Assembly: GCA_043772945.1 (NCBI GenBank)
Contig: JAYVFR010000021.1
Coordinates: 5,900 to 69,899 of the forward strand
Direction of reading: 5' to 3'
DNA length: 64,000 bases
Source of the DNA: Minisyncoccota bacterium
Lineage (GTDB): Bacteria > Patescibacteriota > JACMRA01
Position numbers and translations under genes: made by a program. This document shows, one piece after another, positions 1 through 64,000 of this stretch (positions are counted from its first letter, which is position 1; the number at the start of each line of letters is the position of its first letter). The notes under the pieces are model-generated. The model ran no database searches, had not been told where the DNA came from, and was given only the letters and a program-made list of their open reading frames with translations.

Positions 1-414
1 ACTTTACTCGGGCAAGGAGATGGTTTGTTTAAAAACCCAAGTGCAATTAGGCCAGTGCGATTCCAAGGAGCTTATGTAGACGAAAAAGAAGTTAAAGAAG
101 TAGTGGACGTTTTAATAGACCAAAAAATTAAAGGTAAATTTGATAATTACAATCCCGATGTAATAGAGCCACCAGCAGGAATGGTTACTTTAGTTGGAAG
201 TCGTGGTAGGATTGAACCAGAAAGTGCCGTAATGCTTTACGAAGAGGCTAAAAAACTTGTTGTGCAAGAAGGTCAATGCTCACCTAATATAGTGGCAGGC
301 AATCTAAAAATTGAGTTAAAGCAAGCCAAGCAACTAATAGAAGAATTAGAAGCTAATGGAATTGTAGGTCCTGAAATAGATGGAATGAATGGTCGCGAGG
401 TTTTAGTTATTTAA
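1..414 (+). CDS. ftsK: DNA translocase FtsK/SpoIIIE, C-terminal part (5' end outside the window)
   Basis: The frame is open from base 1. The motor-domain end RPVRFQGAYVDEKEVKEVV is followed by a gamma winged-helix-like tail (EEAKKLVVQEGQCSPNIVAGNLKIELKQAKQLIEELEANGIVGP). Confidence 0.8.
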   Translation, partial: TLLGQGDGLFKNPSAIRPVRFQGAYVDEKEVKEVVDVLIDQKIKGKFDNYNPDVIEPPAGMVTLVGSRGRIEPESAVMLYEEAKKLVVQEGQCSPNIVAGNLKIELKQAKQLIEELEANGIVGPEIDGMNGREVLVI

Positions 415-542
415 TTTAATTTGTTGGGATTTTTTTAAAATATCACGTGAGGATTTTTTCGACTAGCTTGACATAATCCTTGACAAGAATTGTTAAAAGT
501 TAGATTTTAAACAAAATTTATTTCAACAAACAGAATCGTGAT

Positions 543-848
543 ATGATTACTCGTTCAAATCTAAAAGCAAATTCACGTAAACAAAAATTATTAACCCAAA
601 AACGCCAAAAGAAAACTAATTTATTTCTTCAGATTCCAGACTTAAAGAAAATTACTTTTGGAATTGAGTTGCAATTTGTAACTTTTCTTGTTTTAACGGT
701 TGCTATTTTAGGTTTAATGAACTACGTCAATCGATCTAGTAATTTGGATACTCAAGCAGAAAATGCGAATAATTCTTATCCTAGAATTTTAAATAATTAT
801 AATCGTAAAGTTATTAATAACAATAAAGAAGTTCTTTTACGCGAGTAA
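543..848 (+). CDS. hypothetical small basic protein with one TM helix
   Basis: 101-aa ORF with a K/R-rich N-terminus and the hydrophobic segment FVTFLVLTVAILGLM. No recognisable family. Confidence 0.4.
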   Translation: MITRSNLKANSRKQKLLTQKRQKKTNLFLQIPDLKKITFGIELQFVTFLVLTVAILGLMNYVNRSSNLDTQAENANNSYPRILNNYNRKVINNNKEVLLRE

Positions 849-881
849 TTTTATTTTTTAATCAGTCTTTTTTAAGTGTTC

Positions 882-2195
882 ATGAAGTATTTTTACCCGT
901 CCTTAAACAAAAATCTGTGGCAACTAATCGGTCCTTCAATCGTTTTTGTAGCCCTTAGCCTTAGCAGCGGAGAGATTATGCTTTGGCCTGATATGATAGG
1001 AAAGTATGGTTTGCAAATTATTTGGCTAATTCCTATTGTTCTAATTCTGCAGGTTGGGGTTAACCTCGAAATAGAGCGTTACACTATTACCACTGGTAAA
1101 AATATTTTAACGGGCTTAATTCAAAAGCAAGGATTTTTAAAGTATTTGTTTATTTTGGGAGTTTTTGGGAGTTTACTTTGGCCAGGTTGGGTATCAGTAG
1201 CAGGAAATACTTTATCAGTTCTATTAAAAGCTAATAGTTACGGGAATGTATTGTCAGCCTTTTTGATGATGCTTGTTTTAACAATCTGGTTTCACCCTAA
1301 AAGTTATCAAATAATGGAGCAAATTTCTAAAATAGGTTTATTTTTGATAGTAATTACCAGCAGTATTGTTTTAATCAATAATTTTAAATTAAGTTTAATT
1401 CTTTCATCTTTTCAGAATGTTTGGATACCAAATCAGTCGAATGATAAGCTAACTTATTTAGCTGCTCTTGCTTTTGGAGGGACTAGTGGAGTCTTAAATT
1501 TAGTTTATAGTCATTGGGTAACGGCTAAAAAATACGGAGCAACTCAAATTCCAGCAGGGAATGAAATTGATTGGAACAATCCAAAAAGCCTAATAAATTG
1601 GCAAAGTTGGTGGAAAATATTAGTCAAAGAGCATTTGTTTATTTTTTATTTAGGGAATTTGCTCGGAACAATTGTCGTAGGTCTTGTAGCCGTTATGACT
1701 CTTGGGGCTTCTAAAACCCCTCTTTCTGGTTTTGAGATTATTCGTTTTCAGATAAATTATTTAAATAATGAAGGTTGGAATTTGGGAAACTTTTGGGGAA
1801 TTGGAGTTGTAATTCTATTTGTAATGGCACAGATGACTATACTTGATGCAGCGGGTAGGTTGCTATCTCAAGCTTTTAAGGTCAAAAAGAATGATAGTTT
1901 AGTTTTAAAATGGTGGCATAATCATAATAATTTAAGTCATTTAGTTGGGTTTATTGGACTTTTGGTTTTAATTGCTGGGATATTTAATTCAAAAATCTCG
2001 CAACCAGCTCAGTTAATCCAGATTTCCGCTACACTTTCAGCATTTCTAATGGTTATTTACCCGATTTTTATTTTACAAATCAATTCTAATGAGTTACCGA
2101 TACAAACTAGACCAAAACTTTGGAATAAAATACTTGTTATTACTTGTTCACTATTTTATGCAGTTGCTAGTATTTGGACATTTTTTGTTAAATAA
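882..2195 (+). CDS. polytopic membrane transporter, distant Nramp/APC-fold-like
   Basis: About 11 hydrophobic segments. The N-terminal GPSIVFVALSLSSGEIMLWP...LQIIWLIPIVLILQ resembles Nramp TM1-TM2, but the DPGN signature is absent. ATG at 882 is preferred over GTG at 876. Confidence 0.45.
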   Translation: MKYFYPSLNKNLWQLIGPSIVFVALSLSSGEIMLWPDMIGKYGLQIIWLIPIVLILQVGVNLEIERYTITTGKNILTGLIQKQGFLKYLFILGVFGSLLWPGWVSVAGNTLSVLLKANSYGNVLSAFLMMLVLTIWFHPKSYQIMEQISKIGLFLIVITSSIVLINNFKLSLILSSFQNVWIPNQSNDKLTYLAALAFGGTSGVLNLVYSHWVTAKKYGATQIPAGNEIDWNNPKSLINWQSWWKILVKEHLFIFYLGNLLGTIVVGLVAVMTLGASKTPLSGFEIIRFQINYLNNEGWNLGNFWGIGVVILFVMAQMTILDAAGRLLSQAFKVKKNDSLVLKWWHNHNNLSHLVGFIGLLVLIAGIFNSKISQPAQLIQISATLSAFLMVIYPIFILQINSNELPIQTRPKLWNKILVITCSLFYAVASIWTFFVK

Positions 2196-2233
2196 AAACT
2201 TAATAAAAAACCTAATAATGAAAAAATTATAAC

Positions 2234-3082
2234 ATGTCCGTGCATACTGAAATTTTTAAGAAAGCTTCTAAAACTTATTACTATTCTAATATCTTTTTTC
2301 CTCCTAAAATTCAAATAAAGATCTCAAGACTCTATTCTTTTGTGAGGATTGCTGACGATTACGTGGACTCTGTTCCTCAGAATAAACAAGCATTTTTGGA
2401 ATTACGCTCTAATTATAATGGTTTGCTAAATGATAAAAGTTACCAGATGAGCTTTGTAAACTCTAATCAATTAGATTTTGAGATTATACAAAGTTTCATA
2501 AATTTAATTAACGAAGAAGGTTTTGACTTGAAATGGGTCGAGGCTTTTTTGGATTCAATGGAACTTGATACTAATCCTGATTTTATTTATCAAACAATGA
2601 CTCAAACCAAAAAATATATTTACGGTTCAGCTAGTGTTATAGGGCTTTTTGTGGCAAAAATTTTAAATTTAGATGAGGCTTCTTATAAAGGAGCGACGCT
2701 GCTTGGTGATGCTTTCCAGTATATTAATTTTATTCGGGACATTGCAGAGGATGTTGTGCTCAATAGATGTTATTTCCCAAAAACTGAATTAGAAAAATTT
2801 GATTTATTAAATCTTACAAAAGAGGAGTGCTACGAGAAACCAGAGAATTTTAAGAGGTTTATGGAGGCTCAAGTTTATACTTATTCAAAATGGCAACTGA
2901 AAGCTGAGGAGTATTTTAAATATATTCCCAAAAAATACCGTATTGCTATAGCGACCGCTAGTGATATGTACGCTTGGACAGGTCTTGAAATCTCTCGGGA
3001 TCCATTTTTAGTATTTCAAAAGAAAGTTAAACCGAGAAAAAGAAGAATCTTTTTAACAGCTCTAAAGAATTTGCTGAGGTAA
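2234..3082 (+). CDS. phytoene/squalene synthase family protein (head-to-head trans-isoprenyl diphosphate synthase)
   Basis: First Asp-rich motif YSFVRIADDYVDS and second motif YINFIRDIAEDVVLNRCYFP. The 282-aa length is typical for CrtB/HpnD. Confidence 0.7.
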   Translation: MSVHTEIFKKASKTYYYSNIFFPPKIQIKISRLYSFVRIADDYVDSVPQNKQAFLELRSNYNGLLNDKSYQMSFVNSNQLDFEIIQSFINLINEEGFDLKWVEAFLDSMELDTNPDFIYQTMTQTKKYIYGSASVIGLFVAKILNLDEASYKGATLLGDAFQYINFIRDIAEDVVLNRCYFPKTELEKFDLLNLTKEECYEKPENFKRFMEAQVYTYSKWQLKAEEYFKYIPKKYRIAIATASDMYAWTGLEISRDPFLVFQKKVKPRKRRIFLTALKNLLR

Positions 3083-3255
3083 AGCTTAAAAGAAATCTCT
3101 TCTCTTGTTAAAAAGCTAGATCTCCCTTAGTATACACGTTTGTTTATAGATTAGAGGTTTTTTTTATTTTGTTCAGTTTATATCCTCTTGATTAAAAAAA
3201 GTAATTAGTTGTTCATAATTCATTCACAAAAAAGAAGTGATAATTATGCTTTTCT

Positions 3256-4347
3256 ATGCCCGTTTACTCAAAAAATAGCTTTCAAAAACCTTTCGCTCTA
3301 ACAAAATTTTCGACAAACCCTAAAAAGAATTTATTCAAAAACCTTTCTAAAATATGTTTCTTTGTTGTTATTTTTGGGCTTATAGCTTTTTCAGTTAAAT
3401 TACTAGCTAGTAATAATACAAATCAAGCAAATAAAATCAATCAGAATATTTCTAATGCTGATAAACAGCAAGTTGGGAGTTTGGTTGATAGCAAAGCGGC
3501 TAAAAAAAACTTAAAACCTCAAGAAGAGTTAAAGCCTGAAATCAAAAAACTTTCCTTGCCAGTGAAAGCCGATATAAAGCTTCCTGTAATTATGTACCAT
3601 CATATTAATAATCTTGATGGCATTCCAGCAACCGATGCTATTGGAATTGGGCTTCGCGTTAGTGAAAATGTTCTCGAAAAGCAGTTATTGTATCTGAAAC
3701 AGAATAACTACACTACAATTAATAGCTTTCAGCTTAATGACTACTGGAAAAGTGGTATTCCACTCCCTGATAAACCAATACTTTTGACTTTTGATGATGG
3801 GTATATTGATAATTATACTAAAGCCCTTCCACTCCTCCAAAAGTATAAAATGGTTGGGGATTTTGCTATTATTACTAAAGTTATTGGAACGGGCGAATAT
3901 ATGAATTATGATCAATTAAAAGATATTCTAAAGGCGGGAAATAGTATTAGCTCTCATACTCAACTGCACTGCTCCCTCGCTTATAAACAAAAAGATGGTA
4001 CTTTCCTTGATACTCCTAATTCCTCTAAGGATTCTAAAGAAGAATGTCCAAGCTTAAATTATCCAAGTCAGATGAACAGTAATCAAGTTAAAAACGAATT
4101 AATCAATTCCAAAAAAACTCTAGAAGATAATTTGGGAATTAAAGTAACAACCCTTGTCTATCCTTTTGGTTATCATAATAAACAAACCCAAGCCTTCGCT
4201 CGAGAGGCGGGATATGAGTTTGCCTTTACAGTAATGCCTCAAGGAGATGAGAATTTAGATCTTTCTTCGCCTTTTAACTTGCCCCGATACCGAGCTAACG
4301 GTCAACAGGATTCAATTCTGCGAGGGTTTTTTGCAGGGGGACGCTAA
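3256..4347 (+). CDS. membrane-anchored polysaccharide deacetylase (NodB homology domain)
   Basis: N-terminal TM helix, then PILLTFDDGYIDNY, ISSHTQLH and LVYPFGY, which match NodB motifs. Confidence 0.8.
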   Translation: MPVYSKNSFQKPFALTKFSTNPKKNLFKNLSKICFFVVIFGLIAFSVKLLASNNTNQANKINQNISNADKQQVGSLVDSKAAKKNLKPQEELKPEIKKLSLPVKADIKLPVIMYHHINNLDGIPATDAIGIGLRVSENVLEKQLLYLKQNNYTTINSFQLNDYWKSGIPLPDKPILLTFDDGYIDNYTKALPLLQKYKMVGDFAIITKVIGTGEYMNYDQLKDILKAGNSISSHTQLHCSLAYKQKDGTFLDTPNSSKDSKEECPSLNYPSQMNSNQVKNELINSKKTLEDNLGIKVTTLVYPFGYHNKQTQAFAREAGYEFAFTVMPQGDENLDLSSPFNLPRYRANGQQDSILRGFFAGGR

Positions 4348-4422
4348 TGTTTGACTAATGATAAATTCTGTGGCAATAACTTGGGAGCAAAGTCTGAAAT
4401 TCTTAAAAAGAGGTCTTTTCCA

Positions 4423-4749
4423 ATGGTTAAAATTAGTTGTGTTGTTCATTTAAAAAGCTCTGGACAAATTCTTGTTCATTTCAATAAACCTTTCAAAGAC
4501 TTAAAAGCCATATCTAGATACTTGAATGAAGTTTTAAAATGTAAAAATTATTTTAACCAGTATTCAACCAAAATCAATAATTTAAAAGAATTAGGACATT
4601 TCTCCTTTGTCGAATCTACTTACAGCCGCATAGAATTATGTCTTAGTGCTATCCGGGCCGAAGATTACCAAGCTGTGTTGAATGAAGTTTTATTGGCTTT
4701 AAATCACTTTGAGGTTATTTTTAATGTTATTGACCAGCGCCTCAATTAG
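4423..4749 (+). CDS. hypothetical protein
   Basis: The ORF is open from TTG 4351. The first ATG is at 4423. No recognisable motif. Confidence 0.35.
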   Translation: MVKISCVVHLKSSGQILVHFNKPFKDLKAISRYLNEVLKCKNYFNQYSTKINNLKELGHFSFVESTYSRIELCLSAIRAEDYQAVLNEVLLALNHFEVIFNVIDQRLN

Positions 4750-4817
4750 CTTTTGGTGTTTCAGGTTTTCCAATCATTTACTTTTTTTAGTTATGGTTGG
4801 ATTTTTTTTTGCAATTT

Positions 4818-5708
4818 CTATTTTTGGCATTTAGTGCAGTAGACTGTTGTGCGTGAGACGTGAACTATTTTTTTTAAGATTTTCCCGCAAATAAAGCATT
4901 CTTTCCCTGCTTGATTATAAACTTTGTGAAAAGCTGCGTAATTACCTCGAGAGCCATCTGCCAGTAAATAATTCGCTATACTAGAGCCTCCTTCATCAAT
5001 TGCTTTAGTTAAAATTTCTTTGATACCTTTGTAAATTTTTAAAGTTTCATTTTTTTTAAGAGATTTGCAAGTCCGAAAAGGATAAACTCCCGCATAAAAA
5101 CAAACCTCATCGGAATAAATATTTCCAAGACCACAAACCACTGAATTTTTTAAAAATAATTGTTTGATAGTTCCGCTGGAATTTCTTAGTTTTTTACCTA
5201 AATAATTTAATGTAAATTCTGGATCAAAAGGATCAAGTCCCAATTTGTCAAAATGTTTATCATTTTCGAGAGCTTCAGCTGAGGGATAATAAAGCAAATA
5301 TCCAAATTGTCTTGTGTCATTATAAAAAAGAGTTCCATTTTCAAGTTCAAAAATAATATGAGAATGTTTGCTTGGAAGTTTATCCTCAAGCCTAATTGGA
5401 TGTCCACCAGAGATTGTCTGAGTTTCACTTTGATAAACTAGTTGACCTGTCATTTTTAAATGAATCAACAAAATTCTACCAGCATAAGTTTCTAAAATTA
5501 TATTTTTATTAATTCTCTCCAGGCTTTTGATTTTTTGATTTATTAGGCCGTTTATAAATTCGTTTGTTTTAAATTCGTCTTCTAATCTTTTTGTACCTTT
5601 GCTGTAAACAAGTTTGGGTTTATTAATTGTGATTCCTTTGATTGTTTGGTTTATAATATAAGGTTTTAGGCTTTTGCGAAGGCTTTCAACTTCGGGTAAT
5701 TCAGGCAT
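4818..5708 (-). CDS. mutM: formamidopyrimidine-DNA glycosylase
   Basis: N-terminal MPELPEVE catalytic Pro/Glu. C-terminal zinc finger CFICGKILKKIVHVSRTTVYCTKCQ. Confidence 0.9.
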   Translation of the reverse strand: MPELPEVESLRKSLKPYIINQTIKGITINKPKLVYSKGTKRLEDEFKTNEFINGLINQKIKSLERINKNIILETYAGRILLIHLKMTGQLVYQSETQTISGGHPIRLEDKLPSKHSHIIFELENGTLFYNDTRQFGYLLYYPSAEALENDKHFDKLGLDPFDPEFTLNYLGKKLRNSSGTIKQLFLKNSVVCGLGNIYSDEVCFYAGVYPFRTCKSLKKNETLKIYKGIKEILTKAIDEGGSSIANYLLADGSRGNYAAFHKVYNQAGKECFICGKILKKIVHVSRTTVYCTKCQK

Positions 5709-6750
5709 ATGTGCAATTTATATAAATAGGATTTGTTGTTTGGTAAGTACTAAAAAATCTTTCTAAGAATTTGACAGCTAGTAAGCTTTGTTTGTTGTTA
5801 ATAGTGTCTTTATCGTTTTGATTTTCTTGGCTTAATTCAGTTTCTTCCTCACTCCCTGATAAAAGATAATTATTTACATTAGTAATTTTACCTTTATTGA
5901 TTGATTGGAGACAAATACTTCCAATGGTTAATCCTTCATCGTTTTGAGTTATAATTAAATTTAGAATGTCAAGGCTTTGGTCATCGCTTAGGACTGTTTT
6001 TTGATCTTTAGTTAATTCAGTTAAAATATTTAAACGGTCTCGCCAAAGAGCAGCAAATTTATAATCATCATCTTTAATAGCGGTTTGAATTTTATCTTTG
6101 ACCCAGTTAATACTTTCCTCGTTATCTCCTTTAAGAACAGATTTAATTTTTTTCAATTTGTTTTTGTAATCCTCTAAACTCTCCTTTCCAATGCAAATTC
6201 CATCACATTGCTTGACTCCATAATAATCACAACTTTTACCATCGAAACGGGTTTTAGAACAGAAAGGAAAAATTTGCCTAAGCGTTTTGAGGCTAGAAAT
6301 GATTTGAAACTTTTTAGTGTATGGTCCTAGATACTCACTGTTTGGATCTAGTTTGTTACGTTCTATTGTAATTGTTGGAGCTGGGCTTTGAGTTTGAAAC
6401 CGAATATAAACATAATTATCAGCATCTTTAAGCAGAATATTATAACGAGGTTGAAGGTTTTGAATTAGGCTTGCTTCGAGCCTTAAAGCCTCAGATTCAC
6501 TACTAACTATTGTATACTCGATTCGATAAATTTGACTAACCATTAGTTGAATTCTCATTACGTGGTTATTTGAATCTTGGAAATATTGACTAACACGATT
6601 TTTTAAGTCTTTTGCTTTGCCGATGTAAAGCAGGGAATCATCTATTCCATAGTAACGGTAGACACCCGCTTGGTGCGGGATTGTAATAATTGTTGGTTTA
6701 AGAGAACTAATATATGGATTGAGCACAAAAAGTATTAAAGCTAAATTCAA
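5701..6750 (-). CDS. UvrC-like excinuclease, N-terminal half only (GIY-YIG + Cys-rich + UVR-like region), Cho-like architecture
   Basis: GVYRYYG...LLYIGKAKDLKNRVSQYF and EALRLEASLIQNLQPRYNILLKD match GIY-YIG. The ORF stops at 349 aa, where full UvrC continues into the RNase H-like/HhH2 half. Its TGA overlaps the mutM ATG (ATGCCTGA). Confidence 0.75.
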   Translation of the reverse strand: MNLALILFVLNPYISSLKPTIITIPHQAGVYRYYGIDDSLLYIGKAKDLKNRVSQYFQDSNNHVMRIQLMVSQIYRIEYTIVSSESEALRLEASLIQNLQPRYNILLKDADNYVYIRFQTQSPAPTITIERNKLDPNSEYLGPYTKKFQIISSLKTLRQIFPFCSKTRFDGKSCDYYGVKQCDGICIGKESLEDYKNKLKKIKSVLKGDNEESINWVKDKIQTAIKDDDYKFAALWRDRLNILTELTKDQKTVLSDDQSLDILNLIITQNDEGLTIGSICLQSINKGKITNVNNYLLSGSEEETELSQENQNDKDTINNKQSLLAVKFLERFFSTYQTTNPIYINCTYA

Positions 6751-6822
6751 ACAAATTTGTCAATTTAATAAAGTGTGTTTATCTGGTGATTGAAAACCAT
6801 TTTCTTTAAGGAGAAAAATTTT

Positions 6823-7176
6823 ATGTTAGAGCAAAACGTTACATTTGGTCCCGAACAACCAAAATTCACAACAACGTTTGACGGTGAGAAAGCTTTTCGT
6901 CTCAATGATCAAGAAAGTATTAATGCATTTTTTGAGCTCTTTAAAGCTTTTGTGAATAGCAACGAAAGTGCTGCAGCCGAAAAAAGTACTTACTTTGATG
7001 GAGATAATGGTAAAGGATCAAGCTTAGAATGTAAAAATTGTGTTGTTTATACTCTTATGCCAAGTAACAATGAGACCCCAGAGATTTATCTTGTTCCGAC
7101 ATGCAAACGAAGAAAGCTTTTTTGGGTTTTCCCTCGGCGGTGGCAAACAGGAAATATCTTTACTATTCGAATCTAG
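6823..7176 (+). CDS. hypothetical protein (3' end possibly frameshifted near 7100)
   Basis: AAGGAG lies 9 nt upstream of ATG 6823. Near 7100 a third frame reads more protein-like (HANEESFFGFSLGGGKQEISLLFESSKNK). Confidence 0.4.
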   Translation: MLEQNVTFGPEQPKFTTTFDGEKAFRLNDQESINAFFELFKAFVNSNESAAAEKSTYFDGDNGKGSSLECKNCVVYTLMPSNNETPEIYLVPTCKRRKLFWVFPRRWQTGNIFTIRI

Positions 7177-7212
7177 TAAAAACAAATAGCAACAAATTTT
7201 TTTACATTGCTT

Positions 7213-7243
7213 CCCTGAATTATCAAGTTCGGGGATTTTTTTT
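7213..7243 (+). terminator. intrinsic terminator, family T1 (CCCTGAA-8 nt loop-TTCGGGG-A-T8)
   Basis: 7-bp stem with one G-U pair, followed by a T8 run. A homologous copy lies at 25201-25232 on the other strand and carries a compensatory stem change. Confidence 0.6.
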
Positions 7244-7283
7244 ACGGGAAAATATCGCTCTGGGATTTTTTTTACGGGAAAAT
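7232..7283 (+). repeat. tandem direct repeat: 22-bp unit GGGATTTTTTTTACGGGAAAAT x2, 30-bp period
   Basis: Exact 22-mer at 7232-7253 and 7262-7283. Confidence 0.9.
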
Positions 7284-7400
7284 TTTCTTAATAAACTTCA
7301 AAATCAGCTTTAAATTAAGCACAAAAAGTATTTACAGATAAAATCAAAACCACTTTCTATAAATTGACAAAATTACAGCGAATCACAATTAGAACAAGCA

Positions 7401-7466
7401 ATTATTGATAATTTAGAATTATTTTTGTTAGAACTTGAGAGAGGTTTGGCTTCTGTAAAAAGGTAA
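7401..7466 (+). pseudogene. short remnant resembling the DUF1016/YhcG PDDEXK-nuclease family
   Basis: Translates to IIDNLELFLLELERGLASVKR*, close to the family motif FLLELGxGFAFVGRQ. A stop lies immediately upstream, so only about 24 codons survive. Confidence 0.35.
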
Positions 7467-7545
7467 TTTCCCATAAAAGTATTTGACTAAACAAATAGAA
7501 AGTATTTTTGTATGAAACAAAGATTTATTAATATTACCAAACCCT

Positions 7546-7968
7546 ATGTCTAAACAAATCTACATTAACTTAATCACCAAAGACCTTGCTAAATCTACTG
7601 CATTTTACGCGGCTATCGGCTTTACCAAAAACGAAATGTTCAGTGGCCCGACCGCTACCAGTATGCAATTTTCTGATGATATAATCTTTATGTTGCTGAC
7701 CGAGAAGTTCACTCTCAATTTTAATGACGGCAAGGTAATTGCCAACCAAAAACAATCCGTGGGGGCGTTTTATGCACTGTCATGCGACTCTCGAGAAGCT
7801 GTAGACGAGTTCTGTGCTGCAGCTAAAGCCAATGGCGGCCGTGTATATGAAAATGATTTTAACAAAGCTAATGCAGGGGAGGTTATGTATTCCTTTGAGG
7901 TCGAAGATCCAGACGGATATATCCTTGAGCCAGTCTTTATGGACGTGAGCAAGTTTCCAGGGGTCTAA
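7546..7968 (+). CDS. VOC/glyoxalase-bleomycin resistance family protein
   Basis: 140 aa. The IYINLITKDLAKSTAFYAAIGF start is typical of the VOC fold, with a C-terminal YSFEVEDPDGYILE beta-strand motif. Visibly more G+C-rich than its neighbours. Confidence 0.75.
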   Translation: MSKQIYINLITKDLAKSTAFYAAIGFTKNEMFSGPTATSMQFSDDIIFMLLTEKFTLNFNDGKVIANQKQSVGAFYALSCDSREAVDEFCAAAKANGGRVYENDFNKANAGEVMYSFEVEDPDGYILEPVFMDVSKFPGV

Positions 7969-7970
7969 AA

Positions 7971-8258
7971 ATGCCAAAAATGCACGAGGATAAGACATTT
8001 ACACGAACTAATAAAACTATGCCAAATCTAACAACTGAAATAAACACTTTTCTCAACTCTTGCCAGCAAGTTCTTTCAACCCGACATGCTACAGAGCACA
8101 GTTACCGGAAGTCACTTGAAATCTTACTCGGAGCAGTTAATAACTCACTAAAAGTTTTGAATGAACCCAAAAGACAAAAAGTTGGAGCTCCTGACTTTAT
8201 CCTATTTAGAAACGGAGTTCAAATTGGTTTTAGGGTAGGGTTAATTAATATTTTCTAA
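7971..8258 (+). pseudogene. N-terminal fragment of an N6-adenine DNA methyltransferase / type IIG-like restriction-modification enzyme
   Basis: ATEHSYRKSLEILL...NEPKRQKVGAPDFILFRNGVQIGF matches the conserved N-terminus of these enzymes. The ORF ends after 95 aa, before any SAM-binding motif. Confidence 0.55.
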
Positions 8259-8329
8259 AAATCAATTGTAAAAAAGTATTAGCAAATTTTTGCAATTACT
8301 GTTAGGCAGCTTATCTTTATATGTAAGTG

Positions 8330-9298
8330 ATGAAAATAATTAAAAATGTTTACAGTAAAATGTCGAAATATATTAAAAATAATATGATCAAATTAACAAA
8401 TTATAAGCTATTACCCTATACAGATTATGAAGGACGAGGACATAAAATACCTGTATTTAAAAAATTTATATCTGAAAATAAAGAATTGCTGTATTGCGGA
8501 GTAAATCACACCTACGATCCAGATGATGACTTATTTAATCAACTTAGAAAGCAGATGGAAGATTTTAATCCAAATTTGATCATACTGGAAGGATGGCCTA
8601 TAATTAACCCGGGTAATCCTAAGCGAGAGGCATATTTTAAGTCAGTTTTAACAAAATCGTATAGACAAATAGTGGAAGAAGCAGGAGAGTTTGGATTTGC
8701 CCTAAAATACGCACTTGAAAAAAATATTGATGCATTTTGCGCAGAGCCTGAATTTGAAGAGCAGATAAACTATTTGGGTCAAACATACAACACCGGGCAA
8801 ATTTTTGTTAATCAAATACTCAAGATGGCGGTACAGTTTTATACTATAAATCACGGTAGCAGTATTAAAGAATACTTAATCAATGAGGTCGAGGGGCTAG
8901 AATCGAAATTAGCTCAAAATACGAAGTGGAAAAAATTTGACTTTAGCTATGATAATTTTCTTCTAATATTTAAAGAAGAGTTTAAACAGGGGTTTTTAGA
9001 TTGTACGAACGAATTTATAATTGAAATAAATGACCCAATACCTTGGACTACCAAAAGTTATGACTGGACAACTAATAATCAAGTTGTACAAGATGAGGGC
9101 AGTTTTAGAGATAATCTTATTTTAAATATAATCAGTCAAAAATCAAAAAATTATAACAAAATATTAGTTGTTTACGGTGGCTCGCATTATTACGCACAAG
9201 AAAGAGGCTTAGAAACAATTTACATCGTTGACTTACATGGCAGTTCTAAGAAAAAAGAAAATTTTTTGACACAAAACTTATATGCAAATATGGGTTAA
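8330..9298 (+). CDS. hypothetical protein, possibly of the Tiki/TraB/PrgY-like superfamily
   Basis: Two GxxH-like motifs (CGVNHT near the N-terminus, YGGSHYY near the C-terminus) plus LIILEG and AEPEFEEQ acidic motifs. The assignment is tentative. Confidence 0.35.
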   Translation: MKIIKNVYSKMSKYIKNNMIKLTNYKLLPYTDYEGRGHKIPVFKKFISENKELLYCGVNHTYDPDDDLFNQLRKQMEDFNPNLIILEGWPIINPGNPKREAYFKSVLTKSYRQIVEEAGEFGFALKYALEKNIDAFCAEPEFEEQINYLGQTYNTGQIFVNQILKMAVQFYTINHGSSIKEYLINEVEGLESKLAQNTKWKKFDFSYDNFLLIFKEEFKQGFLDCTNEFIIEINDPIPWTTKSYDWTTNNQVVQDEGSFRDNLILNIISQKSKNYNKILVVYGGSHYYAQERGLETIYIVDLHGSSKKKENFLTQNLYANMG

Positions 9299-9339
9299 CC
9301 AGTTATTAATTGCTATTTAAATTTTAACAATATATATTT

Positions 9340-11433
9340 ATGCAAGCTAAAGAAATCAAAATTAATCAATTTCTATCTTCTCAAGGTACAAAGTTTATTA
9401 TACCAGTTTATCAAAGAAATTATGACTGGAAACAAAAACAATGCCAACAGTTATTAAGTGATATCGAAAATATAAATCCAAAGTTAGGCTACTTTATTGG
9501 TTCTGTTGTTCATAAATCTAAATCTAATCTAACTGAAATAAGAGAATTAGTTATAATTGATGGTCAACAAAGGCTAACAACCCTGACACTTTTTTTATAC
9601 GTAATTTCGGAAGTTTTTCAAAAAAACAACGACAGACAATTTCAACAAATATTAGATTATTACATTTTCAACAAGTACGACACTTCAAGTGTTAAATTAA
9701 AATTAAAACTAATAGATAGCGATTTTAAAACCTTAGATGATCTTATTAATAATAATTCAACTAAAGAACCTGACGGCAATCGATTATTAGAAAACTACTT
9801 ATATTTTAGAGAAAAAATTGATTCGCACGAGCTAGCTAAAAAACTTTATTATAATTTTGGACAACTTATGATTGTTGAAATTGCTCTAGATGAAAAAGAT
9901 AATCCACAAAAGATTTTTCAGAGTCTCAATTCTACAGGTCTTGAGTTATCTCAAGCAGACCTAATTAGAAATTATATCTTAATGGATTTGGATTACAATT
10001 TACAAGAAAATATTTACAAAAACTACTGGTCAATAATTGAATCAAATTGCAAAGATAAAAACACCAATGAATCCAAAATGTCATTCTTTTTTAGAGATTT
10101 TTTGACATTTAAATTTAATAAAATACCCTCGTATAACAAGGTTTTTGATGAATTCAAAAGTAGATACCCATCAAATTCATCAGACATTGAAGATCTAAAG
10201 CTATCCCTTGAAGAAATAAAACGTTTTTCAAGCAATTACAACAAATTTATTAACTATGGCAAAGTAACGGATCTTGAAATAAAAGCTGAGTTAAGGAATA
10301 TTGATATGATTGAAGTGTCTGTTTGTTATCCTTTTTTATTGGGTATATTTGACGATTTTGAAAACAACAAAATTTTAAAACTTGAGCTACTAGAGATTCT
10401 AAAGTTAATCCAATCTTTTGTATTTAGAAGATTTATCTGTAATTTACCTACCAATGCTTTGAATAAAATATTCATGACATTTTGGGCAAATGCGTGGAAA
10501 CTCAAAAATAAATACCCAAGTATTTCACTATATCAAGCGACTGCAAAAATACTTTGTGACTATGGGAATACTATGCAATTTCCTAAAAATGAAGAAGTCA
10601 AAAAAAACCTACAGATTCGAGACATCTACAAATCCCAATCAAAAAATAAACAATATTTGTTTGAAATGTTGGAGAATAATTATTCTAAATTCATTGAAAA
10701 TAAAATTGATATTACAAAAAATAAAAGTTTATCAATAGAACATATTTTTCCACAAAATCCTAGTGATCTATGGCGAAGTGAAATAAACAGCGATGAAGAA
10801 TATGAAAACCTAAAAGTTTTGTCTAACACATTGGGTAATTTAACAATTGTAATAAACAATTCAAGCCTTAGTAATAAATCCTTTATTCAAAAGCGTGATA
10901 TGAATACAGAATTGTCTAAAGGGTATCGATATAGTAAGTATCACCTAAACGAAACTTTGATTAATCTTGAAGGTTGGAACTTGAATGAATTAAACAACAG
11001 GTCAAACTTATTAATTGAAAAATTCATTGAAATTTGGGCTTATCCTCAACTTCAGATTGACTTAGATAACACGGAGCAAGAACTAGACATTTTGGATATT
11101 GAAAATCCAACATTTTTGAAGCCTGAGTATATACTTTTGAACGAAAATAAAATCAATGTAAGCTCTAATATAGGAGTAATTATTGAAGTGCTAAAAAATA
11201 TTCATAATTCAGAACCCGAAGCACTTTTTATACCAATTATTAAAGATTCGTTTGGGATAACTCGAGACATTGCAACCTTAAGAAAACCTACTAAGATTGC
11301 AGATGGAATCTATGCTGAGAGCAATTATTCATCCAAAGAGCTGTATTCTAGGATTAAAATTTGTATTGAGAATTGTGATTATACAATTGATCTAAGAATA
11401 AAATTCAAGTCAACAGACACTAATCAAGATTAA
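9340..11433 (+). CDS. GmrSD-family type IV restriction endonuclease (DUF262 + DUF1524)
   Basis: N-terminal IPVYQRNYDW and IDGQQRLTTL (ParB-like DGQQR). C-terminal SIEHIFPQNP...LGNLTIV...NSSLSNKSF (His-Me/HNH-like DUF1524). Confidence 0.85.
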   Translation: MQAKEIKINQFLSSQGTKFIIPVYQRNYDWKQKQCQQLLSDIENINPKLGYFIGSVVHKSKSNLTEIRELVIIDGQQRLTTLTLFLYVISEVFQKNNDRQFQQILDYYIFNKYDTSSVKLKLKLIDSDFKTLDDLINNNSTKEPDGNRLLENYLYFREKIDSHELAKKLYYNFGQLMIVEIALDEKDNPQKIFQSLNSTGLELSQADLIRNYILMDLDYNLQENIYKNYWSIIESNCKDKNTNESKMSFFFRDFLTFKFNKIPSYNKVFDEFKSRYPSNSSDIEDLKLSLEEIKRFSSNYNKFINYGKVTDLEIKAELRNIDMIEVSVCYPFLLGIFDDFENNKILKLELLEILKLIQSFVFRRFICNLPTNALNKIFMTFWANAWKLKNKYPSISLYQATAKILCDYGNTMQFPKNEEVKKNLQIRDIYKSQSKNKQYLFEMLENNYSKFIENKIDITKNKSLSIEHIFPQNPSDLWRSEINSDEEYENLKVLSNTLGNLTIVINNSSLSNKSFIQKRDMNTELSKGYRYSKYHLNETLINLEGWNLNELNNRSNLLIEKFIEIWAYPQLQIDLDNTEQELDILDIENPTFLKPEYILLNENKINVSSNIGVIIEVLKNIHNSEPEALFIPIIKDSFGITRDIATLRKPTKIADGIYAESNYSSKELYSRIKICIENCDYTIDLRIKFKSTDTNQD

Positions 11434-11489
11434 TTTTGAACAATAACGAAACGGAACTTAAATATTTACGTATTAACAAATTATTTCTA

Positions 11490-11690
11490 ATGACTAATAA
11501 CAATCAACTCGAATCAAACAACCCAAAACTCCCAATCAGCTGGCAGGAGGTCAAGCTTGGGGATTAAGATTTAAAATGTATATGTGATTCTCATGTTACT
11601 ATTTTGAGAGTAAATCCAGATTTTGTTTTAGCGAAGTTTCTTAATCATTTTTTTAAATCAGAATTTTATTGTAAAATACTTAACCGCTGC
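11490..11690 (+). pseudogene. type I R-M specificity subunit (HsdS) remnants
   Basis: The 25-codon ORF MTNNNQLESNNPKLPISWQEVKLGD* has the typical HsdS start (LPxxWxxxKLGD). A second out-of-frame piece reads VNPDFVLAKFLNHFFKSEFY. Confidence 0.5.
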
Positions 11691-11922
11691 CTCTCTTCTC
11701 CTCCCTTAAAGCAAACAAATACAAACTCTCAACCTTGGCTCTGGCCCAGTCGGTTTTACGCAGAAAAGTTAGGCTTGAATTTATACTTGGGTTTGTCGTA
11801 AAACATTTAATATTCACCATTTTACCCAGCTCTGGCCAGCCATATTTATTTTGTAAAAATTCTACTATATATTTTAGGGTTTTACCATGAAGTGGATCTT
11901 TAGATTGATTTTGAGCTTGCAT
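11680..11922 (-). CDS. VF530/DUF2132 family small DNA-binding protein
   Basis: DPLHGKTLKYIVEFLQNKYGWPELGKMVNIKCFTTNPSINSSLTFLRKTDWARAKVESLY matches the DUF2132 signature. Confidence 0.75.
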   Translation of the reverse strand: MQAQNQSKDPLHGKTLKYIVEFLQNKYGWPELGKMVNIKCFTTNPSINSSLTFLRKTDWARAKVESLYLFALREEKRGSG

Positions 11923-12169
11923 GATTGAGTGTTAATTTTTTAAAGTTTAAGTATTTTTGTAGTAAAGAGATTTTTAGATCCATATTTGCTACTTAGTATT
12001 TATACTTAATACTAAACACTAAAACTGCTATATCAAATTGAATTTTTTTACACTTTATTTAAGTTATATTTAATATTTAATCACAACAATAGCACTTATA
12101 TTAAACAAAAAAAAGAGGTAGCCCCTAAAGACAAACCTCTTGAAATAACAACTTAACGAAATATTAAAT

Positions 12170-12583
12170 TTAAGCAGTTTTTTGATTATTAGAAATTATT
12201 CTAATAAGTGTTACAGCCCCCCAAGCAACTAAAGAGTATATAACGATAGCGACTAGTGCTGCTGTGTCGAAATAAGTATTACCTTGACCTGGAGCAGGGA
12301 AAATTCCAGTAAAAGGCATAACAAATGGAGCAGTTACGTTATAAAGAAATCCTGTAAAGCCGCTTGTTTGAGCATTAAATAATAAAAACATTATTCTTAA
12401 AATCAAGATAACATTAATTAGACCAACTACAAACCAAACTAATTGAATGATTTTTTCAATACCCTCGCTTTTTTGCATATCTTCTTGAACTACATTATTC
12501 ATTGGTGTAGTATTGATATAAGTTTGATTAGAAGGATTCGTTTGCGGTTCTTGATTTGGGATGTTGTTGGGATTTTGTTGCAT
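12170..12583 (-). CDS. YggT-like integral membrane protein with a Q/N/P-rich N-terminal tail
   Basis: Two TM helices with LRIMFLLFN...FLYNVTAPFVMPFTGIFP, reminiscent of YggT repeats. Confidence 0.45.
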   Translation of the reverse strand: MQQNPNNIPNQEPQTNPSNQTYINTTPMNNVVQEDMQKSEGIEKIIQLVWFVVGLINVILILRIMFLLFNAQTSGFTGFLYNVTAPFVMPFTGIFPAPGQGNTYFDTAALVAIVIYSLVAWGAVTLIRIISNNQKTA

Positions 12584-13172
12584 ATATAAAACTTTAAAAT
12601 TTATTTCTAAAGCAATATAAATTACCTAGGGTGTTATGTCAATAAAAAATGACGTATATTTTCTATTAATGTTGAACTTAAAATCTATGGAATATTATCA
12701 GCTTTTTATTAGCAATACAAACAAATCTAATTCCCGTAGTTTTTCAATTTTTTTAGTTTAAATTAACAGATTGAATATGTAGTCTCTAATTTCACTTAAA
12801 ATACAATTGAAATTCTGTTAGATTGAATCGATTTTAAATTCTACAATTATTAGAAATTTCATAAAAGTAGGTAATACTTCAAAATCACGCTACACCCGAA
12901 ATATCAAAAAACAAATATTCACTTTACATCTAATTTAAGCTAAGATAGTCTAATAGATAAATTCTAAATTATCTTTTACTTAAATTTAACTATTTTAACT
13001 CTAACTAATTCCTTCTCACTGATAACACCTGGATTGAGCTGGTCTACAATGATTATACCATTAACAAACAGACATATGCTGAATTAGAAATTAGATATGG
13101 TAAAAGTGAAAACACCTTAAAAAACTTTGATTAAAATAATCTTTTTTTTAAAAAAAACGCATTTAATCACCT

Positions 13173-13201
13173 TTGACAAAGGTTAGATTTATCACTAAGT
13201 T
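13173..13201 (+). promoter_or_regulatory. candidate sigma70-type promoter of nrdBA
   Basis: TTGACA (13173-13178), 17-nt spacer, TAAGTT. Confidence 0.35.
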
Positions 13202-13222
13202 TAAATATCAGCCAAAATTAAT

Positions 13223-13267
13223 CAACATCTAGTAATTTTTTAAGTCATCTTCTACTATATCTAGTTT
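13223..13267 (+). promoter_or_regulatory. two NrdR-box-like sites about 30 bp apart
   Basis: CTACTATATCTAGTTT (13252-13267) matches the ACACTATATATAGTGT-type consensus at 12/16. The upstream AATCAACATCTAGTAA matches at only 9/16. Both lie between the candidate promoter and the nrdB ATG. Confidence 0.3.
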
Positions 13268-13324
13268 CATATTAGTAAAATCTCTTAAAGTGTAGGTTTT
13301 TGGCGGTCTTTTTTTTCACTTAAT

Positions 13325-14284
13325 ATGACTAATCTTCTTTTATCTAAAACTCAAAATCCTTATACAGTTTTTACATCTACTGCTAATTCTCGTATCGTAG
13401 AAATGTGTGAAAAGCAAGAGTCTAATATTTGGCTTTCCTCTGATATTAATTTAACTCATGACGCTCGTGATTGGGATAAACTAAATTCTGAGGAGCAGAG
13501 CTTTATTAAACAAATTTTAGCTTTTTTTGCGGCTAGCGATAGTATTGTGAACGAGAATATAGTTTTAAATTACACTACTCAAGTTCAAATCCCTGAAGTT
13601 CGTTATTTTTACTACTTTCAGATGATGATGGAGGCAGTGCATAGTAGAACTTATTCACAATTAATCAACACTTTTATTAGTTCCAATGAGGAAAGAGATT
13701 TATTATTTGACTCAATTAATAATAATAAAGCAATTAAAAAGAAAGCAGATTGGTGTCGAGAGTGGATTGATGGAGATAAGCCTTTTTATGAAAAGATGAT
13801 TGCTTTCATGGCTGTTGAGGGAATTTTCTTTAGTGGATCATTCGCAGCGATTTTTTGGTTACGTGATCGTGGAATATTAGCTAATTCTCTCGGAGTTGCT
13901 AACGAATATATTTCACGCGATGAGGCACTACACTGTGAATTTGCTAGTGTGTTAATTAATGAATATAGTGGTGATGAAAAACCTACTAATCAAACTATCA
14001 CTAAAATTTTAACTTCAGCCCTTGACTTAGAGAAGGAATTTATTGATCAGGCAATTCCTAACAGGCTTTTTGGTATGAATAAGGAATTAATGAACCAATA
14101 TTTGGAATTTGTTTGCGATACTTGGCTAGCAGAGCTTGGTTGCCCTAAAGTTTATAACGTAACTCAGCCATTTCCATTTATGGCAACTATTGGTCAAATG
14201 CGAAAAGATAATATTTTTGAAAAAACTCGAACAAACTACGCAAGACCAACTGAGGCTAAAGAAATGGAATGGGACTTTATCTAA
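13325..14284 (+). CDS. nrdB: class Ia ribonucleotide reductase beta subunit
   Basis: FAASDSIVNEN, MEAVHSRTYS and the FFSGSFAAIFWL...SRDEALHCEF iron and tyrosyl ligand motifs. Confidence 0.9.
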   Translation: MTNLLLSKTQNPYTVFTSTANSRIVEMCEKQESNIWLSSDINLTHDARDWDKLNSEEQSFIKQILAFFAASDSIVNENIVLNYTTQVQIPEVRYFYYFQMMMEAVHSRTYSQLINTFISSNEERDLLFDSINNNKAIKKKADWCREWIDGDKPFYEKMIAFMAVEGIFFSGSFAAIFWLRDRGILANSLGVANEYISRDEALHCEFASVLINEYSGDEKPTNQTITKILTSALDLEKEFIDQAIPNRLFGMNKELMNQYLEFVCDTWLAELGCPKVYNVTQPFPFMATIGQMRKDNIFEKTRTNYARPTEAKEMEWDFI

Positions 14285-14326
14285 AAAACTTTGAAAAACT
14301 TGCTAAAAAATCTAACGCAAACAACT

Positions 14327-16840
14327 ATGCTCCAAATTATTACACCAACTCAAAACCAAGTTTTAGAAATTTTAAACAAATATAACATAAATCTTTGGGA
14401 AGGGATAGGTGTTAACCAAATTTTAGAAGCTACATTAAATCGTTTACCCGAAAAAATCACTTATCCCGAATTGCTAGAATTAATGGCAGGCATTAGTGCA
14501 AGTCTTGCTAATAGCCATCCTGATTATTCAATTCTTGGTGCTAGAATTTTGATGTCTAAACTTTATTATGAACTCAAGTTACCGCAAACTAAATTTAGTG
14601 ATAGCGTGAAGCAAATTTATGAGCACAAAGTTCATGGTCGTAAATCTACTAGAATGTCTAAGGAAGTTTTTGATTTTATTCAAAGAAATAGCCAAAAGCT
14701 TGAAGAAATTATAGATTACAAAAAAGATTTTGGAGATTATGATTATTCTGCTGTTTCATCCTTTTTAAAGAGAGGGCTTGAGAAAGTAGATAATCAAGTT
14801 GTAGAAGTTCCCTCACAAATGTTTTTGCGGGTGGCTATTGGAGTTAATATTTATCAGGAGAGGATGTTGATTGAGCTTGAAGCTTTTGAAGAAATTATGG
14901 ATTATAAACCAAGTTTTAATTATATTAGCCAAGCCGATGATAACTTAAGACTAAAGAGAATTAGTGAGTATTATCACTTACTAGTTAGTCGCAAACTTTC
15001 ACTCCCAGGTCCAATCTTAATGCATGCGGGAAGTGAGACTAATCAGATGGCGAGTTGCTTTCTTGAATATTGTGGGGATAGTTTGACTGACGATAACTAT
15101 CATATTGATGGTAAGGTGGGAGGGATTATGAAAGCAATTACACAGCTTGCAGCCCAATCAAAAGGTGGTGCAGGGAGTGCCATTAGTTTGACTGATGTTC
15201 GTTCTAGTAGCAGTCCAATTATGAAAACAGGGGGTAAAAGTAACGGAATTTTGCCGTTTATGAAAATGATTGATGCTACAATCGGAGCGATTGATCAAAG
15301 TGGAAAGCGAGCTGGGGTTTGTACAGTTTATTTAGAGCCTTGGCATGCTGATATTTTAGAATTTCTAGATTCGGCTGATCATTTTACGATTGAGGAGAAG
15401 CGTTGCAAGCATTTGTTTTTTGGGCTTTGGATGAACGATTTATTTTTTGAGCGAATGACTCGTGACAAAGGTGCTGCTCAATGGACACTTTTTGACCCTG
15501 CAATTGCAACTAAGGAGCTAGGAAAGCCTCTTTCACAATATTTTGGAGATGAATTTAAGTCAAAATATGAATATCTGGAAAGCTTGAATGTTGGCAGGAC
15601 TATCTCATTAATGGAAATTTGGAGTCGAGTGTGTAAGCTATTCCAAACAGCTGGAATGCCGTATATTGTGAACAAAGACCAGATGAATTTAAAAAGTAAC
15701 CAAAAAAACATCGGTACAATTTATAGTTCAAATGTTTGCACAGAGATTGCTCTCGCTTCCAATAGTAATGAAACTGCGGTTTGTGTTCTCTCATCTCTTT
15801 GTCTTGGTAGGTTTTTTAACAGAGAATTATTAGGCAAAGTTGATTATGAGGGAATTATAGAGACTTCACGAATTGCAACTAGAAATTTAAACAATGTAAT
15901 TGATTTGCAATATTATCCAACTCCTGAAACTCGCAATAGTTGTTTGGCTCGTCGTGCTATTGGAATTGGCGCACAAGGGCTTGCTGATTTGTTTGCTCAA
16001 CTAGACTATGAATATACATCAAAAGATGCCCAACAAGTAAATAAAAACGTTTATGAGTGCATTTATTATGGCTCGCTTCTCGAATCAATGGAGCTCGCTA
16101 AGAAAGACAAGTCTTATTTAGGGTTTGAGGGAAGTGAGTTATCTAAAGGGTTTTTGCAATTTGACATGTGGGGAGTAGATGCCCAGAACACTTTCCTTGG
16201 TGCCGAAAAATGGAATCAGCTACGAAAAGATATTATGAAATACGGGATTCGTAATAGTGAAGTTACAGCCATTGCTCCGACTATGTCAGCTTCAATTAGA
16301 ATGGGACAAAACGAGATGCATGAACCTTTTGGTAGAAACATTTACATACGTCAAATTATTGCTGGGAGTATGCAAATTGTAAATCAGTACCTAGTTAGAG
16401 ACTTATTACAACTTGATTTATGGAACGATTACATGATGGCCCAAATTATTAACAATCAAGGTAGTGTTGTCGGAATTCCAACTATTCCAAAGTATATTCA
16501 ACGTAAATACCAAACTGTTTATGAAGTAGATTTTAAAACCCGCAATCAAATGATGGCAGATAGAGCACCTTTCATTTCGCAAACCGCTTCTTACAATCAG
16601 TATTGTACAAATAGTGAGGCTAGTCCGACTGCTTTTACAGCTCGTATTATAGATGCGTGGAGACGTAAACTTAAGACTCTCGTTTATTACATGCACACTG
16701 AGGCGGCAACAACAGCCAAGAAAGAGTTTGGTGGTTTATTAACAACTCCAGATTTAACATTATCTTCTTCTGAGGCTAAGGTTTTAGAAGATGGAAGTAT
16801 TTGTGTTATGGAGGCTGGGTGCGAGGCTTGTAGCAGTTAA
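14327..16840 (+). CDS. nrdA: class I ribonucleotide reductase alpha subunit (no obvious ATP-cone)
   Basis: SSNVCTEIAL active-site loop, PGPILMHAG, and the C-terminal CEACSS redox tail. A TTG at 14291 is an alternative start. Confidence 0.9.
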   Translation: MLQIITPTQNQVLEILNKYNINLWEGIGVNQILEATLNRLPEKITYPELLELMAGISASLANSHPDYSILGARILMSKLYYELKLPQTKFSDSVKQIYEHKVHGRKSTRMSKEVFDFIQRNSQKLEEIIDYKKDFGDYDYSAVSSFLKRGLEKVDNQVVEVPSQMFLRVAIGVNIYQERMLIELEAFEEIMDYKPSFNYISQADDNLRLKRISEYYHLLVSRKLSLPGPILMHAGSETNQMASCFLEYCGDSLTDDNYHIDGKVGGIMKAITQLAAQSKGGAGSAISLTDVRSSSSPIMKTGGKSNGILPFMKMIDATIGAIDQSGKRAGVCTVYLEPWHADILEFLDSADHFTIEEKRCKHLFFGLWMNDLFFERMTRDKGAAQWTLFDPAIATKELGKPLSQYFGDEFKSKYEYLESLNVGRTISLMEIWSRVCKLFQTAGMPYIVNKDQMNLKSNQKNIGTIYSSNVCTEIALASNSNETAVCVLSSLCLGRFFNRELLGKVDYEGIIETSRIATRNLNNVIDLQYYPTPETRNSCLARRAIGIGAQGLADLFAQLDYEYTSKDAQQVNKNVYECIYYGSLLESMELAKKDKSYLGFEGSELSKGFLQFDMWGVDAQNTFLGAEKWNQLRKDIMKYGIRNSEVTAIAPTMSASIRMGQNEMHEPFGRNIYIRQIIAGSMQIVNQYLVRDLLQLDLWNDYMMAQIINNQGSVVGIPTIPKYIQRKYQTVYEVDFKTRNQMMADRAPFISQTASYNQYCTNSEASPTAFTARIIDAWRRKLKTLVYYMHTEAATTAKKEFGGLLTTPDLTLSSSEAKVLEDGSICVMEAGCEACSS

Positions 16841-16937
16841 TTCTCTAGCTCACATCTCTTGACAGTTCTTAAAATTTCTAAAACAGTTTGGATTGTAACC
16901 GCAAGTTTCACTTGCTCTATTTTAGAGGAAATTTTTA

Positions 16938-17135
16938 GTGCTAAAAACTGTTGTTGGTCAAAGTGGTATGAGTTACCACTATGAGCTTGAAGGAAAAAAA
17001 CATTCTGTATTTATTAATAATGAAACAGCACAAGAATGGAGTCCAAATCCCAATTGGCAAGTTTTAATGATAGCGTCTATTCAAAAGATCAATAATCCTG
17101 GTGATATAACTTTCATGGGTGTCGGTAGTATTTAA
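16938..17135 (+). CDS. hypothetical small protein
   Basis: 65-aa ORF with a GTG start, followed by T-rich hairpins. Weak support. Confidence 0.3.
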   Translation: MLKTVVGQSGMSYHYELEGKKHSVFINNETAQEWSPNPNWQVLMIASIQKINNPGDITFMGVGSI

Positions 17136-17260
17136 AATCGAGTGCATGTTTTTTACGCACTTCTTCCCGTCTCACTTTTTTTGTGGGGCTTTTTTTTGTA
17201 AGAAAATAATGTCACGTCGAGACTTTTTTTTGAGAAAATTTCGTTTGATGTGTAGTTCTA

Positions 17261-18037
17261 TTAATTTTTTAAACCATAGCCTTTATTTATTAGATAAAGA
17301 TTAATTCCTATCATTGTGCTATTTAAAGCTATTAAAACACTTAAGCTCAAAAAAATATTAATTTCACTTTGTCCACTAAAACCAAAACGAAAACCATCAA
17401 TCATATAAATAATCGGATTAAATTTAGAGATATTTTGCCAGAATTCTGGAAGGGATTTAATAGAGTAAAAAACACCCCCGAGATAAGTTAATGGTGTTAA
17501 AACAAAAGTTGGAATAATATTTACATCATCAAAGCTTTTTGCAAATAGGGAGTTGAAAAATCCTAGGAGTGAGAAAGCGCTAGAAGTTAAAGCTGCATAC
17601 AGTAGAATGATAAAAGGATTTACAATGCTAAGTGGCACGAAAAAAATTGAAATTAATAAAACTAAAAATCCGATTAATAACCCTCTAAAACACCCTCCAA
17701 AACAATAACCAAGTAAAATAGTAGAAGGAGATGTTGGAGATACTAATAATTCTTCATAGTTACGTTGGAACTTAGCCCCAAAGAAAGATGATACAACGTT
17801 AGTATATGAATTTGTAATAACAGCCATCATTACAATTCCAGGCACCAAAAATCCCATATAACCACCTGCATTATTATAGCCACTGATTCGTGATCCTACA
17901 AATCCCCCAAAAATGATGAAATAAAGAGATTGTGTAATTACTGGTGGTAGAAGTGTTTGGCTCCAAATTCTGAGTATTCGTTTGATTTCTTTGTTTGCAA
18001 TTGTTTGGAAAGCGACTAAATTTAACTTAATATCCAT
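17261..18037 (-). CDS. ABC-2 type transporter permease (no adjacent ATPase)
   Basis: Six TM segments. The N-terminal ANKEIKRILRIWSQTLLPPVI is typical of ABC-2/NodJ-like permeases. ATG at 18037 is preferred over TTG at 18052. Confidence 0.65.
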   Translation of the reverse strand: MDIKLNLVAFQTIANKEIKRILRIWSQTLLPPVITQSLYFIIFGGFVGSRISGYNNAGGYMGFLVPGIVMMAVITNSYTNVVSSFFGAKFQRNYEELLVSPTSPSTILLGYCFGGCFRGLLIGFLVLLISIFFVPLSIVNPFIILLYAALTSSAFSLLGFFNSLFAKSFDDVNIIPTFVLTPLTYLGGVFYSIKSLPEFWQNISKFNPIIYMIDGFRFGFSGQSEINIFLSLSVLIALNSTMIGINLYLINKGYGLKN

Positions 18038-18107
18038 ACACTCTGTACTCAAATCAATACTAGTTTTTATGTCAACAAATCTACAATTGTTTCAAGCTGT
18101 TTAAAAC

Positions 18108-18812
18108 TTATAAATAATTACTTTCAGTATCAGTATCGGTTTCGTTTAAGCTTTTGGGAATTTTTGGTAATTGTATTTTGCTTAGATTACTGGTTACTGC
18201 CCCATTAATTGGCATCTCTGCTGCATGTTCTGATTTGACTACATTAACAAGTGCTCCCCAGCGAGGGTTTTGGCTATTCTTAGGAACCATGATGGCTACT
18301 ATATCTCCGATTTCAAGTCCTTGAGTTTTAATTGAGAAAGTAGCACTAGCCTTAAGAATTTTAACAGGTTCTGTATATTTATCAATTACTACATAAAAAT
18401 TTTCACCATCAATTGTAAAAACTCCTTCAACTCGCTCTCTATCAATAGGGTGAATTAACTTAAAAATTTCTCTGTCAGGAGTTAGAATCCACTTCATTCT
18501 GTCCCCTACTACAAGTTGGGTCTTAGAGGCGTAATTCTGAGGAACTATATAAGTTTGTCCATTGTCTCCAATCATATATTCTCCATCAAAATAACCTTCT
18601 ACCACTTCTTTGGCATCACTTTCCTCACGATTAACCTTACCCATTAGAGTAATTGGGCTAGTTAGGTTATCGCTTTCGCTTCTTTCTCCACTTCTGACAC
18701 TTCCCTTAGACTCATCGGCAATGATTTGAGTTAGGAAAGTTTTAGCGTTTTTTATGTTTGTTTCTGCAATCTCGATCAGAGAAAGGATAGTTTGAATCTT
18801 TTTGTTAGACAT
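18108..18812 (-). CDS. hypothetical protein
   Basis: 234-aa ORF upstream of the permease and downstream of ssb. No recognised motif. Confidence 0.5.
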   Translation of the reverse strand: MSNKKIQTILSLIEIAETNIKNAKTFLTQIIADESKGSVRSGERSESDNLTSPITLMGKVNREESDAKEVVEGYFDGEYMIGDNGQTYIVPQNYASKTQLVVGDRMKWILTPDREIFKLIHPIDRERVEGVFTIDGENFYVVIDKYTEPVKILKASATFSIKTQGLEIGDIVAIMVPKNSQNPRWGALVNVVKSEHAAEMPINGAVTSNLSKIQLPKIPKSLNETDTDTESNYL

Positions 18813-18878
18813 ATTTTTTTGTTATAAAGGAAGTTTATCTTGTATTTTGTTTTTGGTAAAACTTTGTTTTAGTTTTAT

Positions 18879-19334
18879 TTAGAAAGGCATGTTGCTGATG
18901 TCAACATCAATTTCATCGAGATTGATTTCAGGAACATTTACAGGAGCTGGCTTGGCTGCAATCTTTTTTGGAGCTTGAGAAGTTTCACTAGGTGCTGTAC
19001 TACTAATTCTCTCAGATTCTGCTTTTGAAGTTAATAACTCAATATCAGTTGCTAAAATATCAGTCGCATATTTTTTGACTCCATCAGGGCCATCCCAAGA
19101 ACGATTTTTAAGTGATCCATTAATTGCAATTTTATGGCCTTTCTTAACGTATTGGTCTATTATATCAGCAAGTTTTTCCCAAGCAGTGCAATTAAAATAT
19201 TGTGTGACTTCGTTCCCGCTAGCGTCTTTTCCATCGCGAATGGCAAGGCTGAAACTGACGACTTTTTTACCTGTGGCTGTTGTACGTACATCTGGATCTT
19301 TAGTTAGATTGCCAATTAAAAATACTTTATTCAT
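18879..19334 (-). CDS. ssb: single-stranded DNA-binding protein
   Basis: MNKVFLIGNLTKDPDVR OB-fold start. Acidic C-terminal tip DISNMPF. Confidence 0.9.
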   Translation of the reverse strand: MNKVFLIGNLTKDPDVRTTATGKKVVSFSLAIRDGKDASGNEVTQYFNCTAWEKLADIIDQYVKKGHKIAINGSLKNRSWDGPDGVKKYATDILATDIELLTSKAESERISSTAPSETSQAPKKIAAKPAPVNVPEINLDEIDVDISNMPF

Positions 19335-19457
19335 ATATTTGGGATTTATTCGGATTTTATTAAATTAATAAGCTAAACAGTGAAACAAAATTTGGTCTCT
19401 TGTCAAAACTTACCAAAACGAAAATTATTTTTTTAAATCTTTTTAAACTTTTTTTAT

Positions 19458-19925
19458 ATGCCTGATGTTAAATACCCTAAACCAAAAATTGAATCAATAG
19501 CTCCAGATTTTAATGCAGAAAACCAAAAAGGTGAGACTATTTCTCTCAAAAAACTTCTGAAAAGTGGTCAAAAAGTTTTGCTAGTTTTTTATCCTGCTGA
19601 TCAAACTGCTGGTTGCACGACCCAGCTCTGTGGAGTTCGAGATGTTTTCCAAGATTATAAAAAAGCTGGTGTAACAATACTCGGCATTAATCAGGCAGGT
19701 GCTGAATCTCATAAGAAATTTATTGATAAAAATAATTACCCTTTTGATATTTTAATAGACACCGATAGGAAAATTAGTGAAAATTACGGACAACTTAAGT
19801 TTATGTTTGGACATAAATCTATTAAACGGGGAGTTTATTTGATTAATACTGACGGGAGCATTCTTTATACCATTCAAGGTCAACAGGATAATCAACTAAT
19901 CCTAGATTTACTAAAAAATGATTAA
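19458..19925 (+). CDS. bcp: thiol peroxidase, Bcp/PrxQ type peroxiredoxin
   Basis: VLLVFYPADQTAGCTTQLCGVRD peroxidatic Cys motif. Confidence 0.85.
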   Translation: MPDVKYPKPKIESIAPDFNAENQKGETISLKKLLKSGQKVLLVFYPADQTAGCTTQLCGVRDVFQDYKKAGVTILGINQAGAESHKKFIDKNNYPFDILIDTDRKISENYGQLKFMFGHKSIKRGVYLINTDGSILYTIQGQQDNQLILDLLKND

Positions 19926-21261
19926 ACAAATGACTAAGCAAGAAGAAAAGTTCTTGGAGCTTTATAATAAACTAAACCCAAATCAAAAAAAATCAGTTGA
20001 CACAATAGAAGGTGTAGTAATTGTGAATGCTGGCCCTGGAACTGGTAAGACTCAACTTCTTTCTCTCCGTGTGGCTAATATTTTAAGGCAAACTGACACT
20101 AATCCTTACAATATTCTTTGCTTAAGTTATTCTGATGCCGCAGCTCGCAATATGAGAGAAAGGCTTGTTGGTATGATAGGGTTTGAAGGGAATAAAGTTG
20201 GAATTTATACTTTTCATTCTCTTGGGGTTGAGATAATTAATCAGAATCCTGAATATTTTTTTGGAGGAAGTGTTTTTATACCAATTGATTCAGTAGGGCA
20301 AAGGCAGATTTTAAACAAAATTTTTGATAAACTACCAAATAATAATTCTCTGAATAGTTATCATCCTAGCATGGGTTATACTTATCTAAAAACTTGCGAA
20401 AAATATATTGGAAACTTGAAACAAAATGGTTTATCAGTCAATGAAATTAAACAAATTTTAAGTTTAAATAAAGAATATTTAGATTCTGTTGAAAAGCTTT
20501 TTGAAAATGTTTTTGATACTAGGATTAGTGGAGTTACAACATTAGAATTAATTAAAATATTTGGCGAATTATCAGCCTTAAATCTTGTTAATCAGTATGT
20601 TAAAGCAGGGCAAAGTATTTTTTGGCATTATAATCTTCATAATCAAATCTTGGAGTCTCTTAAGGACTGTTTGGAAGAAGTCCAAGTTTCTTTAAAAACT
20701 AATGCAATAACTAAATGGAGAGATAAATTCTTTGCTAAAAATAAAGCTGGGCAATACAAATTTATTGACTTATTAAATTATGAGAAACACTTAGCTTTTA
20801 GTAATATTTATCAAGATTATCAAAATGAATTAAAACATAAAGGATACTATGATTACAATGATATGTTAATGGAAGTAATTAATGCTCTTGAAAACTGTGA
20901 TTTTAGTGAGCTTAAATTTAATCTTCAGGAGAGGTATCAGTATATTTTAGTTGATGAATTTCAAGATTCTAATGGGGTGCAAATTAGATTAATTGAGAAT
21001 TTATTAAGTACTTTTGGAGCTGATGATAATCCAAATATTTTAATCGTTGGAGATCCTAAACAAGCAATTTATAAGTTTCAAGGAGCTTTGGGTGGGAATA
21101 TTGGTGAGTTTGCAAGTAGGTATAGCAATAGTAAGTTGATTAATTTAGATATTAATTATCGCTCGAACCAAGAAATTCTAGACCTAGCCCAAAAAATTAT
21201 TGACTTATCAGTTGAGATAGATTCAGAGTTTCGCATGCAACTTAAGGCTGTAAAGTTATAA
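19918..21261 (+). CDS. UvrD/Rep-family helicase, N-terminal half only (motifs I-IV)
   Basis: NAGPGTGKTQ (Walker A), YILVDEFQDSN (motif II), ILIVGDPKQAIYKFQGA (III) and NYRSNQEIL (IV). The ORF ends at 447 aa, so motifs V and VI are absent. Its ATG overlaps the bcp stop (ATGATTAA). Confidence 0.8.
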   Translation: MIKQMTKQEEKFLELYNKLNPNQKKSVDTIEGVVIVNAGPGTGKTQLLSLRVANILRQTDTNPYNILCLSYSDAAARNMRERLVGMIGFEGNKVGIYTFHSLGVEIINQNPEYFFGGSVFIPIDSVGQRQILNKIFDKLPNNNSLNSYHPSMGYTYLKTCEKYIGNLKQNGLSVNEIKQILSLNKEYLDSVEKLFENVFDTRISGVTTLELIKIFGELSALNLVNQYVKAGQSIFWHYNLHNQILESLKDCLEEVQVSLKTNAITKWRDKFFAKNKAGQYKFIDLLNYEKHLAFSNIYQDYQNELKHKGYYDYNDMLMEVINALENCDFSELKFNLQERYQYILVDEFQDSNGVQIRLIENLLSTFGADDNPNILIVGDPKQAIYKFQGALGGNIGEFASRYSNSKLINLDINYRSNQEILDLAQKIIDLSVEIDSEFRMQLKAVKL

Positions 21262-21406
21262 CTTTTAAAGTTTTGTAGTGTGTTTTAGTTAAAGTTAGGA
21301 AGCTTATATGTATTATTTTTTTTCTGGGTGGGAGGCAATGTATTACAATCTAAATGTTTTCAGAGTTTCTAAAAAATAGATGTATAGTTTAAAATACCGT
21401 TTTAAT

Positions 21407-22375
21407 TTATGCTTTTCTAATAAGGGTCTTGTGGTATAAACTTAAAATCCAATTATTCCAAAATTCAAGATCTGGCCTTGGCAAGTTGTTTGGGATTTTT
21501 TGGATCCTTTCAAACTCCTCATAAAGCTTTTCTTGGACTTCTTCAAAGAAAATTTGTCCTAACTTCACAGCTAAAATATAGTTACAATTTGGAACTGGGA
21601 AGGTTAGTTTACCTTCTAATAGCAACTGCTCCCACTCGTAAATCAAGCGAAAGGCATGGCTGTATGCTTTCCAATCAATACCTCCATCAGCTTTATTTTG
21701 CTTTGATCGGTCTCCATACTGATTTAATCGTTTGATTAGAGTAGGCAAACACTCTTTGATATATTTATCAGTTTGTAAAATCATTCCAAGGCAAGACAAA
21801 CGCTGTTCATCTGGCAATTCAAGATTGTTAATATGTTTATATATTTGAGTATACGTATATTTAGTTTGCTTTAATGTACAAAGACAATCTTTTAATTTTG
21901 AATTTCTGTTTTGCATTTCAAACCATGTAATTACTCGCTCTAACTCTTGTAATCTCACACCTCGGAGCGAATATTTTTGACTTTGAGTAAAAGCATATCC
22001 AATAAACGGACTAAGATCATTTGATTGTAATTTCTCTCTATTGATTTGAATAAATTCCCAAGTAGGGCTAGATTCCAGGATTTTATTCTGCGGTATGTAA
22101 AGTAACTCTAAAGCGTAGGTCCGCCCTTTAATACAGTCTTTGATAAAAGTTCTAAGCTCTTTTAGTTCAGTATCAACGTCTTCGCTTGTATTTCTACTAT
22201 CTGATTTATTAGTAGTAAAATTAATATTTTTAGGAGCTGTTTCTAGAATAATATCGTCAAGGCTAGCTTGAAACACTCCCTTATAATCCATGTCAGATTT
22301 GGGAGTGCTAAGCCCAAAGAGATGTGAACCTGTTAAGGCTTTTACGATTATTTTTAAGTTTTGGGTATTAAGCAC
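21407..22375 (-). CDS. RlaP-like (PF10127-type) Pol-beta superfamily nucleotidyltransferase
   Basis: LTGSHLFGLSTPKSDMDYKGVF matches the GSxxxGxxxxxSDxDxxGV nucleotidyltransferase start of YcgL/RlaP proteins. The GTG start overlaps the stop of the upstream cca-like gene by 8 nt. Confidence 0.65.
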   Translation of the reverse strand: MLNTQNLKIIVKALTGSHLFGLSTPKSDMDYKGVFQASLDDIILETAPKNINFTTNKSDSRNTSEDVDTELKELRTFIKDCIKGRTYALELLYIPQNKILESSPTWEFIQINREKLQSNDLSPFIGYAFTQSQKYSLRGVRLQELERVITWFEMQNRNSKLKDCLCTLKQTKYTYTQIYKHINNLELPDEQRLSCLGMILQTDKYIKECLPTLIKRLNQYGDRSKQNKADGGIDWKAYSHAFRLIYEWEQLLLEGKLTFPVPNCNYILAVKLGQIFFEEVQEKLYEEFERIQKIPNNLPRPDLEFWNNWILSLYHKTLIRKA

Positions 22376-23447
22376 TTTGATTATGGTTAATTAGATTTAT
22401 TTTCTTCCCAGCATCGTCGTGTTGTTTTAAAACACATTCAGGCTTTAGGTGGTTTAGAATTGTATCATGGATAAACTCTTTGCGAGTATTAGAAAATTTA
22501 AGATAATTAGAAACTTTAAGGGACATTTCGGCTCCTAGAAGTTCATGGTTGATGTAATTGCTATGCCCTTTGAGATTTTCGGTTCTAGCAAAGGGTTTGG
22601 CAATATCGTGTAGTAAAGCACTCCATCGCAAATCCAGATTGTCTGTGGGGCAATTTTCAACTACATTACAAGTATGCTCCCAAAGCGTGAAGTCATGCCA
22701 AGGTGAATTTTGGTTATAGTCCTTTTGCAAAGCTATTTCTGGAATAATCACACTTAAAATTCCGCTGTCCATCAATAGATTTAAACCAACTTTAATATTT
22801 TCAAAGCCTAAGATTTTATCAAGTTCAATCACCCAACGTTCTTTGGAGACTCGTAGTAGTTCAAACTTCATTTTACAAACATATTCCCAAGTTTTAGCTT
22901 CAATCTCTAAATCATATTTGGTCCCAAATCTAATGGCTCGTAATATTCGCAGCGGATCTTCTTTGAATCGCTGTTTAGGAATACCAACGCATCGCAGGAT
23001 TTTATCTTTTAAATCTTGTTGCCCGCCAAAATAGTCTTTAATATTATAATTTTTATCCATTGCTAGAGAATTGATTGTAAAGTCTCGCCTTGATAAATCT
23101 TCTTTGAGATCGTCAATAAAATTAACAGTAGGTTTACGTGATCGGGCTAAAGTGCTTTTGGTTAACTGATCATATTCTTCGCCTCTATAAGTTGTAACTT
23201 CTACATATTCATATTGATTATTTTCTAGTTCGAGTTTCATGCCAATAGTTCCAAACTTCTTGCCAATACAATAGGCTTTACCTCCACTAGCAACGATTCG
23301 AGCCTCAACCTCATCTGGTAAAAGTGCTGTTGCAAAATCATAGTCTTTAGGCTCATGTCCTAAAAGATGATCACGCACAGAGCCACCAACTAGGTAGATT
23401 GGAGCTTGGATTATATCATTGATTTGATTTATTATTTGATTGTTCAT
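22368..23447 (-). CDS. cca: CCA-adding enzyme / poly(A) polymerase family nucleotidyltransferase with an HD domain
   Basis: YLVGGSVRDHLLGHEPKDYDFAT, RDFTINSLAM and the HD motif ALLHDIAKP. Confidence 0.8.
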   Translation of the reverse strand: MNNQIINQINDIIQAPIYLVGGSVRDHLLGHEPKDYDFATALLPDEVEARIVASGGKAYCIGKKFGTIGMKLELENNQYEYVEVTTYRGEEYDQLTKSTLARSRKPTVNFIDDLKEDLSRRDFTINSLAMDKNYNIKDYFGGQQDLKDKILRCVGIPKQRFKEDPLRILRAIRFGTKYDLEIEAKTWEYVCKMKFELLRVSKERWVIELDKILGFENIKVGLNLLMDSGILSVIIPEIALQKDYNQNSPWHDFTLWEHTCNVVENCPTDNLDLRWSALLHDIAKPFARTENLKGHSNYINHELLGAEMSLKVSNYLKFSNTRKEFIHDTILNHLKPECVLKQHDDAGKKINLINHNQSA

Positions 23448-23484
23448 AGTTGAGAACTAGATATGCCAATTAAATATTAACATA

Positions 23485-23994
23485 CTAGATATCTTCAAGT
23501 AATTGCTCTATATCTGTTATTAGGTCTTTTGGTTCTGTAGTTGGGGCAAATCTTTTAAACGGAATACCATGTCTACTAATTAGAAATTTCCCGAAATTCC
23601 ACTTGATATCCTTAGTTCCTAAAATGCCTGGAAGAGAGTTTTTGAGGTATTTAAAAATTGGATCAGCGCCTTCGCCATTAACATTAACTTTATGGGTAAT
23701 TAAAAAATTTACACCATAATTTACGAGGCATTGCTCACTAATTTCAACAGCATTTCCAGGCTCTTGACCACCGAATTGATTACAAGGAAAACCTATAACA
23801 ACAAGCCCTTCATCCTTATAGGCTTGATAAAGTTCTTGGAGTCCTTTGTATTGTGGGGTTAATCCGCATTTGCTAGCTGTATTAACAATTAAAATAACTT
23901 TGCCTTTGAAGTCATTCAAATCAATTGTTTTGTTTTGGAGAGAGATGGTTTTAAAATCATAAATATTTTTGGAATTATTAGGCATTTGAGACAT
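23485..23994 (-). CDS. gpx: glutathione peroxidase family protein
   Basis: NTASKCGLTPQY, FPCNQFGGQEPG and IKWNFGKFLI. Confidence 0.9.
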   Translation of the reverse strand: MSQMPNNSKNIYDFKTISLQNKTIDLNDFKGKVILIVNTASKCGLTPQYKGLQELYQAYKDEGLVVIGFPCNQFGGQEPGNAVEISEQCLVNYGVNFLITHKVNVNGEGADPIFKYLKNSLPGILGTKDIKWNFGKFLISRHGIPFKRFAPTTEPKDLITDIEQLLEDI

Positions 23995-24120
23995 AGGTCA
24001 ATTAGTAACTTTTATTAACAGTTTGTCAAAATGTTAAATTTTCTTGACCAAACAAGATAGTTCTCACTTGATTAATTAATATTATCGCAAATATTATTAT
24101 TAATTTTTATTCTATTTTTT

Positions 24121-25176
24121 ATGCTTTCTGTCGGACTTGTTGGACTTCCTAACGCTGGTAAATCAACTCTTTTCAACCTTTTGACAGCGCGGTCTGTACC
24201 TGCTGAAAACTTTCCTTTTTGTACTATTGAGCCAGCTGACGGGATAGTGGAAGTGACGGATTATCGAATTAAAAAATTAGCTGAAATTGTAAAAGCTAAA
24301 AAAGAAGTTTATTCAATGATAGAGTTTAAAGATATTGCAGGACTTGTTAAAAACGCTCATCAAGGTGCGGGACTTGGGAATCAATTTCTTAGTCATATTC
24401 GCGAGTGCGATATGATTTTAATGGTAATTCGGTGCTTTGAGAATGATGATATAATTCATGTTGAGAATCGGGTAGATCCTAATGATGACGCTGAAATTTT
24501 GATGCTTGAGCTTAGTATGGCTGATCAAAATTCAGTAGAGAAAATGATTCCACGATTAGAAAAAGAACTAAAAACAGGCAAAGATAAATTAGGAAATGTT
24601 AAAATTGAATTACTCCAAAAAATTCAAAAAGCCCTTAATGATATAATTCCAGCTTCCACAGTTACTAACCCTGAGAACTGCGATGTTGAGGTTGTTAAAT
24701 GGCGTAAAAGTTTAAATCTTTTAACTGATAAACCTGTGATTAGACTTGCAAATATTAATTATGATGGTAAAAATGTTGAGTTTAAGGCAGATTTTGAGCT
24801 TGATATTAAGGCAGAGAGCGAGCTTGCCGACTTAACTCGCGAGGAGAGAATTGAGCTTGGGGCGAATGAAAAAAGTGGACTTGATAGAATGATTACTGCT
24901 TGCTACCAAACTCTGGGGCTTGCATCTTTTCTAACTGCAGGTGAGATTGAAGCTCGTAGTTGGACTTTTAGACAAGGAATAACAGCAAGTCAATGTGCTG
25001 GAATTATTCATACTGATTTTGAAAAAAAGTTTATTAAAGCCGAAGTTATTAGCTATGAAGATTTTATAACTTTAGGGAGTAGAAAGGTTTGTATAGAAAA
25101 CGGAAAGGCACGTCAAGAAGGTCGGGATTACTTAATGCAGGATGGGGATGTGGTGGAATTTAAAATCGGAGGGTAA
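24121..25176 (+). CDS. ychF: ribosome-binding ATPase YchF
   Basis: GLVGLPNAGKSTLFNLLT, the DIAGLVKNAHQGAGLGNQFL G-motifs and a C-terminal TGS-like domain. Confidence 0.9.
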   Translation: MLSVGLVGLPNAGKSTLFNLLTARSVPAENFPFCTIEPADGIVEVTDYRIKKLAEIVKAKKEVYSMIEFKDIAGLVKNAHQGAGLGNQFLSHIRECDMILMVIRCFENDDIIHVENRVDPNDDAEILMLELSMADQNSVEKMIPRLEKELKTGKDKLGNVKIELLQKIQKALNDIIPASTVTNPENCDVEVVKWRKSLNLLTDKPVIRLANINYDGKNVEFKADFELDIKAESELADLTREERIELGANEKSGLDRMITACYQTLGLASFLTAGEIEARSWTFRQGITASQCAGIIHTDFEKKFIKAEVISYEDFITLGSRKVCIENGKARQEGRDYLMQDGDVVEFKIGG

Positions 25177-25200
25177 TAAAATCCCCAAAGCGGAGTTTTA

Positions 25201-25232
25201 AAAATAAAATCCCCAAACTTGATAATTTAGGG
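25201..25232 (-). terminator. intrinsic terminator, family T1 copy (minus strand: CCCTAAA-TTATCAAG-TTTGGGG-ATTTTATTTT)
   Basis: Homologous to 7213-7243. The G-C pair there is replaced by A-T here (both partners changed). Same 8-nt loop. Lies just 3' of the minus-strand gene 25251-25934. Confidence 0.55.
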
Positions 25233-25250
25233 AAATAAACGGAATTTTAA

Positions 25251-25934
25251 CTACTTTGGCTGAACATGTACCGATGATTGTCTTGGGCTTGTGTGATTCG
25301 AATCAATCCATATCGATAAAGCATGCATGAGGGCAAATGGCAGGGCTATAATGACAAAGATTAAGAGTAATAAATCTCCAAGAGTTCCTTTAGTATCGTC
25401 TTTAGTCTCATCTTTTTTGATTATGTTTGGATTACCTTTATTGTACTCATATTGAACAACAAATTTACTGTAAAAAGAAAGTAAATATAGGCCTTCTGGA
25501 GTATTGACTTCTTTTAAAAAAAAGATTATTTCACGTTCATTAGGGCTGAATTTTAAGTTTAATTCAGTGATTAAATCGAGGCTCTCAGTATCATAAAAAC
25601 TACCTACAATGTTAAGAATTTTTTTGTCACTTTTACGCTTTGGAGCATTTTTGTTAGTACCTTTTTCTAAAACTTTCAATACTTTTTCAAAAGAAGATTT
25701 TTTTAGTAGTATTTCAAATCTGTCAGACTGCAGATCACACCAACTTTTAGGGTTAAATTCTCGCAAAGTTTTACAAAGTCTTTTCATTGATGCTTCACGA
25801 GCATAATTAGTACCATTACTATAATTATTTAGTACGTGATAAAAAATTATTATAAAAGCTTTTGTTTCATCACTAAGGTTTAGATTTTTGATTTGAGGGT
25901 TAGCAAGAATGCTTGAAAGACTTGAGTTATTCAT
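25251..25934 (-). CDS. hypothetical protein with a C-terminal TM anchor
   Basis: 227-aa ORF with the hydrophobic LLLLIFVIIALPFALMHAL near the C-terminus. Confidence 0.5.
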   Translation of the reverse strand: MNNSSLSSILANPQIKNLNLSDETKAFIIIFYHVLNNYSNGTNYAREASMKRLCKTLREFNPKSWCDLQSDRFEILLKKSSFEKVLKVLEKGTNKNAPKRKSDKKILNIVGSFYDTESLDLITELNLKFSPNEREIIFFLKEVNTPEGLYLLSFYSKFVVQYEYNKGNPNIIKKDETKDDTKGTLGDLLLLIFVIIALPFALMHALSIWIDSNHTSPRQSSVHVQPK

Positions 25935-26015
25935 TATGTCGACCTCGAACTTCTGTTCAAAATAGTGTTTCCACTAGAAATCATTTTATACTTTTTTGCA
26001 ATTGGCAAATGCAAG

Positions 26016-27458
26016 CTATTTCCTGATGCAGTAATCAACTAAGGAAGCCACGCCATAGCCTGTAGCAAGTCCTTTTGAATCTTCTACTGGCCCTGCTACG
26101 TCAATGTGAGCAGTTGGGATGTAATCATTTAATCCCTCAGGACGATTTTTTTTCCATAATTTAGGTTGGCTAGTTTGCATCACAAAAGAAGCTGCTGTCT
26201 GAGAACCTCCTTGCCTAGATTTATAGGTACTAGTGTTAATTAAATCTGCAAGACCAGATGGATCAGTAATTTTAGATTCGGCAATTTTAGGAATTACTCC
26301 TTTAACAACTTCTTCTTGTTGATTTAAAAAAGACTCATAAAGTTCATTTTGAAGCTTGTTGTTATTACTAAAAATTGGAGCAACATCAAAAGTAAACGCC
26401 ATCATAGAGTGTCCTGTTAGAGTTGCTAGGGTTGTAATTTCAGAAGGTTTGTAAGTCATTATACCCCAAGGAGCAACATCGCCGAGAGTTAGCCTTCCTT
26501 CAGCATCAGTATTATAAACATTTACAGTTTGCCCAACAATGTTTTCTAAAATATCACCTGGGTGAAAAGCGCTTTCATTGAGACCATTCTCAACCATTCC
26601 AGAAATAAAAACAAATTTAGTATTCTCACTTCTCTCAAGATGAGCAAGAGATAAAGCAGTCCCAAAAACAATTGCACTCCCACCCATATCAATATGCATG
26701 CCCAAGGAATGACCTCCTTCTTTAATATTTATTCCGCCATTATCAAAAGTTAAACCTTTCCCTACAAATAGCTTAGTGTCTTTAACTTCTCCTTGTGGCA
26801 AAATCTCAATTGAAACTAGATTATACCCATGTTTACTAGCACGGCCGACTGCACTAAACCAATTCATTTCTAAATTATCAATAGCTTCTTTATCTAAAAT
26901 TGTGAGTTTAACACTATGACCAAATGAAGCAAATTTATCAGTCAAAATTCTAGGATAAGATTCTGGGTGCAATTGATCAGCTCTCATGTTCAATAAATCT
27001 TTGCAAAAACTTTGACCTAAAGTAACAGCATCACTAAATTCTAAAACTGAACTCGAAGTCTCTCTAAGGAAGTTAATCTGTCTTCTGATCTCTAGGTTTT
27101 CTGCATTTTCTTTAAGCTTGCTTGAAGCTTTATATTCAGATGCTCTTATTCCTAGAATTAATTTTTGAATATTCAAGTTAGTTAAATCGTTGTTGTCTAT
27201 GCTTATTACTTCAATCTCATCTCTTAAATAATCTTTAACAGACAAACCAAGCTCATAATAATTAGTTTTACTAAAATCATTGATTGACAAATTCTTAGCT
27301 TCGTATTCTGTTCCTAAGTAAAGAGTTTTAGTGTTGTAATTATAGACTTTTTCACCACTTTTGGCCTTAAATTTCATCTCATTAAAAAAATCTAATTCAG
27401 AATGAGTGTTTAATTGCTTTACATTTACAAATGATAAATTTAAAATTGTGCTGGACAT
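26016..27458 (-). CDS. pepA: leucyl aminopeptidase (M17)
   Basis: VYNTDAEGRLTLGD signature plus the metal-site context GKGLTFDNGG. Confidence 0.85.
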   Translation of the reverse strand: MSSTILNLSFVNVKQLNTHSELDFFNEMKFKAKSGEKVYNYNTKTLYLGTEYEAKNLSINDFSKTNYYELGLSVKDYLRDEIEVISIDNNDLTNLNIQKLILGIRASEYKASSKLKENAENLEIRRQINFLRETSSSVLEFSDAVTLGQSFCKDLLNMRADQLHPESYPRILTDKFASFGHSVKLTILDKEAIDNLEMNWFSAVGRASKHGYNLVSIEILPQGEVKDTKLFVGKGLTFDNGGINIKEGGHSLGMHIDMGGSAIVFGTALSLAHLERSENTKFVFISGMVENGLNESAFHPGDILENIVGQTVNVYNTDAEGRLTLGDVAPWGIMTYKPSEITTLATLTGHSMMAFTFDVAPIFSNNNKLQNELYESFLNQQEEVVKGVIPKIAESKITDPSGLADLINTSTYKSRQGGSQTAASFVMQTSQPKLWKKNRPEGLNDYIPTAHIDVAGPVEDSKGLATGYGVASLVDYCIRK

Positions 27459-27646
27459 AGAATTGTGGGTTTATTATTTTAGTGTTTTTAAAATAGGTAA
27501 ATAAATCTAATGTAAAAATATTTTTTTGGCAAAGGTAATTCAAAATGGTCTAAAATATTAATATTATTAAAAAAGACCAACCAGAGTTAACCAGTCAGTT
27601 TTTTTTATTTTTAAGTTTACCAAAGTTTTTTGAAAAGTCTTTGGAA

Positions 27647-28168
27647 CTATTTAATAGAAATTAGCTCCACCTCAAAAATTAAATCTGCTTTAGGAGGAAT
27701 AGCTCCTGGAATTCCTTGTTCTCCATACGCTAATTGGTAAGGGATAGTTAGTTTACGAACTCCTCCAATTTTCATTCCTGGAATTCCTTGATCCCAACCT
27801 GGGATTACTTTTCCAACTCCAATTTTAGTGGTGAAAGTCTTATTGCGGTCTTTGGAACTGTCAAATTTTGTTCCGTCAGTTAAAGTTCCTGTGTAGTGAA
27901 ATTCAGCAGATTGACCACTAGCAAGCTCAGCACCTTCTCCTATTTTGATTTCATCGATTTGTACTTTAAAATTTGTTAAATCTGGTTGTTGTGTATTCAT
28001 ATTTGGATTGTTAGTATTATTGGATTTACTACTTGATGTAGCTGTTTTAGATTCAGACGAGTTTTTTGAATTTTGAAAAGTCTCAGGTTTATAAAGGCTA
28101 TATCCAAAGATACAAATAACCAGTACTAAACACGTAGCTATGATGATTTTGGGGATTGAATTAGGCAT
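27647..28168 (-). CDS. membrane-anchored FKBP-type peptidyl-prolyl isomerase
   Basis: HYTGTLTDGTKFDSS...VIPGWDQGIPGMKIGGVRKLTIP...LIFEVELISI. Confidence 0.85.
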   Translation of the reverse strand: MPNSIPKIIIATCLVLVICIFGYSLYKPETFQNSKNSSESKTATSSSKSNNTNNPNMNTQQPDLTNFKVQIDEIKIGEGAELASGQSAEFHYTGTLTDGTKFDSSKDRNKTFTTKIGVGKVIPGWDQGIPGMKIGGVRKLTIPYQLAYGEQGIPGAIPPKADLIFEVELISIK

Positions 28169-28189
28169 AAAAGAAATTTATTATTTTTA

Positions 28190-28537
28190 TTATATTGGCA
28201 TTGGGTTTTGGAGCTTGGGTCCAGTTTCCGCCTCATTAAACTCACTCAAATAAAACTCTTTATTTCCCCCGATATATTTACCGTCTATAAAGATTTGAGG
28301 TTTAGTTGGAAATTCTTGAAATGGTTTTGGAACCCAGCCGTAACTTAGGGCCAAATCTTTTAAATTTTGGTTATCAAAGTCTTTGTTTAAATAATAAATA
28401 CTATACTTGTTAATGACTGATTTATTAACTAAGGCGTTCATCAAATGCTCTGAAGCTTCACAAAAAGGACAGTTGTCTTTATAAAAAATTACATTTTTGG
28501 TTTCTGCGATTTCTTTTATTTGCTCTAAGGCTAACAT
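28190..28537 (-). CDS. glutaredoxin-like thioredoxin-fold protein
   Basis: CPFC redox motif early in a roughly 115-aa protein. The later PQIFIDGKYIGG is typical of glutaredoxins. Confidence 0.6.
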   Translation of the reverse strand: MLALEQIKEIAETKNVIFYKDNCPFCEASEHLMNALVNKSVINKYSIYYLNKDFDNQNLKDLALSYGWVPKPFQEFPTKPQIFIDGKYIGGNKEFYLSEFNEAETGPKLQNPMPI

Positions 28538-28606
28538 ATTTTTTAAAATTATTCAGTTTGTAAAAAACTAAATTTAAATAACTTTAAAACTATTTTTACG
28601 TCAAAT

Positions 28607-29470
28607 CTAAATTTGCCCTACCATTAAATACTTTTGGAGATTGTAATTAATAAAATCACTTAATTTATGGCTGTGAAATTTTTGCTCTATTGCTATTATT
28701 TCGTCTTGGCTTATTTGGTTTACATGCTGCCAAATATTTATAAATAGATTGTGAGCGATATTTTCAGGGTTTGTCCTGCTACCAATATTGTATTGGTTTG
28801 ATTTGTGCAATATGTTTTTGAAATCTTCTCTAGTTCCAATAATGTGATTATGTTTCATAATAATTTGAACTTTAGTATTTTCAACAAGATTGTAACTCCT
28901 CTCTAAAATATAGCTATTTGGAATAATTGCTTTTAATTCTCGGTAGCTTAGAGATCCTGGCTCTGTAATGTTAACATTGTTATTTTTAATTTGAATTCTT
29001 GTTGCACTAATTCCACTTAAATTTTGGTTTAAAATTATTGGTTGCAAAAATTGACTGAAATAACTATTTAGCATGTTTAAGTTGCTAGCTGGAGGTAGCT
29101 TGCGAACACTTGCAGGGGTTATAAACAAATTACCGTCATGAGCTTCTAGAAACTTAATTACTTTGGGGTTCGTGGAGTAGTTATGAAGGAGGTTGCTTGA
29201 ATCCTGAAATTGTAAATAATCAGAAATAATACTTTGCCAACTATTAATAAGCCAAGAAGGGAGGTTTGAGTTGATTAAATTATTTGAGTGCCATAATGTT
29301 TCAACATCTACGTGTCTCATTAAAACCGATTCAAATCTTTTTTTAGCAATTGTGCTATTATTTTCAGTACAAGCAAGGTAATAAATACCGTTAATCGGTA
29401 GTATAATAAGGTTTTTTTCGGAGAAGGTCATAAATTTAGCTAGTGAGTTATACTTGTTTAACGATAGCAT
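28607..29470 (-). CDS. hypothetical protein, possibly a divergent YrdC/Sua5-fold protein
   Basis: LIILPINGIYYLAC... and ...GISATRIQIKNNNVNITEPGSLSYRELKAI loosely parallel the YrdC motifs (PTxTxYGL, GxxSTIxD...RxGxI). Tentative. Confidence 0.3.
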   Translation of the reverse strand: MLSLNKYNSLAKFMTFSEKNLIILPINGIYYLACTENNSTIAKKRFESVLMRHVDVETLWHSNNLINSNLPSWLINSWQSIISDYLQFQDSSNLLHNYSTNPKVIKFLEAHDGNLFITPASVRKLPPASNLNMLNSYFSQFLQPIILNQNLSGISATRIQIKNNNVNITEPGSLSYRELKAIIPNSYILERSYNLVENTKVQIIMKHNHIIGTREDFKNILHKSNQYNIGSRTNPENIAHNLFINIWQHVNQISQDEIIAIEQKFHSHKLSDFINYNLQKYLMVGQI

Positions 29471-29574
29471 AGTTTTGACCTTTCAACAAGAAACCTTAGC
29501 GTAATAATATTCCAACCTAATAATACCTTTAAACCAATACTAATCAAACAGAATAGATTTTGTATAATTTTTTT

Positions 29575-30759
29575 TTACAACCTTTGAATATCTAATTGGA
29601 ATTTTTCGGTGCTGAAATCTTTGCTAGAATTTTTGATTTTATCAATCTTCCAGTTGTTAGTTTTATCTAGTTCTTGGAATTTTAAAATCGCGTTTTTGAG
29701 AGAATTTATTGTTTGTTCTTTAAACAAAACTCCATTTTCACCGTTTTTAATGTATTCTAAAGCCCCACCTTCCCCAAAAGCAATTACAGTCACGCCGCTA
29801 GCTAAAACTTCAATTGGTGTGATTCCAAAATCCTCTTTGCCAGGAAATAAAAAAGCACTACAAGTTTCTAATAAATTAAAATACTGCTTCTCGCTAGTTC
29901 GTCCTAGGAATTCTACTAAACCAGCTTTTTCAGGGTTTTTCGAGACATAGTCGTCTACTTGATTTTTTAGATCGTTCATTTGCTCGATCATTCCTGAGAC
30001 TCCGCTAATTTTGAGTTTTATACCGAGTTCAAGACAGGCTCCGATAGCTAAATCAAGGCGTTTATGAAAGCTAATTCTGCCATGGCAAAGAAAGAAAGGC
30101 TCTGTAATACTTATTTTTCTGATTAGCGGCAGAAACTTTTCAAGTTCAATTGGTGGGTAAATGACTACAGAATCAGTGTTATAAATTTGTTTGATTGTTT
30201 GTTGAATGAAAATTGAATTAGCCACCCAAATACACCCAACAGAATTAAGATATCTAGCAGCTTTTTGATCAAGAGGTTTAAGGAAAAACTTAAAAATTGG
30301 AATAAGAATTCTGTACAAGTAAGGTAGGGATTTATGGTCTGCTTCGGTTACTAAGCCATTTAAGTATCTTGTAGGGGAGTGGCAATAATGAATAATTTTA
30401 GGGCAATTACGAAAGCGGACTTGCTTGGCACAATCAGTAGAGGAAATAATTACTAAATCATAATTTTTGATTGTTGTAAGTCTCATCAGAACTGGATAAA
30501 GCCAAAATAAGTGCTTTTGGAATTTGGCTAAAACTCTTTGATTCTTAAATTTTAGGTTATACAAAGTTTGAATAACGGTGTTAAAAACTCTTTTTTCGTC
30601 AAAAGCTTTTTTAATATTAATTGCTGATTGGAATTTCTCAGGTGTGCTAAAGCTGGTATAAACGTCAGCGCTTGGATAAATCTCTAGTAAACTGTCCACC
30701 ACTTTCTCGGCTCCACCATTTTGAAATAAAAAATCATGTACAATTGCAACTCGAGTCAT
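29575..30759 (-). CDS. GT4-family glycosyltransferase
   Basis: MTRVAIVHDFLFQNGGAEKVV start. The C-terminal EDFGITPIEVLASGVTVIAFGEGGALEYI matches the EX7E region. Confidence 0.8.
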   Translation of the reverse strand: MTRVAIVHDFLFQNGGAEKVVDSLLEIYPSADVYTSFSTPEKFQSAINIKKAFDEKRVFNTVIQTLYNLKFKNQRVLAKFQKHLFWLYPVLMRLTTIKNYDLVIISSTDCAKQVRFRNCPKIIHYCHSPTRYLNGLVTEADHKSLPYLYRILIPIFKFFLKPLDQKAARYLNSVGCIWVANSIFIQQTIKQIYNTDSVVIYPPIELEKFLPLIRKISITEPFFLCHGRISFHKRLDLAIGACLELGIKLKISGVSGMIEQMNDLKNQVDDYVSKNPEKAGLVEFLGRTSEKQYFNLLETCSAFLFPGKEDFGITPIEVLASGVTVIAFGEGGALEYIKNGENGVLFKEQTINSLKNAILKFQELDKTNNWKIDKIKNSSKDFSTEKFQLDIQRL

Positions 30760-30862
30760 ATAATTAAACTTATTAGAAACTAAACTCTTGTCAAAAAAAT
30801 TTTCTTTACCAATTAAACCAAAGAGAATTTTAGTCTGTAATCACTGGATTAACAAAAACTAG

Positions 30863-33853
30863 TTATCCGATACTTGGAGCAGTGGTTTGGTTTGTGGCGT
30901 ACTGCTTAGATAATTCATAATTTCTGTATTCAATTTTAGGAAATACTGACTTTCTGGGTGGTCTAGGAAAGGTTGGCGGCATAAAAGAAACTTTTTTGAT
31001 TTCTTCAGCTGATTTTTCTTTGTCTAGCTTTTTCTCACTTGGTTTTTCACTTTCTTTTTGTTTAGTTTTTTCAGCTGATGTTGGTAAGCTTGGAACACCT
31101 TTAAATTTCCGATCTTCTTTTCTTATGTCGGATTTAGTAGATAGTCCAAAATTATCATCTCGTATTTTCTTGAATTCGTCTGGGGATAAAGTTTTTTTAC
31201 CTGAGAGAGATTCTGCTACACTACTGTCTCCTTGGTCATATGCAAATTCAGCATTAGGGTAAATGTAACTCATTACTCCGAGAGCTCTTTTAGAGGCTTG
31301 AATGATATTTTGTCTAGAAACTGCTGTAGTGAAATTTCCTGACTTGGATTCTCTAATTTGTTGATCGTTATTTAAGGCTGTTATAGTTAAGTGAGTATGA
31401 ATTCCAGTACTTGTACCCCCAGAATTACCTTGTACGGCTATTGCAGTACCTGGCAAAACTACATCACCAACTTTAGAAATTGACTCACCGTCAATATGGA
31501 GATAATAATGCAATTCATCATCAAAAGTTTGTACAACTACCATTCCAAGTTCACCTCTATTAGTGCCTTTAAAAGCTGCAATAACGACTCCTGTACTAAT
31601 ACTTGGAATTTTCTGATTTGGTTTGCTGTCATTAATACAATAATCATTTCCTTGGTGCGCTCTACCACGAAAATTATTAGGATCATTGCCTTCCATTACT
31701 GCCTCGCGCAATTCAAATTTTTTTATATTATCTTTTGAAATTAAATTTTTAGAATAGCTTAGCGTGTAAGCGTTTTGCTTACCCATTTTCAATTCATCCC
31801 AATTGAGGTTATCTTTTTTGAGTTCTTTTATTATTTGTTGTTGAATTTGATTTAGTCCTGTTGCTTCATTCGCGTTACTGTCTTGAGTTCTTTCTTTTGA
31901 GGTATCTTTTATTTGTCGTTGATCCAAAAATTCAAATTGAGTTGTTTTTTGTGACACTGTTTTTTCTACTTCTTTTTGCAGAGTGGCCACTTTCTTTTCT
32001 GCTTGTGCAATATCTTCATCAGTTATTCTATCACCCTTAATGAATCCACCAAATGTCTTGGCATTATTCACCCCTACTTCTCTAATTACTTTTTCTGGGT
32101 TTTTTTGAAATTCTTGAATTCTTTCTCCTCCATATCGAAGCATTGCAGTTGTAACATCACGATCTTTTTTCGCCTCTTTACTTATAGGCGCTTGAACAAT
32201 TGATTCTGGTTTTTGGATTACTGTATTAATTTTAGCTTTAAGGTCTTCAGCAGTTAGACCTGTGGCTCCTGATACTTTGAAATACTTTGTACTACGATCA
32301 GTAAGCATATTGGCTACTATTTGTTGTTTATCTCTGCCTGCGTTGGGATTATTTAAGCCACCTGCATCATATATTGGTTTAAAGTTACCAGGCTTAGCTT
32401 CTCCATCAAGGCTTGGATTAAAACTTAGAACGGCGGCTAGATTTGCGATTGCAATTGTATCTTTATCTAACAGCTCTTTGACGGAGATACTGTTGTTTTT
32501 ACCGTTATAATCAGGTAGATTTGTTATTCCGCCTAGACTTTTTTGGATGAAAGCTTTTTGCTCACTTTCTTTACCTTTCAGTTTTTCTAGTTCTGGAATA
32601 ACTTGTGTGTAAATATAGTACAGTCTTTTAACGTAGGCTCTTGCTGCTTCTGGGGATTGGATAAATAGGTCAAAAGCTCTTAAAACTTCAGCAGTTGTGG
32701 GGGTTATATTATATTTTTTAAATTCTTTGGATAATTCTTTTTCAAAAGGTTTGATCCACTGAGTTAAATAAATCTCACTAGCAATTGCGGCAATGCTATG
32801 CTTAATAATTAACTTTCTGGTCTGTTCCGAATTACAGTCATTTACTTGGCTTAAGGGCTCTCCGTATTCTTTTTCAAAATTTTTAACAGAGGCCTGTTGC
32901 TCGTTGGTTATTTTTGATAATCGCTCTGGGGTTAATTGATATGTTTGAACTGAGTAAATTCCAACATTGCAAACATTATTACCAGGGTCTCGATGACCAA
33001 AATAAGCTTGATTGAAAGTTCCACCAAGGTTTAAATTACCCTCTCCAGTTCCCAGTGTTCTGGCTAAGGCTCCTAAATTATCTACCTTATCTCCTACTTT
33101 ATTGACTCCTTTGAGACCCTTTAGGCTGAATCTATCAGGGCTTAAAAGAGCTGGGATTTGGGCTTTCTGATCGTCCGATAAAGCTTTCGTTACTTCCTCA
33201 ATTACTCCCTCACTGGTGTTAAAAAAATCACTCCTTTTACTAAAATCACCAAGGGCAATTAATACAATGACAGTCCCTACGACAGCGGCTCCGTTATTAA
33301 AGTTGACCCAACCAGGGAGGTTGGATATTTGGGGCAAATCGTGATGGTTAGCGTTTTGGATTGATTGATTGATGGCTGTTTGAATTCTATTAAGTTTCTC
33401 TTCATCGCTTTTAATGATTGCATCTTTACGATTTTCAAAACTTTTAATTCTTAATCTAAGTCTTAAATATTGTTGTTTGTGTTTTAAATCGAAATTCTCA
33501 AAACCGTTAGTAATTTGATAGAGAGTACTTTTTACTTCCTCTATTTCTTTTTTTAAAGCATCAAGGCGATTAAGCTTAATTATTGCAGTTTGTACATTTA
33601 GCGGTAGTTGCATTGTGCTATTCCACTGGTTTAAATAAGTAAATAGTCCGTTATTTCCAGCTTTTCTAATTTGCTTGTATTGTTTAGCGTGTACAGGCCA
33701 TTCTAAATAAAAATTATCTAATTTAACCGATATAATCCCGTTATAATCTTTTTTAATACTCCTTTCTAAGCCTTTAAGAGTATTATTGGATCTAATAGAG
33801 TCGTTTTGCAAATCTTTTGTTTGTTTAATTTCTGATTCTACTCGATTTTTCAT
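30863..33853 (-). CDS. large (996 aa) coiled-coil/TM protein with a C-terminal M23 (LytM) peptidase domain
   Basis: One TM helix (AAVVGTVIVLIALG) and long heptad-like stretches. M23 motifs GRAHQGNDY and GNSGGTSTGIHTHLTI lie in the C-terminal third (about residues 735-825), followed by a K/E/P-rich tail. The central roughly 350 aa are unassigned. Confidence 0.75.
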   Translation of the reverse strand: MKNRVESEIKQTKDLQNDSIRSNNTLKGLERSIKKDYNGIISVKLDNFYLEWPVHAKQYKQIRKAGNNGLFTYLNQWNSTMQLPLNVQTAIIKLNRLDALKKEIEEVKSTLYQITNGFENFDLKHKQQYLRLRLRIKSFENRKDAIIKSDEEKLNRIQTAINQSIQNANHHDLPQISNLPGWVNFNNGAAVVGTVIVLIALGDFSKRSDFFNTSEGVIEEVTKALSDDQKAQIPALLSPDRFSLKGLKGVNKVGDKVDNLGALARTLGTGEGNLNLGGTFNQAYFGHRDPGNNVCNVGIYSVQTYQLTPERLSKITNEQQASVKNFEKEYGEPLSQVNDCNSEQTRKLIIKHSIAAIASEIYLTQWIKPFEKELSKEFKKYNITPTTAEVLRAFDLFIQSPEAARAYVKRLYYIYTQVIPELEKLKGKESEQKAFIQKSLGGITNLPDYNGKNNSISVKELLDKDTIAIANLAAVLSFNPSLDGEAKPGNFKPIYDAGGLNNPNAGRDKQQIVANMLTDRSTKYFKVSGATGLTAEDLKAKINTVIQKPESIVQAPISKEAKKDRDVTTAMLRYGGERIQEFQKNPEKVIREVGVNNAKTFGGFIKGDRITDEDIAQAEKKVATLQKEVEKTVSQKTTQFEFLDQRQIKDTSKERTQDSNANEATGLNQIQQQIIKELKKDNLNWDELKMGKQNAYTLSYSKNLISKDNIKKFELREAVMEGNDPNNFRGRAHQGNDYCINDSKPNQKIPSISTGVVIAAFKGTNRGELGMVVVQTFDDELHYYLHIDGESISKVGDVVLPGTAIAVQGNSGGTSTGIHTHLTITALNNDQQIRESKSGNFTTAVSRQNIIQASKRALGVMSYIYPNAEFAYDQGDSSVAESLSGKKTLSPDEFKKIRDDNFGLSTKSDIRKEDRKFKGVPSLPTSAEKTKQKESEKPSEKKLDKEKSAEEIKKVSFMPPTFPRPPRKSVFPKIEYRNYELSKQYATNQTTAPSIG

Positions 33854-33913
33854 TTTAATATATTTATTTTAAAAGCTAACATTATTTTTTCTTTGGTTCT
33901 CCTGTTTCTGTCT

Positions 33914-34429
33914 CTATTTTTTAGGGTTTTTACTATTATTCCCCCTCTCTAGTTGCCCGTTTAATAGCTTTAACTTCTCTTCTTTGTTTGCTGCATCTTT
34001 TATAAATTTTGCAATTTCAGCGTCTCTTCTAGTTACTAATTCACCTGCTTTTTCTAAACGTTCTTTGTCTTTTTCTCTGTCATTTAAGTTTCCTTGCAAT
34101 CCTCCTTGGATTCTTTTCATAATTTCAGGATTACCAGAGGTAGAGATTCCTTGAACATTTTTTTGTCCACAAATTTCTTCAGGATTTACTTTAGTAGGGA
34201 GCCAAAAACTCACTGTCCCATCAAAATTTTCAATTGTATTATAGCCTTTTGCTTTTAACTCTTTAGATTTAGAGCTGTCTTTAGTATATTTACCTGATGT
34301 AGGTGCACAGTTAATAGTAACTGAATTTTTTTCGGAGTTATAGAATTTTGTTGCTAATAAAACTCCTGTTAACGCTAATGCACCAATTGTAGCTTTTAGT
34401 GGTGCTGGCATGTGCTTCATTGAATTCAT
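33914..34429 (-). CDS. hypothetical secreted or membrane-anchored protein
   Basis: N-terminal hydrophobic ATIGALALTGVLLA and a K/E-rich C-terminus. Lies 60 nt upstream of the M23 gene on the same strand. Confidence 0.5.
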   Translation of the reverse strand: MNSMKHMPAPLKATIGALALTGVLLATKFYNSEKNSVTINCAPTSGKYTKDSSKSKELKAKGYNTIENFDGTVSFWLPTKVNPEEICGQKNVQGISTSGNPEIMKRIQGGLQGNLNDREKDKERLEKAGELVTRRDAEIAKFIKDAANKEEKLKLLNGQLERGNNSKNPKK

Positions 34430-34505
34430 ATATTATAAATTGTTTAAAAATGATGTAAGTGTGTCTGTAAGTGAGACAAATTACTTCATAACCAAGCATA
34501 AAAAA

Positions 34506-35792
34506 ATGCTCTTGGCAAGAATAAAAAAGTATGATTTGTGTATTCAGGTAGTCCTTTATAAGAGCTTAGATTTACAGGTGAAAAATAGAATTGGAACTCA
34601 AGTACCCTTTGATAAATTAAGTGGCATGTTTGCTTCGGCTGATTGGTTTTTTTACTTAATGTGTTTTACAACCTGCTTAGAAATAAGTTGGAATGCTTAC
34701 AGTGGACAAACTGGGACAGTAAATGTTGGGGTTTTTTTGGCTATTCTAGTTTTTTCATTTATTGCATATATGTTTGTAGTTTCAAGAGCCGCTCCATATT
34801 TTTTAAGTGAAAATTTAGCAAAGGAAAAAATTAATACTAAAAGTAGCTTCTTTATAGGAGTTAAAATTTCTCTGCCACTTGGAGAAAATACTTTTGATCT
34901 AGGTTTACCAAGCGAATTTGGTGGTTATCTTGGAATATTGTCAATTTTAGCTTATTTCCAGCTTCAGGGTCAATATTTGATGTTGGGAGTAACGCAAAGC
35001 TTACTGATGAGTATACTTCTATTTACAGATAATCTGGTAAATAATTTGTACGCTTGCATCATTCCTTCTAGAACAACTGGGAGAATTGGTGTTTTTTGTA
35101 ATTTGTATTTACAAAGAACTACCACAAGTATAGTATTGTGCATTCACTTTGCCTTAGTGCTGTTTACCTTCCTTGGAAGTTTATCAGTATTTTATCCTCA
35201 TAGAGGATCAGCCACGGTTGGTTTAGAGCTTTTGGGCTGGGCATTTGATGTCATCTCTGACAATCCTACGGTTATTCGTTGGCCTGTTGTGGTTATTACT
35301 TTTGCCAGCCTTCTGACAAATAATATTGCACGTCTTATTGGTGACGCTAATTTATGGCGAGAGATTATCAAAAGGAATGATGGATTTGATATTTCTTTTA
35401 TGCTCCCTTTGTACGCAGTTTCAAATTTTATTCCGGCAATTTTACTTGGAATTCAATTCAACTTCATTCCGACAAATGTTCTTAGCTATTTTATCACTTT
35501 TGTTCTGGTGATAATTACGTTTTATTTAGCTAAATTTTTGGCTAATAAAGTGTTTAAAAACTCCCAATTACTTGCAGTTTTATTTTCAGGAACTCTAGCC
35601 TTTGTAGTCTTAATTAGTATCCCTCAGCTAATTACTGATAGATACAATATTATTGCAACATTGGCTTTTGTTGGTTTAACCTCAATCATTGAGATTGCAG
35701 TTCATGATATGACAGACGATTCTATGGAAATGTTAAACGCACTGAATACTGAGCCACCTGTAATTGATAAGTCAGGAACTAATAATTTCTAG
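34506..35792 (+). CDS. polytopic membrane protein (10 or more TM segments), function unknown
   Basis: Long hydrophobic ORF divergent from 33914-34429. The start is uncertain (the track start at 34410 overlaps the neighbouring gene). Confidence 0.55.
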   Translation: MLLARIKKYDLCIQVVLYKSLDLQVKNRIGTQVPFDKLSGMFASADWFFYLMCFTTCLEISWNAYSGQTGTVNVGVFLAILVFSFIAYMFVVSRAAPYFLSENLAKEKINTKSSFFIGVKISLPLGENTFDLGLPSEFGGYLGILSILAYFQLQGQYLMLGVTQSLLMSILLFTDNLVNNLYACIIPSRTTGRIGVFCNLYLQRTTTSIVLCIHFALVLFTFLGSLSVFYPHRGSATVGLELLGWAFDVISDNPTVIRWPVVVITFASLLTNNIARLIGDANLWREIIKRNDGFDISFMLPLYAVSNFIPAILLGIQFNFIPTNVLSYFITFVLVIITFYLAKFLANKVFKNSQLLAVLFSGTLAFVVLISIPQLITDRYNIIATLAFVGLTSIIEIAVHDMTDDSMEMLNALNTEPPVIDKSGTNNF

Positions 35793-35810
35793 CTATTAAC
35801 TGCCCTTCCT

Positions 35811-35837
35811 CCCTTGTTTAACGAGGGGGATTTTTTT
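35811..35837 (+). terminator. intrinsic terminator (CCCTTG-TTTAA-CGAGGG + GGATTTTTTT)
   Basis: 6-bp stem with one G-U pair, then a T7 run. It abuts the stop of the truncated pheT fragment on the opposite strand. Confidence 0.6.
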
Positions 35838-35842
35838 GTGTT

Positions 35843-36727
35843 TTAAATTTTTTCGGCATCAAAAATATGGCTAGGTTGTCCTATATCCAGCATTAAATAA
35901 TTTGATAAATCAGCAATAGTTCCTGTTAAATTCTTTTTTAAAAGAAACATTCTATTAACGTATTTAATCGGCATAATGTAATTAGAATCAAGTTTTAAAG
36001 AGTATAATTCAAACTCTTTAGCATAATTTAGATTATCTTCTAATTCAAGTTTATAATCTTCACTTACGCCCATTGCATTAAACTCAGCTTCTATATATCT
36101 AGGGTCAAGTAATTTGCGAGCAAGTGGTGTCAGTAAATTATAATTTTCAGCAATTGTAGCAACTTCAAGGGCCATTCCAAGGTGTGATCCTATTCTAGCA
36201 ATCCGATTAGGCAAAATCTTGATATCTAGGATTAAATCAGGTTTGAATAATTCAGGATAGACTTTGGTTATACTTTTGCCTAATTCGCTCTCCTCGCAAT
36301 TTAGCTCCCATAAACCCTCGCTGTAACCTTCTTCTAGTAATAATTCACTTTTGCCACAGCACATTCCAGCACTTTCAACTCCTCTAAGTTTACGAGATGC
36401 AATTTTAAGGTATGGGAGTGTTGTTCCAACCGTTGCTACAGGGACAATCAAATTTTCTCTAATATTGGTCGCAGCACTTACAATTGTTGTGGACGGAATA
36501 ATTCCATTGAAATTAACATCAAAAATGCTTAACTTATCAGCTTCTGGATGTATTCGAATATTTCGAATTTGCCCGACTAAAACACCACCATTAAAAGAAT
36601 CAGTAACAGTAATTAACTCGTCAACCTCGCTTGATTTGTTAGTAATTAAATCACTTAGCTCGCTATTAGTAAGTGTTGATAGGTTAATATATTCGCTGAG
36701 CCAGGATTTGAGAAAAAGCATATACAA
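35843..36727 (-). pseudogene. pheT: phenylalanyl-tRNA synthetase beta subunit, N-terminal 294 aa only (B1, tRNA-binding B2, start of B3_4)
   Basis: MLFLKSWLSEYINL, IHPEADKLSIFDVN and KLRGVESAGMCCG. It ends at ...GQPSHIFDAEKI*, inside the B3_4 domain, whereas full PheT is about 800 aa. Confidence 0.8.
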
Positions 36728-36850
36728 AAATATTTCGCATAAAAGCCCTTAAAAGTCAATACTTGCAAAAACCAAAAAACTGTGTTTGATTAGTGTTTGA
36801 GGTCTCGGTTGGTGGTTAAACTACCAATTCTTTATAACTGAGAAATTAAA

Positions 36851-37093
36851 ATGGTTAATTTTCAACTTTCCACTCGCCCTGTTTCTGAAATGTCGGTTCC
36901 TGAACAAGCTATAGAATACGTAATAATTCGTGAACATTGTTTGAGCCTCCAAAACAGAGAAGTTTTCGTACAAGCAATAATTTCATCTATGAAGAAAGGG
37001 GGTGATAAAGAGTTTATTCTATATGTGGCACAAAAACTTTCTATTCCAGAAGAGCTCGCCAAACGAATCTGTGATTTAGTAGGTTTTCAATAA
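36851..37093 (+). CDS. hypothetical small protein
   Basis: 80-aa ORF followed by a family T2 terminator. Confidence 0.4.
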   Translation: MVNFQLSTRPVSEMSVPEQAIEYVIIREHCLSLQNREVFVQAIISSMKKGGDKEFILYVAQKLSIPEELAKRICDLVGFQ

Positions 37094-37135
37094 GCCTTGT
37101 AACTATTTTTGGTTCTCTTCCCGTACACTTTTCGG

Positions 37136-37168
37136 GTCTTTTGTTTCAAACAAGAGGCTCATTTTTTT
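37136..37168 (+). terminator. intrinsic terminator, family T2 (GTCTTTTGT-TTCAA-ACAAGAGGC-TCATTTTTTT)
   Basis: 9-bp stem with two G-U pairs, then a T-run. A near-identical copy lies at 38674-38707. Confidence 0.65.
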
Positions 37169-37232
37169 GTGGTTTTTAGTTTGGATTCTGGACAAAATTA
37201 TTTTAATAACTTGCTATTAGGAACATAACTAT

Positions 37233-38228
37233 ATGATAGAATTAACTACTAAACAAATTGTCGATTTAAGATCTAAATTAATGAATAATGTTGATGTGTT
37301 GCTAGAAAACATTGTAGCACGTCGTGAAACTAAAAAGAATAAATCAGAAGATATTTTTGGGTTTGATAGTGATGAGGCGCCTTTAATTGTGTGGAAAGGT
37401 AACTTGGCTAATTATACGTCTTTTGATATTTTGCAGATGGAGAAATCAACGCTTGGTGTTTATCTATCAGGAAATCCGCTTGATGAATATAAACCAATTG
37501 AAAATTATTATAGACAGGCTACGGGAGAAGTGGAAACTCTTTTTATTGTAATTGTAGAGAAAATGAAAAAGATTTTTACAAGAAATGGTGGAATGATGCT
37601 TGCACTTACTCTAATTACTCACGGCGGGGAGTACGAGGGGTTGATTTTTCCTAAAAATTCAGCACTTTATACGCCAACTTTGGATGAAAAAGAATTGTAT
37701 TGGGTGATTGGGCGAATTGAAGATAAAACCAAAAAAAAATCAGATTCTAAACAAGACTCAAAAGAAAACTCCAACGATGAAACCAAAGATGACAAAGAAA
37801 ACGAAAGCAGTGAATATCAAGAGAAACCTAAATTGCTAGTTCAACATCTAGCAAAGTTTGAAGTGGGGGTTTTAGAACTATTTAGAACAGATCCTCGTAA
37901 AACTAAAACTGAAGAAGCAATTAGCAGATATTTAAATCTTGATTGGATTGAGCTAAAGAAAAACCCAAAAAAGTTTGAAGAAATGCAGAATATTAAAGCA
38001 GAGCAAATTAATAGCTACACTCCTGAGCATTTACCGAGGATTGAAATAACTCGTAACTTAAATAGAGAATTAGTATCTGAAATTAAGAACGCTTTGAAAA
38101 AAGTCCCGTTTAAAAATTCTCTGGCAGTGGAAATTTTTGTGGAAAATAATTTAGGAGAACTTAAAAAAGCCAAAGGAGATTTCTGGATTGATACCGATTT
38201 GTTTAATAGACTAAATGAGTCTGTCTAA
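37233..38228 (+). pseudogene. dnaE: DNA polymerase III alpha subunit, C-terminal fragment only (OB-fold and C-terminal region)
   Basis: DIFGFDSDEAP...FDILQMEKSTLGVYLSGNPLDEYKP, then an OB-fold-like FTRNGGMMLALTLITHGGEYEGLIFP. This corresponds to about the last quarter of DnaE. No PHP or polymerase core lies upstream. Confidence 0.8.
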
Positions 38229-38336
38229 TCATTTTTGGGTTTTTAATTGACCAAGCTTGAAAACTGTAATTGATTGTTGTTTGTTAGGGCGAATTATTTT
38301 ATTCAAAAAACACGCAAGCTCAAGGAGACAAATCTC

Positions 38337-38615
38337 ATGGGATTATTTAGGGAATCTGGAGTGTTAAAATCTGATGAAAACACTTTCAATTGGCTGGCAC
38401 GAGAAATTGACAAACTTCAAAAAGTATCACGGGCGCAAAACACTTCACCAGTTTTAGAGGCAATAGTGGGGCTGAGAGCTGCTTTGCTTCGAAAGCCTGC
38501 TGCTTTTAAACAAGGAAACGACGTCAAAGCAAGTCAGGAAATTTTAATAGCCTGTCAAAATGCAGAAAGAATTTTCATTGCAAAACTAAACCAATTAGGG
38601 ACTCAGGTTCCTTAA
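38337..38615 (+). CDS. hypothetical small protein
   Basis: AAGGAG lies 8 nt before ATG 38337. Followed by a T2 terminator. Confidence 0.45.
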   Translation: MGLFRESGVLKSDENTFNWLAREIDKLQKVSRAQNTSPVLEAIVGLRAALLRKPAAFKQGNDVKASQEILIACQNAERIFIAKLNQLGTQVP

Positions 38616-38673
38616 ATTTTTAGTTTCAAGTGTTTTTGTTCTTTTGATAAGTTTTATCCTCAAACCTCCTTGG

Positions 38674-38707
38674 GTCTTTTGTTTTAAACAAGAGGCTCAT
38701 TTTTTTT
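38674..38707 (+). terminator. intrinsic terminator, family T2 copy
   Basis: Same stem as 37136-37168, with loop TTTAA instead of TTCAA, then TCA + T-run. Confidence 0.65.
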
Positions 38708-38760
38708 AGTTTAAATCTGCTAGTTGACAGATTTTAATCAAGCTAGTTAGGTATTTTTAT

Positions 38761-38943
38761 ATGTCTAAAATGCGTGGTAAAATTATTTTCAGTGGGAATT
38801 TCCTTGATTATTTAATTAAAAATATATTTATTTCCTTGATTTGTTTATTACTATTTATCCCAACATTAGGTTTGTCATTACTTTATTTTGTTTATTGGCA
38901 GGTCAAATATTTTTTTGCTAATATGGAAATTGAAATTGATTAA
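38761..38943 (+). CDS. hypothetical small membrane protein
   Basis: 60-aa ORF with the TM helix ISLICLLLFIPTLGLSLLYFVYW. Confidence 0.35.
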   Translation: MSKMRGKIIFSGNFLDYLIKNIFISLICLLLFIPTLGLSLLYFVYWQVKYFFANMEIEID

Positions 38944-39026
38944 ACGCCACTCGCTCCTAAAAAATCCAGCTCAAAATAAGCTGGAAGGAGTATTGGTCTC
39001 TAAAATAAGATTAATTTACGTTTCAG

Positions 39027-39758
39027 TTAAGTCTCTTGTTCAATCCATTGACACATATCAGGACTGCGAAGACAATTGTTGATTAAACTTTTTCTATTTT
39101 TAAAATTGTTACTTAGAATCTGTTTTTTTAGATACTCAATATACTGAGTTAAAAAAATCTTGCTTTGAGTCGACAGCAAATTATCAATCTCACTTTTTTT
39201 GTAAGTGGTTAGGTAAAGAAAAAGTTCTTCATCATTAAAACTCTTAATATCCCACCAGTTAGCTAGGGAATAAGCAATTGTTTCATGTCTAAGTGATAAG
39301 TAAATCTGGATTAAAGGATGGCTATCAAAGTAGTTGAAATCCTCTTCTTCAGAAAACAAATAGTCTAAAAAACAATGGATAGATTCATGAATCATGATTT
39401 CTTCTAGAGATTTATTCCCAGTAACCAGCAAAATTCCATTTTGATAATATAAACCACCCAGTTTGTCTTGAAAACTTAGTTTTGCAACTTTGCTGGGAAC
39501 TAATGTAATTGGTATATTAAACCACCAAAAAATATCTAAATCTTTAAAATTACTAGCACTAAAATTTTTAGAGAGAAAGTTACGATTTAATTTTTTAACT
39601 AGTTCTTGCGAGTCTAGATTTTCAGAATGTCTAAATTTGTCTAAACAATATTTTTTGAAACCTTGAACTGAAGCCACCTTTGGTTTATAAATTTTTAAAA
39701 TATATTTAAAAGTTTTTAGAATTTGATTTTCAAGACTTTTACTGATGAAACTTTTCAT
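39027..39758 (-). CDS. hypothetical protein with an HExxH zinc-metallopeptidase-like motif
   Basis: MIHESIHCF. ATG at 39758 is preferred over TTG at 39824. Confidence 0.45.
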   Translation of the reverse strand: MKSFISKSLENQILKTFKYILKIYKPKVASVQGFKKYCLDKFRHSENLDSQELVKKLNRNFLSKNFSASNFKDLDIFWWFNIPITLVPSKVAKLSFQDKLGGLYYQNGILLVTGNKSLEEIMIHESIHCFLDYLFSEEEDFNYFDSHPLIQIYLSLRHETIAYSLANWWDIKSFNDEELFLYLTTYKKSEIDNLLSTQSKIFLTQYIEYLKKQILSNNFKNRKSLINNCLRSPDMCQWIEQET

Positions 39759-39825
39759 TTTTTTTGGCCTTAGATAAAAGAACTTCCAAAGAGGAGTAAA
39801 CCTACATTTTAGCCTTCTAGTCAAG

Positions 39826-40662
39826 ATGGTACTTGATATTAATCAAGTCCTTTTGAGTATTTTAGTTATTGACAAATATCTTGAAATTGCAGATTTTGAT
39901 ATTATTATGAATAATACTTTAGAACATTTTAAAGATGATAATTTAACTTGGAACAAGAGAGTTTTCCCGACTAAGCTTAGTGAGGAAGAAAATGTTATTT
40001 TAGTGGTCAGACAAGATGTAATAATTTTATTTTTTCAAGGTTTCAAATACTTATTAGCTTTTTTATTTATTTTAATTTTTAAAATAGCTCTAAATATTTT
40101 TCAAGACACTTCTTTAATTATTTCACTGGTTGACTTAACTTTTTACACAGTTAGCGTAATTATGCTTGCATTATTTAGTTATGAATTTCATAATTACTAT
40201 TTATCCCTTCAAATAGTTACAAACCGTAGATTAATTGATGTGGATCAGGCTGGATTATTTCATAGGGTGGTAAATGAATTGCCGATAGAAAAAATTGAAG
40301 ATGTAACTTATACTCAATCTGGAATTTTACCATCGGTTTTTCATTATGGTACGGTTAAGATTCTATCTGCTGCTGATAATCATTCTGCTGAGGCAGGCGG
40401 TAAGGTTGCTACTGAGTCAGTAGCGGGTGGGGATCAAGGTTTTGTTTTTGAAAATGTTCCGTATCCAGCTGAGATACAAGCTGTGATTAATACTCTTTTT
40501 CATCAATCTAAAGTAATAGAAAGACATCAAAACGCTTTTATCAACGCTCAATATATGAATCAAATGATGACAAGCAGAGATAACGCTCAAAACAGTAATC
40601 AAGTTAATACAGGGGCTATTGCACAAAATCAAAACTTGGGTAATAATAAGGCTAACTTTTAA
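39826..40662 (+). CDS. membrane protein with a bacterial PH (bPH_2/YdbT-like) domain
   Basis: Two TM helices, then NRRLIDVDQAGLFHRVVNELPIEKIEDVTYTQSGILPSVFHYGTVKI, typical of bPH_2. Q/N-rich tail. Confidence 0.6.
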   Translation: MVLDINQVLLSILVIDKYLEIADFDIIMNNTLEHFKDDNLTWNKRVFPTKLSEEENVILVVRQDVIILFFQGFKYLLAFLFILIFKIALNIFQDTSLIISLVDLTFYTVSVIMLALFSYEFHNYYLSLQIVTNRRLIDVDQAGLFHRVVNELPIEKIEDVTYTQSGILPSVFHYGTVKILSAADNHSAEAGGKVATESVAGGDQGFVFENVPYPAEIQAVINTLFHQSKVIERHQNAFINAQYMNQMMTSRDNAQNSNQVNTGAIAQNQNLGNNKANF

Positions 40663-40686
40663 AAACAAACTTTTAAACAACTTCAA

Positions 40687-40983
40687 ATGAACTCTAAACC
40701 TACAAATGGAGTAATTCAAAAAGCTACTCACAACAAAGAATTTTTAAAGAGTGGCTTTCGAATGTACGTTTCTAGTATTAGAATTTCAATTTCTTTAGAT
40801 TCTCGCTGGGTGCTTGATACTGTTTGTGTTCCTGATACAACCAATCCTGCCAATATTGGTCCTAACAACACTATTAGCGATCAAGCTTATAATTATGTTC
40901 AAAATTATCTATGGAATTTTCAAGTTGAATTAAACAAAAATAAACAAGAATGGCTGGCTCAGGCTCGTATAATGAATAAATAA
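40687..40983 (+). CDS. hypothetical small protein
   Basis: 98-aa ORF tightly packed between the bPH gene and the ATPase gene. Confidence 0.4.
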   Translation: MNSKPTNGVIQKATHNKEFLKSGFRMYVSSIRISISLDSRWVLDTVCVPDTTNPANIGPNNTISDQAYNYVQNYLWNFQVELNKNKQEWLAQARIMNK

Positions 40984-41004
40984 ATTAAAATTAATCAAAA
41001 ATCT

Positions 41005-42465
41005 ATGCTTACTAATCCAAATGATTACATTGGTTATATTGCCCAAACTGAATTGGATGGGGTTACTAAAACTTTTGGGCTTACAGCTGATGACAGAAGA
41101 CGCCATGTTTATATGCTTGGTAAAAGCGGTATGGGTAAAAGTACTTTGCTTGAAAATATGGTTTTACAAGATATTTATGCAGGTCATGGGGTTTGCTTTA
41201 TTGATCCTCTTGGGGACAGCGCAAATAGTATCCTTGATAGAATTCCAAATTATCGTTTGAAAGATGTAGTTTACTTTAATCCTGGTGATCATGACCATCC
41301 AATAGGAATGAATCTACTTGAGGTTAAGGATGGAGAAAATGTTAATTTAATGGCTTCAGAAATTATGTCTGTTATGGGTAGATTATGGGAGGGTATGTGG
41401 AGTGCTCGTATGGAATATATTCTTAGTAACACAATTTTAGGCTTGATGGACATGAGGGGGCAGAGTATGCTTGGAATTTTAAAAGTGTTTAACAATAATG
41501 ATTTTATGAAGGAGATGACTAGCACTATTAATAATATTGTTGTGAGAGAGTTTTGGACACGAGAATATGTTCAATTCCCACCAAATTATAGGGCGGAGGC
41601 AGTTGCTAGTATCCAGAACAAGATCGGGCAATTATTTGCAAATGATATTCTTTGTAATATATTGGGCCCTGTTGAAAGCACAATTAATTTCAGTGATATT
41701 ATGAATAACCGAAAAATTTTTATTTGTAATTTAGCTAAAGGGCGAATTGGCGAAGGGAATTGTAATCTCTTAGGTTCTTTGATTGTTTCCAAGCTTCAAT
41801 TAACTGCTATGGCTAGGGTTGATATTCCAGAAGAGGAGAGGGCAGATTTCTTTTTCTATATTGATGAATTCCAAAATTTCATTAACAAAAGTTTTATCAC
41901 AATTCTCTCAGAGGCCCGTAAATACCGACTCAATTTAACTGTTGCACATCAATATTTAGGGCAAATTGGCGGAGAAGAGGCAGAGGCTATTCAACAAGCT
42001 ATTTTTGGTAATGTAGGAACAATTATTAGCTTTTCGCTTGGCCAGAGCGATGCTGAGGTGATTGGTAAGGAGCTTGAATTTGAAGAAGAGAATTATAAAT
42101 ATTTTAAAGATCTTGAAAAAGGTCAGATAATTATAAAACCTACTATCAGAGCTAAGACTTTGACGGCTTTTTATGCCACTACACTTCCGCCACTTTACCA
42201 GGAATTTAGAGGCAATTTAGCTAAATCTATAGAAGTTTCTCGTAGCCTTTATTCTAAACCTTCTAAAGAGGTTGGGGATGCGATTATGCGTTATTATGGA
42301 GTTAATCCCCCAGGTATTTCATCTGCGACTCCAGATAAAAAAAAGAGAGTTCGTAAACCGAATGAAGAAAGTGATAATACTTATCAAAATAATAATTCTA
42401 GCAATGTTGGTAATAAAGGAGGTAATAGTTATGTAAAAAAAGCTCCTACATCAATTTCAAATTAA
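41005..42465 (+). CDS. soluble P-loop ATPase of the type IV coupling protein (VirD4/TraD/TraG) / HerA-FtsK superfamily
   Basis: HVYMLGKSGMGKSTLLENM (Walker A), FFFYIDEFQNF (Walker B) and ARKYRLNLTVAHQYLGQI...FGNVGTIISF (TraG-D_C-like). There is no N-terminal TM segment. Confidence 0.75.
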   Translation: MLTNPNDYIGYIAQTELDGVTKTFGLTADDRRRHVYMLGKSGMGKSTLLENMVLQDIYAGHGVCFIDPLGDSANSILDRIPNYRLKDVVYFNPGDHDHPIGMNLLEVKDGENVNLMASEIMSVMGRLWEGMWSARMEYILSNTILGLMDMRGQSMLGILKVFNNNDFMKEMTSTINNIVVREFWTREYVQFPPNYRAEAVASIQNKIGQLFANDILCNILGPVESTINFSDIMNNRKIFICNLAKGRIGEGNCNLLGSLIVSKLQLTAMARVDIPEEERADFFFYIDEFQNFINKSFITILSEARKYRLNLTVAHQYLGQIGGEEAEAIQQAIFGNVGTIISFSLGQSDAEVIGKELEFEEENYKYFKDLEKGQIIIKPTIRAKTLTAFYATTLPPLYQEFRGNLAKSIEVSRSLYSKPSKEVGDAIMRYYGVNPPGISSATPDKKKRVRKPNEESDNTYQNNNSSNVGNKGGNSYVKKAPTSISN

Positions 42466-42490
42466 TTAACAATTAACCTGATTGCGTGAC

Positions 42491-42886
42491 ATGAAAAATA
42501 AACTTAAAGAAAAATTAGTTGAAGCAAGCCTTGATCAATTACTTGATATAATAGATTCATTATGTGCAAAAAATAAAACCTTAGAAGGGGAGATTGAGTT
42601 TATTCTGAGTCCAAAAAAAATAAACCAGCCGCAGAGTTATTATAATCGCTATGTAAAGCAGTCAATTGACACAAATTCTTGGTCTAAATTTCCTAATAAG
42701 GGTGTGCTTGGTCTAAATAAATGCTTAGATAGGCTCAGAACTTTTGAAATTGTTGGGAATAGGCTAGAAGCTCAAAAGGTTGCTAAGGCAATTTTTATAA
42801 TTACAAGCAAATGCAAAAGTAAATACAATGTCCAAAATGCTGAGGGATTATCAGAAATTAATCAAACAATTTTTAAATATTTGTAA
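42491..42886 (+). CDS. hypothetical helical protein
   Basis: ORF 25 nt downstream of the ATPase. ATG 42491 lies within the TTG-started track ORF. Confidence 0.45.
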   Translation: MKNKLKEKLVEASLDQLLDIIDSLCAKNKTLEGEIEFILSPKKINQPQSYYNRYVKQSIDTNSWSKFPNKGVLGLNKCLDRLRTFEIVGNRLEAQKVAKAIFIITSKCKSKYNVQNAEGLSEINQTIFKYL

Positions 42887-42909
42887 GAGTTAGGAAAACC
42901 AAAGGAAAA

Positions 42910-44274
42910 TTAATACTCCTGACTATCGATACTTTTTAAAGGAACTATTTTAGAAATTTCATTTCGAATCTCAAGAGTTGCTGTGTAAGTACTGCAAATA
43001 ATCCAATCTACTGTATCTGGATTTGAGTTTAGAATATAGTTTAATAAATCACTCGAGTTACTTTGATAATTATCTTGAATAGTTAAATTTTTAAATCCTG
43101 TAATCTCAAGTCTCAAAAGCATGTCAAGACCGCGGGAGCCTGAGGTTACGAATTTTTCAAAATTAGTTTGCAAACCAAGATAATACTTCTCAAAATTTAC
43201 GTCCCAAAGCCAAGAGACATCTTTTCCGTCAGCAACATTATCGTTAATACTAAAAACTAAACCAATCTTTTTGCTTTTCTGATTAGTCTCATTGTTTGTT
43301 TGATTAATCGTTTGTAGTATTTGATCAAAACCAGCTGGGTTTTTAACTAAGAATAATGTAATTTTTTTATTTTGGATATTAATAATTTCACCTCGCCCAA
43401 AAATAGCTCCGAATTTAGGTAAGCTTTCTTGAATTTGCTCAGCTGATAGTATATCTTTAACTGCTAGAATTGAACTCCAAGCGTTATATAAATTATAGGC
43501 ACCTGATAAGTTTAAAGTAGTTTCAGGAAGTAAATATTTTTTATCAGTAGATTCAAAAACTTGATTAGCAAAATCACTAGATAAACATCTAGCTTTAATA
43601 ATTCTATGATCATCAATTTCTGAAATTTCATCTGGACTCTCGTACTGAATTTGATTATCAGAATCAATTCCAAAGTACTTAATTAGGTTAGAGTAGTTTT
43701 TTTGGTTTAAAAAATTGGTAAGCTTAGTATCATCACCATTAACTAAAATTTCTAGATCTGAATTATGGGTTAAGCTGTTATTGATTGCAGTGTGAAAATA
43801 TTCTAGGGTTTGATTAATCTCGCCATACGCATCCATCTGATCCCGAAAAATATTAGTTAGAATAATTTGATTAGGAGTTAGATATTTTGTTAAAATTGGC
43901 ATTGTAGCCTCCTCTACTTCTAGAACTAAATAATTATTTTTAGGTTGGTTATTAAAATCTAGATTAGAAAGTAGTGTACTAACTATTCCACGCAAAATAT
44001 TGGCACCCCCTTGATTAGTGCAAACTTTGTAGCCATTGTTTTTGAGTAAATGGCAAATAATTCCCCTGGTTGTAGTTTTCCCATTTGTGCCTGTAATTAA
44101 AATAATATGTTTATAATTTTTGGCTAGGAGTTTAACTAATTCGGGGCAGTTTTTTTCTACTATTAATCCTGGGAAGCTAGTACCGTTACCTTTTTTAGTA
44201 GTTTTGCTCAGATTTTTTAGTCCAATTCCAAGATATTTAAAAAAATTAACCTGAATAGAATCAAAAAGTGGCAT
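42910..44274 (-). CDS. murT: Mur ligase family protein, MurT-like (lipid II isoglutaminyl synthase subunit)
   Basis: ILITGTNGKTTTRGIICHLL...NQGGANILRGI plus a C-terminal DUF1727-like region (DGKDVSWLWDVNFE). No gatD-like gene is adjacent. Confidence 0.75.
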   Translation of the reverse strand: MPLFDSIQVNFFKYLGIGLKNLSKTTKKGNGTSFPGLIVEKNCPELVKLLAKNYKHIILITGTNGKTTTRGIICHLLKNNGYKVCTNQGGANILRGIVSTLLSNLDFNNQPKNNYLVLEVEEATMPILTKYLTPNQIILTNIFRDQMDAYGEINQTLEYFHTAINNSLTHNSDLEILVNGDDTKLTNFLNQKNYSNLIKYFGIDSDNQIQYESPDEISEIDDHRIIKARCLSSDFANQVFESTDKKYLLPETTLNLSGAYNLYNAWSSILAVKDILSAEQIQESLPKFGAIFGRGEIINIQNKKITLFLVKNPAGFDQILQTINQTNNETNQKSKKIGLVFSINDNVADGKDVSWLWDVNFEKYYLGLQTNFEKFVTSGSRGLDMLLRLEITGFKNLTIQDNYQSNSSDLLNYILNSNPDTVDWIICSTYTATLEIRNEISKIVPLKSIDSQEY

Positions 44275-44316
44275 TTTAAAAGTTTTTGTTTTTAAAAAGT
44301 GAAATTAATTTGCTAA

Positions 44317-44392
44317 TGGTGTAATCGGCAGGAATTGAACCTGCGACCTTTCGGACCGCAACCGAACGCTCTATCCCCTGAGCTACGACTAC
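44317..44392 (-). tRNA. tRNA-Arg (anticodon GCG), CCA end encoded
   Basis: Manual cloverleaf: acceptor GTAGTCG/CGATTAC with one G-U, D arm GCTC-AGGGGATA-GAGC, anticodon arm TTCGG-TTGCGGT-CCGAA, variable AGGTC, T arm GCAGG-TTCAATT-CCTGC, discriminator A, then CCA. Confidence 0.9.
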
Positions 44393-44467
44393 ATTAAGTA
44401 ACAAACAAATCTGTAACAAAAACTCTCCTTTTGTCAATAATTTACCTAAGCCCGTTTAATATTTTTT

Positions 44468-44652
44468 TTGTTGCAGGTACAGTTGTAACTTTTTCATTGC
44501 TTTTTGTGTCTTTTAATCTTATGAAAGTAAGTTTCTTGTCTGGTAAGGATCAACCTCCTAGTGATGGTGATACAGCCTAATTTTTCGACACTATTAGGCA
44601 TAAACCCTCGCTTTACGCGCTAGCTTTTTTAATGGAGCTAGCCGTTTTTTTT
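44468..44652 (+). ncRNA. candidate small transcript of about 185 nt (promoter to terminator, no convincing ORF)
   Basis: TTGTCA (44431-44436), 18 nt, TTTAAT (44455-44460). Internal hairpin GCCTAAT...ATTAGGC. Terminal hairpin GCTAGCT-N10-AGCTAGC plus T8 (44619-44652). The only ORF is 19 codons and has no SD. Confidence 0.25.
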
Positions 44653-44728
44653 AAATAAATTAGATTTTATTATTTAATAATTTACTTAATAAAGTAAGAG
44701 GCTACGTATTTATCATTTTTTAAGGCAC

Positions 44729-44920
44729 CTACTTTTTTACAATTTTATCACGTAAATTTAAGCTCTCAGCAGGATCAATTTCATAGACATAACCTGCATT
44801 CTTAGCAAGGCCGTTAATTGGCAAAAGGGTAAGGGAGTATACTGCAAATATCAGCAAAAGGGTAAGGGAGTATACTGAAACTATTAAAACTGCCAGCTGT
44901 AATTTTTTGTGTGGTTTCAT
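44729..44920 (-). CDS. hypothetical small membrane protein containing an in-frame 33-bp tandem duplication
   Basis: 63-aa ORF. VYSLTLL(L/P)I occurs twice because of the DNA repeat at 44821-44877. Confidence 0.35.
   Translation of the reverse strand: MKPHKKLQLAVLIVSVYSLTLLLIFAVYSLTLLPINGLAKNAGYVYEIDPAESLNLRDKIVKK
44821..44877. repeat. tandem duplication: exact 24-mer GCAAAAGGGTAAGGGAGTATACTG x2, 33-bp period
   Basis: 44821-44844 and 44854-44877 are identical. Confidence 0.9.
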
Positions 44921-45015
44921 ATTATTTTTTTGTTTTTGTATTATTTTGGTTTTAAGAAAGTTTAACTTAAATCTTTTATTTTGACAAAACCATCTATCAG
45001 GCTTAAGTTCTTTTT

Positions 45016-45948
45016 ATGTTTCTTAATCGAGTTTCTGATTTTTTGATGATATTTCTAGGACTTTTAGTTGAATCTTTGCCTTTTGTAGTTTTGGGAGTTT
45101 TTATTAGTAGTTTAATTGCTGTTTTTGTTAAACCTGAGTTTATTTTAAAGTTTAAAAGCAAAAATGTAATTATTAGCCACATTCAATCAATGTTTATCGG
45201 GATTTTGCTTCCTGTTTGTGAATGCGGAAACATTCCTCTTGCAAAGCGTCTAATACTAATAGGGTTCAAACCTTCGGAGGTTATTACTTTTATGTTGGCA
45301 GCTCCTATTCTAAACCCGCTTGTTTTGATTTCTACATTGGAAGCTTTTAATATTGATAAGAATATTGCATTTATCAGAATTATTAGTGGTGGTCTCATCG
45401 CTCTCTTGGTTGGTTTAATTTTTAGTTTTAATAACAAGGAACTATCGGCTAACAGCACACTAGTTGCCAAGCCCAGTTTTAGTTTTAGTAGTCCTGTAAA
45501 TCAAGTTTCTAATGTATCTAATCCAGCTATAAATTTTGTTCATATTAATTTTTTTGAGAATTTTAGAAATGAATTCTTTAGTGTTTTTAAAGTGCTTGCT
45601 CTAGGGTGTGTGCTTGCTTCAAGTTTTCAGATATTTATTCCACGGGATTGGATTAGTTTGTTTGCAACTGAACCGCTTCTCTCAGTTCTTAGTATGATAT
45701 TTTTGGCTTTCTTAATATCTATTTGCTCGTCTGTTGATGCTTTTTTTGCTCTTTCGTTATCTTCAACTTTTAATTTAGGTTCAATTATGGGCTTTTTAGT
45801 TTTTGGTCCGATGATTGATATTAAGACTCTTTTTATGCTTCGCACAATTTATAAACCGCTCACATTAATGCGATTAGTTGTTCTAGTAATGTTACTTTGC
45901 ACACTGCTTGGGCTCGGAGTTAATTATTTTTACAAAAATTACTATTAA
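45016..45948 (+). CDS. permease of the DUF318/ArsP_1 (YraQ-like) family
   Basis: LPVCECGNIPLAKRL motif and two repeated hydrophobic halves. Confidence 0.7.
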   Translation: MFLNRVSDFLMIFLGLLVESLPFVVLGVFISSLIAVFVKPEFILKFKSKNVIISHIQSMFIGILLPVCECGNIPLAKRLILIGFKPSEVITFMLAAPILNPLVLISTLEAFNIDKNIAFIRIISGGLIALLVGLIFSFNNKELSANSTLVAKPSFSFSSPVNQVSNVSNPAINFVHINFFENFRNEFFSVFKVLALGCVLASSFQIFIPRDWISLFATEPLLSVLSMIFLAFLISICSSVDAFFALSLSSTFNLGSIMGFLVFGPMIDIKTLFMLRTIYKPLTLMRLVVLVMLLCTLLGLGVNYFYKNYY

Positions 45949-45963
45949 AATCACTTTTAAAAT

Positions 45964-46731
45964 ATGAACAAAAACATACCAAAATTTCTCAATTATCTGA
46001 CTCTTATCAGTCTAGGTATTTATGTAAGTTACCTTTATCTGATAGAAAAAATAACATTATTAATTCATCCACGATATTTTTGGCTTGTCTTATTGACTGG
46101 GGTTGTTACTGCTTTAATTGGAATAGTTGGAATAATACAGCTTAGTATAGAATTTTTTAAAACTAGACAAACAAATCAAATTAGCTCGATAGAAGCCGTA
46201 AATTGGAAAACTCTTTTTGTTCCAGTTTTGTTATTAACTTCAACTATCGGAGCTTTTTTTATCCCTATTACTTCGCTTTCAATTTTTTCCTATAATATTC
46301 GCCAAGTTAAAAGCGAGCTTAGATTAAATGATTACGAAAAGAAAACTTTAGAACAAAAATTTAATATCACTCTAAATACTCGTAACTTCACAATTGAAGA
46401 TTGGGTGAAAGCAAGGACTTTAAATAATCTGAAATTATTTGAAAATAAAGAGTTTTTTGGGACGGGATTTGTAGCCGCTAAAAACAATAAAACTTTCAAT
46501 CTCTCTCGTTTTGTCATTAGTTGCTGCGTGGTAGATGCAACTCCAGTGGGTTTGTTAGTTGACACAACCAATCAAATTGAAAATCAAAGTGAGTTTGCAG
46601 ATGGTCAGTGGCTTGAAGTAACGGGTAAATTTGAGATTCGTTTAGTCAACAATGAGTCAACTCCTGTAATAATTCCAAAAACACTCAAAAAAATAGAAGC
46701 ACCTAAAGACACTTATATCAACCGCAATTAA
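45964..46731 (+). CDS. TIGR03943/DUF1980 family membrane protein (usual partner of the preceding permease)
   Basis: N-terminal TM helices and the characteristic FVISCCVVDATPVGLLV (CCxxD) motif. Lies 15 nt downstream of the permease. Confidence 0.7.
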   Translation: MNKNIPKFLNYLTLISLGIYVSYLYLIEKITLLIHPRYFWLVLLTGVVTALIGIVGIIQLSIEFFKTRQTNQISSIEAVNWKTLFVPVLLLTSTIGAFFIPITSLSIFSYNIRQVKSELRLNDYEKKTLEQKFNITLNTRNFTIEDWVKARTLNNLKLFENKEFFGTGFVAAKNNKTFNLSRFVISCCVVDATPVGLLVDTTNQIENQSEFADGQWLEVTGKFEIRLVNNESTPVIIPKTLKKIEAPKDTYINRN

Positions 46732-46764
46732 TTAATCCTAGTTAATCATCAAAAAATTTAAAAT

Positions 46765-47856
46765 ATGTTAATTCAAGAAAAATATGTTAGCTTCAATGTT
46801 ATTATTTCAGGAGTTTGCCTTACTCTAATTACTCTAATAGCTGGTTTGTATTATTTACTCTACACTGATAAACCAATAAAAGATTATTCTACAATTTATT
46901 ATCTTCAAAAAAATTACGAAGGGACAAAAGACCGAATCCAAAAGACAACTAAAAACGGCAATCAAATAGAAACAATATACACTAGTGATACGATTCAAAA
47001 TTTCACTATTAATGATAGGTATTTGCTTGTAACCGAAGGAGTAGAAGAAAGTCTTTCTAGTGGAATTCTAATTAGTAGAACAAATTATGATGATAAAACT
47101 AGAGTGAATTTAAACAGCAATTATGCAAGTTATTTAATCCCAAATCAAGATAAATTCTTGCTTTCGCTTGAAGGAATAAATGAATTCAATAATTTAAGGA
47201 ATTACACGGGTCTTCTCTACGAATTAGCAATTGATGGTAAATTGACTCAAATTAATCCGAATAATCTGGTCCAAAATATCAGTGTTCCAATTTATAATTT
47301 ATCTAGAAGTCTAGTCTCATTTGTAGGTTTTGATAATCGTCGTTACCTTCTGAACACTCGAGACTACACTCAAATTAGTCGAATAGAGACTTTTTACGCC
47401 TTTTACTCTAATTTTGTAAGCGATACGGTCGTTTTAGTTGGTAAATACAATTTCAAAGATAAACTTACCGCCCTAGACTTAGTAACACTTCAATCAACGG
47501 ATTACCAAATGCCAGATACTAAGGATGAGCTTTACACTTATATGGATGCTGTCAGAATTGATAAACCAGAAACTCTTTTTTATACCCGTAAGAAACAAAT
47601 AGGAAATAGCTCTGAGGGAGAGGTTAGGAGTCTCGATGGTAAGTATGAAATTATTATCAAAGATTATTCACTAGAAAAGTTAAAAGTTTCTCGTGATGGC
47701 AGGACATTATTTATTGAAGGGTATCCTAAACTAGAAAACCAGAAAAAAAACAAGGATTATACTTACAAAGCCAAACCAACAGAATTTATTTATGATATAA
47801 GTTCAAAGAGAATTGTTGATAAGATAGAAAGTGTAACAAACCTAATTATTCCTTAA
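46765..47856 (+). CDS. hypothetical membrane-anchored protein
   Basis: 363-aa ORF with an N-terminal TM helix and a beta-rich remainder. Confidence 0.5.
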   Translation: MLIQEKYVSFNVIISGVCLTLITLIAGLYYLLYTDKPIKDYSTIYYLQKNYEGTKDRIQKTTKNGNQIETIYTSDTIQNFTINDRYLLVTEGVEESLSSGILISRTNYDDKTRVNLNSNYASYLIPNQDKFLLSLEGINEFNNLRNYTGLLYELAIDGKLTQINPNNLVQNISVPIYNLSRSLVSFVGFDNRRYLLNTRDYTQISRIETFYAFYSNFVSDTVVLVGKYNFKDKLTALDLVTLQSTDYQMPDTKDELYTYMDAVRIDKPETLFYTRKKQIGNSSEGEVRSLDGKYEIIIKDYSLEKLKVSRDGRTLFIEGYPKLENQKKNKDYTYKAKPTEFIYDISSKRIVDKIESVTNLIIP

Positions 47857-47871
47857 AGGCTAGAGGAGGTA

Positions 47872-48827
47872 ATGTTGGACAAACTTTCCATTCAAATCTC
47901 ACATTTATTGATCTGTTCGCTGGTATTGGTGGTTTTCATCTTGGATTGCATAATCTAGGATGAAATGTGTTTTTGCAAGTGAAATTGACAAACATGCTCG
48001 AAATACCTACCAAACTAACTTTTCTAGCATTAGCCCAGAGCTTTTTGATAATAACAACAAATTATTCAATGAAGATATCACAACGATAGACCCAAAAGAA
48101 ATTCCAGACTTTGACATTTTGTGTGGGAGGGTTTTCATGTCAGCCCTTTAGTAACGCTAGTTTTAAGAAAGGTTTTGAAGATACTAGAGGAACTTTGTTT
48201 TTCAATATTGCTGAAATAATAAGAGTAAAACAACCAAAAGCATTTTTTTTGGAGAATATAAGAGGATTACTTAACCACGACGACGGCAAAACTTTTGAGA
48301 CAATTCGTAGAGTGATTGAAGATGACCTTGGGTACTCATTTTATTACAAAATTGTCCATGCGAGTGATTACGGTATGCCACAATTCAGACCTAGAGTATG
48401 TATTGTAGGTTTTAAAAATCATAGATTAAGCTTTGAATTTCTTAGTAAAACTCCACTTCAGTTCACAATGTCAGATGTATTTGGTGGAAAATGTAATAAA
48501 GAAATTGGTTTTACTCTCCGCTGTGGTGGGCGAGGTTCTAAAATCACTGATCGTCGAAACTGGGACAACTACCTTGTTAATGGTATAACTAGACAATTAA
48601 TGCCAAAAGAAGGCAAGAAAATGCAAGGATTTCCTGATAATTTTATACTACCAAATTCAGTTACTCAAGCAATGAAACAACTAGGTAATAGCGTTGCTGT
48701 TCCAGCGATTCAAGCCGTTGTTAAAGAAATTCAAACTGTACTACAGCGAGATCCAAGTAAGTACACAGAACAGGAATTTGAACAATTTTTACAAGTTAAG
48801 CAAGTCTCATTATTCCAATTTGCATGA
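47872..48827 (+). pseudogene. C5-cytosine DNA methyltransferase, M.HpaII-like, inactivated by several frameshifts and one in-frame TGA
   Basis: GAGGAGG SD just before ATG 47872. Motif I TFIDLFAGIGGF is in one frame. At 47956-47962 CTA GGA TGA AA TGT sits where M.HpaII-type enzymes read LGGKC. KCVFASEIDKHARNTY is in a second frame. DFDILCG then has one extra base before GFSCQPFS (expected PCQ). ENI and QLGNSVAVPAIQ are intact downstream. Confidence 0.85.
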
Positions 48828-48895
48828 CACAAAAACCACAAACTAAAATAATTTTAAAAGCGAACAAAGGTGAGTGGTCACAAATTCCATTCTAA
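48824..48895 (+). pseudogene. remnant of the cognate restriction endonuclease (HpaII-like N-terminus)
   Basis: The ATG overlaps the methylase TGA (ATGA). MTQKPQTKIILKANKGEWSQIPF* contains the NKGEWS start I associate with the RE_HpaII family. Only 23 codons remain. Confidence 0.4.
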
Positions 48896-49047
48896 TTTTA
48901 TCAAGGAATTGCTTGATATTTACGAAGCAACTCGAGACTTTAGAAAGGTGATGGCTGGTAAAAAGTAACGATTTAAAAAGAAAATCTTTGACATAATTCA
49001 CTATTGAGTTTATGAATGGGCTAGTTACTAAATAACTACTAAGCTAT

Positions 49048-49455
49048 ATGTTTTCTAAAGAACTTGTCTATCCAGCTTTTGCAACAATAATTGCCATAAT
49101 CATCTATCTTTTCCAGTCAAAAAATGTAGCAAAAGGCAGGCTTAAATATAATGTCCTAGCTCCAAAAACTATGGGTCATAATGATAATTTTGATCGTATT
49201 TTTAGAGTTCATCTAAACACGCTTGAGCAGATGCCAATTTTTCTGTCGTTGTTGTGGCTCTTTGCATTAACTGTGAGCCCTTTCTATTCTTTTATGTTGG
49301 GTGTGGCGTGGTCAATTGGTCGCATTGCTTATTCAATTGGATATTACAAATCAGCCGAAGGGCGGCATAACCTAGTTGGTTATCTATCTGATTTATCTAG
49401 TTTTATTTTATTATTTGGATCGATAATAGGGTGTGTTATAATATTTTTTAAGTAA
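49048..49455 (+). CDS. MAPEG family membrane protein
   Basis: 135 aa with 3-4 TM helices and an RVHLNTLEQMPIFL motif. Confidence 0.6.
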   Translation: MFSKELVYPAFATIIAIIIYLFQSKNVAKGRLKYNVLAPKTMGHNDNFDRIFRVHLNTLEQMPIFLSLLWLFALTVSPFYSFMLGVAWSIGRIAYSIGYYKSAEGRHNLVGYLSDLSSFILLFGSIIGCVIIFFK

Positions 49456-49476
49456 TAAATCAGTAAATACTTACTT

Positions 49477-50001
49477 ATGAAATCATATTTAAAAAATCGT
49501 TTTTTAGCCGGTCTGATTGATTTTACCTTGATTGCCTTATATATTGTGATATTATTTGGTATTGCTTTGGCTTTTTATAATTTTGCGTTACACGAAATAC
49601 CTGTATTTACCTTTTTTGAAGCTCATAGTATTGGGTTTGTTACATTAGTTCTGCCTGTTATATTGTACTCTACCTTTTTTGAATTTAGTCATTATCAAGG
49701 GTCTGTAGGTAAGCAAATTAGAGGATTAAAGATAGTTTCAGATAATTATAAGTTTCTCACCTTACAGCAAGTGATTTTAAGAAATATTATTAAATTTGCC
49801 CAATGGGAATATGCTCATATTTTAATTTATATTATATATTTTGTACCGAATGCTATGAATTCTCAATGGTCGCTTTTTGGCTTAGTTATTGCTAATATTG
49901 TACCAGTTTGCTATTTGGGATTTATAGTATTTGGCAAAGATAACAAGGCTCCATATGATTTACTATCAAGAACTAGGGTAGTTGAGAAGCATCTAAATTG
50001 A
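49477..50001 (+). CDS. RDD family membrane protein
   Basis: RFLAGLIDFTLIALY start and C-terminal PYDLLSRTRVV. Confidence 0.7.
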   Translation: MKSYLKNRFLAGLIDFTLIALYIVILFGIALAFYNFALHEIPVFTFFEAHSIGFVTLVLPVILYSTFFEFSHYQGSVGKQIRGLKIVSDNYKFLTLQQVILRNIIKFAQWEYAHILIYIIYFVPNAMNSQWSLFGLVIANIVPVCYLGFIVFGKDNKAPYDLLSRTRVVEKHLN

Positions 50002-50207
50002 AATTGAAATAGTTTTTGAGGCGTGATTTATTTTGAAATTACTTTAGATTTTGTTGGAGTTTTTGCCTCTTCTAGCGCCAATTCTCGTTCTCCTGATTTT
50101 TGGATATGCTTTGCAAATTCGGTTTAAATAGGTCAAACCCCTGACTAGCAAGCTATAGTCAAGACGTTTATCTAGGAAATAGTTTTTTTAGTACTAAAAT
50201 TTTAATA

Positions 50208-50564
50208 CTAAATAATTACATACAATTCCATCAATTCGCTTGTTTCTAAGCAAAATTTATCCATGTTAATTAGGCTATCTTCAAGGATAATTCCTTCTTT
50301 TTCGAGGAGGTTTATTTGAGCACTTCCCATCAAACCAAGTTTAAGCGTTGAAATTGCTCCAGTTTTAGCCACTACTCTATGCCAGTAACAATCCTCAAAA
50401 TTTTTGTTTCTTTTCATTCCAGACATCATCCAACCTACTACTTGTGCCCGCAGAAAAATGTTGTGTTTAGTAAACAGTACTTCCGATATTTGTCCGTAAT
50501 ATATGACTTTACTTTTCGGGACTATCTGGATTATATTATAAATTAATTCTGTTGTGCTTGTCAT
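50208..50564 (-). CDS. alkyltransferase-like (ATL) protein: MGMT DNA-binding domain with Trp in place of the catalytic Cys
   Basis: IVPKSKVIYYGQISEVL helix-turn-helix region. YWHRVV sits where MGMT has PCHRVV. ATG 50564 is preferred over the track start. Confidence 0.7.
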   Translation of the reverse strand: MTSTTELIYNIIQIVPKSKVIYYGQISEVLFTKHNIFLRAQVVGWMMSGMKRNKNFEDCYWHRVVAKTGAISTLKLGLMGSAQINLLEKEGIILEDSLINMDKFCLETSELMELYVII

Positions 50565-50607
50565 GTTAAAAAATATAAACAAAAAAATATAAATTAACAA
50601 TGAACGC

Positions 50608-52248
50608 TTAGACTAAAAAAACTCCATCTTGCCATTCTATTTGAATTTTTAAATCTCTGTTAAGGTCTTTTTTGTGAGTTATAGTTTTACTATTTTGCGA
50701 GATAACTGCATAGCCTTGTTTTAAAATGTTGCGATAATCTAGAGAATTAATCTTTAAATCTGTAATTTCTAATTGGTTTTTTGCATTTATTAGTTGTTTA
50801 TTTATTAATTGAGTAGTTTCATTCCAAATTGTATTTTTTTGGTTCCTAAAGTTTTGGATAATTTTTTTGATTTCAAAAGTTATAAATTGTTGGTTATTAT
50901 TTAACTTAAATTTTAATTGTATCAAATAATTTTCAAGGTAAATTTTAATATTTGCAAGAACTTGTTTTTGGTAATGAATTAGATTTTGGGCTTGGGTATT
51001 AATAATATAATTAAGTTTGTTTAAATAAATTCTAGCTTGATTAATCCTTTGGTTTATTATTGTAACCGATTGATAAAGATTATTATTATTAATCGCGATT
51101 ATTTCAAGTTCAGAAAGGCTCGTAATCATGGCAGCATTGCTTGGGGTGGATGCTCGTTTGTCGGCAACTAGTTCAGCTAAAGTTGTGTCTTGCTCATGAC
51201 CAATAGCTACAATCGTAGGTCGATTTAAGGTTTTAATAGCTCGGACAATCTGTTCACTATTAAATAGCATTAAATCATCTTTACCACCACCACCTCGAGT
51301 TATAATTATAGTATCTATTTGGTTCTTGATAGTAATATCGTTTACTAGCGAGAGTTTTTCTAATAATAATCCTTCGGCCGATTGACCTTGGGTTTTAATT
51401 GGAAGGTGATAAATTACAATACCATTTCTTTGTTGTCTCAGCACTTTAATATAGTCACCAATTGCAGCTCCTTGAGAACTAGCGATTAATAACACTTTCT
51501 GAGGGACTTGTTTTAAAGTTCTTTTTAAGGATTGATCAAATAACCCTTCTTTTTCTAATTTTTCTTTCAATAATTTTAAGTTTCGCTCCAATTCACCCTC
51601 ACCTGTTAATGTAATTTTAGAAACAGAGAAATTTAAACTACTACGTTTATTAATTGTAAATTTACCAGTAACTAAAATGTTTAAACCATCATTAAGAGGG
51701 AAGTTTAATCGGCTAGCAAGGCTTGTTGGAATATACCCGTAAAGTAGTTGACCACTATTTGGATCTTTGAGCACGAAATAAATTAAAGTGTTATAAAACT
51801 TTACATCATTTAATTCAGCTTCAATAGTATATTGTTTATCTCCAATTTGGTTTTTGATTAGCTTGCAAATTTCATCAACACTATAAATTTCTAACTCTTC
51901 TAATTCATTTCCATTAGCTTGGTTAATTGTTCTGTCAATTTTATCGAGGCAGTTAGTTAAGTTTAAAAAAGTTTCTCTATCAACTTCTTTATTTTGCCAA
52001 GAGATAATTTCTTCTTTGTATGAATTATCAATAAGCAATTTCAAACCCTTAGAGACCTTTCGTCTGATTGCTTTTGAGCTTGAGTGTTGTAGCTGAATTA
52101 AATTTTGGACAAATTCTTTTTGTTTACGCGTAAAAATAAAATCAATTTGCGGATTTAGGATTGTAGTTTTAGCCCTTGGATCTAGGAAGCTGTTTGGGGA
52201 GGAAAGAGTTGGGGTTATTGCTTCCTTGTTAAAAAATAAATCAGACAT
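50608..52248 (-). CDS. xseA: exodeoxyribonuclease VII large subunit with a roughly 115-aa N-terminal extension
   Basis: OB-fold region, ITRGGGGKDDLMLFNSEQIVRAI, IVAIGHEQDTTLAELVADKRASTPSNAA and a long coiled-coil C-terminus. Confidence 0.85.
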   Translation of the reverse strand: MSDLFFNKEAITPTLSSPNSFLDPRAKTTILNPQIDFIFTRKQKEFVQNLIQLQHSSSKAIRRKVSKGLKLLIDNSYKEEIISWQNKEVDRETFLNLTNCLDKIDRTINQANGNELEELEIYSVDEICKLIKNQIGDKQYTIEAELNDVKFYNTLIYFVLKDPNSGQLLYGYIPTSLASRLNFPLNDGLNILVTGKFTINKRSSLNFSVSKITLTGEGELERNLKLLKEKLEKEGLFDQSLKRTLKQVPQKVLLIASSQGAAIGDYIKVLRQQRNGIVIYHLPIKTQGQSAEGLLLEKLSLVNDITIKNQIDTIIITRGGGGKDDLMLFNSEQIVRAIKTLNRPTIVAIGHEQDTTLAELVADKRASTPSNAAMITSLSELEIIAINNNNLYQSVTIINQRINQARIYLNKLNYIINTQAQNLIHYQKQVLANIKIYLENYLIQLKFKLNNNQQFITFEIKKIIQNFRNQKNTIWNETTQLINKQLINAKNQLEITDLKINSLDYRNILKQGYAVISQNSKTITHKKDLNRDLKIQIEWQDGVFLV

Positions 52249-52403
52249 ATTTTACGAATGAAAGTTAACCCTAGAGAGATTTTCTTTAACACATTTGTCA
52301 ATTTATAACAAAGCTAGTTTATAATTAGTCAAAGCCATAATTATTTATTAGAATTGAAAAATCGCTAGATAATCCCCCTCTTTATTCTCTCGGTCCTAAA
52401 TAA

Positions 52404-52493
52404 TTATTTAAAATAAAACAGGTTATACATAGCTAGAGTTAGTCCATTTTCTCCAATTGCTTTAAAATTTTTGATTGTGATTGAGTTGAGCAT
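52404..52493 (-). pseudogene. 29-codon remnant of an AAA/ABC-like (AAA_15/OLD/RecF-like) ATPase N-terminus
   Basis: MLNSITIKNFKAIGENGLTL is the typical xxIxIxNFKxI start of such ATPases. The reading frame then runs into dispersed-repeat copy 1 (..AMYNLFYFK*). Confidence 0.45.
52421..52434 (+). repeat. dispersed repeat copy 1 (GGTTATACATAGCT)
   Basis: Core shared with the copies listed below. Forms the 3' boundary of the ATPase remnant. Confidence 0.7.
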
Positions 52494-52623
52494 ATTTTTT
52501 ATTAGTTTCTTTCAGCTATTAAACCTCTATTATTTAGGTAATCGTATTTTATTTGAGTTTTATTAAACATATTCATTCAACCAATTACTAACTTAACAAC
52601 TCGTCAAAACAGTTTTAAAAGTT

Positions 52624-53166
52624 TCAAACTAATTGCAGTATAGAATTGAAAGTTTTTAGCTTTTTTTTTAGTTCTTTAAAATTAGGAGAGTTTTTATGAA
52701 CAATATCCCAAAATTTGGCTGAGTGGTTTTTTTCTTTAATGTGGGCAAGTTCATGAATAATTACGTATTCTAACAGTTCAGTTGGTAGGAGAGATAATCT
52801 CCAATTTATTGATATAGTGTTCTTCTGTGTGCAACTTCCCCAGTGCATTCGGGCTGATGAAAGTCTAATATTTTTAAATTCAAGTTGCATTTTTTCAGAC
52901 CAGTGCTTTACTTTTGTAATTATTAAAATTTTTGCAAGTTTTTTTTGTTTTAGGATATCTAAATTCTCTAGATTTAAGCTTTTTACTAATTCTCGGGATT
53001 GGCTTATTTGGCTTAGTTTCTTTTGTATCCAAAGATTTTTTGATTGTACAAAATCTAAAATATACTTCTCTGAGGCATTTTTTGGTGCTCTGATTAAAAC
53101 TTCTCCTTCCCTAGTTATCATTAATCCAAGCGATTGACGTTTAGTTCGTTGTATTTGAATGTTCAT
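52624..53166 (-). CDS. DUF45/YgjP-like M48-family metal-dependent hydrolase
   Basis: LLEYVIIHELAHIKEKNHSAKFW. The size and N-terminal pattern match YgjP-type proteins, which often sit in type I R-M loci. Confidence 0.8.
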   Translation of the reverse strand: MNIQIQRTKRQSLGLMITREGEVLIRAPKNASEKYILDFVQSKNLWIQKKLSQISQSRELVKSLNLENLDILKQKKLAKILIITKVKHWSEKMQLEFKNIRLSSARMHWGSCTQKNTISINWRLSLLPTELLEYVIIHELAHIKEKNHSAKFWDIVHKNSPNFKELKKKLKTFNSILQLV

Positions 53167-53438
53167 TATTTTTTAAGTATATTTAGTCAATTAAACACGT
53201 ACATGGTAGTTTGTCAAAGTATAATATACTACTATATAAAAACCTCTAATGATGAACAAAAGAGGTGGCGTGTTTTATGAAAACAAAACTTATGCCAGAT
53301 CTTTTATTGTTAGGGAAGAAAGTATTAAAATAATCTATTTGAAAATCATATTATTTAATTAGGTAGGAATCAGGTTTATTTACCCTTGTATAGTTACATT
53401 ATTTAAGTTTAGAATTTTATTTTTGACCAGACGTTTTA

Positions 53439-53462
53439 ATTAGACCAAGCATTAGACCAAGC
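53439..53462. repeat. tandem duplication ATTAGACCAAGC x2
   Basis: Exact 12-mer repeated head to tail. Confidence 0.9.
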
Positions 53463-53473
53463 TTAATAGTATA

Positions 53474-54239
53474 ATGTCTGATTCATTTCCAGTTCCAAAA
53501 AATTTTGGAGAGCCAAGTAAAACAAAAGTTGTTAACTTTGAGAAACCTTTAACTGGCGAGGAGCTACACAGTTCAAAAGTTTTAGAAGAAACTCTTCCCC
53601 CTGAAAAAGTAAGAGAAATTCATGTAACACTAAGCGAGAGACTGGAAGCGTTAAATTTTTTTAGAACTAATTTGGGTTTAACACAAATTTCTTTACCTAA
53701 AATTGTTTGGGAGAACATTGAAACTGTTGCTTGTGTTGAATTTTCAAATAGCGGTAGCGTTCTCAAACTAATCCAAAGAGGTTTTTAGAAATACCAAAAA
53801 AAGAAGCAGCTTATTTACTAACTCATGAACTTGTACATTTATCTGACAAAAACAGAGTTTTTAAAAACCAAAAATATTATAGGAATATGTCAGGTATGAG
53901 ATTTGGTAATTTAAAATGGAAGTAATTCCAAATACAAGAAACGATTTGAATGAGGCTTTAACTGAGTTTTTGACTGATATTATTACTCATCAATCTGTTG
54001 GAAGTGAGATTCCACGAAAAAGGTATGGTTACCAAGAATGGAGAATGAAAATTCATAATTTTTATAACAATCTAAATCCTTCTTTTCAACACGCTTTCTT
54101 AATAGCTGTAATTGAATCGAAGCAAGTTTTAGGATCTGTATCACCGCTTTATAAATTTATGTGTGAGTATAATATTAAAAGTAGTAAAAAAAGCCCAAAG
54201 ATTTTAGATATTTTTAATTTGAAAGCTTTTGAGATTTAA
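53474..54239 (+). pseudogene. putative gluzincin-type metalloprotease gene broken by two frameshifts
   Basis: Three consecutive frames read through: ...VLKLIQRGF / EIPKKEAAYLLTHELVHLSDKN...GMRFGNLKWK* (the shift falls within the last few codons) / MEVIPNTRNDLNEALTEF... This gives HExxH plus a downstream NEALTE. The shifts lie near 53785 (in a GGTTTTT run) and near 53915. Confidence 0.5.
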
Positions 54240-54250
54240 ATTTATTAAAC

Positions 54251-54265
54251 AGATTATACATAGTT
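54251..54265 (+). repeat. dispersed repeat copy 2 (AGATTATACATAGTT)
   Basis: Core TTATACATAG, preceded by an AT-rich AAATTTATTAAAC tract like copies 1, 3 and 4. Confidence 0.65.
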
Positions 54266-54364
54266 AAACTAAAACAAAAATACTCAGATTTAAAGTTTTC
54301 TCGGGGATTTTAGACTTTTTTTCATATTTTTAGCTTAAAATACTCTCAGATCAAATAAATATTT

Positions 54365-54379
54365 AGATTATACATAGTA
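54365..54379 (+). repeat. dispersed repeat copy 3 (AGATTATACATAGTA)
   Basis: Core TTATACATAG, 114 bp after copy 2. Confidence 0.65.
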
Positions 54380-54444
54380 TAAAAATAAGGTATATAGGTA
54401 AAAAAATCATTAAAAAAACAAGTTAATTAGAAGTGAGAAAATTA

Positions 54445-54466
54445 ATTCTATTCTAATTCTATTCTA
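54445..54466. repeat. tandem duplication ATTCTATTCTA x2
   Basis: Exact 11-mer repeated head to tail. Confidence 0.9.
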
Positions 54467-54560
54467 AAAACTTGTTGAGGTTTATTCACAAACTAGTTAC
54501 GCATTGGATTGTTTAAAAATGGATGTATTTTAAAATACTCAATTTATATAGCTCAACAAT

Positions 54561-54588
54561 AATTAGATTTATTTAATTAGATTTATTG
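54561..54588. repeat. tandem duplication AATTAGATTTATT(T/G) x2
   Basis: 14-bp unit, 13/14 identical. Confidence 0.85.
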
Positions 54589-54969
54589 CTAAGTTAAGTT
54601 TTCCTAATCTCTCTAGCACAATGATTGGTGAGAGCACCAAAATTGCTAAAATGATGTATTGGTTAGCGATTCCAATTAATGTTTTTTTCATACCAGTTTG
54701 CGGAATAAAGGAACCACCGTTCTCAATAGAAATAAAAGATTACTGGTACAATCAAAAAAATGAAAGGGCTGTGTAGCAATGTTACTAGAGCTTTTTGACT
54801 TTTAGTTTTAACATTATCAACAGACAAATTAAATAAATGTCCTCCATTTAGAATTAAAAGAAAATATATGTAAAAAAAACCAGCTAAAAAATGACTGGAA
54901 AAGTTAGGTTAAATCTAAACTAAGTTAGTTTTGAATTTACAAATAATTTAACATATTAAACCCATATTT

Positions 54970-54995
54970 TTCAAACGTATTATTCAAACGTATTA
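54970..54995. repeat. tandem duplication TTCAAACGTATTA x2
   Basis: Exact 13-mer repeated head to tail. Confidence 0.9.
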
Positions 54996-55466
54996 AAGTC
55001 GCGGCTGTCTGTTGTAAAGTCATCATGAACATATCTTTTAATAATTTCATCAGTCTATATATCATTCTCTACTTCAATCACGATAATTTGCTCTTCTAAT
55101 TGGTAGGTAATATTTTGAAAATTAAAGCTTTCTGTTGAATTGCTATCTTTTTTTTTTAATAAAAAGACTTTTTTATTTATATAACAAAAACCATCTATTA
55201 CCAATTGGTCTGGTCCTTGAAACTCTCTCTTTAAACTTTTGTCTTTTAGTTTTTCAAGAAGTGGAGTTTTACAAGTAACGGGTTTATTTCTTCCTGAGAT
55301 TAGTTTTTCTTTTTTTTAGTTTCATTTGTTTCTAGTGTTGAATTCATACAGAATAAATTGTGAGGTAAATTCACATAATTACTTCGGCATATATTTTAAT
55401 CAAAAATAGATATTACTATCGGTCCAAGAACGAATTATAAGAATTAAATATTTAATGAATAAAATA

Positions 55467-55489
55467 GGTTATACATAGTTTCATAGTTT
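55467..55489 (+). repeat. dispersed repeat copy 4 (GGTTATACATAGTTTCATAGTTT)
   Basis: Shares GTTATACnnAGTTTCATAG with the reverse complement of 56801-56823. Confidence 0.8.
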
Positions 55490-55540
55490 AACTATTTATT
55501 TACTCTATTGTGCTAGATCTTTTTTTGAGTATTTTACTTT

Positions 55541-55569
55541 CCCCAGTTTTAAGGTTATACATAGTTTCA
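55541..55569 (+). repeat. dispersed repeat copy 5 (CCCCAGTTTTAAGGTTATACATAGTTTCA)
   Basis: 26/29 identical to the reverse complement of 57136-57164. Confidence 0.85.
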
Positions 55570-55711
55570 TAATTTTTTATTTTATTGTTGCTTTTTTTAA
55601 TTCTCAATATTAGTTGAATATCATTTATTGTAAGATTTTATAAAAACAAATTTTAGCTAATTTTAAAAAAATATTGTCAATTACTAGATAGTTTAATAAC
55701 TCTATTATTCT

Positions 55712-57421
55712 ATGACTTCAGAATTAAATCTTTTTTCAAAACCAGAATTACCTCAAAACATAATTTCAGACCCAAATTTAAACAAAGGCATTTCACAAAT
55801 CCCAGAAGTAAATTCCGAAGACTTAGATACTAGTTACTATTATGAAGTTTTAGTTCCGCTAAAATTACCTAATCCAATTTTAACATATTCTTCAAATAAG
55901 TTTTTGGAGGTGGGTTTAATTGTAGATATTTTAGTTAGAAATAAAGAAATCAAAGGTATAATCTGGAAAATTTTAGACAATACTGAAAATAAAGTGAGTG
56001 ATTATTTTCTTCAAAATAAGATCCAAATTCAAGTTATACGAAGTTTCACATATAATAACAGCGAAAGATCTGGGAATACAATTAAAATAAAGCTATCAAA
56101 GAAGACAATAGAGTTTTTAAAGTTAATTTACTTACATTCTTTTAACCAATTAGGAGTAATATTAGAAAGTTTTTTGTTACCTTACACCCAATTATCAAAT
56201 AAATCTTGGAGTAAAATTCAATTAGAACTAGAAAAACAAACAAAACATCAAATAAATTCAAGTACACAAACATCACAAGAGTTAAAAGAACACTCAAATC
56301 AAGCTGTTACGACTTCATTTAAAACGACTAATAATCTTATTAATAAAGAAGTTAAAAACAATTCACAATTTATTTCCTTTGAGGTTAATCAATTAGTAGA
56401 ATATATTAAAATTCGTATAATGGTTCTTATACGAAGTAACATTAATGCATATTTGATCAATAAAAACGATATAATAGAGAAAAAGATTAGTTTAAACCCG
56501 ATTGTTATTGACCTAAATCTTTTACAAATAATTCCAGAAAAAAAATACTTAAAAGTAATTCAGAGAGAATTTAATTGGAAACTAATAACTCAAGCTTTTG
56601 AAAGAGAGTTTAATTTATTAGAAGAGTTTAAAAACCAAAATTTTAAGATTAACATAATAAGCAATAGTTTTAATTATAGTGAAAAAAGTTCTGAATCTCA
56701 GACCTTAATTTCCAAGCTTATTTTTTTAAATTTAAAACAAGATCAGAGCTGTTTAATTAAAAGTGACAAAATTAATAAGAAAACTGAACAAGATCATAAA
56801 AGCTATGAAACTTCGTATAACTCAAATATTTCGTTAAACGTCCCTAATGTTGATATTCTAATAAACTTAAATATTTATACAGGAAGTCGAAGTATTATGT
56901 TTCTACCTTTTGAGTTTGTTGATTTAATTTATTTATTTGATGAAGGAAGTAGCTATTATATTCAAGAACAAAATAGTTTGTACTATGACACCCGTGAATT
57001 AATTTATTACTTTGCAAGAATTTACAGCTCTAGTTTATATCTAATAAGTAATCATCAATCTACTAGAGCTTATCAATACCAAAAAACTTTATTGACTTCT
57101 CCGACCTTAAAAAAAAAGTTAGACACTGAGAGTATTGAAACTTCGTATAACCTTAAAACTGAGGAAAATATTAAAATTAGCTATAACACGGCTAGTGTTG
57201 TTATTGCTGAAACTATCGAAGAAAAAAAATTAGAAAAACAATACTCTGAGAGCTTAGAAAATGAGTTTTTTGGTGACTCTGACTATTATGATAATGAAAA
57301 CACTCAAAAGTCTCTCAGAATTAATCTGGTGAAGCGGAGTTACTTCAATGCGTCAATAACTGATATCTTTTCTTTTGAAGTGGACCAAATAATCAAAAAA
57401 GAACTTGGCTTGGAAGATTAA
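55712..57421 (+). CDS. PriA-derived protein: N-terminal 3'-DNA-binding-like domain plus a degenerate first RecA domain. Catalytic motifs are lost and the C-terminal half is missing
   Basis: YYYEVLVPLKLPNPILTYSS...VGLIVDILVRNKEIKGIIW parallels the PriA N-terminus. IYTGSRSIMFLPFEFVDLIYLFDEGSSYYIQEQNSLYYDTRELIYYFARI...LISNHQS parallels IVIGTRSALFxPFxNLGLIIxDEEHDxSYKQ...RYxARD...GSATPS. The Walker A position reads VLIRSNINAY. There is no Cys-rich region or second RecA domain. Confidence 0.6.
   Translation: MTSELNLFSKPELPQNIISDPNLNKGISQIPEVNSEDLDTSYYYEVLVPLKLPNPILTYSSNKFLEVGLIVDILVRNKEIKGIIWKILDNTENKVSDYFLQNKIQIQVIRSFTYNNSERSGNTIKIKLSKKTIEFLKLIYLHSFNQLGVILESFLLPYTQLSNKSWSKIQLELEKQTKHQINSSTQTSQELKEHSNQAVTTSFKTTNNLINKEVKNNSQFISFEVNQLVEYIKIRIMVLIRSNINAYLINKNDIIEKKISLNPIVIDLNLLQIIPEKKYLKVIQREFNWKLITQAFEREFNLLEEFKNQNFKINIISNSFNYSEKSSESQTLISKLIFLNLKQDQSCLIKSDKINKKTEQDHKSYETSYNSNISLNVPNVDILINLNIYTGSRSIMFLPFEFVDLIYLFDEGSSYYIQEQNSLYYDTRELIYYFARIYSSSLYLISNHQSTRAYQYQKTLLTSPTLKKKLDTESIETSYNLKTEENIKISYNTASVVIAETIEEKKLEKQYSESLENEFFGDSDYYDNENTQKSLRINLVKRSYFNASITDIFSFEVDQIIKKELGLED
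56033..56048 (+). repeat. dispersed repeat copy 6 (GTTATACGAAGTTTCA), in frame inside the priA-like CDS
   Basis: This exact 16-mer is the reverse complement of 56806-56821 and 57136-57151. Codon-aligned (V I R S F). Confidence 0.85.
56410..56433. repeat. perfect palindromic copy 7: TTCGTATAA-TGGTTC-TTATACGAA (9-6-9)
   Basis: The two 9-bp arms are exact reverse complements around a 6-bp spacer. The arms are the core of the dispersed repeat. The site encodes ..IRIMVLIRS.. at the expected Walker A position. Confidence 0.85.
56801..56823 (-). repeat. dispersed repeat copy 8 (reverse complement GAGTTATACGAAGTTTCATAGCT)
   Basis: Inverted relative to copies 4-6. Codon-aligned in the priA-like CDS (S Y E T S Y N S). 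Confidence 0.85.
57136..57164 (-). repeat. dispersed repeat copy 9 (reverse complement CCTCAGTTTTAAGGTTATACGAAGTTTCA)
   Basis: 26/29 match to copy 5 in inverted orientation. Shares the exact 17-mer CTTCGTATAACCTTAAA with 61202-61218. Confidence 0.85.
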
Positions 57422-57528
57422 AAGCTCTAAATAAGTAGTAAAGTCTGGATCGATTAAGATTTTCTCTATCCTTGACGATATAGATTTTGTCCGATGTTAC
57501 TAAGTTAGTAATTAGCCAGCAAAGTATA

Positions 57529-57807
57529 ATGAAAAAAAATGCCTTAAAAAAGTATCAAAACCTCAAACCAGGCGATGTCTTTTATATAATTGATAACTGT
57601 GATAAAAGAAAACCAAAAAAAATTCCAATTAGAGTTACCGAAAAAACTGATTTAGGAGACGACAAAACAGGATACGTCACAGAAGATGGAATTATAGTCT
57701 TCTATCAGTGTGATTGTTTAAGAACTTTCAGATTTAGATTTACTGTTCCTAAAGATTTTATCAATGTTAAAGATGAAAATCAATTTTATTATCTTTCTTT
57801 AGAATAA
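57529..57807 (+). CDS. hypothetical small protein
   Basis: The ORF is open from TTG 57487 and the first ATG is at 57529. Followed by a family T3 terminator. Confidence 0.4.
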   Translation: MKKNALKKYQNLKPGDVFYIIDNCDKRKPKKIPIRVTEKTDLGDDKTGYVTEDGIIVFYQCDCLRTFRFRFTVPKDFINVKDENQFYYLSLE

Positions 57808-57864
57808 AATAGGAAGATTATCAAACTAGATAAACCAACAAACTTTTCTCCCTAACCCCATAAT

Positions 57865-57897
57865 CCAGCAATTGATTTATATCTTGCTGGTTTTTTT
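57865..57897 (+). terminator. intrinsic terminator, family T3 (CCAGCAA-N12-TTGCTGG-T7)
   Basis: Perfect 7-bp stem plus a T-run. The flanks (AACCCC upstream, TTTATTCAAATATTTTTT downstream) recur at 59011-59046. Confidence 0.65.
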
Positions 57898-57923
57898 ATT
57901 CAAATATTTTTTTTATTCAAATA
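57891..57923. repeat. tandem duplication of about 16 bp (T7-8 ATTCAAATA x2)
   Basis: TTTTTTTATTCAAATA followed by TTTTTTTTATTCAAATA. Confidence 0.85.
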
Positions 57924-57980
57924 ATTAACACCATTCTTAAACTTTAAAGATAAACTTTATAAAAACTCCTTATATAATTT

Positions 57981-58337
57981 TCAAATTCTTGAGGAGACAT
58001 TATTAATTTTAGCCAAATCATTTAAAACTATCCAGGAACTACCAAAGCAATCATTAAATATTCTATTTTTTCGTACGTCCAAATTGCCATCAATTGAATT
58101 AGCGTTTCTGTGTTCGGGGTTCCAAAAATTATGCCTGATAGAATAATTTGGTTCAGTGTATCTGCGAGCTACAATATAAACAGTAACACGAATATTGCCT
58201 AAATGAAAATCAAAAACTATATTGCCTAAATGAAAATCAAAAACTTCAGAAGTTTGTACTTCCTGCACATTCTTTTCTTCCTTAGAATTATCAGGATCTT
58301 TAGGACCATTAGTTAATCTAATTAATTTACTTTCCAT
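57981..58337 (-). CDS. hypothetical protein containing an in-frame 27-bp tandem duplication
   Basis: VFDFHLGNI occurs twice. Overlaps the upstream ATP-grasp remnant by 11 nt. Confidence 0.4.
   Translation of the reverse strand: MESKLIRLTNGPKDPDNSKEEKNVQEVQTSEVFDFHLGNIVFDFHLGNIRVTVYIVARRYTEPNYSIRHNFWNPEHRNANSIDGNLDVRKNRIFNDCFGSSWIVLNDLAKINNVSSRI
58192..58244. repeat. tandem duplication: 26-mer ATATTGCCTAAATGAAAATCAAAAAC x2, 27-bp period
   Basis: 58192-58217 and 58219-58244 are identical. Confidence 0.9.
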
Positions 58338-58743
58338 CTATCTCTCTGTTTAAAAGGTTTAAAGATTGAAAATATTTTGATAGTCCAGTTTTATATAAAT
58401 TATAAACAATTCCCTCATCATTTTGCTCCAAGAAAATTGTAAGCCCTGGGTTAGTATTAATTTCAATCAAAGACATTATATTATTTCGATCTATTACAAT
58501 ATCAAGACCACACCAAAATATATTAAGTTTTTGAAAAATTGGATTTACAAACGATTGAACCTGCCTTTTAAAATTCAAATCAGAAATTAAAACAGCTTTA
58601 CTACCCTCCCAATGGAAAGGACTTAAATTACATTTATTTATCTGCTTATAAAGAATTGACATTCCCATATATATATGCCAGCTTCGAGGTGCTGGTTTTA
58701 AAAAAGACCGGCGCAAAAACGCACAACAAAGGGAAAATCTCAT
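58327..58743 (-). pseudogene. ATP-grasp enzyme, C-terminal part only (RimK-like)
   Basis: WCGLDIVIDRNNIMSLIEINTNPGLTIF matches the C-terminal ATP-grasp motif (GxDxx...xxEVNxxPG). There is no room upstream for the N-terminal and central domains. Confidence 0.5.
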
Positions 58744-58984
58744 GGAAACTGTTGCTAAAATCTACATCCGAGATAATTCAGATAGGCATTGGGAAAGGTT
58801 CGGTGAGAAAGTGGTGATTGCTAATCTTTTTCAAGATAATAATAAATACATTGGTGGCTATAGTGGAAGCTCCTTGAAAGAAGTTGAAAGCTGGTTAAAA
58901 AACGAAAAAATTTCTCACAGTACTTATATTAATGTACAAAATTTAAGTGTCGCACCAAATGGTGAAGTCTATTCTTGTAATTGA
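58742..58984 (+). CDS. hypothetical small protein
   Basis: 80-aa ORF followed by a T3 terminator copy. It occupies the place where the ATP-grasp 5' half would be. Confidence 0.4.
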   Translation: METVAKIYIRDNSDRHWERFGEKVVIANLFQDNNKYIGGYSGSSLKEVESWLKNEKISHSTYINVQNLSVAPNGEVYSCN

Positions 58985-59010
58985 TTATCCAAAGATTTTT
59001 TAACCCAACC

Positions 59011-59046
59011 CCCTAGCAATAAAACAATGTTGCTGGGTTTTTTATT
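59011..59046 (+). terminator. intrinsic terminator, family T3 copy (CCC-t-AGCAA...TTGCTGGG-T6)
   Basis: Stem with one bulged T. The flanks are homologous to 57865-57897. Confidence 0.55.
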
Positions 59047-59062
59047 TCAATATTTTTTGTAG

Positions 59063-59785
59063 CTAAATATCTTTTTTCCAGCCATTTTCTCCCAGGAACC
59101 AATTACCAGGACAAGTAGTAGACAGCAATAACTCTCTATGCCCAGAAACGTTTTGAATTAAATATTTCTCTTTGTAATGTACAATAAGTTTATTTAAAGA
59201 GTTTATTTGCTTGTTGCTCGGTTTAGGAGTTTGAGGGTCAGTAAAATCACCTACTAAACAAATTCCAATAGAATTAAAGTTATTTCCTTTACAATGCCAG
59301 CCTAAGTATTCGTCTTTTAAAGCTTGAATTATTTCCCCATCTGGAAACACTAACCAATGATAAGCAATAAAAATTTGTTCACCATTCAAATAATGCCCAG
59401 AATAAATTGGTTTATTATATTCGTTGTAAAGTAAATTAGAGAAATAATCTCCATATTGCCTAATTAGTTGCAAAGCATTTATCCATTCAAAAATTTCTTG
59501 ATTAGTCTGCTCTAGTAAAATTCCATCAGAATGGCTATGATGCAAAACTATTTGTTTAATTTCACTCCTTAGACTATCATCATTAACTCCAGCTTTAGAG
59601 ATATAAACTTGTTTTTGTTTTAATAAATTTAGGACCAAAGATACATAAGCATTTTTCTTTTCTTTCCATTCGTTAGTTTTTAATTCTTGAGCAATTTCCT
59701 CAAAAAAATATTCTTTCCAAATAGGTCTCATTAAAATAGCCCAGTTAGGACTTTCAAAGATTTCCCGAGTTTGATTATTTAACAT
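59063..59785 (-). CDS. N-acetylmuramoyl-L-alanine amidase (Amidase_2/PGRP domain) with an N-terminal extension
   Basis: IVLHHSHSD, YHWLVFPDGEI, GWHCKGNNFNSIGICLVGDF and VSGHRELLLSTTCPGNWF. Confidence 0.8.
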   Translation of the reverse strand: MLNNQTREIFESPNWAILMRPIWKEYFFEEIAQELKTNEWKEKKNAYVSLVLNLLKQKQVYISKAGVNDDSLRSEIKQIVLHHSHSDGILLEQTNQEIFEWINALQLIRQYGDYFSNLLYNEYNKPIYSGHYLNGEQIFIAYHWLVFPDGEIIQALKDEYLGWHCKGNNFNSIGICLVGDFTDPQTPKPSNKQINSLNKLIVHYKEKYLIQNVSGHRELLLSTTCPGNWFLGENGWKKDI

Positions 59786-59925
59786 ACCAGCCAAAATTAT
59801 TAAATTATTGAGTAAGTTAATACATAAATTTTAATACTTAGCAAGCTTTGACAGTAGAGTATTACTATGCAGTAATTGTATTTATCCGATCGACTTTCCT
59901 TCCAAAAAAACTAGGGTTTATCAAA

Positions 59926-60498
59926 ATGAGTATTCCTGCTTGGTTTGCAGATAACTTTATTAGAGAGATAGTTAGACAAGTTTCTTGTTCAATGAAATTT
60001 CTCCCACCGTCGGTTGTAGGTTTTAAACCACTCTTATATATTTTTATTTTTTCTCAGGTGATTGGCAATAGTATTAAAGCTGGAGAAAACTTAAGAGAAG
60101 TCGTTAGAGGAACTATTAATAATTACAAATTTCTCTGGTGGATTATCCAAAGAGGTTTGAAAGATATTTCTTTAAGTTCAATGATTTTCTCAAACACTCC
60201 CTGCTTACTCAAAATTGTAACAACTGAGGCTTTCAAGGAACTATTAATTAAGGAATTTGGACCTAATTATAATTCTGAAATTAACATTATTGTTGGTATT
60301 AGAAACAACATACTAAGTTGCCCGCAATCCATTGTTCAATTAGAAGGCATGCGCACTGGGGAGAATGGACTTTTTCAAGTTCTTGTTAATTCTAGCTGGG
60401 GAGAGTTTAGAGATGGAATTATTGAAGTTACTTTTACTTCAAATCAATCAAAGGAATCAAAAGCTGTTCAGTTAATAATTAAGTGCAAATTTGGCTAG
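59926..60498 (+). CDS. hypothetical protein
   Basis: The ORF is open from TTG 59848 and the first ATG is at 59926. No recognisable motif. Confidence 0.4.
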   Translation: MSIPAWFADNFIREIVRQVSCSMKFLPPSVVGFKPLLYIFIFSQVIGNSIKAGENLREVVRGTINNYKFLWWIIQRGLKDISLSSMIFSNTPCLLKIVTTEAFKELLIKEFGPNYNSEINIIVGIRNNILSCPQSIVQLEGMRTGENGLFQVLVNSSWGEFRDGIIEVTFTSNQSKESKAVQLIIKCKFG

Positions 60499-60606
60499 TT
60501 CAATTAAAAAACTAGTTTACAAAATATCCTCTCTCTTATTTTTACACCGCAAAGTATAATTTATAAGAGATTTTTTTAATAATTAAGATTTGGTCTAAAC
60601 CTAGTT

Positions 60607-62325
60607 TTAACTTCTATCAATAAATTCACTATGGCTTGCTGGATTTGGTTCCTTAGTAATTCTTATTCCTTCTAATAGCAGATCACTATCACAAGCAAGT
60701 TTGTTCATTATAAACATAGTTCTGCGAACATTGATATGACAACCACAAGTTGAACGAATCTTAGACAAATAACTTAATTCCTTAACTGAACCATGCATTA
60801 CAGTTCGAACGCTATGAGCAAAAGGTAGAAACTGAATTAATAAATACTCGGGAATATCAAGTTTTTGCTTGAGTTTTTTCCATAAAGTTTTAAGCTCTGA
60901 GTAATAATTTTGTAAATCTTTTTCAAATTCTACTCTCAAGTAATTATTTGCCTCCACACGAGTTAAGTAATCTGGCAAATGATAACCTTCCTTTAATAAA
61001 TTTTCATAACTATTCTGAATTTCCAAGAGTGGAGTAAATCTTCCCCAAGCCCTGTGTCTATTTAGATCCCTTGCCTCAGCAATACTTTGATTAATCTCAA
61101 ATGTATAACTATTAGTCTGGTATTGATTGCTCATTTGTTTATGTTGAGTAAAATTGCTCACTAGAACCTTACTAATCTCGGTTTTTTGAATATCACTTAA
61201 GCTTCGTATAACCTTAAATAAACTCTCAAAAGATAAGCTTGGATACAATGTAATGATATTTTGGACCAGAGTTTTCTCAGTTGCAGTATAGCTATTATCA
61301 AAAAACTTTACACCCAACTCTCTATAGTCTATAAAATTGGTTTTGTTCACACTTTGAATTTCATTTTGATCCTTTAGAAGCTTTGTTAAAATTTCATTTT
61401 GTTTCAAATAGTTATCAAGGTCTGCTAATGAATTTGTCTGAGTTTCATCACTTTGAGTATAGCGAATTAATTCTGAGGCTTCTGGGACATAACCAAGCTC
61501 ATCAGCAACAAGACTCTCTGGAGCAAAGAGCCATTCTAATTGCTCAGCTAAATAAACTAATTCATGATCTTTTTCACTTTTAAAAATTCCAATAAGTCGC
61601 GCCCATTCCCGAGCCGAAGTTATCCAAGCAAGACTTGTTCTATTCATAAAACCACTAGGTAAAAAATATCTGGCACTATCAAAAACCCTTGCATTAAGTG
61701 CATTTACTTGTCCTTTATTCTCAGTGTCAATTTCATAGTTTTTTGCATATTCAATTGTTAATTTTTTTACATAGTAATTATACTTAGAGAGAGAACTTTC
61801 TAGGAGAGTTTTAAATTCAGCGTTCAATTCCTTATAATTTTTATTTTGCTTAGTGCTTTCTCGCTTTTCAACTGGTAAATATTCACTCAATTCATTCAGA
61901 ATTAAATTATCAAATTTCTGGTAACGAGTCGATCTCTCCTGCCCTCCACCAAGGCTCGTTGAATAAAAGAATTTCCAAGCAAGTGCCTGAGGAACATTTT
62001 CGATATACGCAAAAAGATTTGCCATATCAGCTACGCTAGCATGACCATATTGGCGGAAAATCGTAGCCAGTTTCTCGTTTGCACCCTTTTGAGCGTTTTT
62101 AATCTCTTTAAACAAATTTATTGCCCCCAAGTCAGATCGTGAATAGCGAGCTCCTGCAAAGGCCATAATTGAAGCAACTTGTTTACCAGAATTAGGTAGA
62201 GCAGTCCTCAGCACAAAATTGGTTCGTGAATCAATTAGGGAAACCAAAACTAAATCAGTCTCATCGGGGCTAGTCATTTCAAATTTAAAATATTCAGGAA
62301 GTTTCTTAGAATTAGTTTGAGACAT
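60607..62325 (-). CDS. thyX: double-length ThyX-like (Thy1 domain) flavin-dependent thymidylate synthase homologue
   Basis: FAGARYSRSD, GGGQERSTRYQ (SxRY-like) and ARDLNRHRAWGRF (RHR motif). 572 aa, about twice a canonical ThyX. Confidence 0.65.
   Translation of the reverse strand: MSQTNSKKLPEYFKFEMTSPDETDLVLVSLIDSRTNFVLRTALPNSGKQVASIMAFAGARYSRSDLGAINLFKEIKNAQKGANEKLATIFRQYGHASVADMANLFAYIENVPQALAWKFFYSTSLGGGQERSTRYQKFDNLILNELSEYLPVEKRESTKQNKNYKELNAEFKTLLESSLSKYNYYVKKLTIEYAKNYEIDTENKGQVNALNARVFDSARYFLPSGFMNRTSLAWITSAREWARLIGIFKSEKDHELVYLAEQLEWLFAPESLVADELGYVPEASELIRYTQSDETQTNSLADLDNYLKQNEILTKLLKDQNEIQSVNKTNFIDYRELGVKFFDNSYTATEKTLVQNIITLYPSLSFESLFKVIRSLSDIQKTEISKVLVSNFTQHKQMSNQYQTNSYTFEINQSIAEARDLNRHRAWGRFTPLLEIQNSYENLLKEGYHLPDYLTRVEANNYLRVEFEKDLQNYYSELKTLWKKLKQKLDIPEYLLIQFLPFAHSVRTVMHGSVKELSYLSKIRSTCGCHINVRRTMFIMNKLACDSDLLLEGIRITKEPNPASHSEFIDRS
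61199..61218 (-). repeat. dispersed repeat copy 10 (plus strand AAGCTTCGTATAACCTTAAA), in frame inside the thyX-like CDS
   Basis: The 17-mer 61202-61218 is identical to 57141-57157. In the thyX sense strand it encodes F K V I R S L. Confidence 0.85.
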
Positions 62326-62484
62326 GTTAGTTTTATTTTTGTGATTGTAAAAATATATTTAATGCAAAATTTTTAAACTAGTTAATATCTTTGTCAATAT
62401 TCTAAAAGGATAAAAAAAGACACCCAAACACTTAAAGTATTTAGATGCCAGCAATATCAAAATAATATGTTTTAAATTAACTAA

Positions 62485-62808
62485 TTATGTTAAAGCTACA
62501 TTCCAAGAACAAGCATTTTTACTATCACTTAGAGCAAAGCAAGTAATAGTATACTTTCCTTCATAACCTTTTTCCTGTTTGTCGCGAATTGATATTTCAT
62601 GAAAGAAATAAGTAGAAACCATATTGTGGGCTCTTTTTTTATCCCCAGCTAAAGCACAAATTACACATGAAACTTTTTCTGGTGGTAGCTCGCCTGGATT
62701 TCTTTCGAGAGAGCTGATTATTCTAGGAGTTAAACCATCAAATGTAACTCTGAAAAAGAAGAAATATTTCACTTTGAGCTTTCTCCAAAATTTAATTAAT
62801 GCGATCAA
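62485..62808 (-). CDS. hypothetical protein
   Basis: 107-aa ORF with no recognised motif. Confidence 0.35.
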   Translation of the reverse strand: MIALIKFWRKLKVKYFFFFRVTFDGLTPRIISSLERNPGELPPEKVSCVICALAGDKKRAHNMVSTYFFHEISIRDKQEKGYEGKYTITCFALSDSKNACSWNVALT

Positions 62809-62925
62809 ATTTGATTGCTTATTTATTTAATAAATATAAATTCTTAGTTTAGGCAAGAGAAAAGAGCAAAAGAAAGTTTTATTTGCTTTACTCAATCAGC
62901 CAACAATACTCAGCACTCTTTTGAC

Positions 62926-62955
62926 TTGTCAATAGTTTAATATTTGCTTTATTAT
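62926..62955 (+). promoter_or_regulatory. candidate promoter directly upstream of the gyrA fragment
   Basis: TTGTCA (62926-62931, overlapping TTGACT), 18 nt, TATTAT (62950-62955). The ATG is at 62966, so the leader would be very short. Confidence 0.35.
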
Positions 62956-62965
62956 AAGTACATAT

Positions 62966-63298
62966 ATGACTACTAGCACAGACTCTTCCAAAAAATTCCC
63001 TTCATTACTGGTCATTACAGCAAACGGTTACGGTAAGCATACTTTCCTTGAGGAATATCGAATGACTAAGCGTGGTGGTAAAGGAATTAAAACTTTAAAC
63101 TTAACCAAAAAAATTGGTAACCCAGTTCTAATTCAATTAATGACTGGTGAGGAACAAACTCTAATAATTACAACTAAAAATGGAATTACAATTAATTTGA
63201 AACCTGAGGATATTCCTCAACTTGGTCGCTCAACTCAAGGAGTTAAAGTTATTAAACTTGAAACAAATGACTCGGTAATTAGTGCTGGAATTAATTAA
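62966..63298 (+). pseudogene. gyrA: DNA gyrase subunit A, extreme C-terminal fragment (last beta-pinwheel blades) as a stand-alone 110-aa ORF
   Basis: LLVITANGYGKHTFLEEYRMTKRGGKGIKTLNL...LIITTKNGITINLKPEDIPQLGRSTQGVKVIKLETNDSVISA matches GyrA-CTD blade repeats (GxGKR..Y..Q.RGGKG ... GR.TQGV). Confidence 0.75.
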
Positions 63299-63354
63299 AA
63301 AAACAACCCCAAAATATGAGGCTGTGTGGGGTGAAATCTAAAAACAAATAAGTT

Positions 63355-63894
63355 TTAGTTTTTCGGAATATTAGGAAGGCCCAAAACTATTTGCACATCA
63401 AGTGTTTTAAAATCTCCTGAATTCACATAGATAGTTTGAACATCACCAATAATTTCTAGTCTGATATCAAAAGAAAACGCGAAGCAAATAGCTCCTGTTT
63501 TAACTAAAATACCAAACTGGCCATCATCGATGACTTGCTCAACCAAAAGTCTTAGTATCCCAAAATCTGTTGTCCAGGCTTCAATTCTAAAACTAGAACT
63601 AATTTTGAATTTAGGAGGAAAAAAACTAAAACCATTGTCATAATTGTTAATACCTGGGCAAGCAATTTCAATCATAAAAAACTTACGTCTTTGATCACCA
63701 CTTGCAACTGCTTTTCCTTTTTTCCCAAAAACCCTAAAGAGTGAAGGTTTTACACGAAACTTGCCATTTAGAATATCTTCCTCTTTCATTTCATCAGTGT
63801 TAGCAATCTGAGAAAGCGAAGAAGCTATATTATATGACAACAACCAAATTTTAACATTAGAACTGTTTTCAAGTCGGCAATGAAAAAGTTTCAT
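63355..63894 (-). CDS. hypothetical protein
   Basis: About 179-aa ORF with no recognised motif. Confidence 0.4.
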   Translation of the reverse strand: MKLFHCRLENSSNVKIWLLSYNIASSLSQIANTDEMKEEDILNGKFRVKPSLFRVFGKKGKAVASGDQRRKFFMIEIACPGINNYDNGFSFFPPKFKISSSFRIEAWTTDFGILRLLVEQVIDDGQFGILVKTGAICFAFSFDIRLEIIGDVQTIYVNSGDFKTLDVQIVLGLPNIPKN

Positions 63895-64000
63895 CAATCA
63901 AACTCCAAAAATAATCACAAAAGGGCTTTCTAATTACAAATACAATATATTAGTTTTGACAAGAGAGTGTTTATTTTTCAGCTTTTTTATATTAATCTGG

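Follow-up and report, generated by a model that had tools for sequence, protein, structure and literature searches.

Introduction

Chromosomal dif sites and their Xer-family recombinases are described from bacteria (dif/XerCD of Escherichia coli and Bacillus subtilis) and from archaea (dif/XerA), and they are among the closest comparisons for the locus considered here. KOPS and SRS are polar sequences that orient FtsK and SpoIIIE, respectively; their orientation flips at dif and their density rises towards it. KOPS are 7-8-mers that occur abundantly and are recognised by FtsK gamma. Predicted dif sites are 94% non-coding (PMC3025954). In the terminus of B. subtilis, XerD unloads Smc-ScpAB when bound to dif-like XDS sites (Karaboja 2021, in the account of PMC11840125, PMC10945525 and PMC11894783). 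On a dif half-site, the outer face of XerD is ~5-fold more effective at stopping FtsK than the inner face, and Cre bound to half of a loxP site acts likewise towards FtsK (PMC2800217).

Here we describe a repeat family in a window of 64 kb, by which we mean the whole stretch of DNA analysed, together with its counterparts in related loci. We think it probable that the window spans the terminus of a Patescibacteria (CPR) chromosome, in which a dif site is flanked by polar half-sites bound by Xer.

Results

The family has 12 copies in the window, 10 of which lie at 52.4-61.2 kb (Table 1). The ten copies listed in the initial annotation are all present where it had placed them, and two members that it missed, at 2484 and 30557, are full-length AA variants on the + strand inside CDSs. 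Its view that the likeness exceeds chance also holds, with TTATACRWAG occurring 12 times against 0.87 expected in shuffles (0 of 100 shuffles reached 12) and GGTTATACNNAGYTT, allowing one mismatch at most, 9 times in the window against 0.25 expected. With a position weight matrix, the 11 members other than the palindrome at 56410 all score at least 24 bits and everything else in the window falls below 10 bits, and because of this gap the family is a discrete set. The inverted pair that had been noticed extends over 35 nt (55535-55569 and 57136-57170, 89% complementary), and both the 16-mer repeated in the priA-like ORF (one forward and two inverted identical copies) and the 17-mer common to the priA-like and thyX-like ORFs were confirmed. 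The proposed rule that intergenic copies carry AT and coding copies GA applies to the ten local copies only; it fails for the distant coding copies, which carry AA, and for the orthologous contig L002, whose coding copies have AT and GT.

Table 1. Positions of the predicted dif-type site, its half-sites and associated genes in the 64-kb window
Feature	Position	Strand	Sequence	Distance from dif-type site	Score (bits)	Context
Distal half-site, AA variant	2481..2498	+	GAGATTATACAAAGTTTCA	53.9 kb left	30.5	Sense, inside phytoene-synthase-like CDS
Distal half-site, AA variant	30554..30571	+	AGGTTATACAAAGTTTGA	25.9 kb left	31.2	Antisense, inside minus-strand glycosyltransferase CDS
Half-site copy 1	52420..52437	+	AGGTTATACATAGCTAGA			Intergenic, adjoins end of AAA-ATPase N-terminal remnant; flanked by two minus-strand genes, xseA and YgjP-like
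ATPase gene remnant	52423..52497	-	MLNSITIKNFKAIGENGLTLAMYN (minus-strand translation)			Stops within half-site copy 1
Half-site	54251..54268	+	AGATTATACATAGTTAAA		24.4	Directly after broken metalloprotease-like ORF
Half-site	54365..54382	+	AGATTATACATAGTATAA		24.3	1.47-kb non-coding stretch left of priA-like gene
Half-site	55466..55483	+	AGGTTATACATAGTTTCA		29.8	Upstream of priA-like gene
Half-site	55552..55569	+	AGGTTATACATAGTTTCA		33.0	143 nt before priA-like start codon; left arm of 35-nt inverted pair
Degenerate priA-like CDS, 569 aa	55712..57421	+				Holds dif-type site and three half-sites
Half-site	56031..56048	+	AAGTTATACGAAGTTTCA	376 bp left		priA-like CDS, Q-V-I-R-S-F
Dif-type core site (predicted)	56410..56437	.	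AATTCGTATAA-TGGTTC-TTATACGAAGT			Inside priA-like CDS
Half-site	56806..56823	-	GAGTTATACGAAGTTTCA (reverse complement)	401 bp right		priA-like CDS, antisense, E-T-S-Y-N
Half-site	57136..57153	-	AGGTTATACGAAGTTTCA (reverse complement)	731 bp right		priA-like CDS, antisense, E-T-S-Y-N; right arm of 35-nt inverted pair
Half-site	61197..61214	-	AGGTTATACGAAGCTTAA (reverse complement)	4.8 kb right	28.9	Inside minus-strand thyX-like CDS, K-V-I-R-S-L

One member stands apart. The palindrome at 56410 has an 11-6-11 layout in which the arms form an inverted repeat with 10 of 11 positions matching, and it is the sole site in the window with at least 17 of 22 matches to the arm consensus. It encodes I-R-I-M-V-L-I-R-S, with the RIxxxIR motif found family-wide, and it is kept at the same priA-like codons in 15 of 15 related Patescibacteria loci whose aligned proteins are only ~27-52% identical to that of the window. 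In the 13 loci where codons were read, the first Arg is CGT in all 13, the two Ile are ATA in 26 of 26 cases and the second Arg is CGA in 11, against usual frequencies of 0.14-0.17, 0.21-0.31 and 0.16-0.17, respectively. The palindrome is thus conserved at the nucleotide level, with its synonymous positions fixed, and we predict it to be the Xer/dif-type recombination site of this chromosome. Viral contigs and a cassette-like array also carry palindromes of this class.

The remaining copies follow the consensus AGR-TTATAC-RW-AG-TTTCA, and their core 11-mer, TTATACGAAGT, is exactly one arm of the palindrome. Judged by sequence, the dispersed copies are single dif arms that lack the partner arm, each with short flanks. 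These flanks (AGR upstream and TTTCA downstream, or TCAAT in other clades) are conserved and are missing from the dif arms, and therefore a different protein could read the half-sites.

The genes around these sites are in part degraded. The labels priA-like and thyX-like hold weakly, with the 569-aa ORF matching PriA at E=1e-5, which does not reach the curated cut-off, and the 572-aa ORF matching ThyX at E=7e-17 (Pfam); two of the priA-like homologues P0002-P0006 are called primosomal protein N' by JGI. A dif within a conserved CDS is atypical and counts against the dif reading. The ATPase remnant reported in the initial annotation is real and, in minus-strand translation, breaks off in copy 1.

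Selection on these sites acts on DNA. At the position orthologous to 56031, L002 has the AT variant and encodes I-I-H-S-F; the 56806 half-site is kept in L002 (T-T-Y-N, with ACG) and in L004 and L132 (T-S-Y-N, with TCG); and at 57136 L002 has the AT variant with T-M-Y-N. The motif therefore persists through residue changes (R/H at -376, S/T at +401 and S/M at +731), and the rare codons TCG and ACG are kept at half-sites in orthologues. Because rare codons are fixed and the S to T and R to H changes preserve the motif, these data show that the half-sites and dif are under selection at the DNA level. It had been considered that orthologues might share these codons simply as ordinary protein sequence; the sites are indeed present in orthologues, but it is the nucleotides that are conserved.

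All seven coding copies lie in one reading phase, as was first noted, and encode [VI]-I-[RQ]-S-[FL] in sense or [EQ]-T-[SL]-Y-N in antisense. This single phase is what might be expected if the copies were in-frame-inserting palindromic elements like those of Rickettsia, as had been suggested. However, the copies substitute for residues and add none in homologue alignments, being collinear with homologue residues in the priA-like gene and aligning without gaps to solved (PDB) homologues in the phytoene-synthase-like gene. With a length of 18-20 nt, the unit is non-palindromic except for dif itself, and the single phase is accounted for by tolerable codons and by stops in other phases, TAG in one sense phase of the AT variant and TGA in one antisense phase. 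In-frame insertion is ruled out for these two genes by the collinear alignments, and for the family as a whole we regard it as extremely improbable.

The half-sites are arranged with a strict polarity. Leaving aside dif, all 17 copies to the left of dif are on the + strand and all 13 to the right are on the - strand; adding L131 (two more on the left) and L132 (one more on the right) brings this to 33 of 33 convergent copies across 11 loci, including copies antisense to their host gene. L003 has no half-sites. When each locus was searched more loosely with its own dif arms (one mismatch at most), a few wrongly oriented matches appeared, at -487 and +273 in L006 and at -757 and +6588 in L007. 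As a control, 107 metagenome contigs of unrelated lineages carrying the same palindrome class showed no polarity (left + 15, left - 14, right + 14, right - 11). Since all copies point at dif, this arrangement suggests a directional array of predicted recombinase-binding sites round the terminus.

The palindrome likely sits at the replication terminus, since GC skew and gene orientation converge there, with GC skew lending modest support. Cumulative GC skew peaks at 54-56 kb, and within the window the left-minus-right skew difference is greatest at 54.6-55.6 kb, with the dif position ranking 16th of 489. Left skew exceeds right skew in seven of nine loci, the switch being missing in L003 and L009. 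Within 10 kb to the left of dif in 12 loci, 11,755 aa are encoded on the + strand and 4,572 on the -, and to the right 4,872 on the + and 15,120 on the -.

Such a polarity is also what one would look for if the half-sites were a KOPS analogue, read by the FtsK translocase and orienting it to dif, with the likeness to the arm being incidental or co-evolved. Strand orientation flips exactly at dif, density climbs towards it, and the distal copies at -26 and -54 kb share the polarity. The motif of ~18-20 nt is, however, much longer than 7-8 nt and is rare far from dif (2 copies in 52 kb), and because its core is identical to the dif arm over 11 nt a recombinase seems the better candidate for its reader than FtsK. 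We consider a KOPS-like role unlikely.

Two opposed groups flanking a terminus also recall the Tus-Ter and RTP-Ter fork traps, whose sites are likewise asymmetric and in some cases lie in genes, and the copies here occur both within and between genes. They could then be polar fork barriers which, bound by an Xer-like or other protein, confine termination to the dif region. Against this, the sites equal a dif arm, no terminator protein or gene for one was identified, the copies are far more tightly clustered (within 10 kb) than in known fork traps, and Xer is not known to act as a barrier to forks; we hold this explanation to be distinctly unlikely.

A further possibility is that the half-sites are operators or promoter-proximal elements of a small regulon, for instance one of xer (autoregulated), dnaG, typA and ndk, with their polarity mirroring genes co-oriented with replication near the terminus. 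In L005, L006, L007, L010 and L131 the half-sites are nearly all intergenic, 12 of 13 such copies lying 20-305 nt upstream of a co-oriented gene and 10 of those 12 within 140 nt. They precede xer, ndk, dnaG (twice, left of dif in L010 and right of it in L007) and typA (twice, in L010 and L006), and in L005 and L131 a TTGACA hexamer precedes the copy that lies just upstream of xer. In these five loci the copies may have a transcriptional role. This does not account for the 4 of 11 window copies that are antisense to local transcription or between oppositely oriented genes and yet follow the dif polarity, nor for the three copies conserved within the priA-like CDS, two of them antisense. Furthermore, the L005 copy at 15392 lies between convergent gene ends, and the window copies cluster at dif instead of spreading through the 64 kb. 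Regulation, including its account of the polarity, is in our estimation an improbable explanation.

Finally, the copies might be by-products or substrates of recombination, either scars of dif-integrated elements (IMEX) or active crossover points. Copy 1 sits exactly at the end of the ATPase remnant, the 52.4-55.7 kb region combines low GC, broken genes and a 1.5-kb non-coding portion, and the viral and cassette-like occurrences of the palindrome class fit such a history. In the standard Xer/IMEX scheme, however, an element that integrates at dif leaves each chromosomal arm of the site on its own side, left or right, which is the opposite of what is observed. Given the copies in housekeeping CDSs at -26 and -54 kb, and conservation across orthologues as divergent as those above, these are not recent scars. 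There is no long antisense ORF to keep a gene open after inversion, and the independent Logan assembly L001 shows an arrangement identical to that of the window, so that we judge recombination to be quite unlikely as their origin. Transposon ends, shufflon sites and insertions were rejected as the identity of the copies. The earlier description of dispersed recombinase target sites stands in that the core equals a dif arm, but the half-sites lack partners and do not resemble an active crossover set. That they converge strictly on dif and are kept in orthologues favours a binding or architectural role there over one as active inversion or deletion crossover sites.

Consistent with what was first reported, neither ~40 scanned ORFs nor a six-frame motif scan revealed an Xer or other tyrosine recombinase in the window. 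In the relatives L005 and L131, an Xer-type recombinase gene lies ~6 kb from dif; its product matches XerC (1e-61), XerD (3e-58) and XerA (4e-58), and its top PDB sequence matches are XerA and XerD. As the window is without an Xer gene, the recombinase is shown in two relatives only.

Discussion

Building on the observed architecture, nucleotide conservation, terminus-like context and polarity, and on the Xer gene near dif in two relatives, we propose the following, in which Xer binding of the half-sites and its effect on SMC, FtsK or replication forks are what we infer. The palindrome would be the substrate of an Xer-family tyrosine recombinase which resolves chromosome dimers, and, lying within the priA-like gene, it dictates the peptide R-I-x-x-x-I-R. 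Selection keeps the half-sites to the left and right of dif, strictly convergent, and each may be occupied by a single Xer monomer. The TTAT end of an arm is the inner one, on the crossover side, so that a bound monomer would face the chromosome arm with its inner side and dif with its outer side. The array could then form polar protein roadblocks round dif, which may unload SMC complexes as do the XDS sites, bound by XerD only, in the terminus of B. subtilis, and/or act as a one-way gate through which FtsK-type translocases can enter the dif zone but not leave it.

The predicted dif shares with the known dif/Xer systems a length of 28 bp, 11-bp arms, a 6-bp centre and an ATAA...TTAT inner dyad, as well as the terminus location and an Xer-family recombinase (here encoded in relatives), and some variants of the site have the same TGTATA centre. 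The L003 variant, TGTGCGTATAA-TGTATA-TTATACGAGGT, shares 21 of 28 positions with E. coli dif (GGTGCGCATAATGTATATTATGTTAAAT, confirmed in PMC3025954), 19 of them among the first 21, and the dif of T. kodakarensis, TTTTGATATAATGTACCTTATATGACAA, resembles the palindrome. The present site differs in being embedded in a conserved protein-coding gene, whose peptide it shapes, and in its outer XerD-arm sequence, ACGAAGT, against a bacterial consensus of GTTAAAT. Its arms are near-identical, as in single-recombinase systems, and the xer gene is at least 6 kb away. The window site also agrees with loxP of phage P1, sharing 23 of 28 positions with its central 28 bp (ACTTCGTATAATGTATGCTATACGAAGT, from the confirmed loxP sequence), but loxP has a 13-8-13 layout and lies on a phage plasmid beside cre, whereas the present site is chromosomal, at the terminus and without an adjacent recombinase.

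As the XDS sites are described in the papers quoting them, they too are several dif-like sites without a full partner arm, scattered in the terminus region, and there too the proposed reader is a recombinase acting without recombination. Set beside those quoted descriptions, the present array is tight (mostly within 10 kb, with some copies less than 400 bp from dif), strictly polar and partly in CDSs. The XerD and Cre half-site roadblock was an in vitro construct, and PMC2800217 describes no natural half-site array. In that system FtsK is blocked at the outer face and let through at the inner, and the half-sites described here turn their outer faces to dif. Because the block imposed by a half-site monomer depends on its orientation, the geometry observed here gains a concrete reading.

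Results

The dispersed repeat family described in the initial annotation is present in the window, with ten copies between 52.4 and 61.2 kb, and its abundance is far above that seen in shuffled or expected counts: TTATACRWAG occurs 12 times (0.87 expected; none of 100 shuffles reached 12) and the longer GGTTATACNNAGYTT nine times (0.25 expected). The identical 16-mers and 17-mers that had been noted were recovered, as was the inverted pair near the priA-like gene, here as a 35-nt pair, and two full-length distal members not listed there can be added (Table). The proposed rule that intergenic copies carry AT and coding copies GA holds for the local copies but fails elsewhere. When scored with a weight matrix trained on copies from the window and the orthologous contig L002, the 11 non-palindromic members reach 24-33 bits, while the rest of the 64 kb stays below 10 bits.

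The palindromic member lies within the priA-like gene and has an 11-6-11 architecture, the architecture by which dif sites are defined (PMC5357621, PMC3025954), in which two 11-bp arms flank a 6-bp centre; as an inverted repeat the arms match at 10 of 11 positions, and five of six inner pairs match. No second site of this kind occurs in the window, and there is likewise one in each locus of the family that we assembled by gathering priA-like relatives from the protein database, from metagenomes and from species-representative genomes, the last being MAGs labelled Gracilibacteria, SR1 or Patescibacteria. The predicted 569-aa product of the gene appears to be a degenerate PriA-like protein, and the aligned relatives share only about 27-52% identity with it. 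The site is nevertheless found at identical codons in all 15 loci that have this part of the gene. Codons were read in 13 loci: CGT encodes the first Arg in all 13, ATA both Ile residues (26/26) and CGA the second Arg in 11, set against normal usage of 0.14-0.17, 0.21-0.31 and 0.16-0.17, respectively. Since these codons are fixed among proteins that have diverged so far, selection acts on the nucleotides of the site themselves, and its translation is the peptide R-I-x-x-x-I-R seen throughout the family. Two of the relatives, L006 and L007 (labelled Gracilibacteria and SR1), were also considered for recoding of TGA as Gly, but ORF coverage is equal under codes 11 and 25 and so they look like users of the standard code.

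The surroundings of the palindrome look like those of a replication terminus. Over 54 kb the cumulative GC skew climbs to a maximum at 54-56 kb, and from about 56 kb onwards it declines. Within the window, left skew outweighs right skew most strongly at 54.6-55.6 kb, with the dif position ranking 16th of 489 by this difference, and left skew exceeds right skew in seven of nine loci. Coding-strand convergence shows the same more robustly. Within 10 kb, coding strands converge on dif in nearly every locus, with 11,755 aa encoded on the plus and 4,572 on the minus strand to its left, and 4,872 and 15,120 to its right (12 loci summed), a pattern that is independent of the orientation chosen for a locus and fits a terminus, the expected home of dif. 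DnaA boxes and an oriC were considered owing to the similarity of TTATACATA to TTATNCACA, but are ruled out because skew and gene orientation converge at the site, indicating a terminus and not an origin. To the left of dif lies an HExxH metalloprotease-like gene broken across two or three reading frames, with its HELVH motif in the third, and 3' of it a 1.47 kb stretch of 25% GC next to dif holds no ORF of at least 60 aa. Three odd genes lie to the right: one is a stand-alone 110-aa ORF that matches the GyrA C-terminal repeat and nothing else, one a 138-aa ATP-grasp fragment, and one codes for an unusually long 572-aa protein with a weak ThyX match. This side also carries an exact 27-bp tandem duplication within a minus-strand ORF, and two related terminator-like hairpins (CCAGCAA...TTGCTGG, then a T-run) that follow two small genes. 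Defence-type genes (GmrSD, a C5 cytosine methylase fragment, a second YgjP-like gene and a Type ISP restriction enzyme) occur in the window and, just past its right end, in the independent assembly L001.

The other members of the family resemble a single arm of dif. Their consensus is wwwAGR-TTATAC-RW-AG-TTTCA, of which the 11-nt core TTATAC[GA][AT]AGT is one dif arm; the flanks of this core are also conserved, and the arms of dif have no counterpart to them. In the window, the half-sites stand alone, with no partner arm at a spacing of 6-8 nt; some copies in the relatives L005 and L010 keep just ATAA-N6 of the other arm. In the window, nine half-sites lie no more than 5 kb from dif and only two in the 52 kb distal to this cluster, relatives have one to four per locus within 10 kb, and L003 has a dif but no half-sites. 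The innermost pair is near-symmetric about dif both in the window (-376/+401 bp) and in L002 (-355/+404 bp), and falls within the priA-like CDS in both. All seven coding copies share one reading phase. The suggestion that these are in-frame-inserting palindromic elements, of the RPE kind, does not stand, as the copies are collinear with residues of homologues, both in the priA-like family and in the phytoene/dehydrosqualene synthase alignment, and are not insertions. At orthologous half-sites the amino acid varies (R/H, S/T, S/M) whilst the DNA motif is retained, together with rare TCG and ACG codons; L002 keeps two antisense half-sites of the priA-like gene, one of which the relatives L004 and L132 have as well.

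The orientation of the half-sites is strictly tied to dif. With dif excluded, 17/17 copies to its left are on the plus strand and 13/13 to its right on the minus strand in nine loci, and two more loci contribute three copies of the same polarity; about 26 copies are not shared by descent, giving a chance probability of roughly 1e-8. The window's two distal copies, located at -26 and -54 kb, have the same polarity. Gene orientation does not account for it: of the 11 copies in the window, four run antisense to the gene around them or fall between genes of the minus strand. In 107 unrelated metagenome contigs with the same palindrome class, used as a control, arm-like matches had no polarity (left, 15 plus and 14 minus; right, 14 plus and 11 minus), and a looser search of the family loci gave a few near-matches in the wrong orientation, in L006 and L007. 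A strand skew that inverts at dif, as in all 33 copies here, is also the hallmark of KOPS, and a KOPS-like guide read by FtsK is accordingly a rival explanation. KOPS, however, are 7-8 nt long and frequent on both replichores whereas this motif is 18-20 nt and rare distally, and a guide for FtsK leaves the identity of the half-site core to a dif arm unexplained. A fork trap of the Tus-Ter or RTP-Ter type, in which two opposed groups of sites would likewise be seen, fits in geometry only.

A further rival holds that the half-sites are scars of elements integrated at dif (IMEX). The stretch from 52.4 to 55.7 kb is low in GC, gene-poor and pseudogene-rich, and minus-strand translation confirms that an AAA/ABC-type ATPase remnant, 24 N-terminal codons long, ends within half-site copy 1, all of which would suit such scars. 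Their expected orientation, though, is opposite to that observed, and copies in housekeeping genes and conserved orthologous copies would be left unexplained. This stretch and the ATPase remnant do suggest that rearrangements occur at half-sites, and the end of the remnant may be a deletion junction at copy 1. Several other identities were rejected: for a shufflon or invertible segment of the Rci-sfx type, the antisense ORF between inverted copies is only 51 aa and the window has no recombinase; the sole tRNA of the window, at 44.3 kb, is unrelated, which removes tRNA-derived att repeats; and Rfam has no match in the region.

ORF and motif scans upheld the earlier statement that no recombinase is encoded in the window. 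In the syntenic relatives L005 and L131, a full-length Xer-type tyrosine recombinase is encoded about 6 kb from dif, matching XerC (1e-61), XerD (3e-58) and XerA (4e-58), with XerA and XerD as its best PDB sequence matches. In both, xer has a half-site 48-65 nt upstream, right behind a TTGACA hexamer, and this copy may serve in autoregulation of the gene. In other clades nearly every copy precedes a gene of its own orientation (xer, ndk, dnaG, typA), and an additional or alternative transcriptional role for half-sites, such as Xer autoregulation, is possible. A standard promoter was rejected by reading the sequences, as promoters in the window resemble CAAAGTATAAT and the half-site motif differs; this promoter-like element recurs upstream of several genes and is probably the -10 region of the lineage's house promoter.

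The palindrome class reaches well beyond this clade. A metagenome scan with the palindrome pattern returned mostly unrelated lineages (GC 0.17-0.66), with a priA-like gene in four of 120 contigs (L011-L130), and the class was also present in 26 viral contigs (L133-L158); the outer arms are palindromic too. Among the forms seen, 24 contigs have ATTTCGTATAA-TGCAGG-TTATACGAAAT, and several of the viral ones have AGTTCGTATAA-TTGTAG-TTATACGAACC. Given this spread over unrelated lineages and viral contigs, the palindrome class represents a widely used recombinase core site. One metagenome contig, L029, has five such sites in direct orientation, with minus-strand open stretches of 64-191 aa in each gap between sites and after the last, comparable stretches being open on the plus strand too. 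It looks like a cassette array between Xer-type sites, similar to pdif modules or integron cassettes.

Coordinates and sequences of features in the window and in comparison contigs
Feature	Contig	Position	Strand	Sequence or detail
dif-type site	window	56410-56437		AATTCGTATAA-TGGTTC-TTATACGAAGT
dif variant	L003			TGTGCGTATAA-TGTATA-TTATACGAGGT
dif variant	L005			AGTGCGTATAA-TGTATA-TTATAAGAAGT
dif variant	L010			TATTCGTATAA-GAAATA-TTATACGAATA
Added distal half-sites	window	2484; 30557		
Innermost half-sites	window	56034; 56811		
Innermost half-sites	L002	5315; 6074		
Half-site upstream of xer	L005	3372-3436		
Half-site upstream of xer	L131	497-544		
ATPase remnant	window	52423-52497	-	MLNSITIKNFKAIGENGLTLAMYN
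Metalloprotease-like gene	window	53474-54239	+	ORFs 53474-53788 and 53916-54239
Promoter-like element	window	53213-53223; 57519-57529; 60553-60563		
Promoter-like element	L004	375-385		
Terminator-like hairpins	window	57820-57890; 59000-59040		
Tandem duplication	window	58192-58245		ATATTGCCTAAATGAAAATCAAAAACT x2; ORF 57981-58337 (-)
ATP-grasp fragment	window	58327-58743	-	
ThyX-like gene	window	60607-62325	-	
GyrA repeat ORF	window	62966-63298	+	
Defence-type genes	window	9340-11433; 48111-48827		
Defence-type genes	L001	13532-14952		
Putative cassette array	L029 (Ga0315545_1043616)	1-2456		TTCGTATAA-N6-TTATACGAACC at 100, 692, 1239, 1654, 2064

Discussion

To our knowledge, no chromosome-dimer resolution site has been described for the CPR/Patescibacteria, and our literature searches found no paper joining dif or Xer with Patescibacteria. 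We can now offer a candidate dif for one CPR clade: judged from its sequence, the palindrome has the testable features that define dif, namely the architecture and the location at the terminus. A recombination site, it would appear, can be maintained in a conserved gene over long evolutionary times, with otherwise rare codons fixed. The pattern of palindrome and half-sites also provides a sequence signature for finding termini in fragmented CPR assemblies. The polar array of half-sites is the more interesting part. We are aware of no earlier account of natural half-dif sites in a strictly convergent array. Experimental work on half-dif sites is, as far as we know, limited to B. subtilis and S. 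aureus, where they serve to unload SMC.

How such an array might work can be considered from two precedents. In B. subtilis, XerD bound to dif-like XDS sites in the terminus unloads Smc-ScpAB without recombination (Karaboja 2021, as quoted in PMC11840125, PMC10945525 and PMC11894783), and in vitro a single XerD bound to a dif half-site is a direction-dependent block to FtsK, about 5-fold more effective at its outer face than at its inner one, with Cre behaving in the same way on half-loxP (PMC2800217). On the strength of these two observations, we propose that each half-site would bind one Xer monomer. The TTAT end of the arm would adjoin the crossover region, so that every flanking copy would face dif with its outer side and the chromosome arm with its inner side. 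The array could then act as a set of direction-dependent roadblocks, at which translocases may enter the dif zone but are hindered on exit, and/or it could unload SMC there. Taking everything together, we might be dealing with a new terminus module of a Patescibacteria clade, comprising dif in a PriA-like gene, the convergent half-site array as a one-way gate for FtsK/SMC and a PriA-like protein that is possibly a terminus factor; in such a module the dif DNA and the peptide R-I-x-x-x-I-R would limit each other, and the array would replace or supplement systems of the KOPS or MatP type. As a whole we regard this combination as rather unlikely, and we put it forward tentatively. A natural, conserved and convergent array would suggest that Xer monomers are used as directional roadblocks around dif in a distant phylum.

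The dif variant of L003 shares 21 of 28 positions with E. coli dif (GGTGCGCATAATGTATATTATGTTAAAT), 19 of them among the first 21, and the site of the window matches the loxP centre at 23 of 28 positions and is similar to the Thermococcus dif in the form quoted in PMC11840125. Its location is unusual: of the dif sites that have been predicted, 94% fall outside coding sequence (PMC3025954), whereas this one lies within a conserved gene. The half-sites, for their part, share features of the XDS sites of B. subtilis, in having one dif arm, no partner and several copies around dif, and in sequence and location they would be grouped with XDS and not with KOPS.

Follow-up and report, generated by a model that had tools for sequence, protein, structure and literature searches.

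The window (the whole 64-kb stretch of DNA analysed here) carries a PriA-derived gene that contains, in frame, a 28-bp inverted repeat with the layout of a dif site. Shorter sequences resembling a single arm of this repeat, hereafter half sites, occur within the gene and on both sides of it (Table 1). The flanks between 53 and 59 kb are GC-poor (25–26%) and hold many orphan ORFs. An alternative genetic code was considered as the source of the short ORFs near the site and rejected; codes 11 and 25 give identical genes because the long ORFs lack in-frame TGA codons and none of them ends in TGA.

Table 1. Coordinates of the PriA-derived gene, the candidate dif-type site and the half sites, in positions of the window.
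Feature	Position	Strand	Sequence	Remarks
CDS, 569-aa PriA-derived protein	55712..57421	+		dif-type site at codons 234–242, plus three half sites
Candidate dif-type site	56410..56437	+	AATTCGTATAA TGGTTC TTATACGAAGT	28 bp, 11-6-11
Left arm of the site	56410–56420
Central region of the site	56421–56426
Right arm of the site	56427–56437
Distant half site	2480..2500	-	ATGAAACTTTGTATAATC	within squalene/phytoene synthase-like ORF
Distant half site	30553..30573	-	TTCAAACTTTGTATAACC	within glycosyltransferase ORF
Half site	52419..52439	-	TAGCTATGTATAACC	between xseA-like and ygjP-like genes, score 25.2
Weaker half site	54250..54270	-	TAACTATGTATAATC	intergenic, score 23.1
Weaker half site	54364..54384	-	ATACTATGTATAATC	intergenic, score 21.1
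Half site	55465..55485	-	ATGAAACTATGTATAACC	intergenic, 86 bp from the 55551..55571 copy
Half site	55551..55571	-		from repeat and motif scans
Half site	56030..56050	-	GTGAAACTTCGTATAACT	within CDS, opposite strand, encodes V-I-R-S-F
Half site	56804..56824	+	ATGAAACTTCGTATAACT	within CDS, encodes E-T-S-Y-N
Half site	57134..57154	+	TTGAAACTTCGTATAACC	within CDS, encodes E-T-S-Y-N; conserved in L001
Half site	61195..61215	+	CTTAAGCTTCGTATAACC	antisense in ThyX-like ORF

The host protein resembles PriA in a weak match to the 3′-DNA-binding domain (PF17764, E = 0.054), in its first helicase lobe and in its predicted fold. Lobe 1 is degenerate but recognisable, with a block (RSxxFLPF...DE...Y.Q...Y..R) that aligns to the motif II region of PriA, and the profile match to that region of E. 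coli PriA has an E-value of 6.7e-5. TIGR00595 (PriA) is also matched by the family, and each of the nine best fold matches is PriA; the AF2 model behind them, built from a six-sequence alignment with low confidence (mean pLDDT 51), was used for fold assignment only. Unlike PriA, however, the protein has no ATPase motifs. Neither Walker A (GxxGSGKT) nor Walker B (DEEH) occurs in ORF 55712–57421 or in any homologue sequence that we read, and the DEEH position is occupied by DEGS or DEAN in the family and by IEES in L057. PriA itself comprises a 3′BD, a winged helix, two helicase lobes, a Cys-rich region and a C-terminal domain (PriA_C). The last two and lobe 2 are missing from the window protein, whereas the 808-aa L057 homologue retains all three. 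The gene is nonetheless under purifying selection, with a dN/dS of 0.26 against its L001 orthologue at a dS of 1.1.

The palindrome encodes the peptide IRIMVLIRS (residues 234–242), which falls at about positions 4–12 of the TIGR00595 profile, where PriA has its P-loop and the next helix begins. This placement is approximate and not residue-exact because it was extrapolated from the TIGR00595 alignment of the 808-aa homologue, in which residue 225 corresponds to profile position 27. An earlier note on this DNA, made from its letters alone, had put the palindrome where the PriA P-loop should be; within that approximation the placement holds, in a protein without a P-loop. The same note took the repeat as the cause of P-loop destruction, which is not supported: since no family member has a P-loop, the family gives no indication of which came first.

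At the centre of the 28-bp site is a perfect 9-6-9 palindrome, TTCGTATAA-TGGTTC-TTATACGAA, at 56412–56435. The earlier note had its sequence and its perfect 9-bp arms right but placed it at 56410–56433, two bases too far left. Over the full 11-bp arms, 10 of 11 positions are symmetric. No other perfect 9-6-9 palindrome occurs in the window, where a first-order Markov model predicts a mean of 0.95 and at least one in 60% of simulations. The caution expressed earlier that a lone palindrome could arise by chance is thus in line with the simulations, and the significance of the palindrome rests on comparison. The full site likewise occurs once in the window, even when three mismatches are allowed.

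Comparison with 19 homologues from SR1, Gracilibacteria and other Patescibacteria indicates that the site has been retained in place. The pattern T-N-CGTATAA-N6-TTATACG is found at the same codons in all 19 in-gene homologues, which share 26–59% protein identity. TGTATA and TATACA are frequent among their central regions (pattern T[GA]TA[TC][AC]); centres off this pattern occur in the window's own clade (TGGTTC in the window, TAGCTC in L001 and TGAACC in L003). Among 12 codon-aligned genes, the codons at the site are frozen: the first Arg is CGT in 12/12, two Ile are each ATA in 12/12, and the second Arg is CGA in 9/12. For comparison, other invariant Arg columns in these genes mix AGA, CGN and AGG, and one invariant Ile is ATT in 10/12. 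The 12/12 counts do not represent 12 independent events, since the homologues are related. By this codon comparison, the site is conserved beyond coding need. Conservation between the window and L001 was rejected as proof of DNA-level constraint; at 69% nucleotide identity overall, several other 18-nt stretches are also identical, so this pair is too weak a test, and the 12-gene codon test was used instead. Relatives might have carried an ordinary divergent sequence at this position, which the earlier note had said would count against its reading; instead they keep the palindrome, with its synonymous positions frozen.

The site also lies at an apparent replication terminus, as called from GC skew across tens of kilobases. 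In the window, skew is +0.047 to the left of the site (z = +6.3) and −0.066 to the right (z = −3.2), and the cumulative maximum is 1.5 kb away. Across 23 loci, the switch is in the terminus direction with z > 2 in 14 and reaches z < −2 in none (Stouffer z = 11.2). A replication origin at the site was considered and rejected, as skew passes from positive to negative there; dnaA and dnaN were not seen in Pfam scans of the window.

Linkage to a recombinase comes from relatives. In Peribacteria and Peregrinibacteria, identical arms are found but not within a PriA-like gene; the site is flanked by stop codons when read in the corresponding frame. At six Peribacteria loci, an Xer-family gene starts 30–130 bp from the site. 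In L124 and L002, an Xer-family gene (PF00589 + PF02899) lies 6–7 kb away and has an arm-like half site 48–65 bp upstream of its start; its product scores about equally with the XerC, XerD and XerA models and weakly with XerS. No tyrosine recombinase gene was found in the 64-kb window or in ~9 kb past its right end, and no xer gene adjoins the window site within 56 kb on the left or 17 kb on the right. The assembled contigs of four sequencing runs, which would miss rare forms, contain no rearrangement junctions at the palindrome. One contig spans the whole region colinearly, and two listed ‘joints’ rest on 20–21 nt anchors away from the palindrome. Recombination between the site and its half-site copies, as envisaged in the earlier note, thus finds no junction in these contigs. 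The absence of junctions is uninformative about dimer resolution because it is expected under dimer resolution.

The arms form the core of a dispersed repeat family, as had been proposed from the window sequence. TTCGTATAA occurs six times in the window against 0.55 expected, a count reached in 0 of 100 shuffles, and 11 strong copies of the motif TATGAAACT[TA][CT]GTATAAC[CT]T, at 21–29 bits, stand out in a position-weight scan, with the next match at 11.3. These isolated copies of a single dif arm are enriched around the site, most of those in the window lying within 4 kb. Their orientation is strictly divided: to the left of the site all eight copies lie on the minus strand, to its right all three lie on the plus strand, and the TATAA end of every window half site (ACT[TA][CT]GTATAA plus flanks) points away from the dif-type site. 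When 25 loci are pooled, exact TTCGTATAA is found outside the site 37 times against 8.2 expected, 30 copies facing outward and 7 inward. The half-site motif extends to ~26 nt (TATGAAACTTCGTATAACCTTAAAAC) and so exceeds one Xer arm. That the half sites are degenerate full dif sites was rejected, as no second arm is found 6 bp beyond each copy. Of the copies in the gene, that at 56804..56824 is kept in L001 (ATCAAACTACGTATAACC) and in L003 (ACTTCGTATAAT, peptide TSYN), and the position homologous to 56030..56050 has the variant ATTATACATAGTTTCA in L001. The 57134..57154 copy forms the right arm of a 35-nt inverted repeat (55535–55569 / 57136–57170, 89% complementary) that brackets most of the gene.

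Sites of the dif type are defined by partial dyad symmetry in an 11-6-11 arrangement (PMC5357621, PMC2958812). Compared with E. coli dif, GGTGCGCATAATGTATATTATGTTAAAT (PMC3025954), the window site is identical at 17 of 28 positions and the homologous sites at 19–22. The L002 site reaches 22/28, with 9/11 and 7/11 matches in the arms and 6/6 in the centre TGTATA. For comparison, archaeal dif sites have been accepted at 14–18/28 matches to the bacterial consensus (PMC2958812). The site resembles those of E. coli XerC/XerD-dif and B. subtilis CodV/RipX-dif in its length of 28 bp, its partly symmetric 11-bp arms, its 6-bp centre and its location at the terminus. The likeness extends to the inner arms of the window site (...ATAA / TTAT...) and to the centre TGTATA of its relatives (PMC3025954, PMC5357621). 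It differs from these systems in the near-perfect symmetry of its arms, in lying in a conserved coding gene and not between genes, and in that no cognate recombinase was found in the sequence covered here (the window and ~9 kb to its right). The coding location is atypical, since ~94% of the bacterial dif sites predicted in an HMM survey are non-coding (PMC3025954); the archaeal dif search was restricted to non-coding inverted repeats (PMC2958812).

Other Xer systems share some of these features. In the XerS/difSL module of streptococci and lactococci, xerS immediately adjoins difSL (PMC5357621), much as the Peribacteria site lies close to an Xer-family gene. However, difSL has an 11-bp centre in place of 6 bp, the arms here are not related in sequence to those of XerS/difSL and of XerH/difH (Helicobacter, Campylobacter), and in the window's lineage the site is away from xer, in a PriA-like gene. 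Archaeal XerA/dif sites such as T. kodakarensis dif, TTTTGATATAATGTACCTTATATGACAA (PMC11840125), have similar near-perfect inverted arms, an inner TATAA...TTATA and a 6-bp centre, although the host here is bacterial. A genome scan for the exact arms likewise hit many contigs of DPANN and Methanosarcinales in which the centre is TGTATA or TATACA; these are candidate dif sites. The arms had also been likened to those of loxP, which has a 13-8-13 layout with an asymmetric spacer (ATAACTTCGTATA-ATGTATGC-TATACGAAGTTAT). The two share the 12-nt string AACTTCGTATAA and the general character of tyrosine-recombinase core sites. Unlike loxP, the site is 11-6-11 with symmetry ending after 9–11 bp, and it is chromosomal, located at the terminus and vertically inherited. 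With a 6-bp spacer in place of 8 bp and no Cre in the window, the lox comparison is not supported, and we conclude that the palindrome is of the Xer/dif type and not a lox site.

For the half sites, the closest parallel is the XDS of the B. subtilis terminus, described as XerD-bound sites where they are cited in PMC10945525, PMC11894783 and PMC11840125, and as sites that unload SMC where they are cited in PMC10945525 and PMC11894783. Like XDS, the half sites are isolated single-arm copies in a terminus region; unlike them, they are tightly clustered, strictly polar and in several cases within coding sequence. Karaboja et al. are said to have reported in 2021 that XDS are isolated, lie apart from dif and bind Xer without recombination.

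Several other explanations of the palindrome can be weighed against a dif-type site. It might be a by-product of protein constraint, an R-I-x-x-x-I-R helix after the lost P-loop that happens to be encoded in AT-rich DNA. The invariance of R235, I236, I240 and R241 in the family, the position of the peptide in a predicted helix and the expectation of one 9-6-9 palindrome per window by chance all agree with this. Yet synonymous freezing (CGT 12/12, ATA 12/12 twice) is seen only at the site, identical arms stand beside xer and outside PriA-like genes in Peribacteria, and the site coincides with the GC-skew switch; we regard protein constraint alone as extremely improbable. A role of the inverted repeat as a hairpin in the PriA-like mRNA, for example in processing, stability or translational pausing, is also very improbable. 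The transcript could fold into a 9-bp stem and a 6-nt loop, and in AT-rich lineages the host gene and the reading frame of the site never vary. However, arm position 2 varies (T to G or A) without change of its partner, which breaks the pair in 11/19 sequences; what is kept is the stem sequence and not the pairing. Moreover, the same sequence occurs outside PriA-like genes in Peribacteria, the region 54000–58500 has no match to known RNA families in Rfam, and single-arm copies on either strand could not form such a hairpin. The repeat could instead belong to another DNA-level system: a dimeric regulator might use it as its operator, an integrating element might use it for attachment, or it might work with the half sites as an inversion switch. 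Palindromic operators are common, integrating elements use dif sites (PMC5357621), the GC-poor, orphan-ORF-rich flanks are like those of many integrated elements, and the 35-nt inverted repeat surrounds most of the gene. These options remain improbable on our reading: a second full site is absent from the window, junctions are absent from the four assemblies, vertical conservation over deep divergence in a chromosomal gene at the skew switch misfits a mobile attachment site, and the neighbouring gene in Peribacteria encodes an Xer-family recombinase and not a regulator.

For the half sites alone, a separate set of explanations deserves more weight, although we consider it doubtful. They may be polar barriers to forks or translocases (as in Ter/Tus and RTP), KOPS-like orientation signals or non-functional relics. 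Their orientation flips strictly at the site and the copies cluster within a few kilobases, a geometry that fork traps and polar guide sequences share, and the ~26-nt motif is longer than one Xer arm. Against this, the core of the motif matches the dif arm exactly, and the simplest reading is that one protein binds both. KOPS-type signals also differ in being short and dispersed across whole replichores, whereas the half sites are long and local.

In sum, this SR1/Gracilibacteria-like Patescibacterium most likely uses the palindrome as the dif-type site of its chromosome. The proposal of a tyrosine-recombinase core site is supported in the form of a dif type, by the 11-6-11 layout, the conservation, the skew switch and the linkage to xer in relatives. 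At such a site, an Xer-family tyrosine recombinase would bind both arms of 11 bp, and its strand exchange over the 6-bp central region would resolve chromosome dimers at the replication terminus. The candidate site sits in frame in a PriA-derived gene whose protein has no ATPase motifs, and through this embedding the DNA site would dictate the conserved peptide [VIFL]-R-I-x-x-x-I-R. Because exchange between identical sister copies would restore the same sequence, the gene would remain undamaged. The near-perfect symmetry of the arms, together with the single xer gene beside the same site in Peribacteria, suggests a single-recombinase system. By analogy with the XDS of B. subtilis, the half sites are possibly accessory sites that would bind Xer monomers without recombining and so mark the terminus. 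Xer binding and dimer resolution at the candidate site, as well as any function of the half sites, are what we infer from these comparisons.

It is conceivable, though in our view unlikely, that dif and the PriA remnant form a functional unit, in which the ATPase-dead protein acts with Xer at the terminus, the half sites form a polar array and integration is deterred. The PriA-derived protein, still equipped with putative fork-DNA-binding domains and subject to purifying selection, might then be an accessory factor replacing FtsK-type activation, for example, or might process converging forks. The outward-facing half sites would constitute a polar array that stops or unloads machines coming from the origin, and the presence of dif within a needed gene would penalise integration by dif-hijacking elements.

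Xer/dif systems in general are already well known, and our literature search found no paper on Xer/dif in SR1, Gracilibacteria or other Patescibacteria. Here, an apparent dif site has been retained within conserved coding sequence through very deep divergence, such that a recombinase target would dictate a protein motif. A dif search confined to intergenic sequence would miss this site, and annotators would take VRIMYIIRS for a protein feature. The analysis also brings to light a widespread derivative of PriA whose ATPase is lost but which is still under selection. The strictly polar array of half sites offers a candidate that can be tested for how this lineage organises its terminus, whether by unloading SMC or by trapping forks. 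Finally, for uncultured bacteria with small genomes, few of whose replication landmarks are known, the site may serve to mark the terminus.

The palindrome within the PriA-like gene is most likely a Xer/dif-type site, embedded in the reading frame of a conserved gene amid a polar array of half sites, and it is probably served by one recombinase. A dif site is defined as a 6-bp central region between two 11-bp partially symmetric arms, located at the terminus (PMC5357621, PMC2958812). Compared with reference dif sequences (PMC3025954 and PMC11840125), the window site is identical to E. coli dif at 17 of 28 positions and the homologous site of a relative (L002) at 22 of 28 (arms 9/11 and 7/11, centre 6/6). 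The earlier note gave the correct palindrome sequence, two bases left of its true position. The likeness to lox that it also proposed is not borne out, because loxP has a 13-8-13 layout, as against 11-6-11 here.

Coordinates of the candidate dif-type site, its host gene, the half sites and other features of the window
Feature	Position	Strand	Details
PriA-like ORF	55712-57421		569 aa; contains the site
Perfect 9-6-9 palindrome	56412-56435		TTCGTATAA TGGTTC TTATACGAA
11-6-11 layout	56410-56437		AATTCGTATAA TGGTTC TTATACGAAGT; two extra bases per side
Half sites left of the site (n = 8)	2480, 30553, 52419, 54250, 54364, 55465, 55551, 56030	all minus
Half sites right of the site (n = 3)	56804, 57134, 61195	all plus
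Inverted repeat, 35 nt	55535-55569 / 57136-57170		89% complementary; 1.57 kb apart
GC-poorest flanks	53200-55700 and 57420-59000		25-26% GC
ATP-grasp C-terminal fragment	58327-58743
GmrSD-type restriction endonuclease	9340-11433
Direct repeats, 35 nt	37134-37168 / 38672-38706		97% identical; GGGTCTTTTGTTT[CT]AAACAAGAGGCTCATTTTTTT; either side of ORF 37233-38228
Inverted pair, 33 nt	7211-7243 / 25202-25234		91% complementary; 18 kb apart; includes GGGGATTTTTTTT
UvrD-like ORF	19918-21261		447 aa
C-5 cytosine methylase ORF	48111-48827		238 aa

This is the sole perfect 9-6-9 palindrome in the AT-rich window (~31% GC). First-order Markov simulations produced 0.95 such palindromes per 64 kb, with at least one in 60% of simulations, bearing out an early caution that one palindrome may be due to chance. 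The proposed connection with a repeat family holds: TTCGTATAA was observed six times against 0.55 expected, and a weight-matrix scan of the window recovered 11 copies of TATGAAACT[TA][CT]GTATAAC[CT]T at 21–29 bits, the next best match scoring 11.3.

The same element occupies the same codons in all PriA-like homologues found (four loci from a protein search, six from GTDB genomes, eight from metagenomes and three from an exact-arm scan), at protein identities as low as 26–30%. The consensus of 19 aligned sites is T-[TGA]-CGTATAA / T[GA]TA[TC][AC] / TTATACG-[ACT]-A-G-T; many homologues have the central region TGTATA, as in E. coli dif, or TATACA, and the atypical TGGTTC is a feature of the window's clade. 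Codon usage provides the decisive test. Among 12 codon-aligned genes, the site's first Arg is always CGT, Ile is ATA in 12/12 at two positions, and the second Arg is CGA in 9/12. Elsewhere in these genes, three other invariant Arg columns are mixtures of AGA, AGG, CGA, CGC, CGG and CGT, and a further invariant Ile column has ATT in 10/12. Synonymous positions elsewhere are well diverged (dS is 1.1 even between the closest pair), so it is the DNA sequence itself that is under constraint. An RNA hairpin does not account for it, as the partner of the single variable arm position shows no compensating change; an Rfam search of 54000-58500 returned no match.

The host protein derives from PriA. Its family matches the NCBIfam priA models, all nine top fold hits of a structure model of low confidence are PriA, and a family profile pairs the block RSxxFLPF..DE..Y.Q...Y..R with the region around motif II in E. 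coli PriA (E 6.7e-5); the match to the 3′-DNA-binding domain is weak. The ORF contains no Walker A motif and has DEGS in place of DEEH. Homologues are 360–570 aa long, apart from one 808-aa form (L057), which retains both the Cys-rich region and the C-terminal domain of PriA and likewise lacks the P-loop. By extrapolation from the TIGR00595 alignment of L057, the site peptide (I-R-I-M-V-L-I-R-S) falls at about profile positions 4–12, which cover the P-loop and the beginning of the helix after it, so its earlier placement at the P-loop was approximately right. The further proposal that the repeat brought about the loss of the P-loop is not supported, since the motif is absent from all family members. 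dN/dS values of 0.22–0.47 (five pairs) indicate a working protein and rule out a pseudogene.

The site lies near a switch in GC skew, which is +0.047 to its left (z +6.3) and −0.066 to its right (z −3.2), with the cumulative maximum 1.5 kb away. Across 23 loci with symmetric flanks, a positive-to-negative switch occurs at z>2 in 14 and the reverse in none (Stouffer z 11.2), a statistic that is unchanged by reverse-complementing and therefore independent of locus orientation. The GC-poorest part of the window flanks the site and contains nothing but short orphan ORFs and an ATP-grasp fragment; it has the look of a terminus region that is decaying or evolving fast, or of remnants of inserted elements. 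Defence genes near the terminus comprise the GmrSD-type endonuclease and, just past the window's right end (L138, 85-4440), a Type ISP restriction-modification enzyme (1451–1628 aa).

In Peribacteria/Peregrinibacteria (40–61% GC), identical arms surround TGCATT or TGTATG outside any PriA-like gene, with stop codons on both sides in the corresponding reading frame and likewise at a GC-skew switch. An Xer-family gene starts 30–130 bp from the site in six of these loci, an arrangement like that of xerS/difSL, where the recombinase gene is beside the site (PMC5357621). Two relatives with the in-gene site (L124 and L002) have an Xer-family gene 6–7 kb away; no tyrosine recombinase gene was found in the 64-kb window or ~9 kb past its right end. 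Recombination junctions were absent from the site and the half sites in the assemblies of four runs, although rare forms would go unseen in contigs.

The same 9-bp arms, with centre TGTATA or TATACA, occur in Methanosarcinales and DPANN archaea (Woesearchaeota, Nanoarchaeota; L006, L008, L015, L028, L050, L063, L068, L074, L086, L111 and others). These are probably the XerA dif sites of those archaea, and the arm sequence is therefore common to both domains. In several Faecalibacterium genomes (L031, L054, L087, L098, L118, L119), TTCGTATAA CGTG[CT]A or CCTACA TTATACGAA recurs with conserved flanks (tcgctcccct...) and may be a dif or an element's attachment site. Short contigs of Marinifilum caeruleilacunae carry the lox-like ATAACTTCGTATAATGTACATTATACGAAGTTAT, in which 13-bp loxP arms enclose a symmetric spacer, in two copies within 150 bp (L055 386-409 and 536-559; also L116 392); the assembly may have retained this from a cloning vector. 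In the uncultured bacterium MAG CALAOR01, at least five palindrome copies with differing spacers on four contigs (L030, L109, L110, L120) behave like a repeat element and not like a lone dif site.

The source organism falls within the SR1/Gracilibacteria portion of Patescibacteria: an SR1 MAG likewise carrying the PriA-like gene has a YchF with 67% identity to the one encoded here. Across window positions 1-64000, TGA terminates no long ORF and is in-frame in no credible gene, all stops being TAA or TAG, and it seems unused as stop and sense codon alike. Relatives of SR1/Gracilibacteria read TGA as Gly, which makes its apparent disuse here notable. Elsewhere in the window, the direct repeats resemble hairpins with a T run after them, and the 33-nt inverted pair is probably made of similar terminators. 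The short UvrD-like ORF and the C-5 cytosine methylase ORF, which covers its Pfam model partly and in two stretches, may be truncated genes or pseudogenes.

Our literature searches found no account of dif in Patescibacteria, nor of dif inside a priA-like gene. In a large survey, ~94% of the dif sites predicted for bacteria fell in non-coding DNA (PMC3025954); an archaeal dif search took in non-coding repeats only (PMC2958812).

Each dispersed repeat consists of one arm, ACT[TA][CT]GTATAA, between conserved flanks, and no second arm was found 6 bp from it. Of the 11 in the window, five lie between genes and six within coding sequence, in varied frames and strands; the three inside the PriA-like gene encode VIRSF once and ETSYN twice, and a distant homologue (L003) has ACTTCGTATAAT at the matching place, encoding TSYN. 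The 35-nt inverted repeat extends two half sites and encloses most of the gene, near-symmetrically about the palindrome. At 57137, G>A in two of the four runs with the locus changes a half-site outer flank from TTGAAAC to TTAAAAC and leaves the motif core the same. The TATAA end of the window half sites always points away from the site, a rule common to six relatives (L001, L002, L003, L124, L034, L129). Over 25 loci taken together, exact TTCGTATAA was observed 37 times outside the site against 8.2 expected, 30 outward and 7 inward, and in L124 and L002 one copy lies 48–65 bp upstream of the xer start. The half sites could alternatively be polar barrier or guide sequences. The simplest inference is that they would be bound by Xer monomers, for which the nearest precedent, as cited in PMC10945525, PMC11894783 and PMC11840125, is the unloading of SMC complexes by XerD/XDS in the B. 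subtilis terminus.
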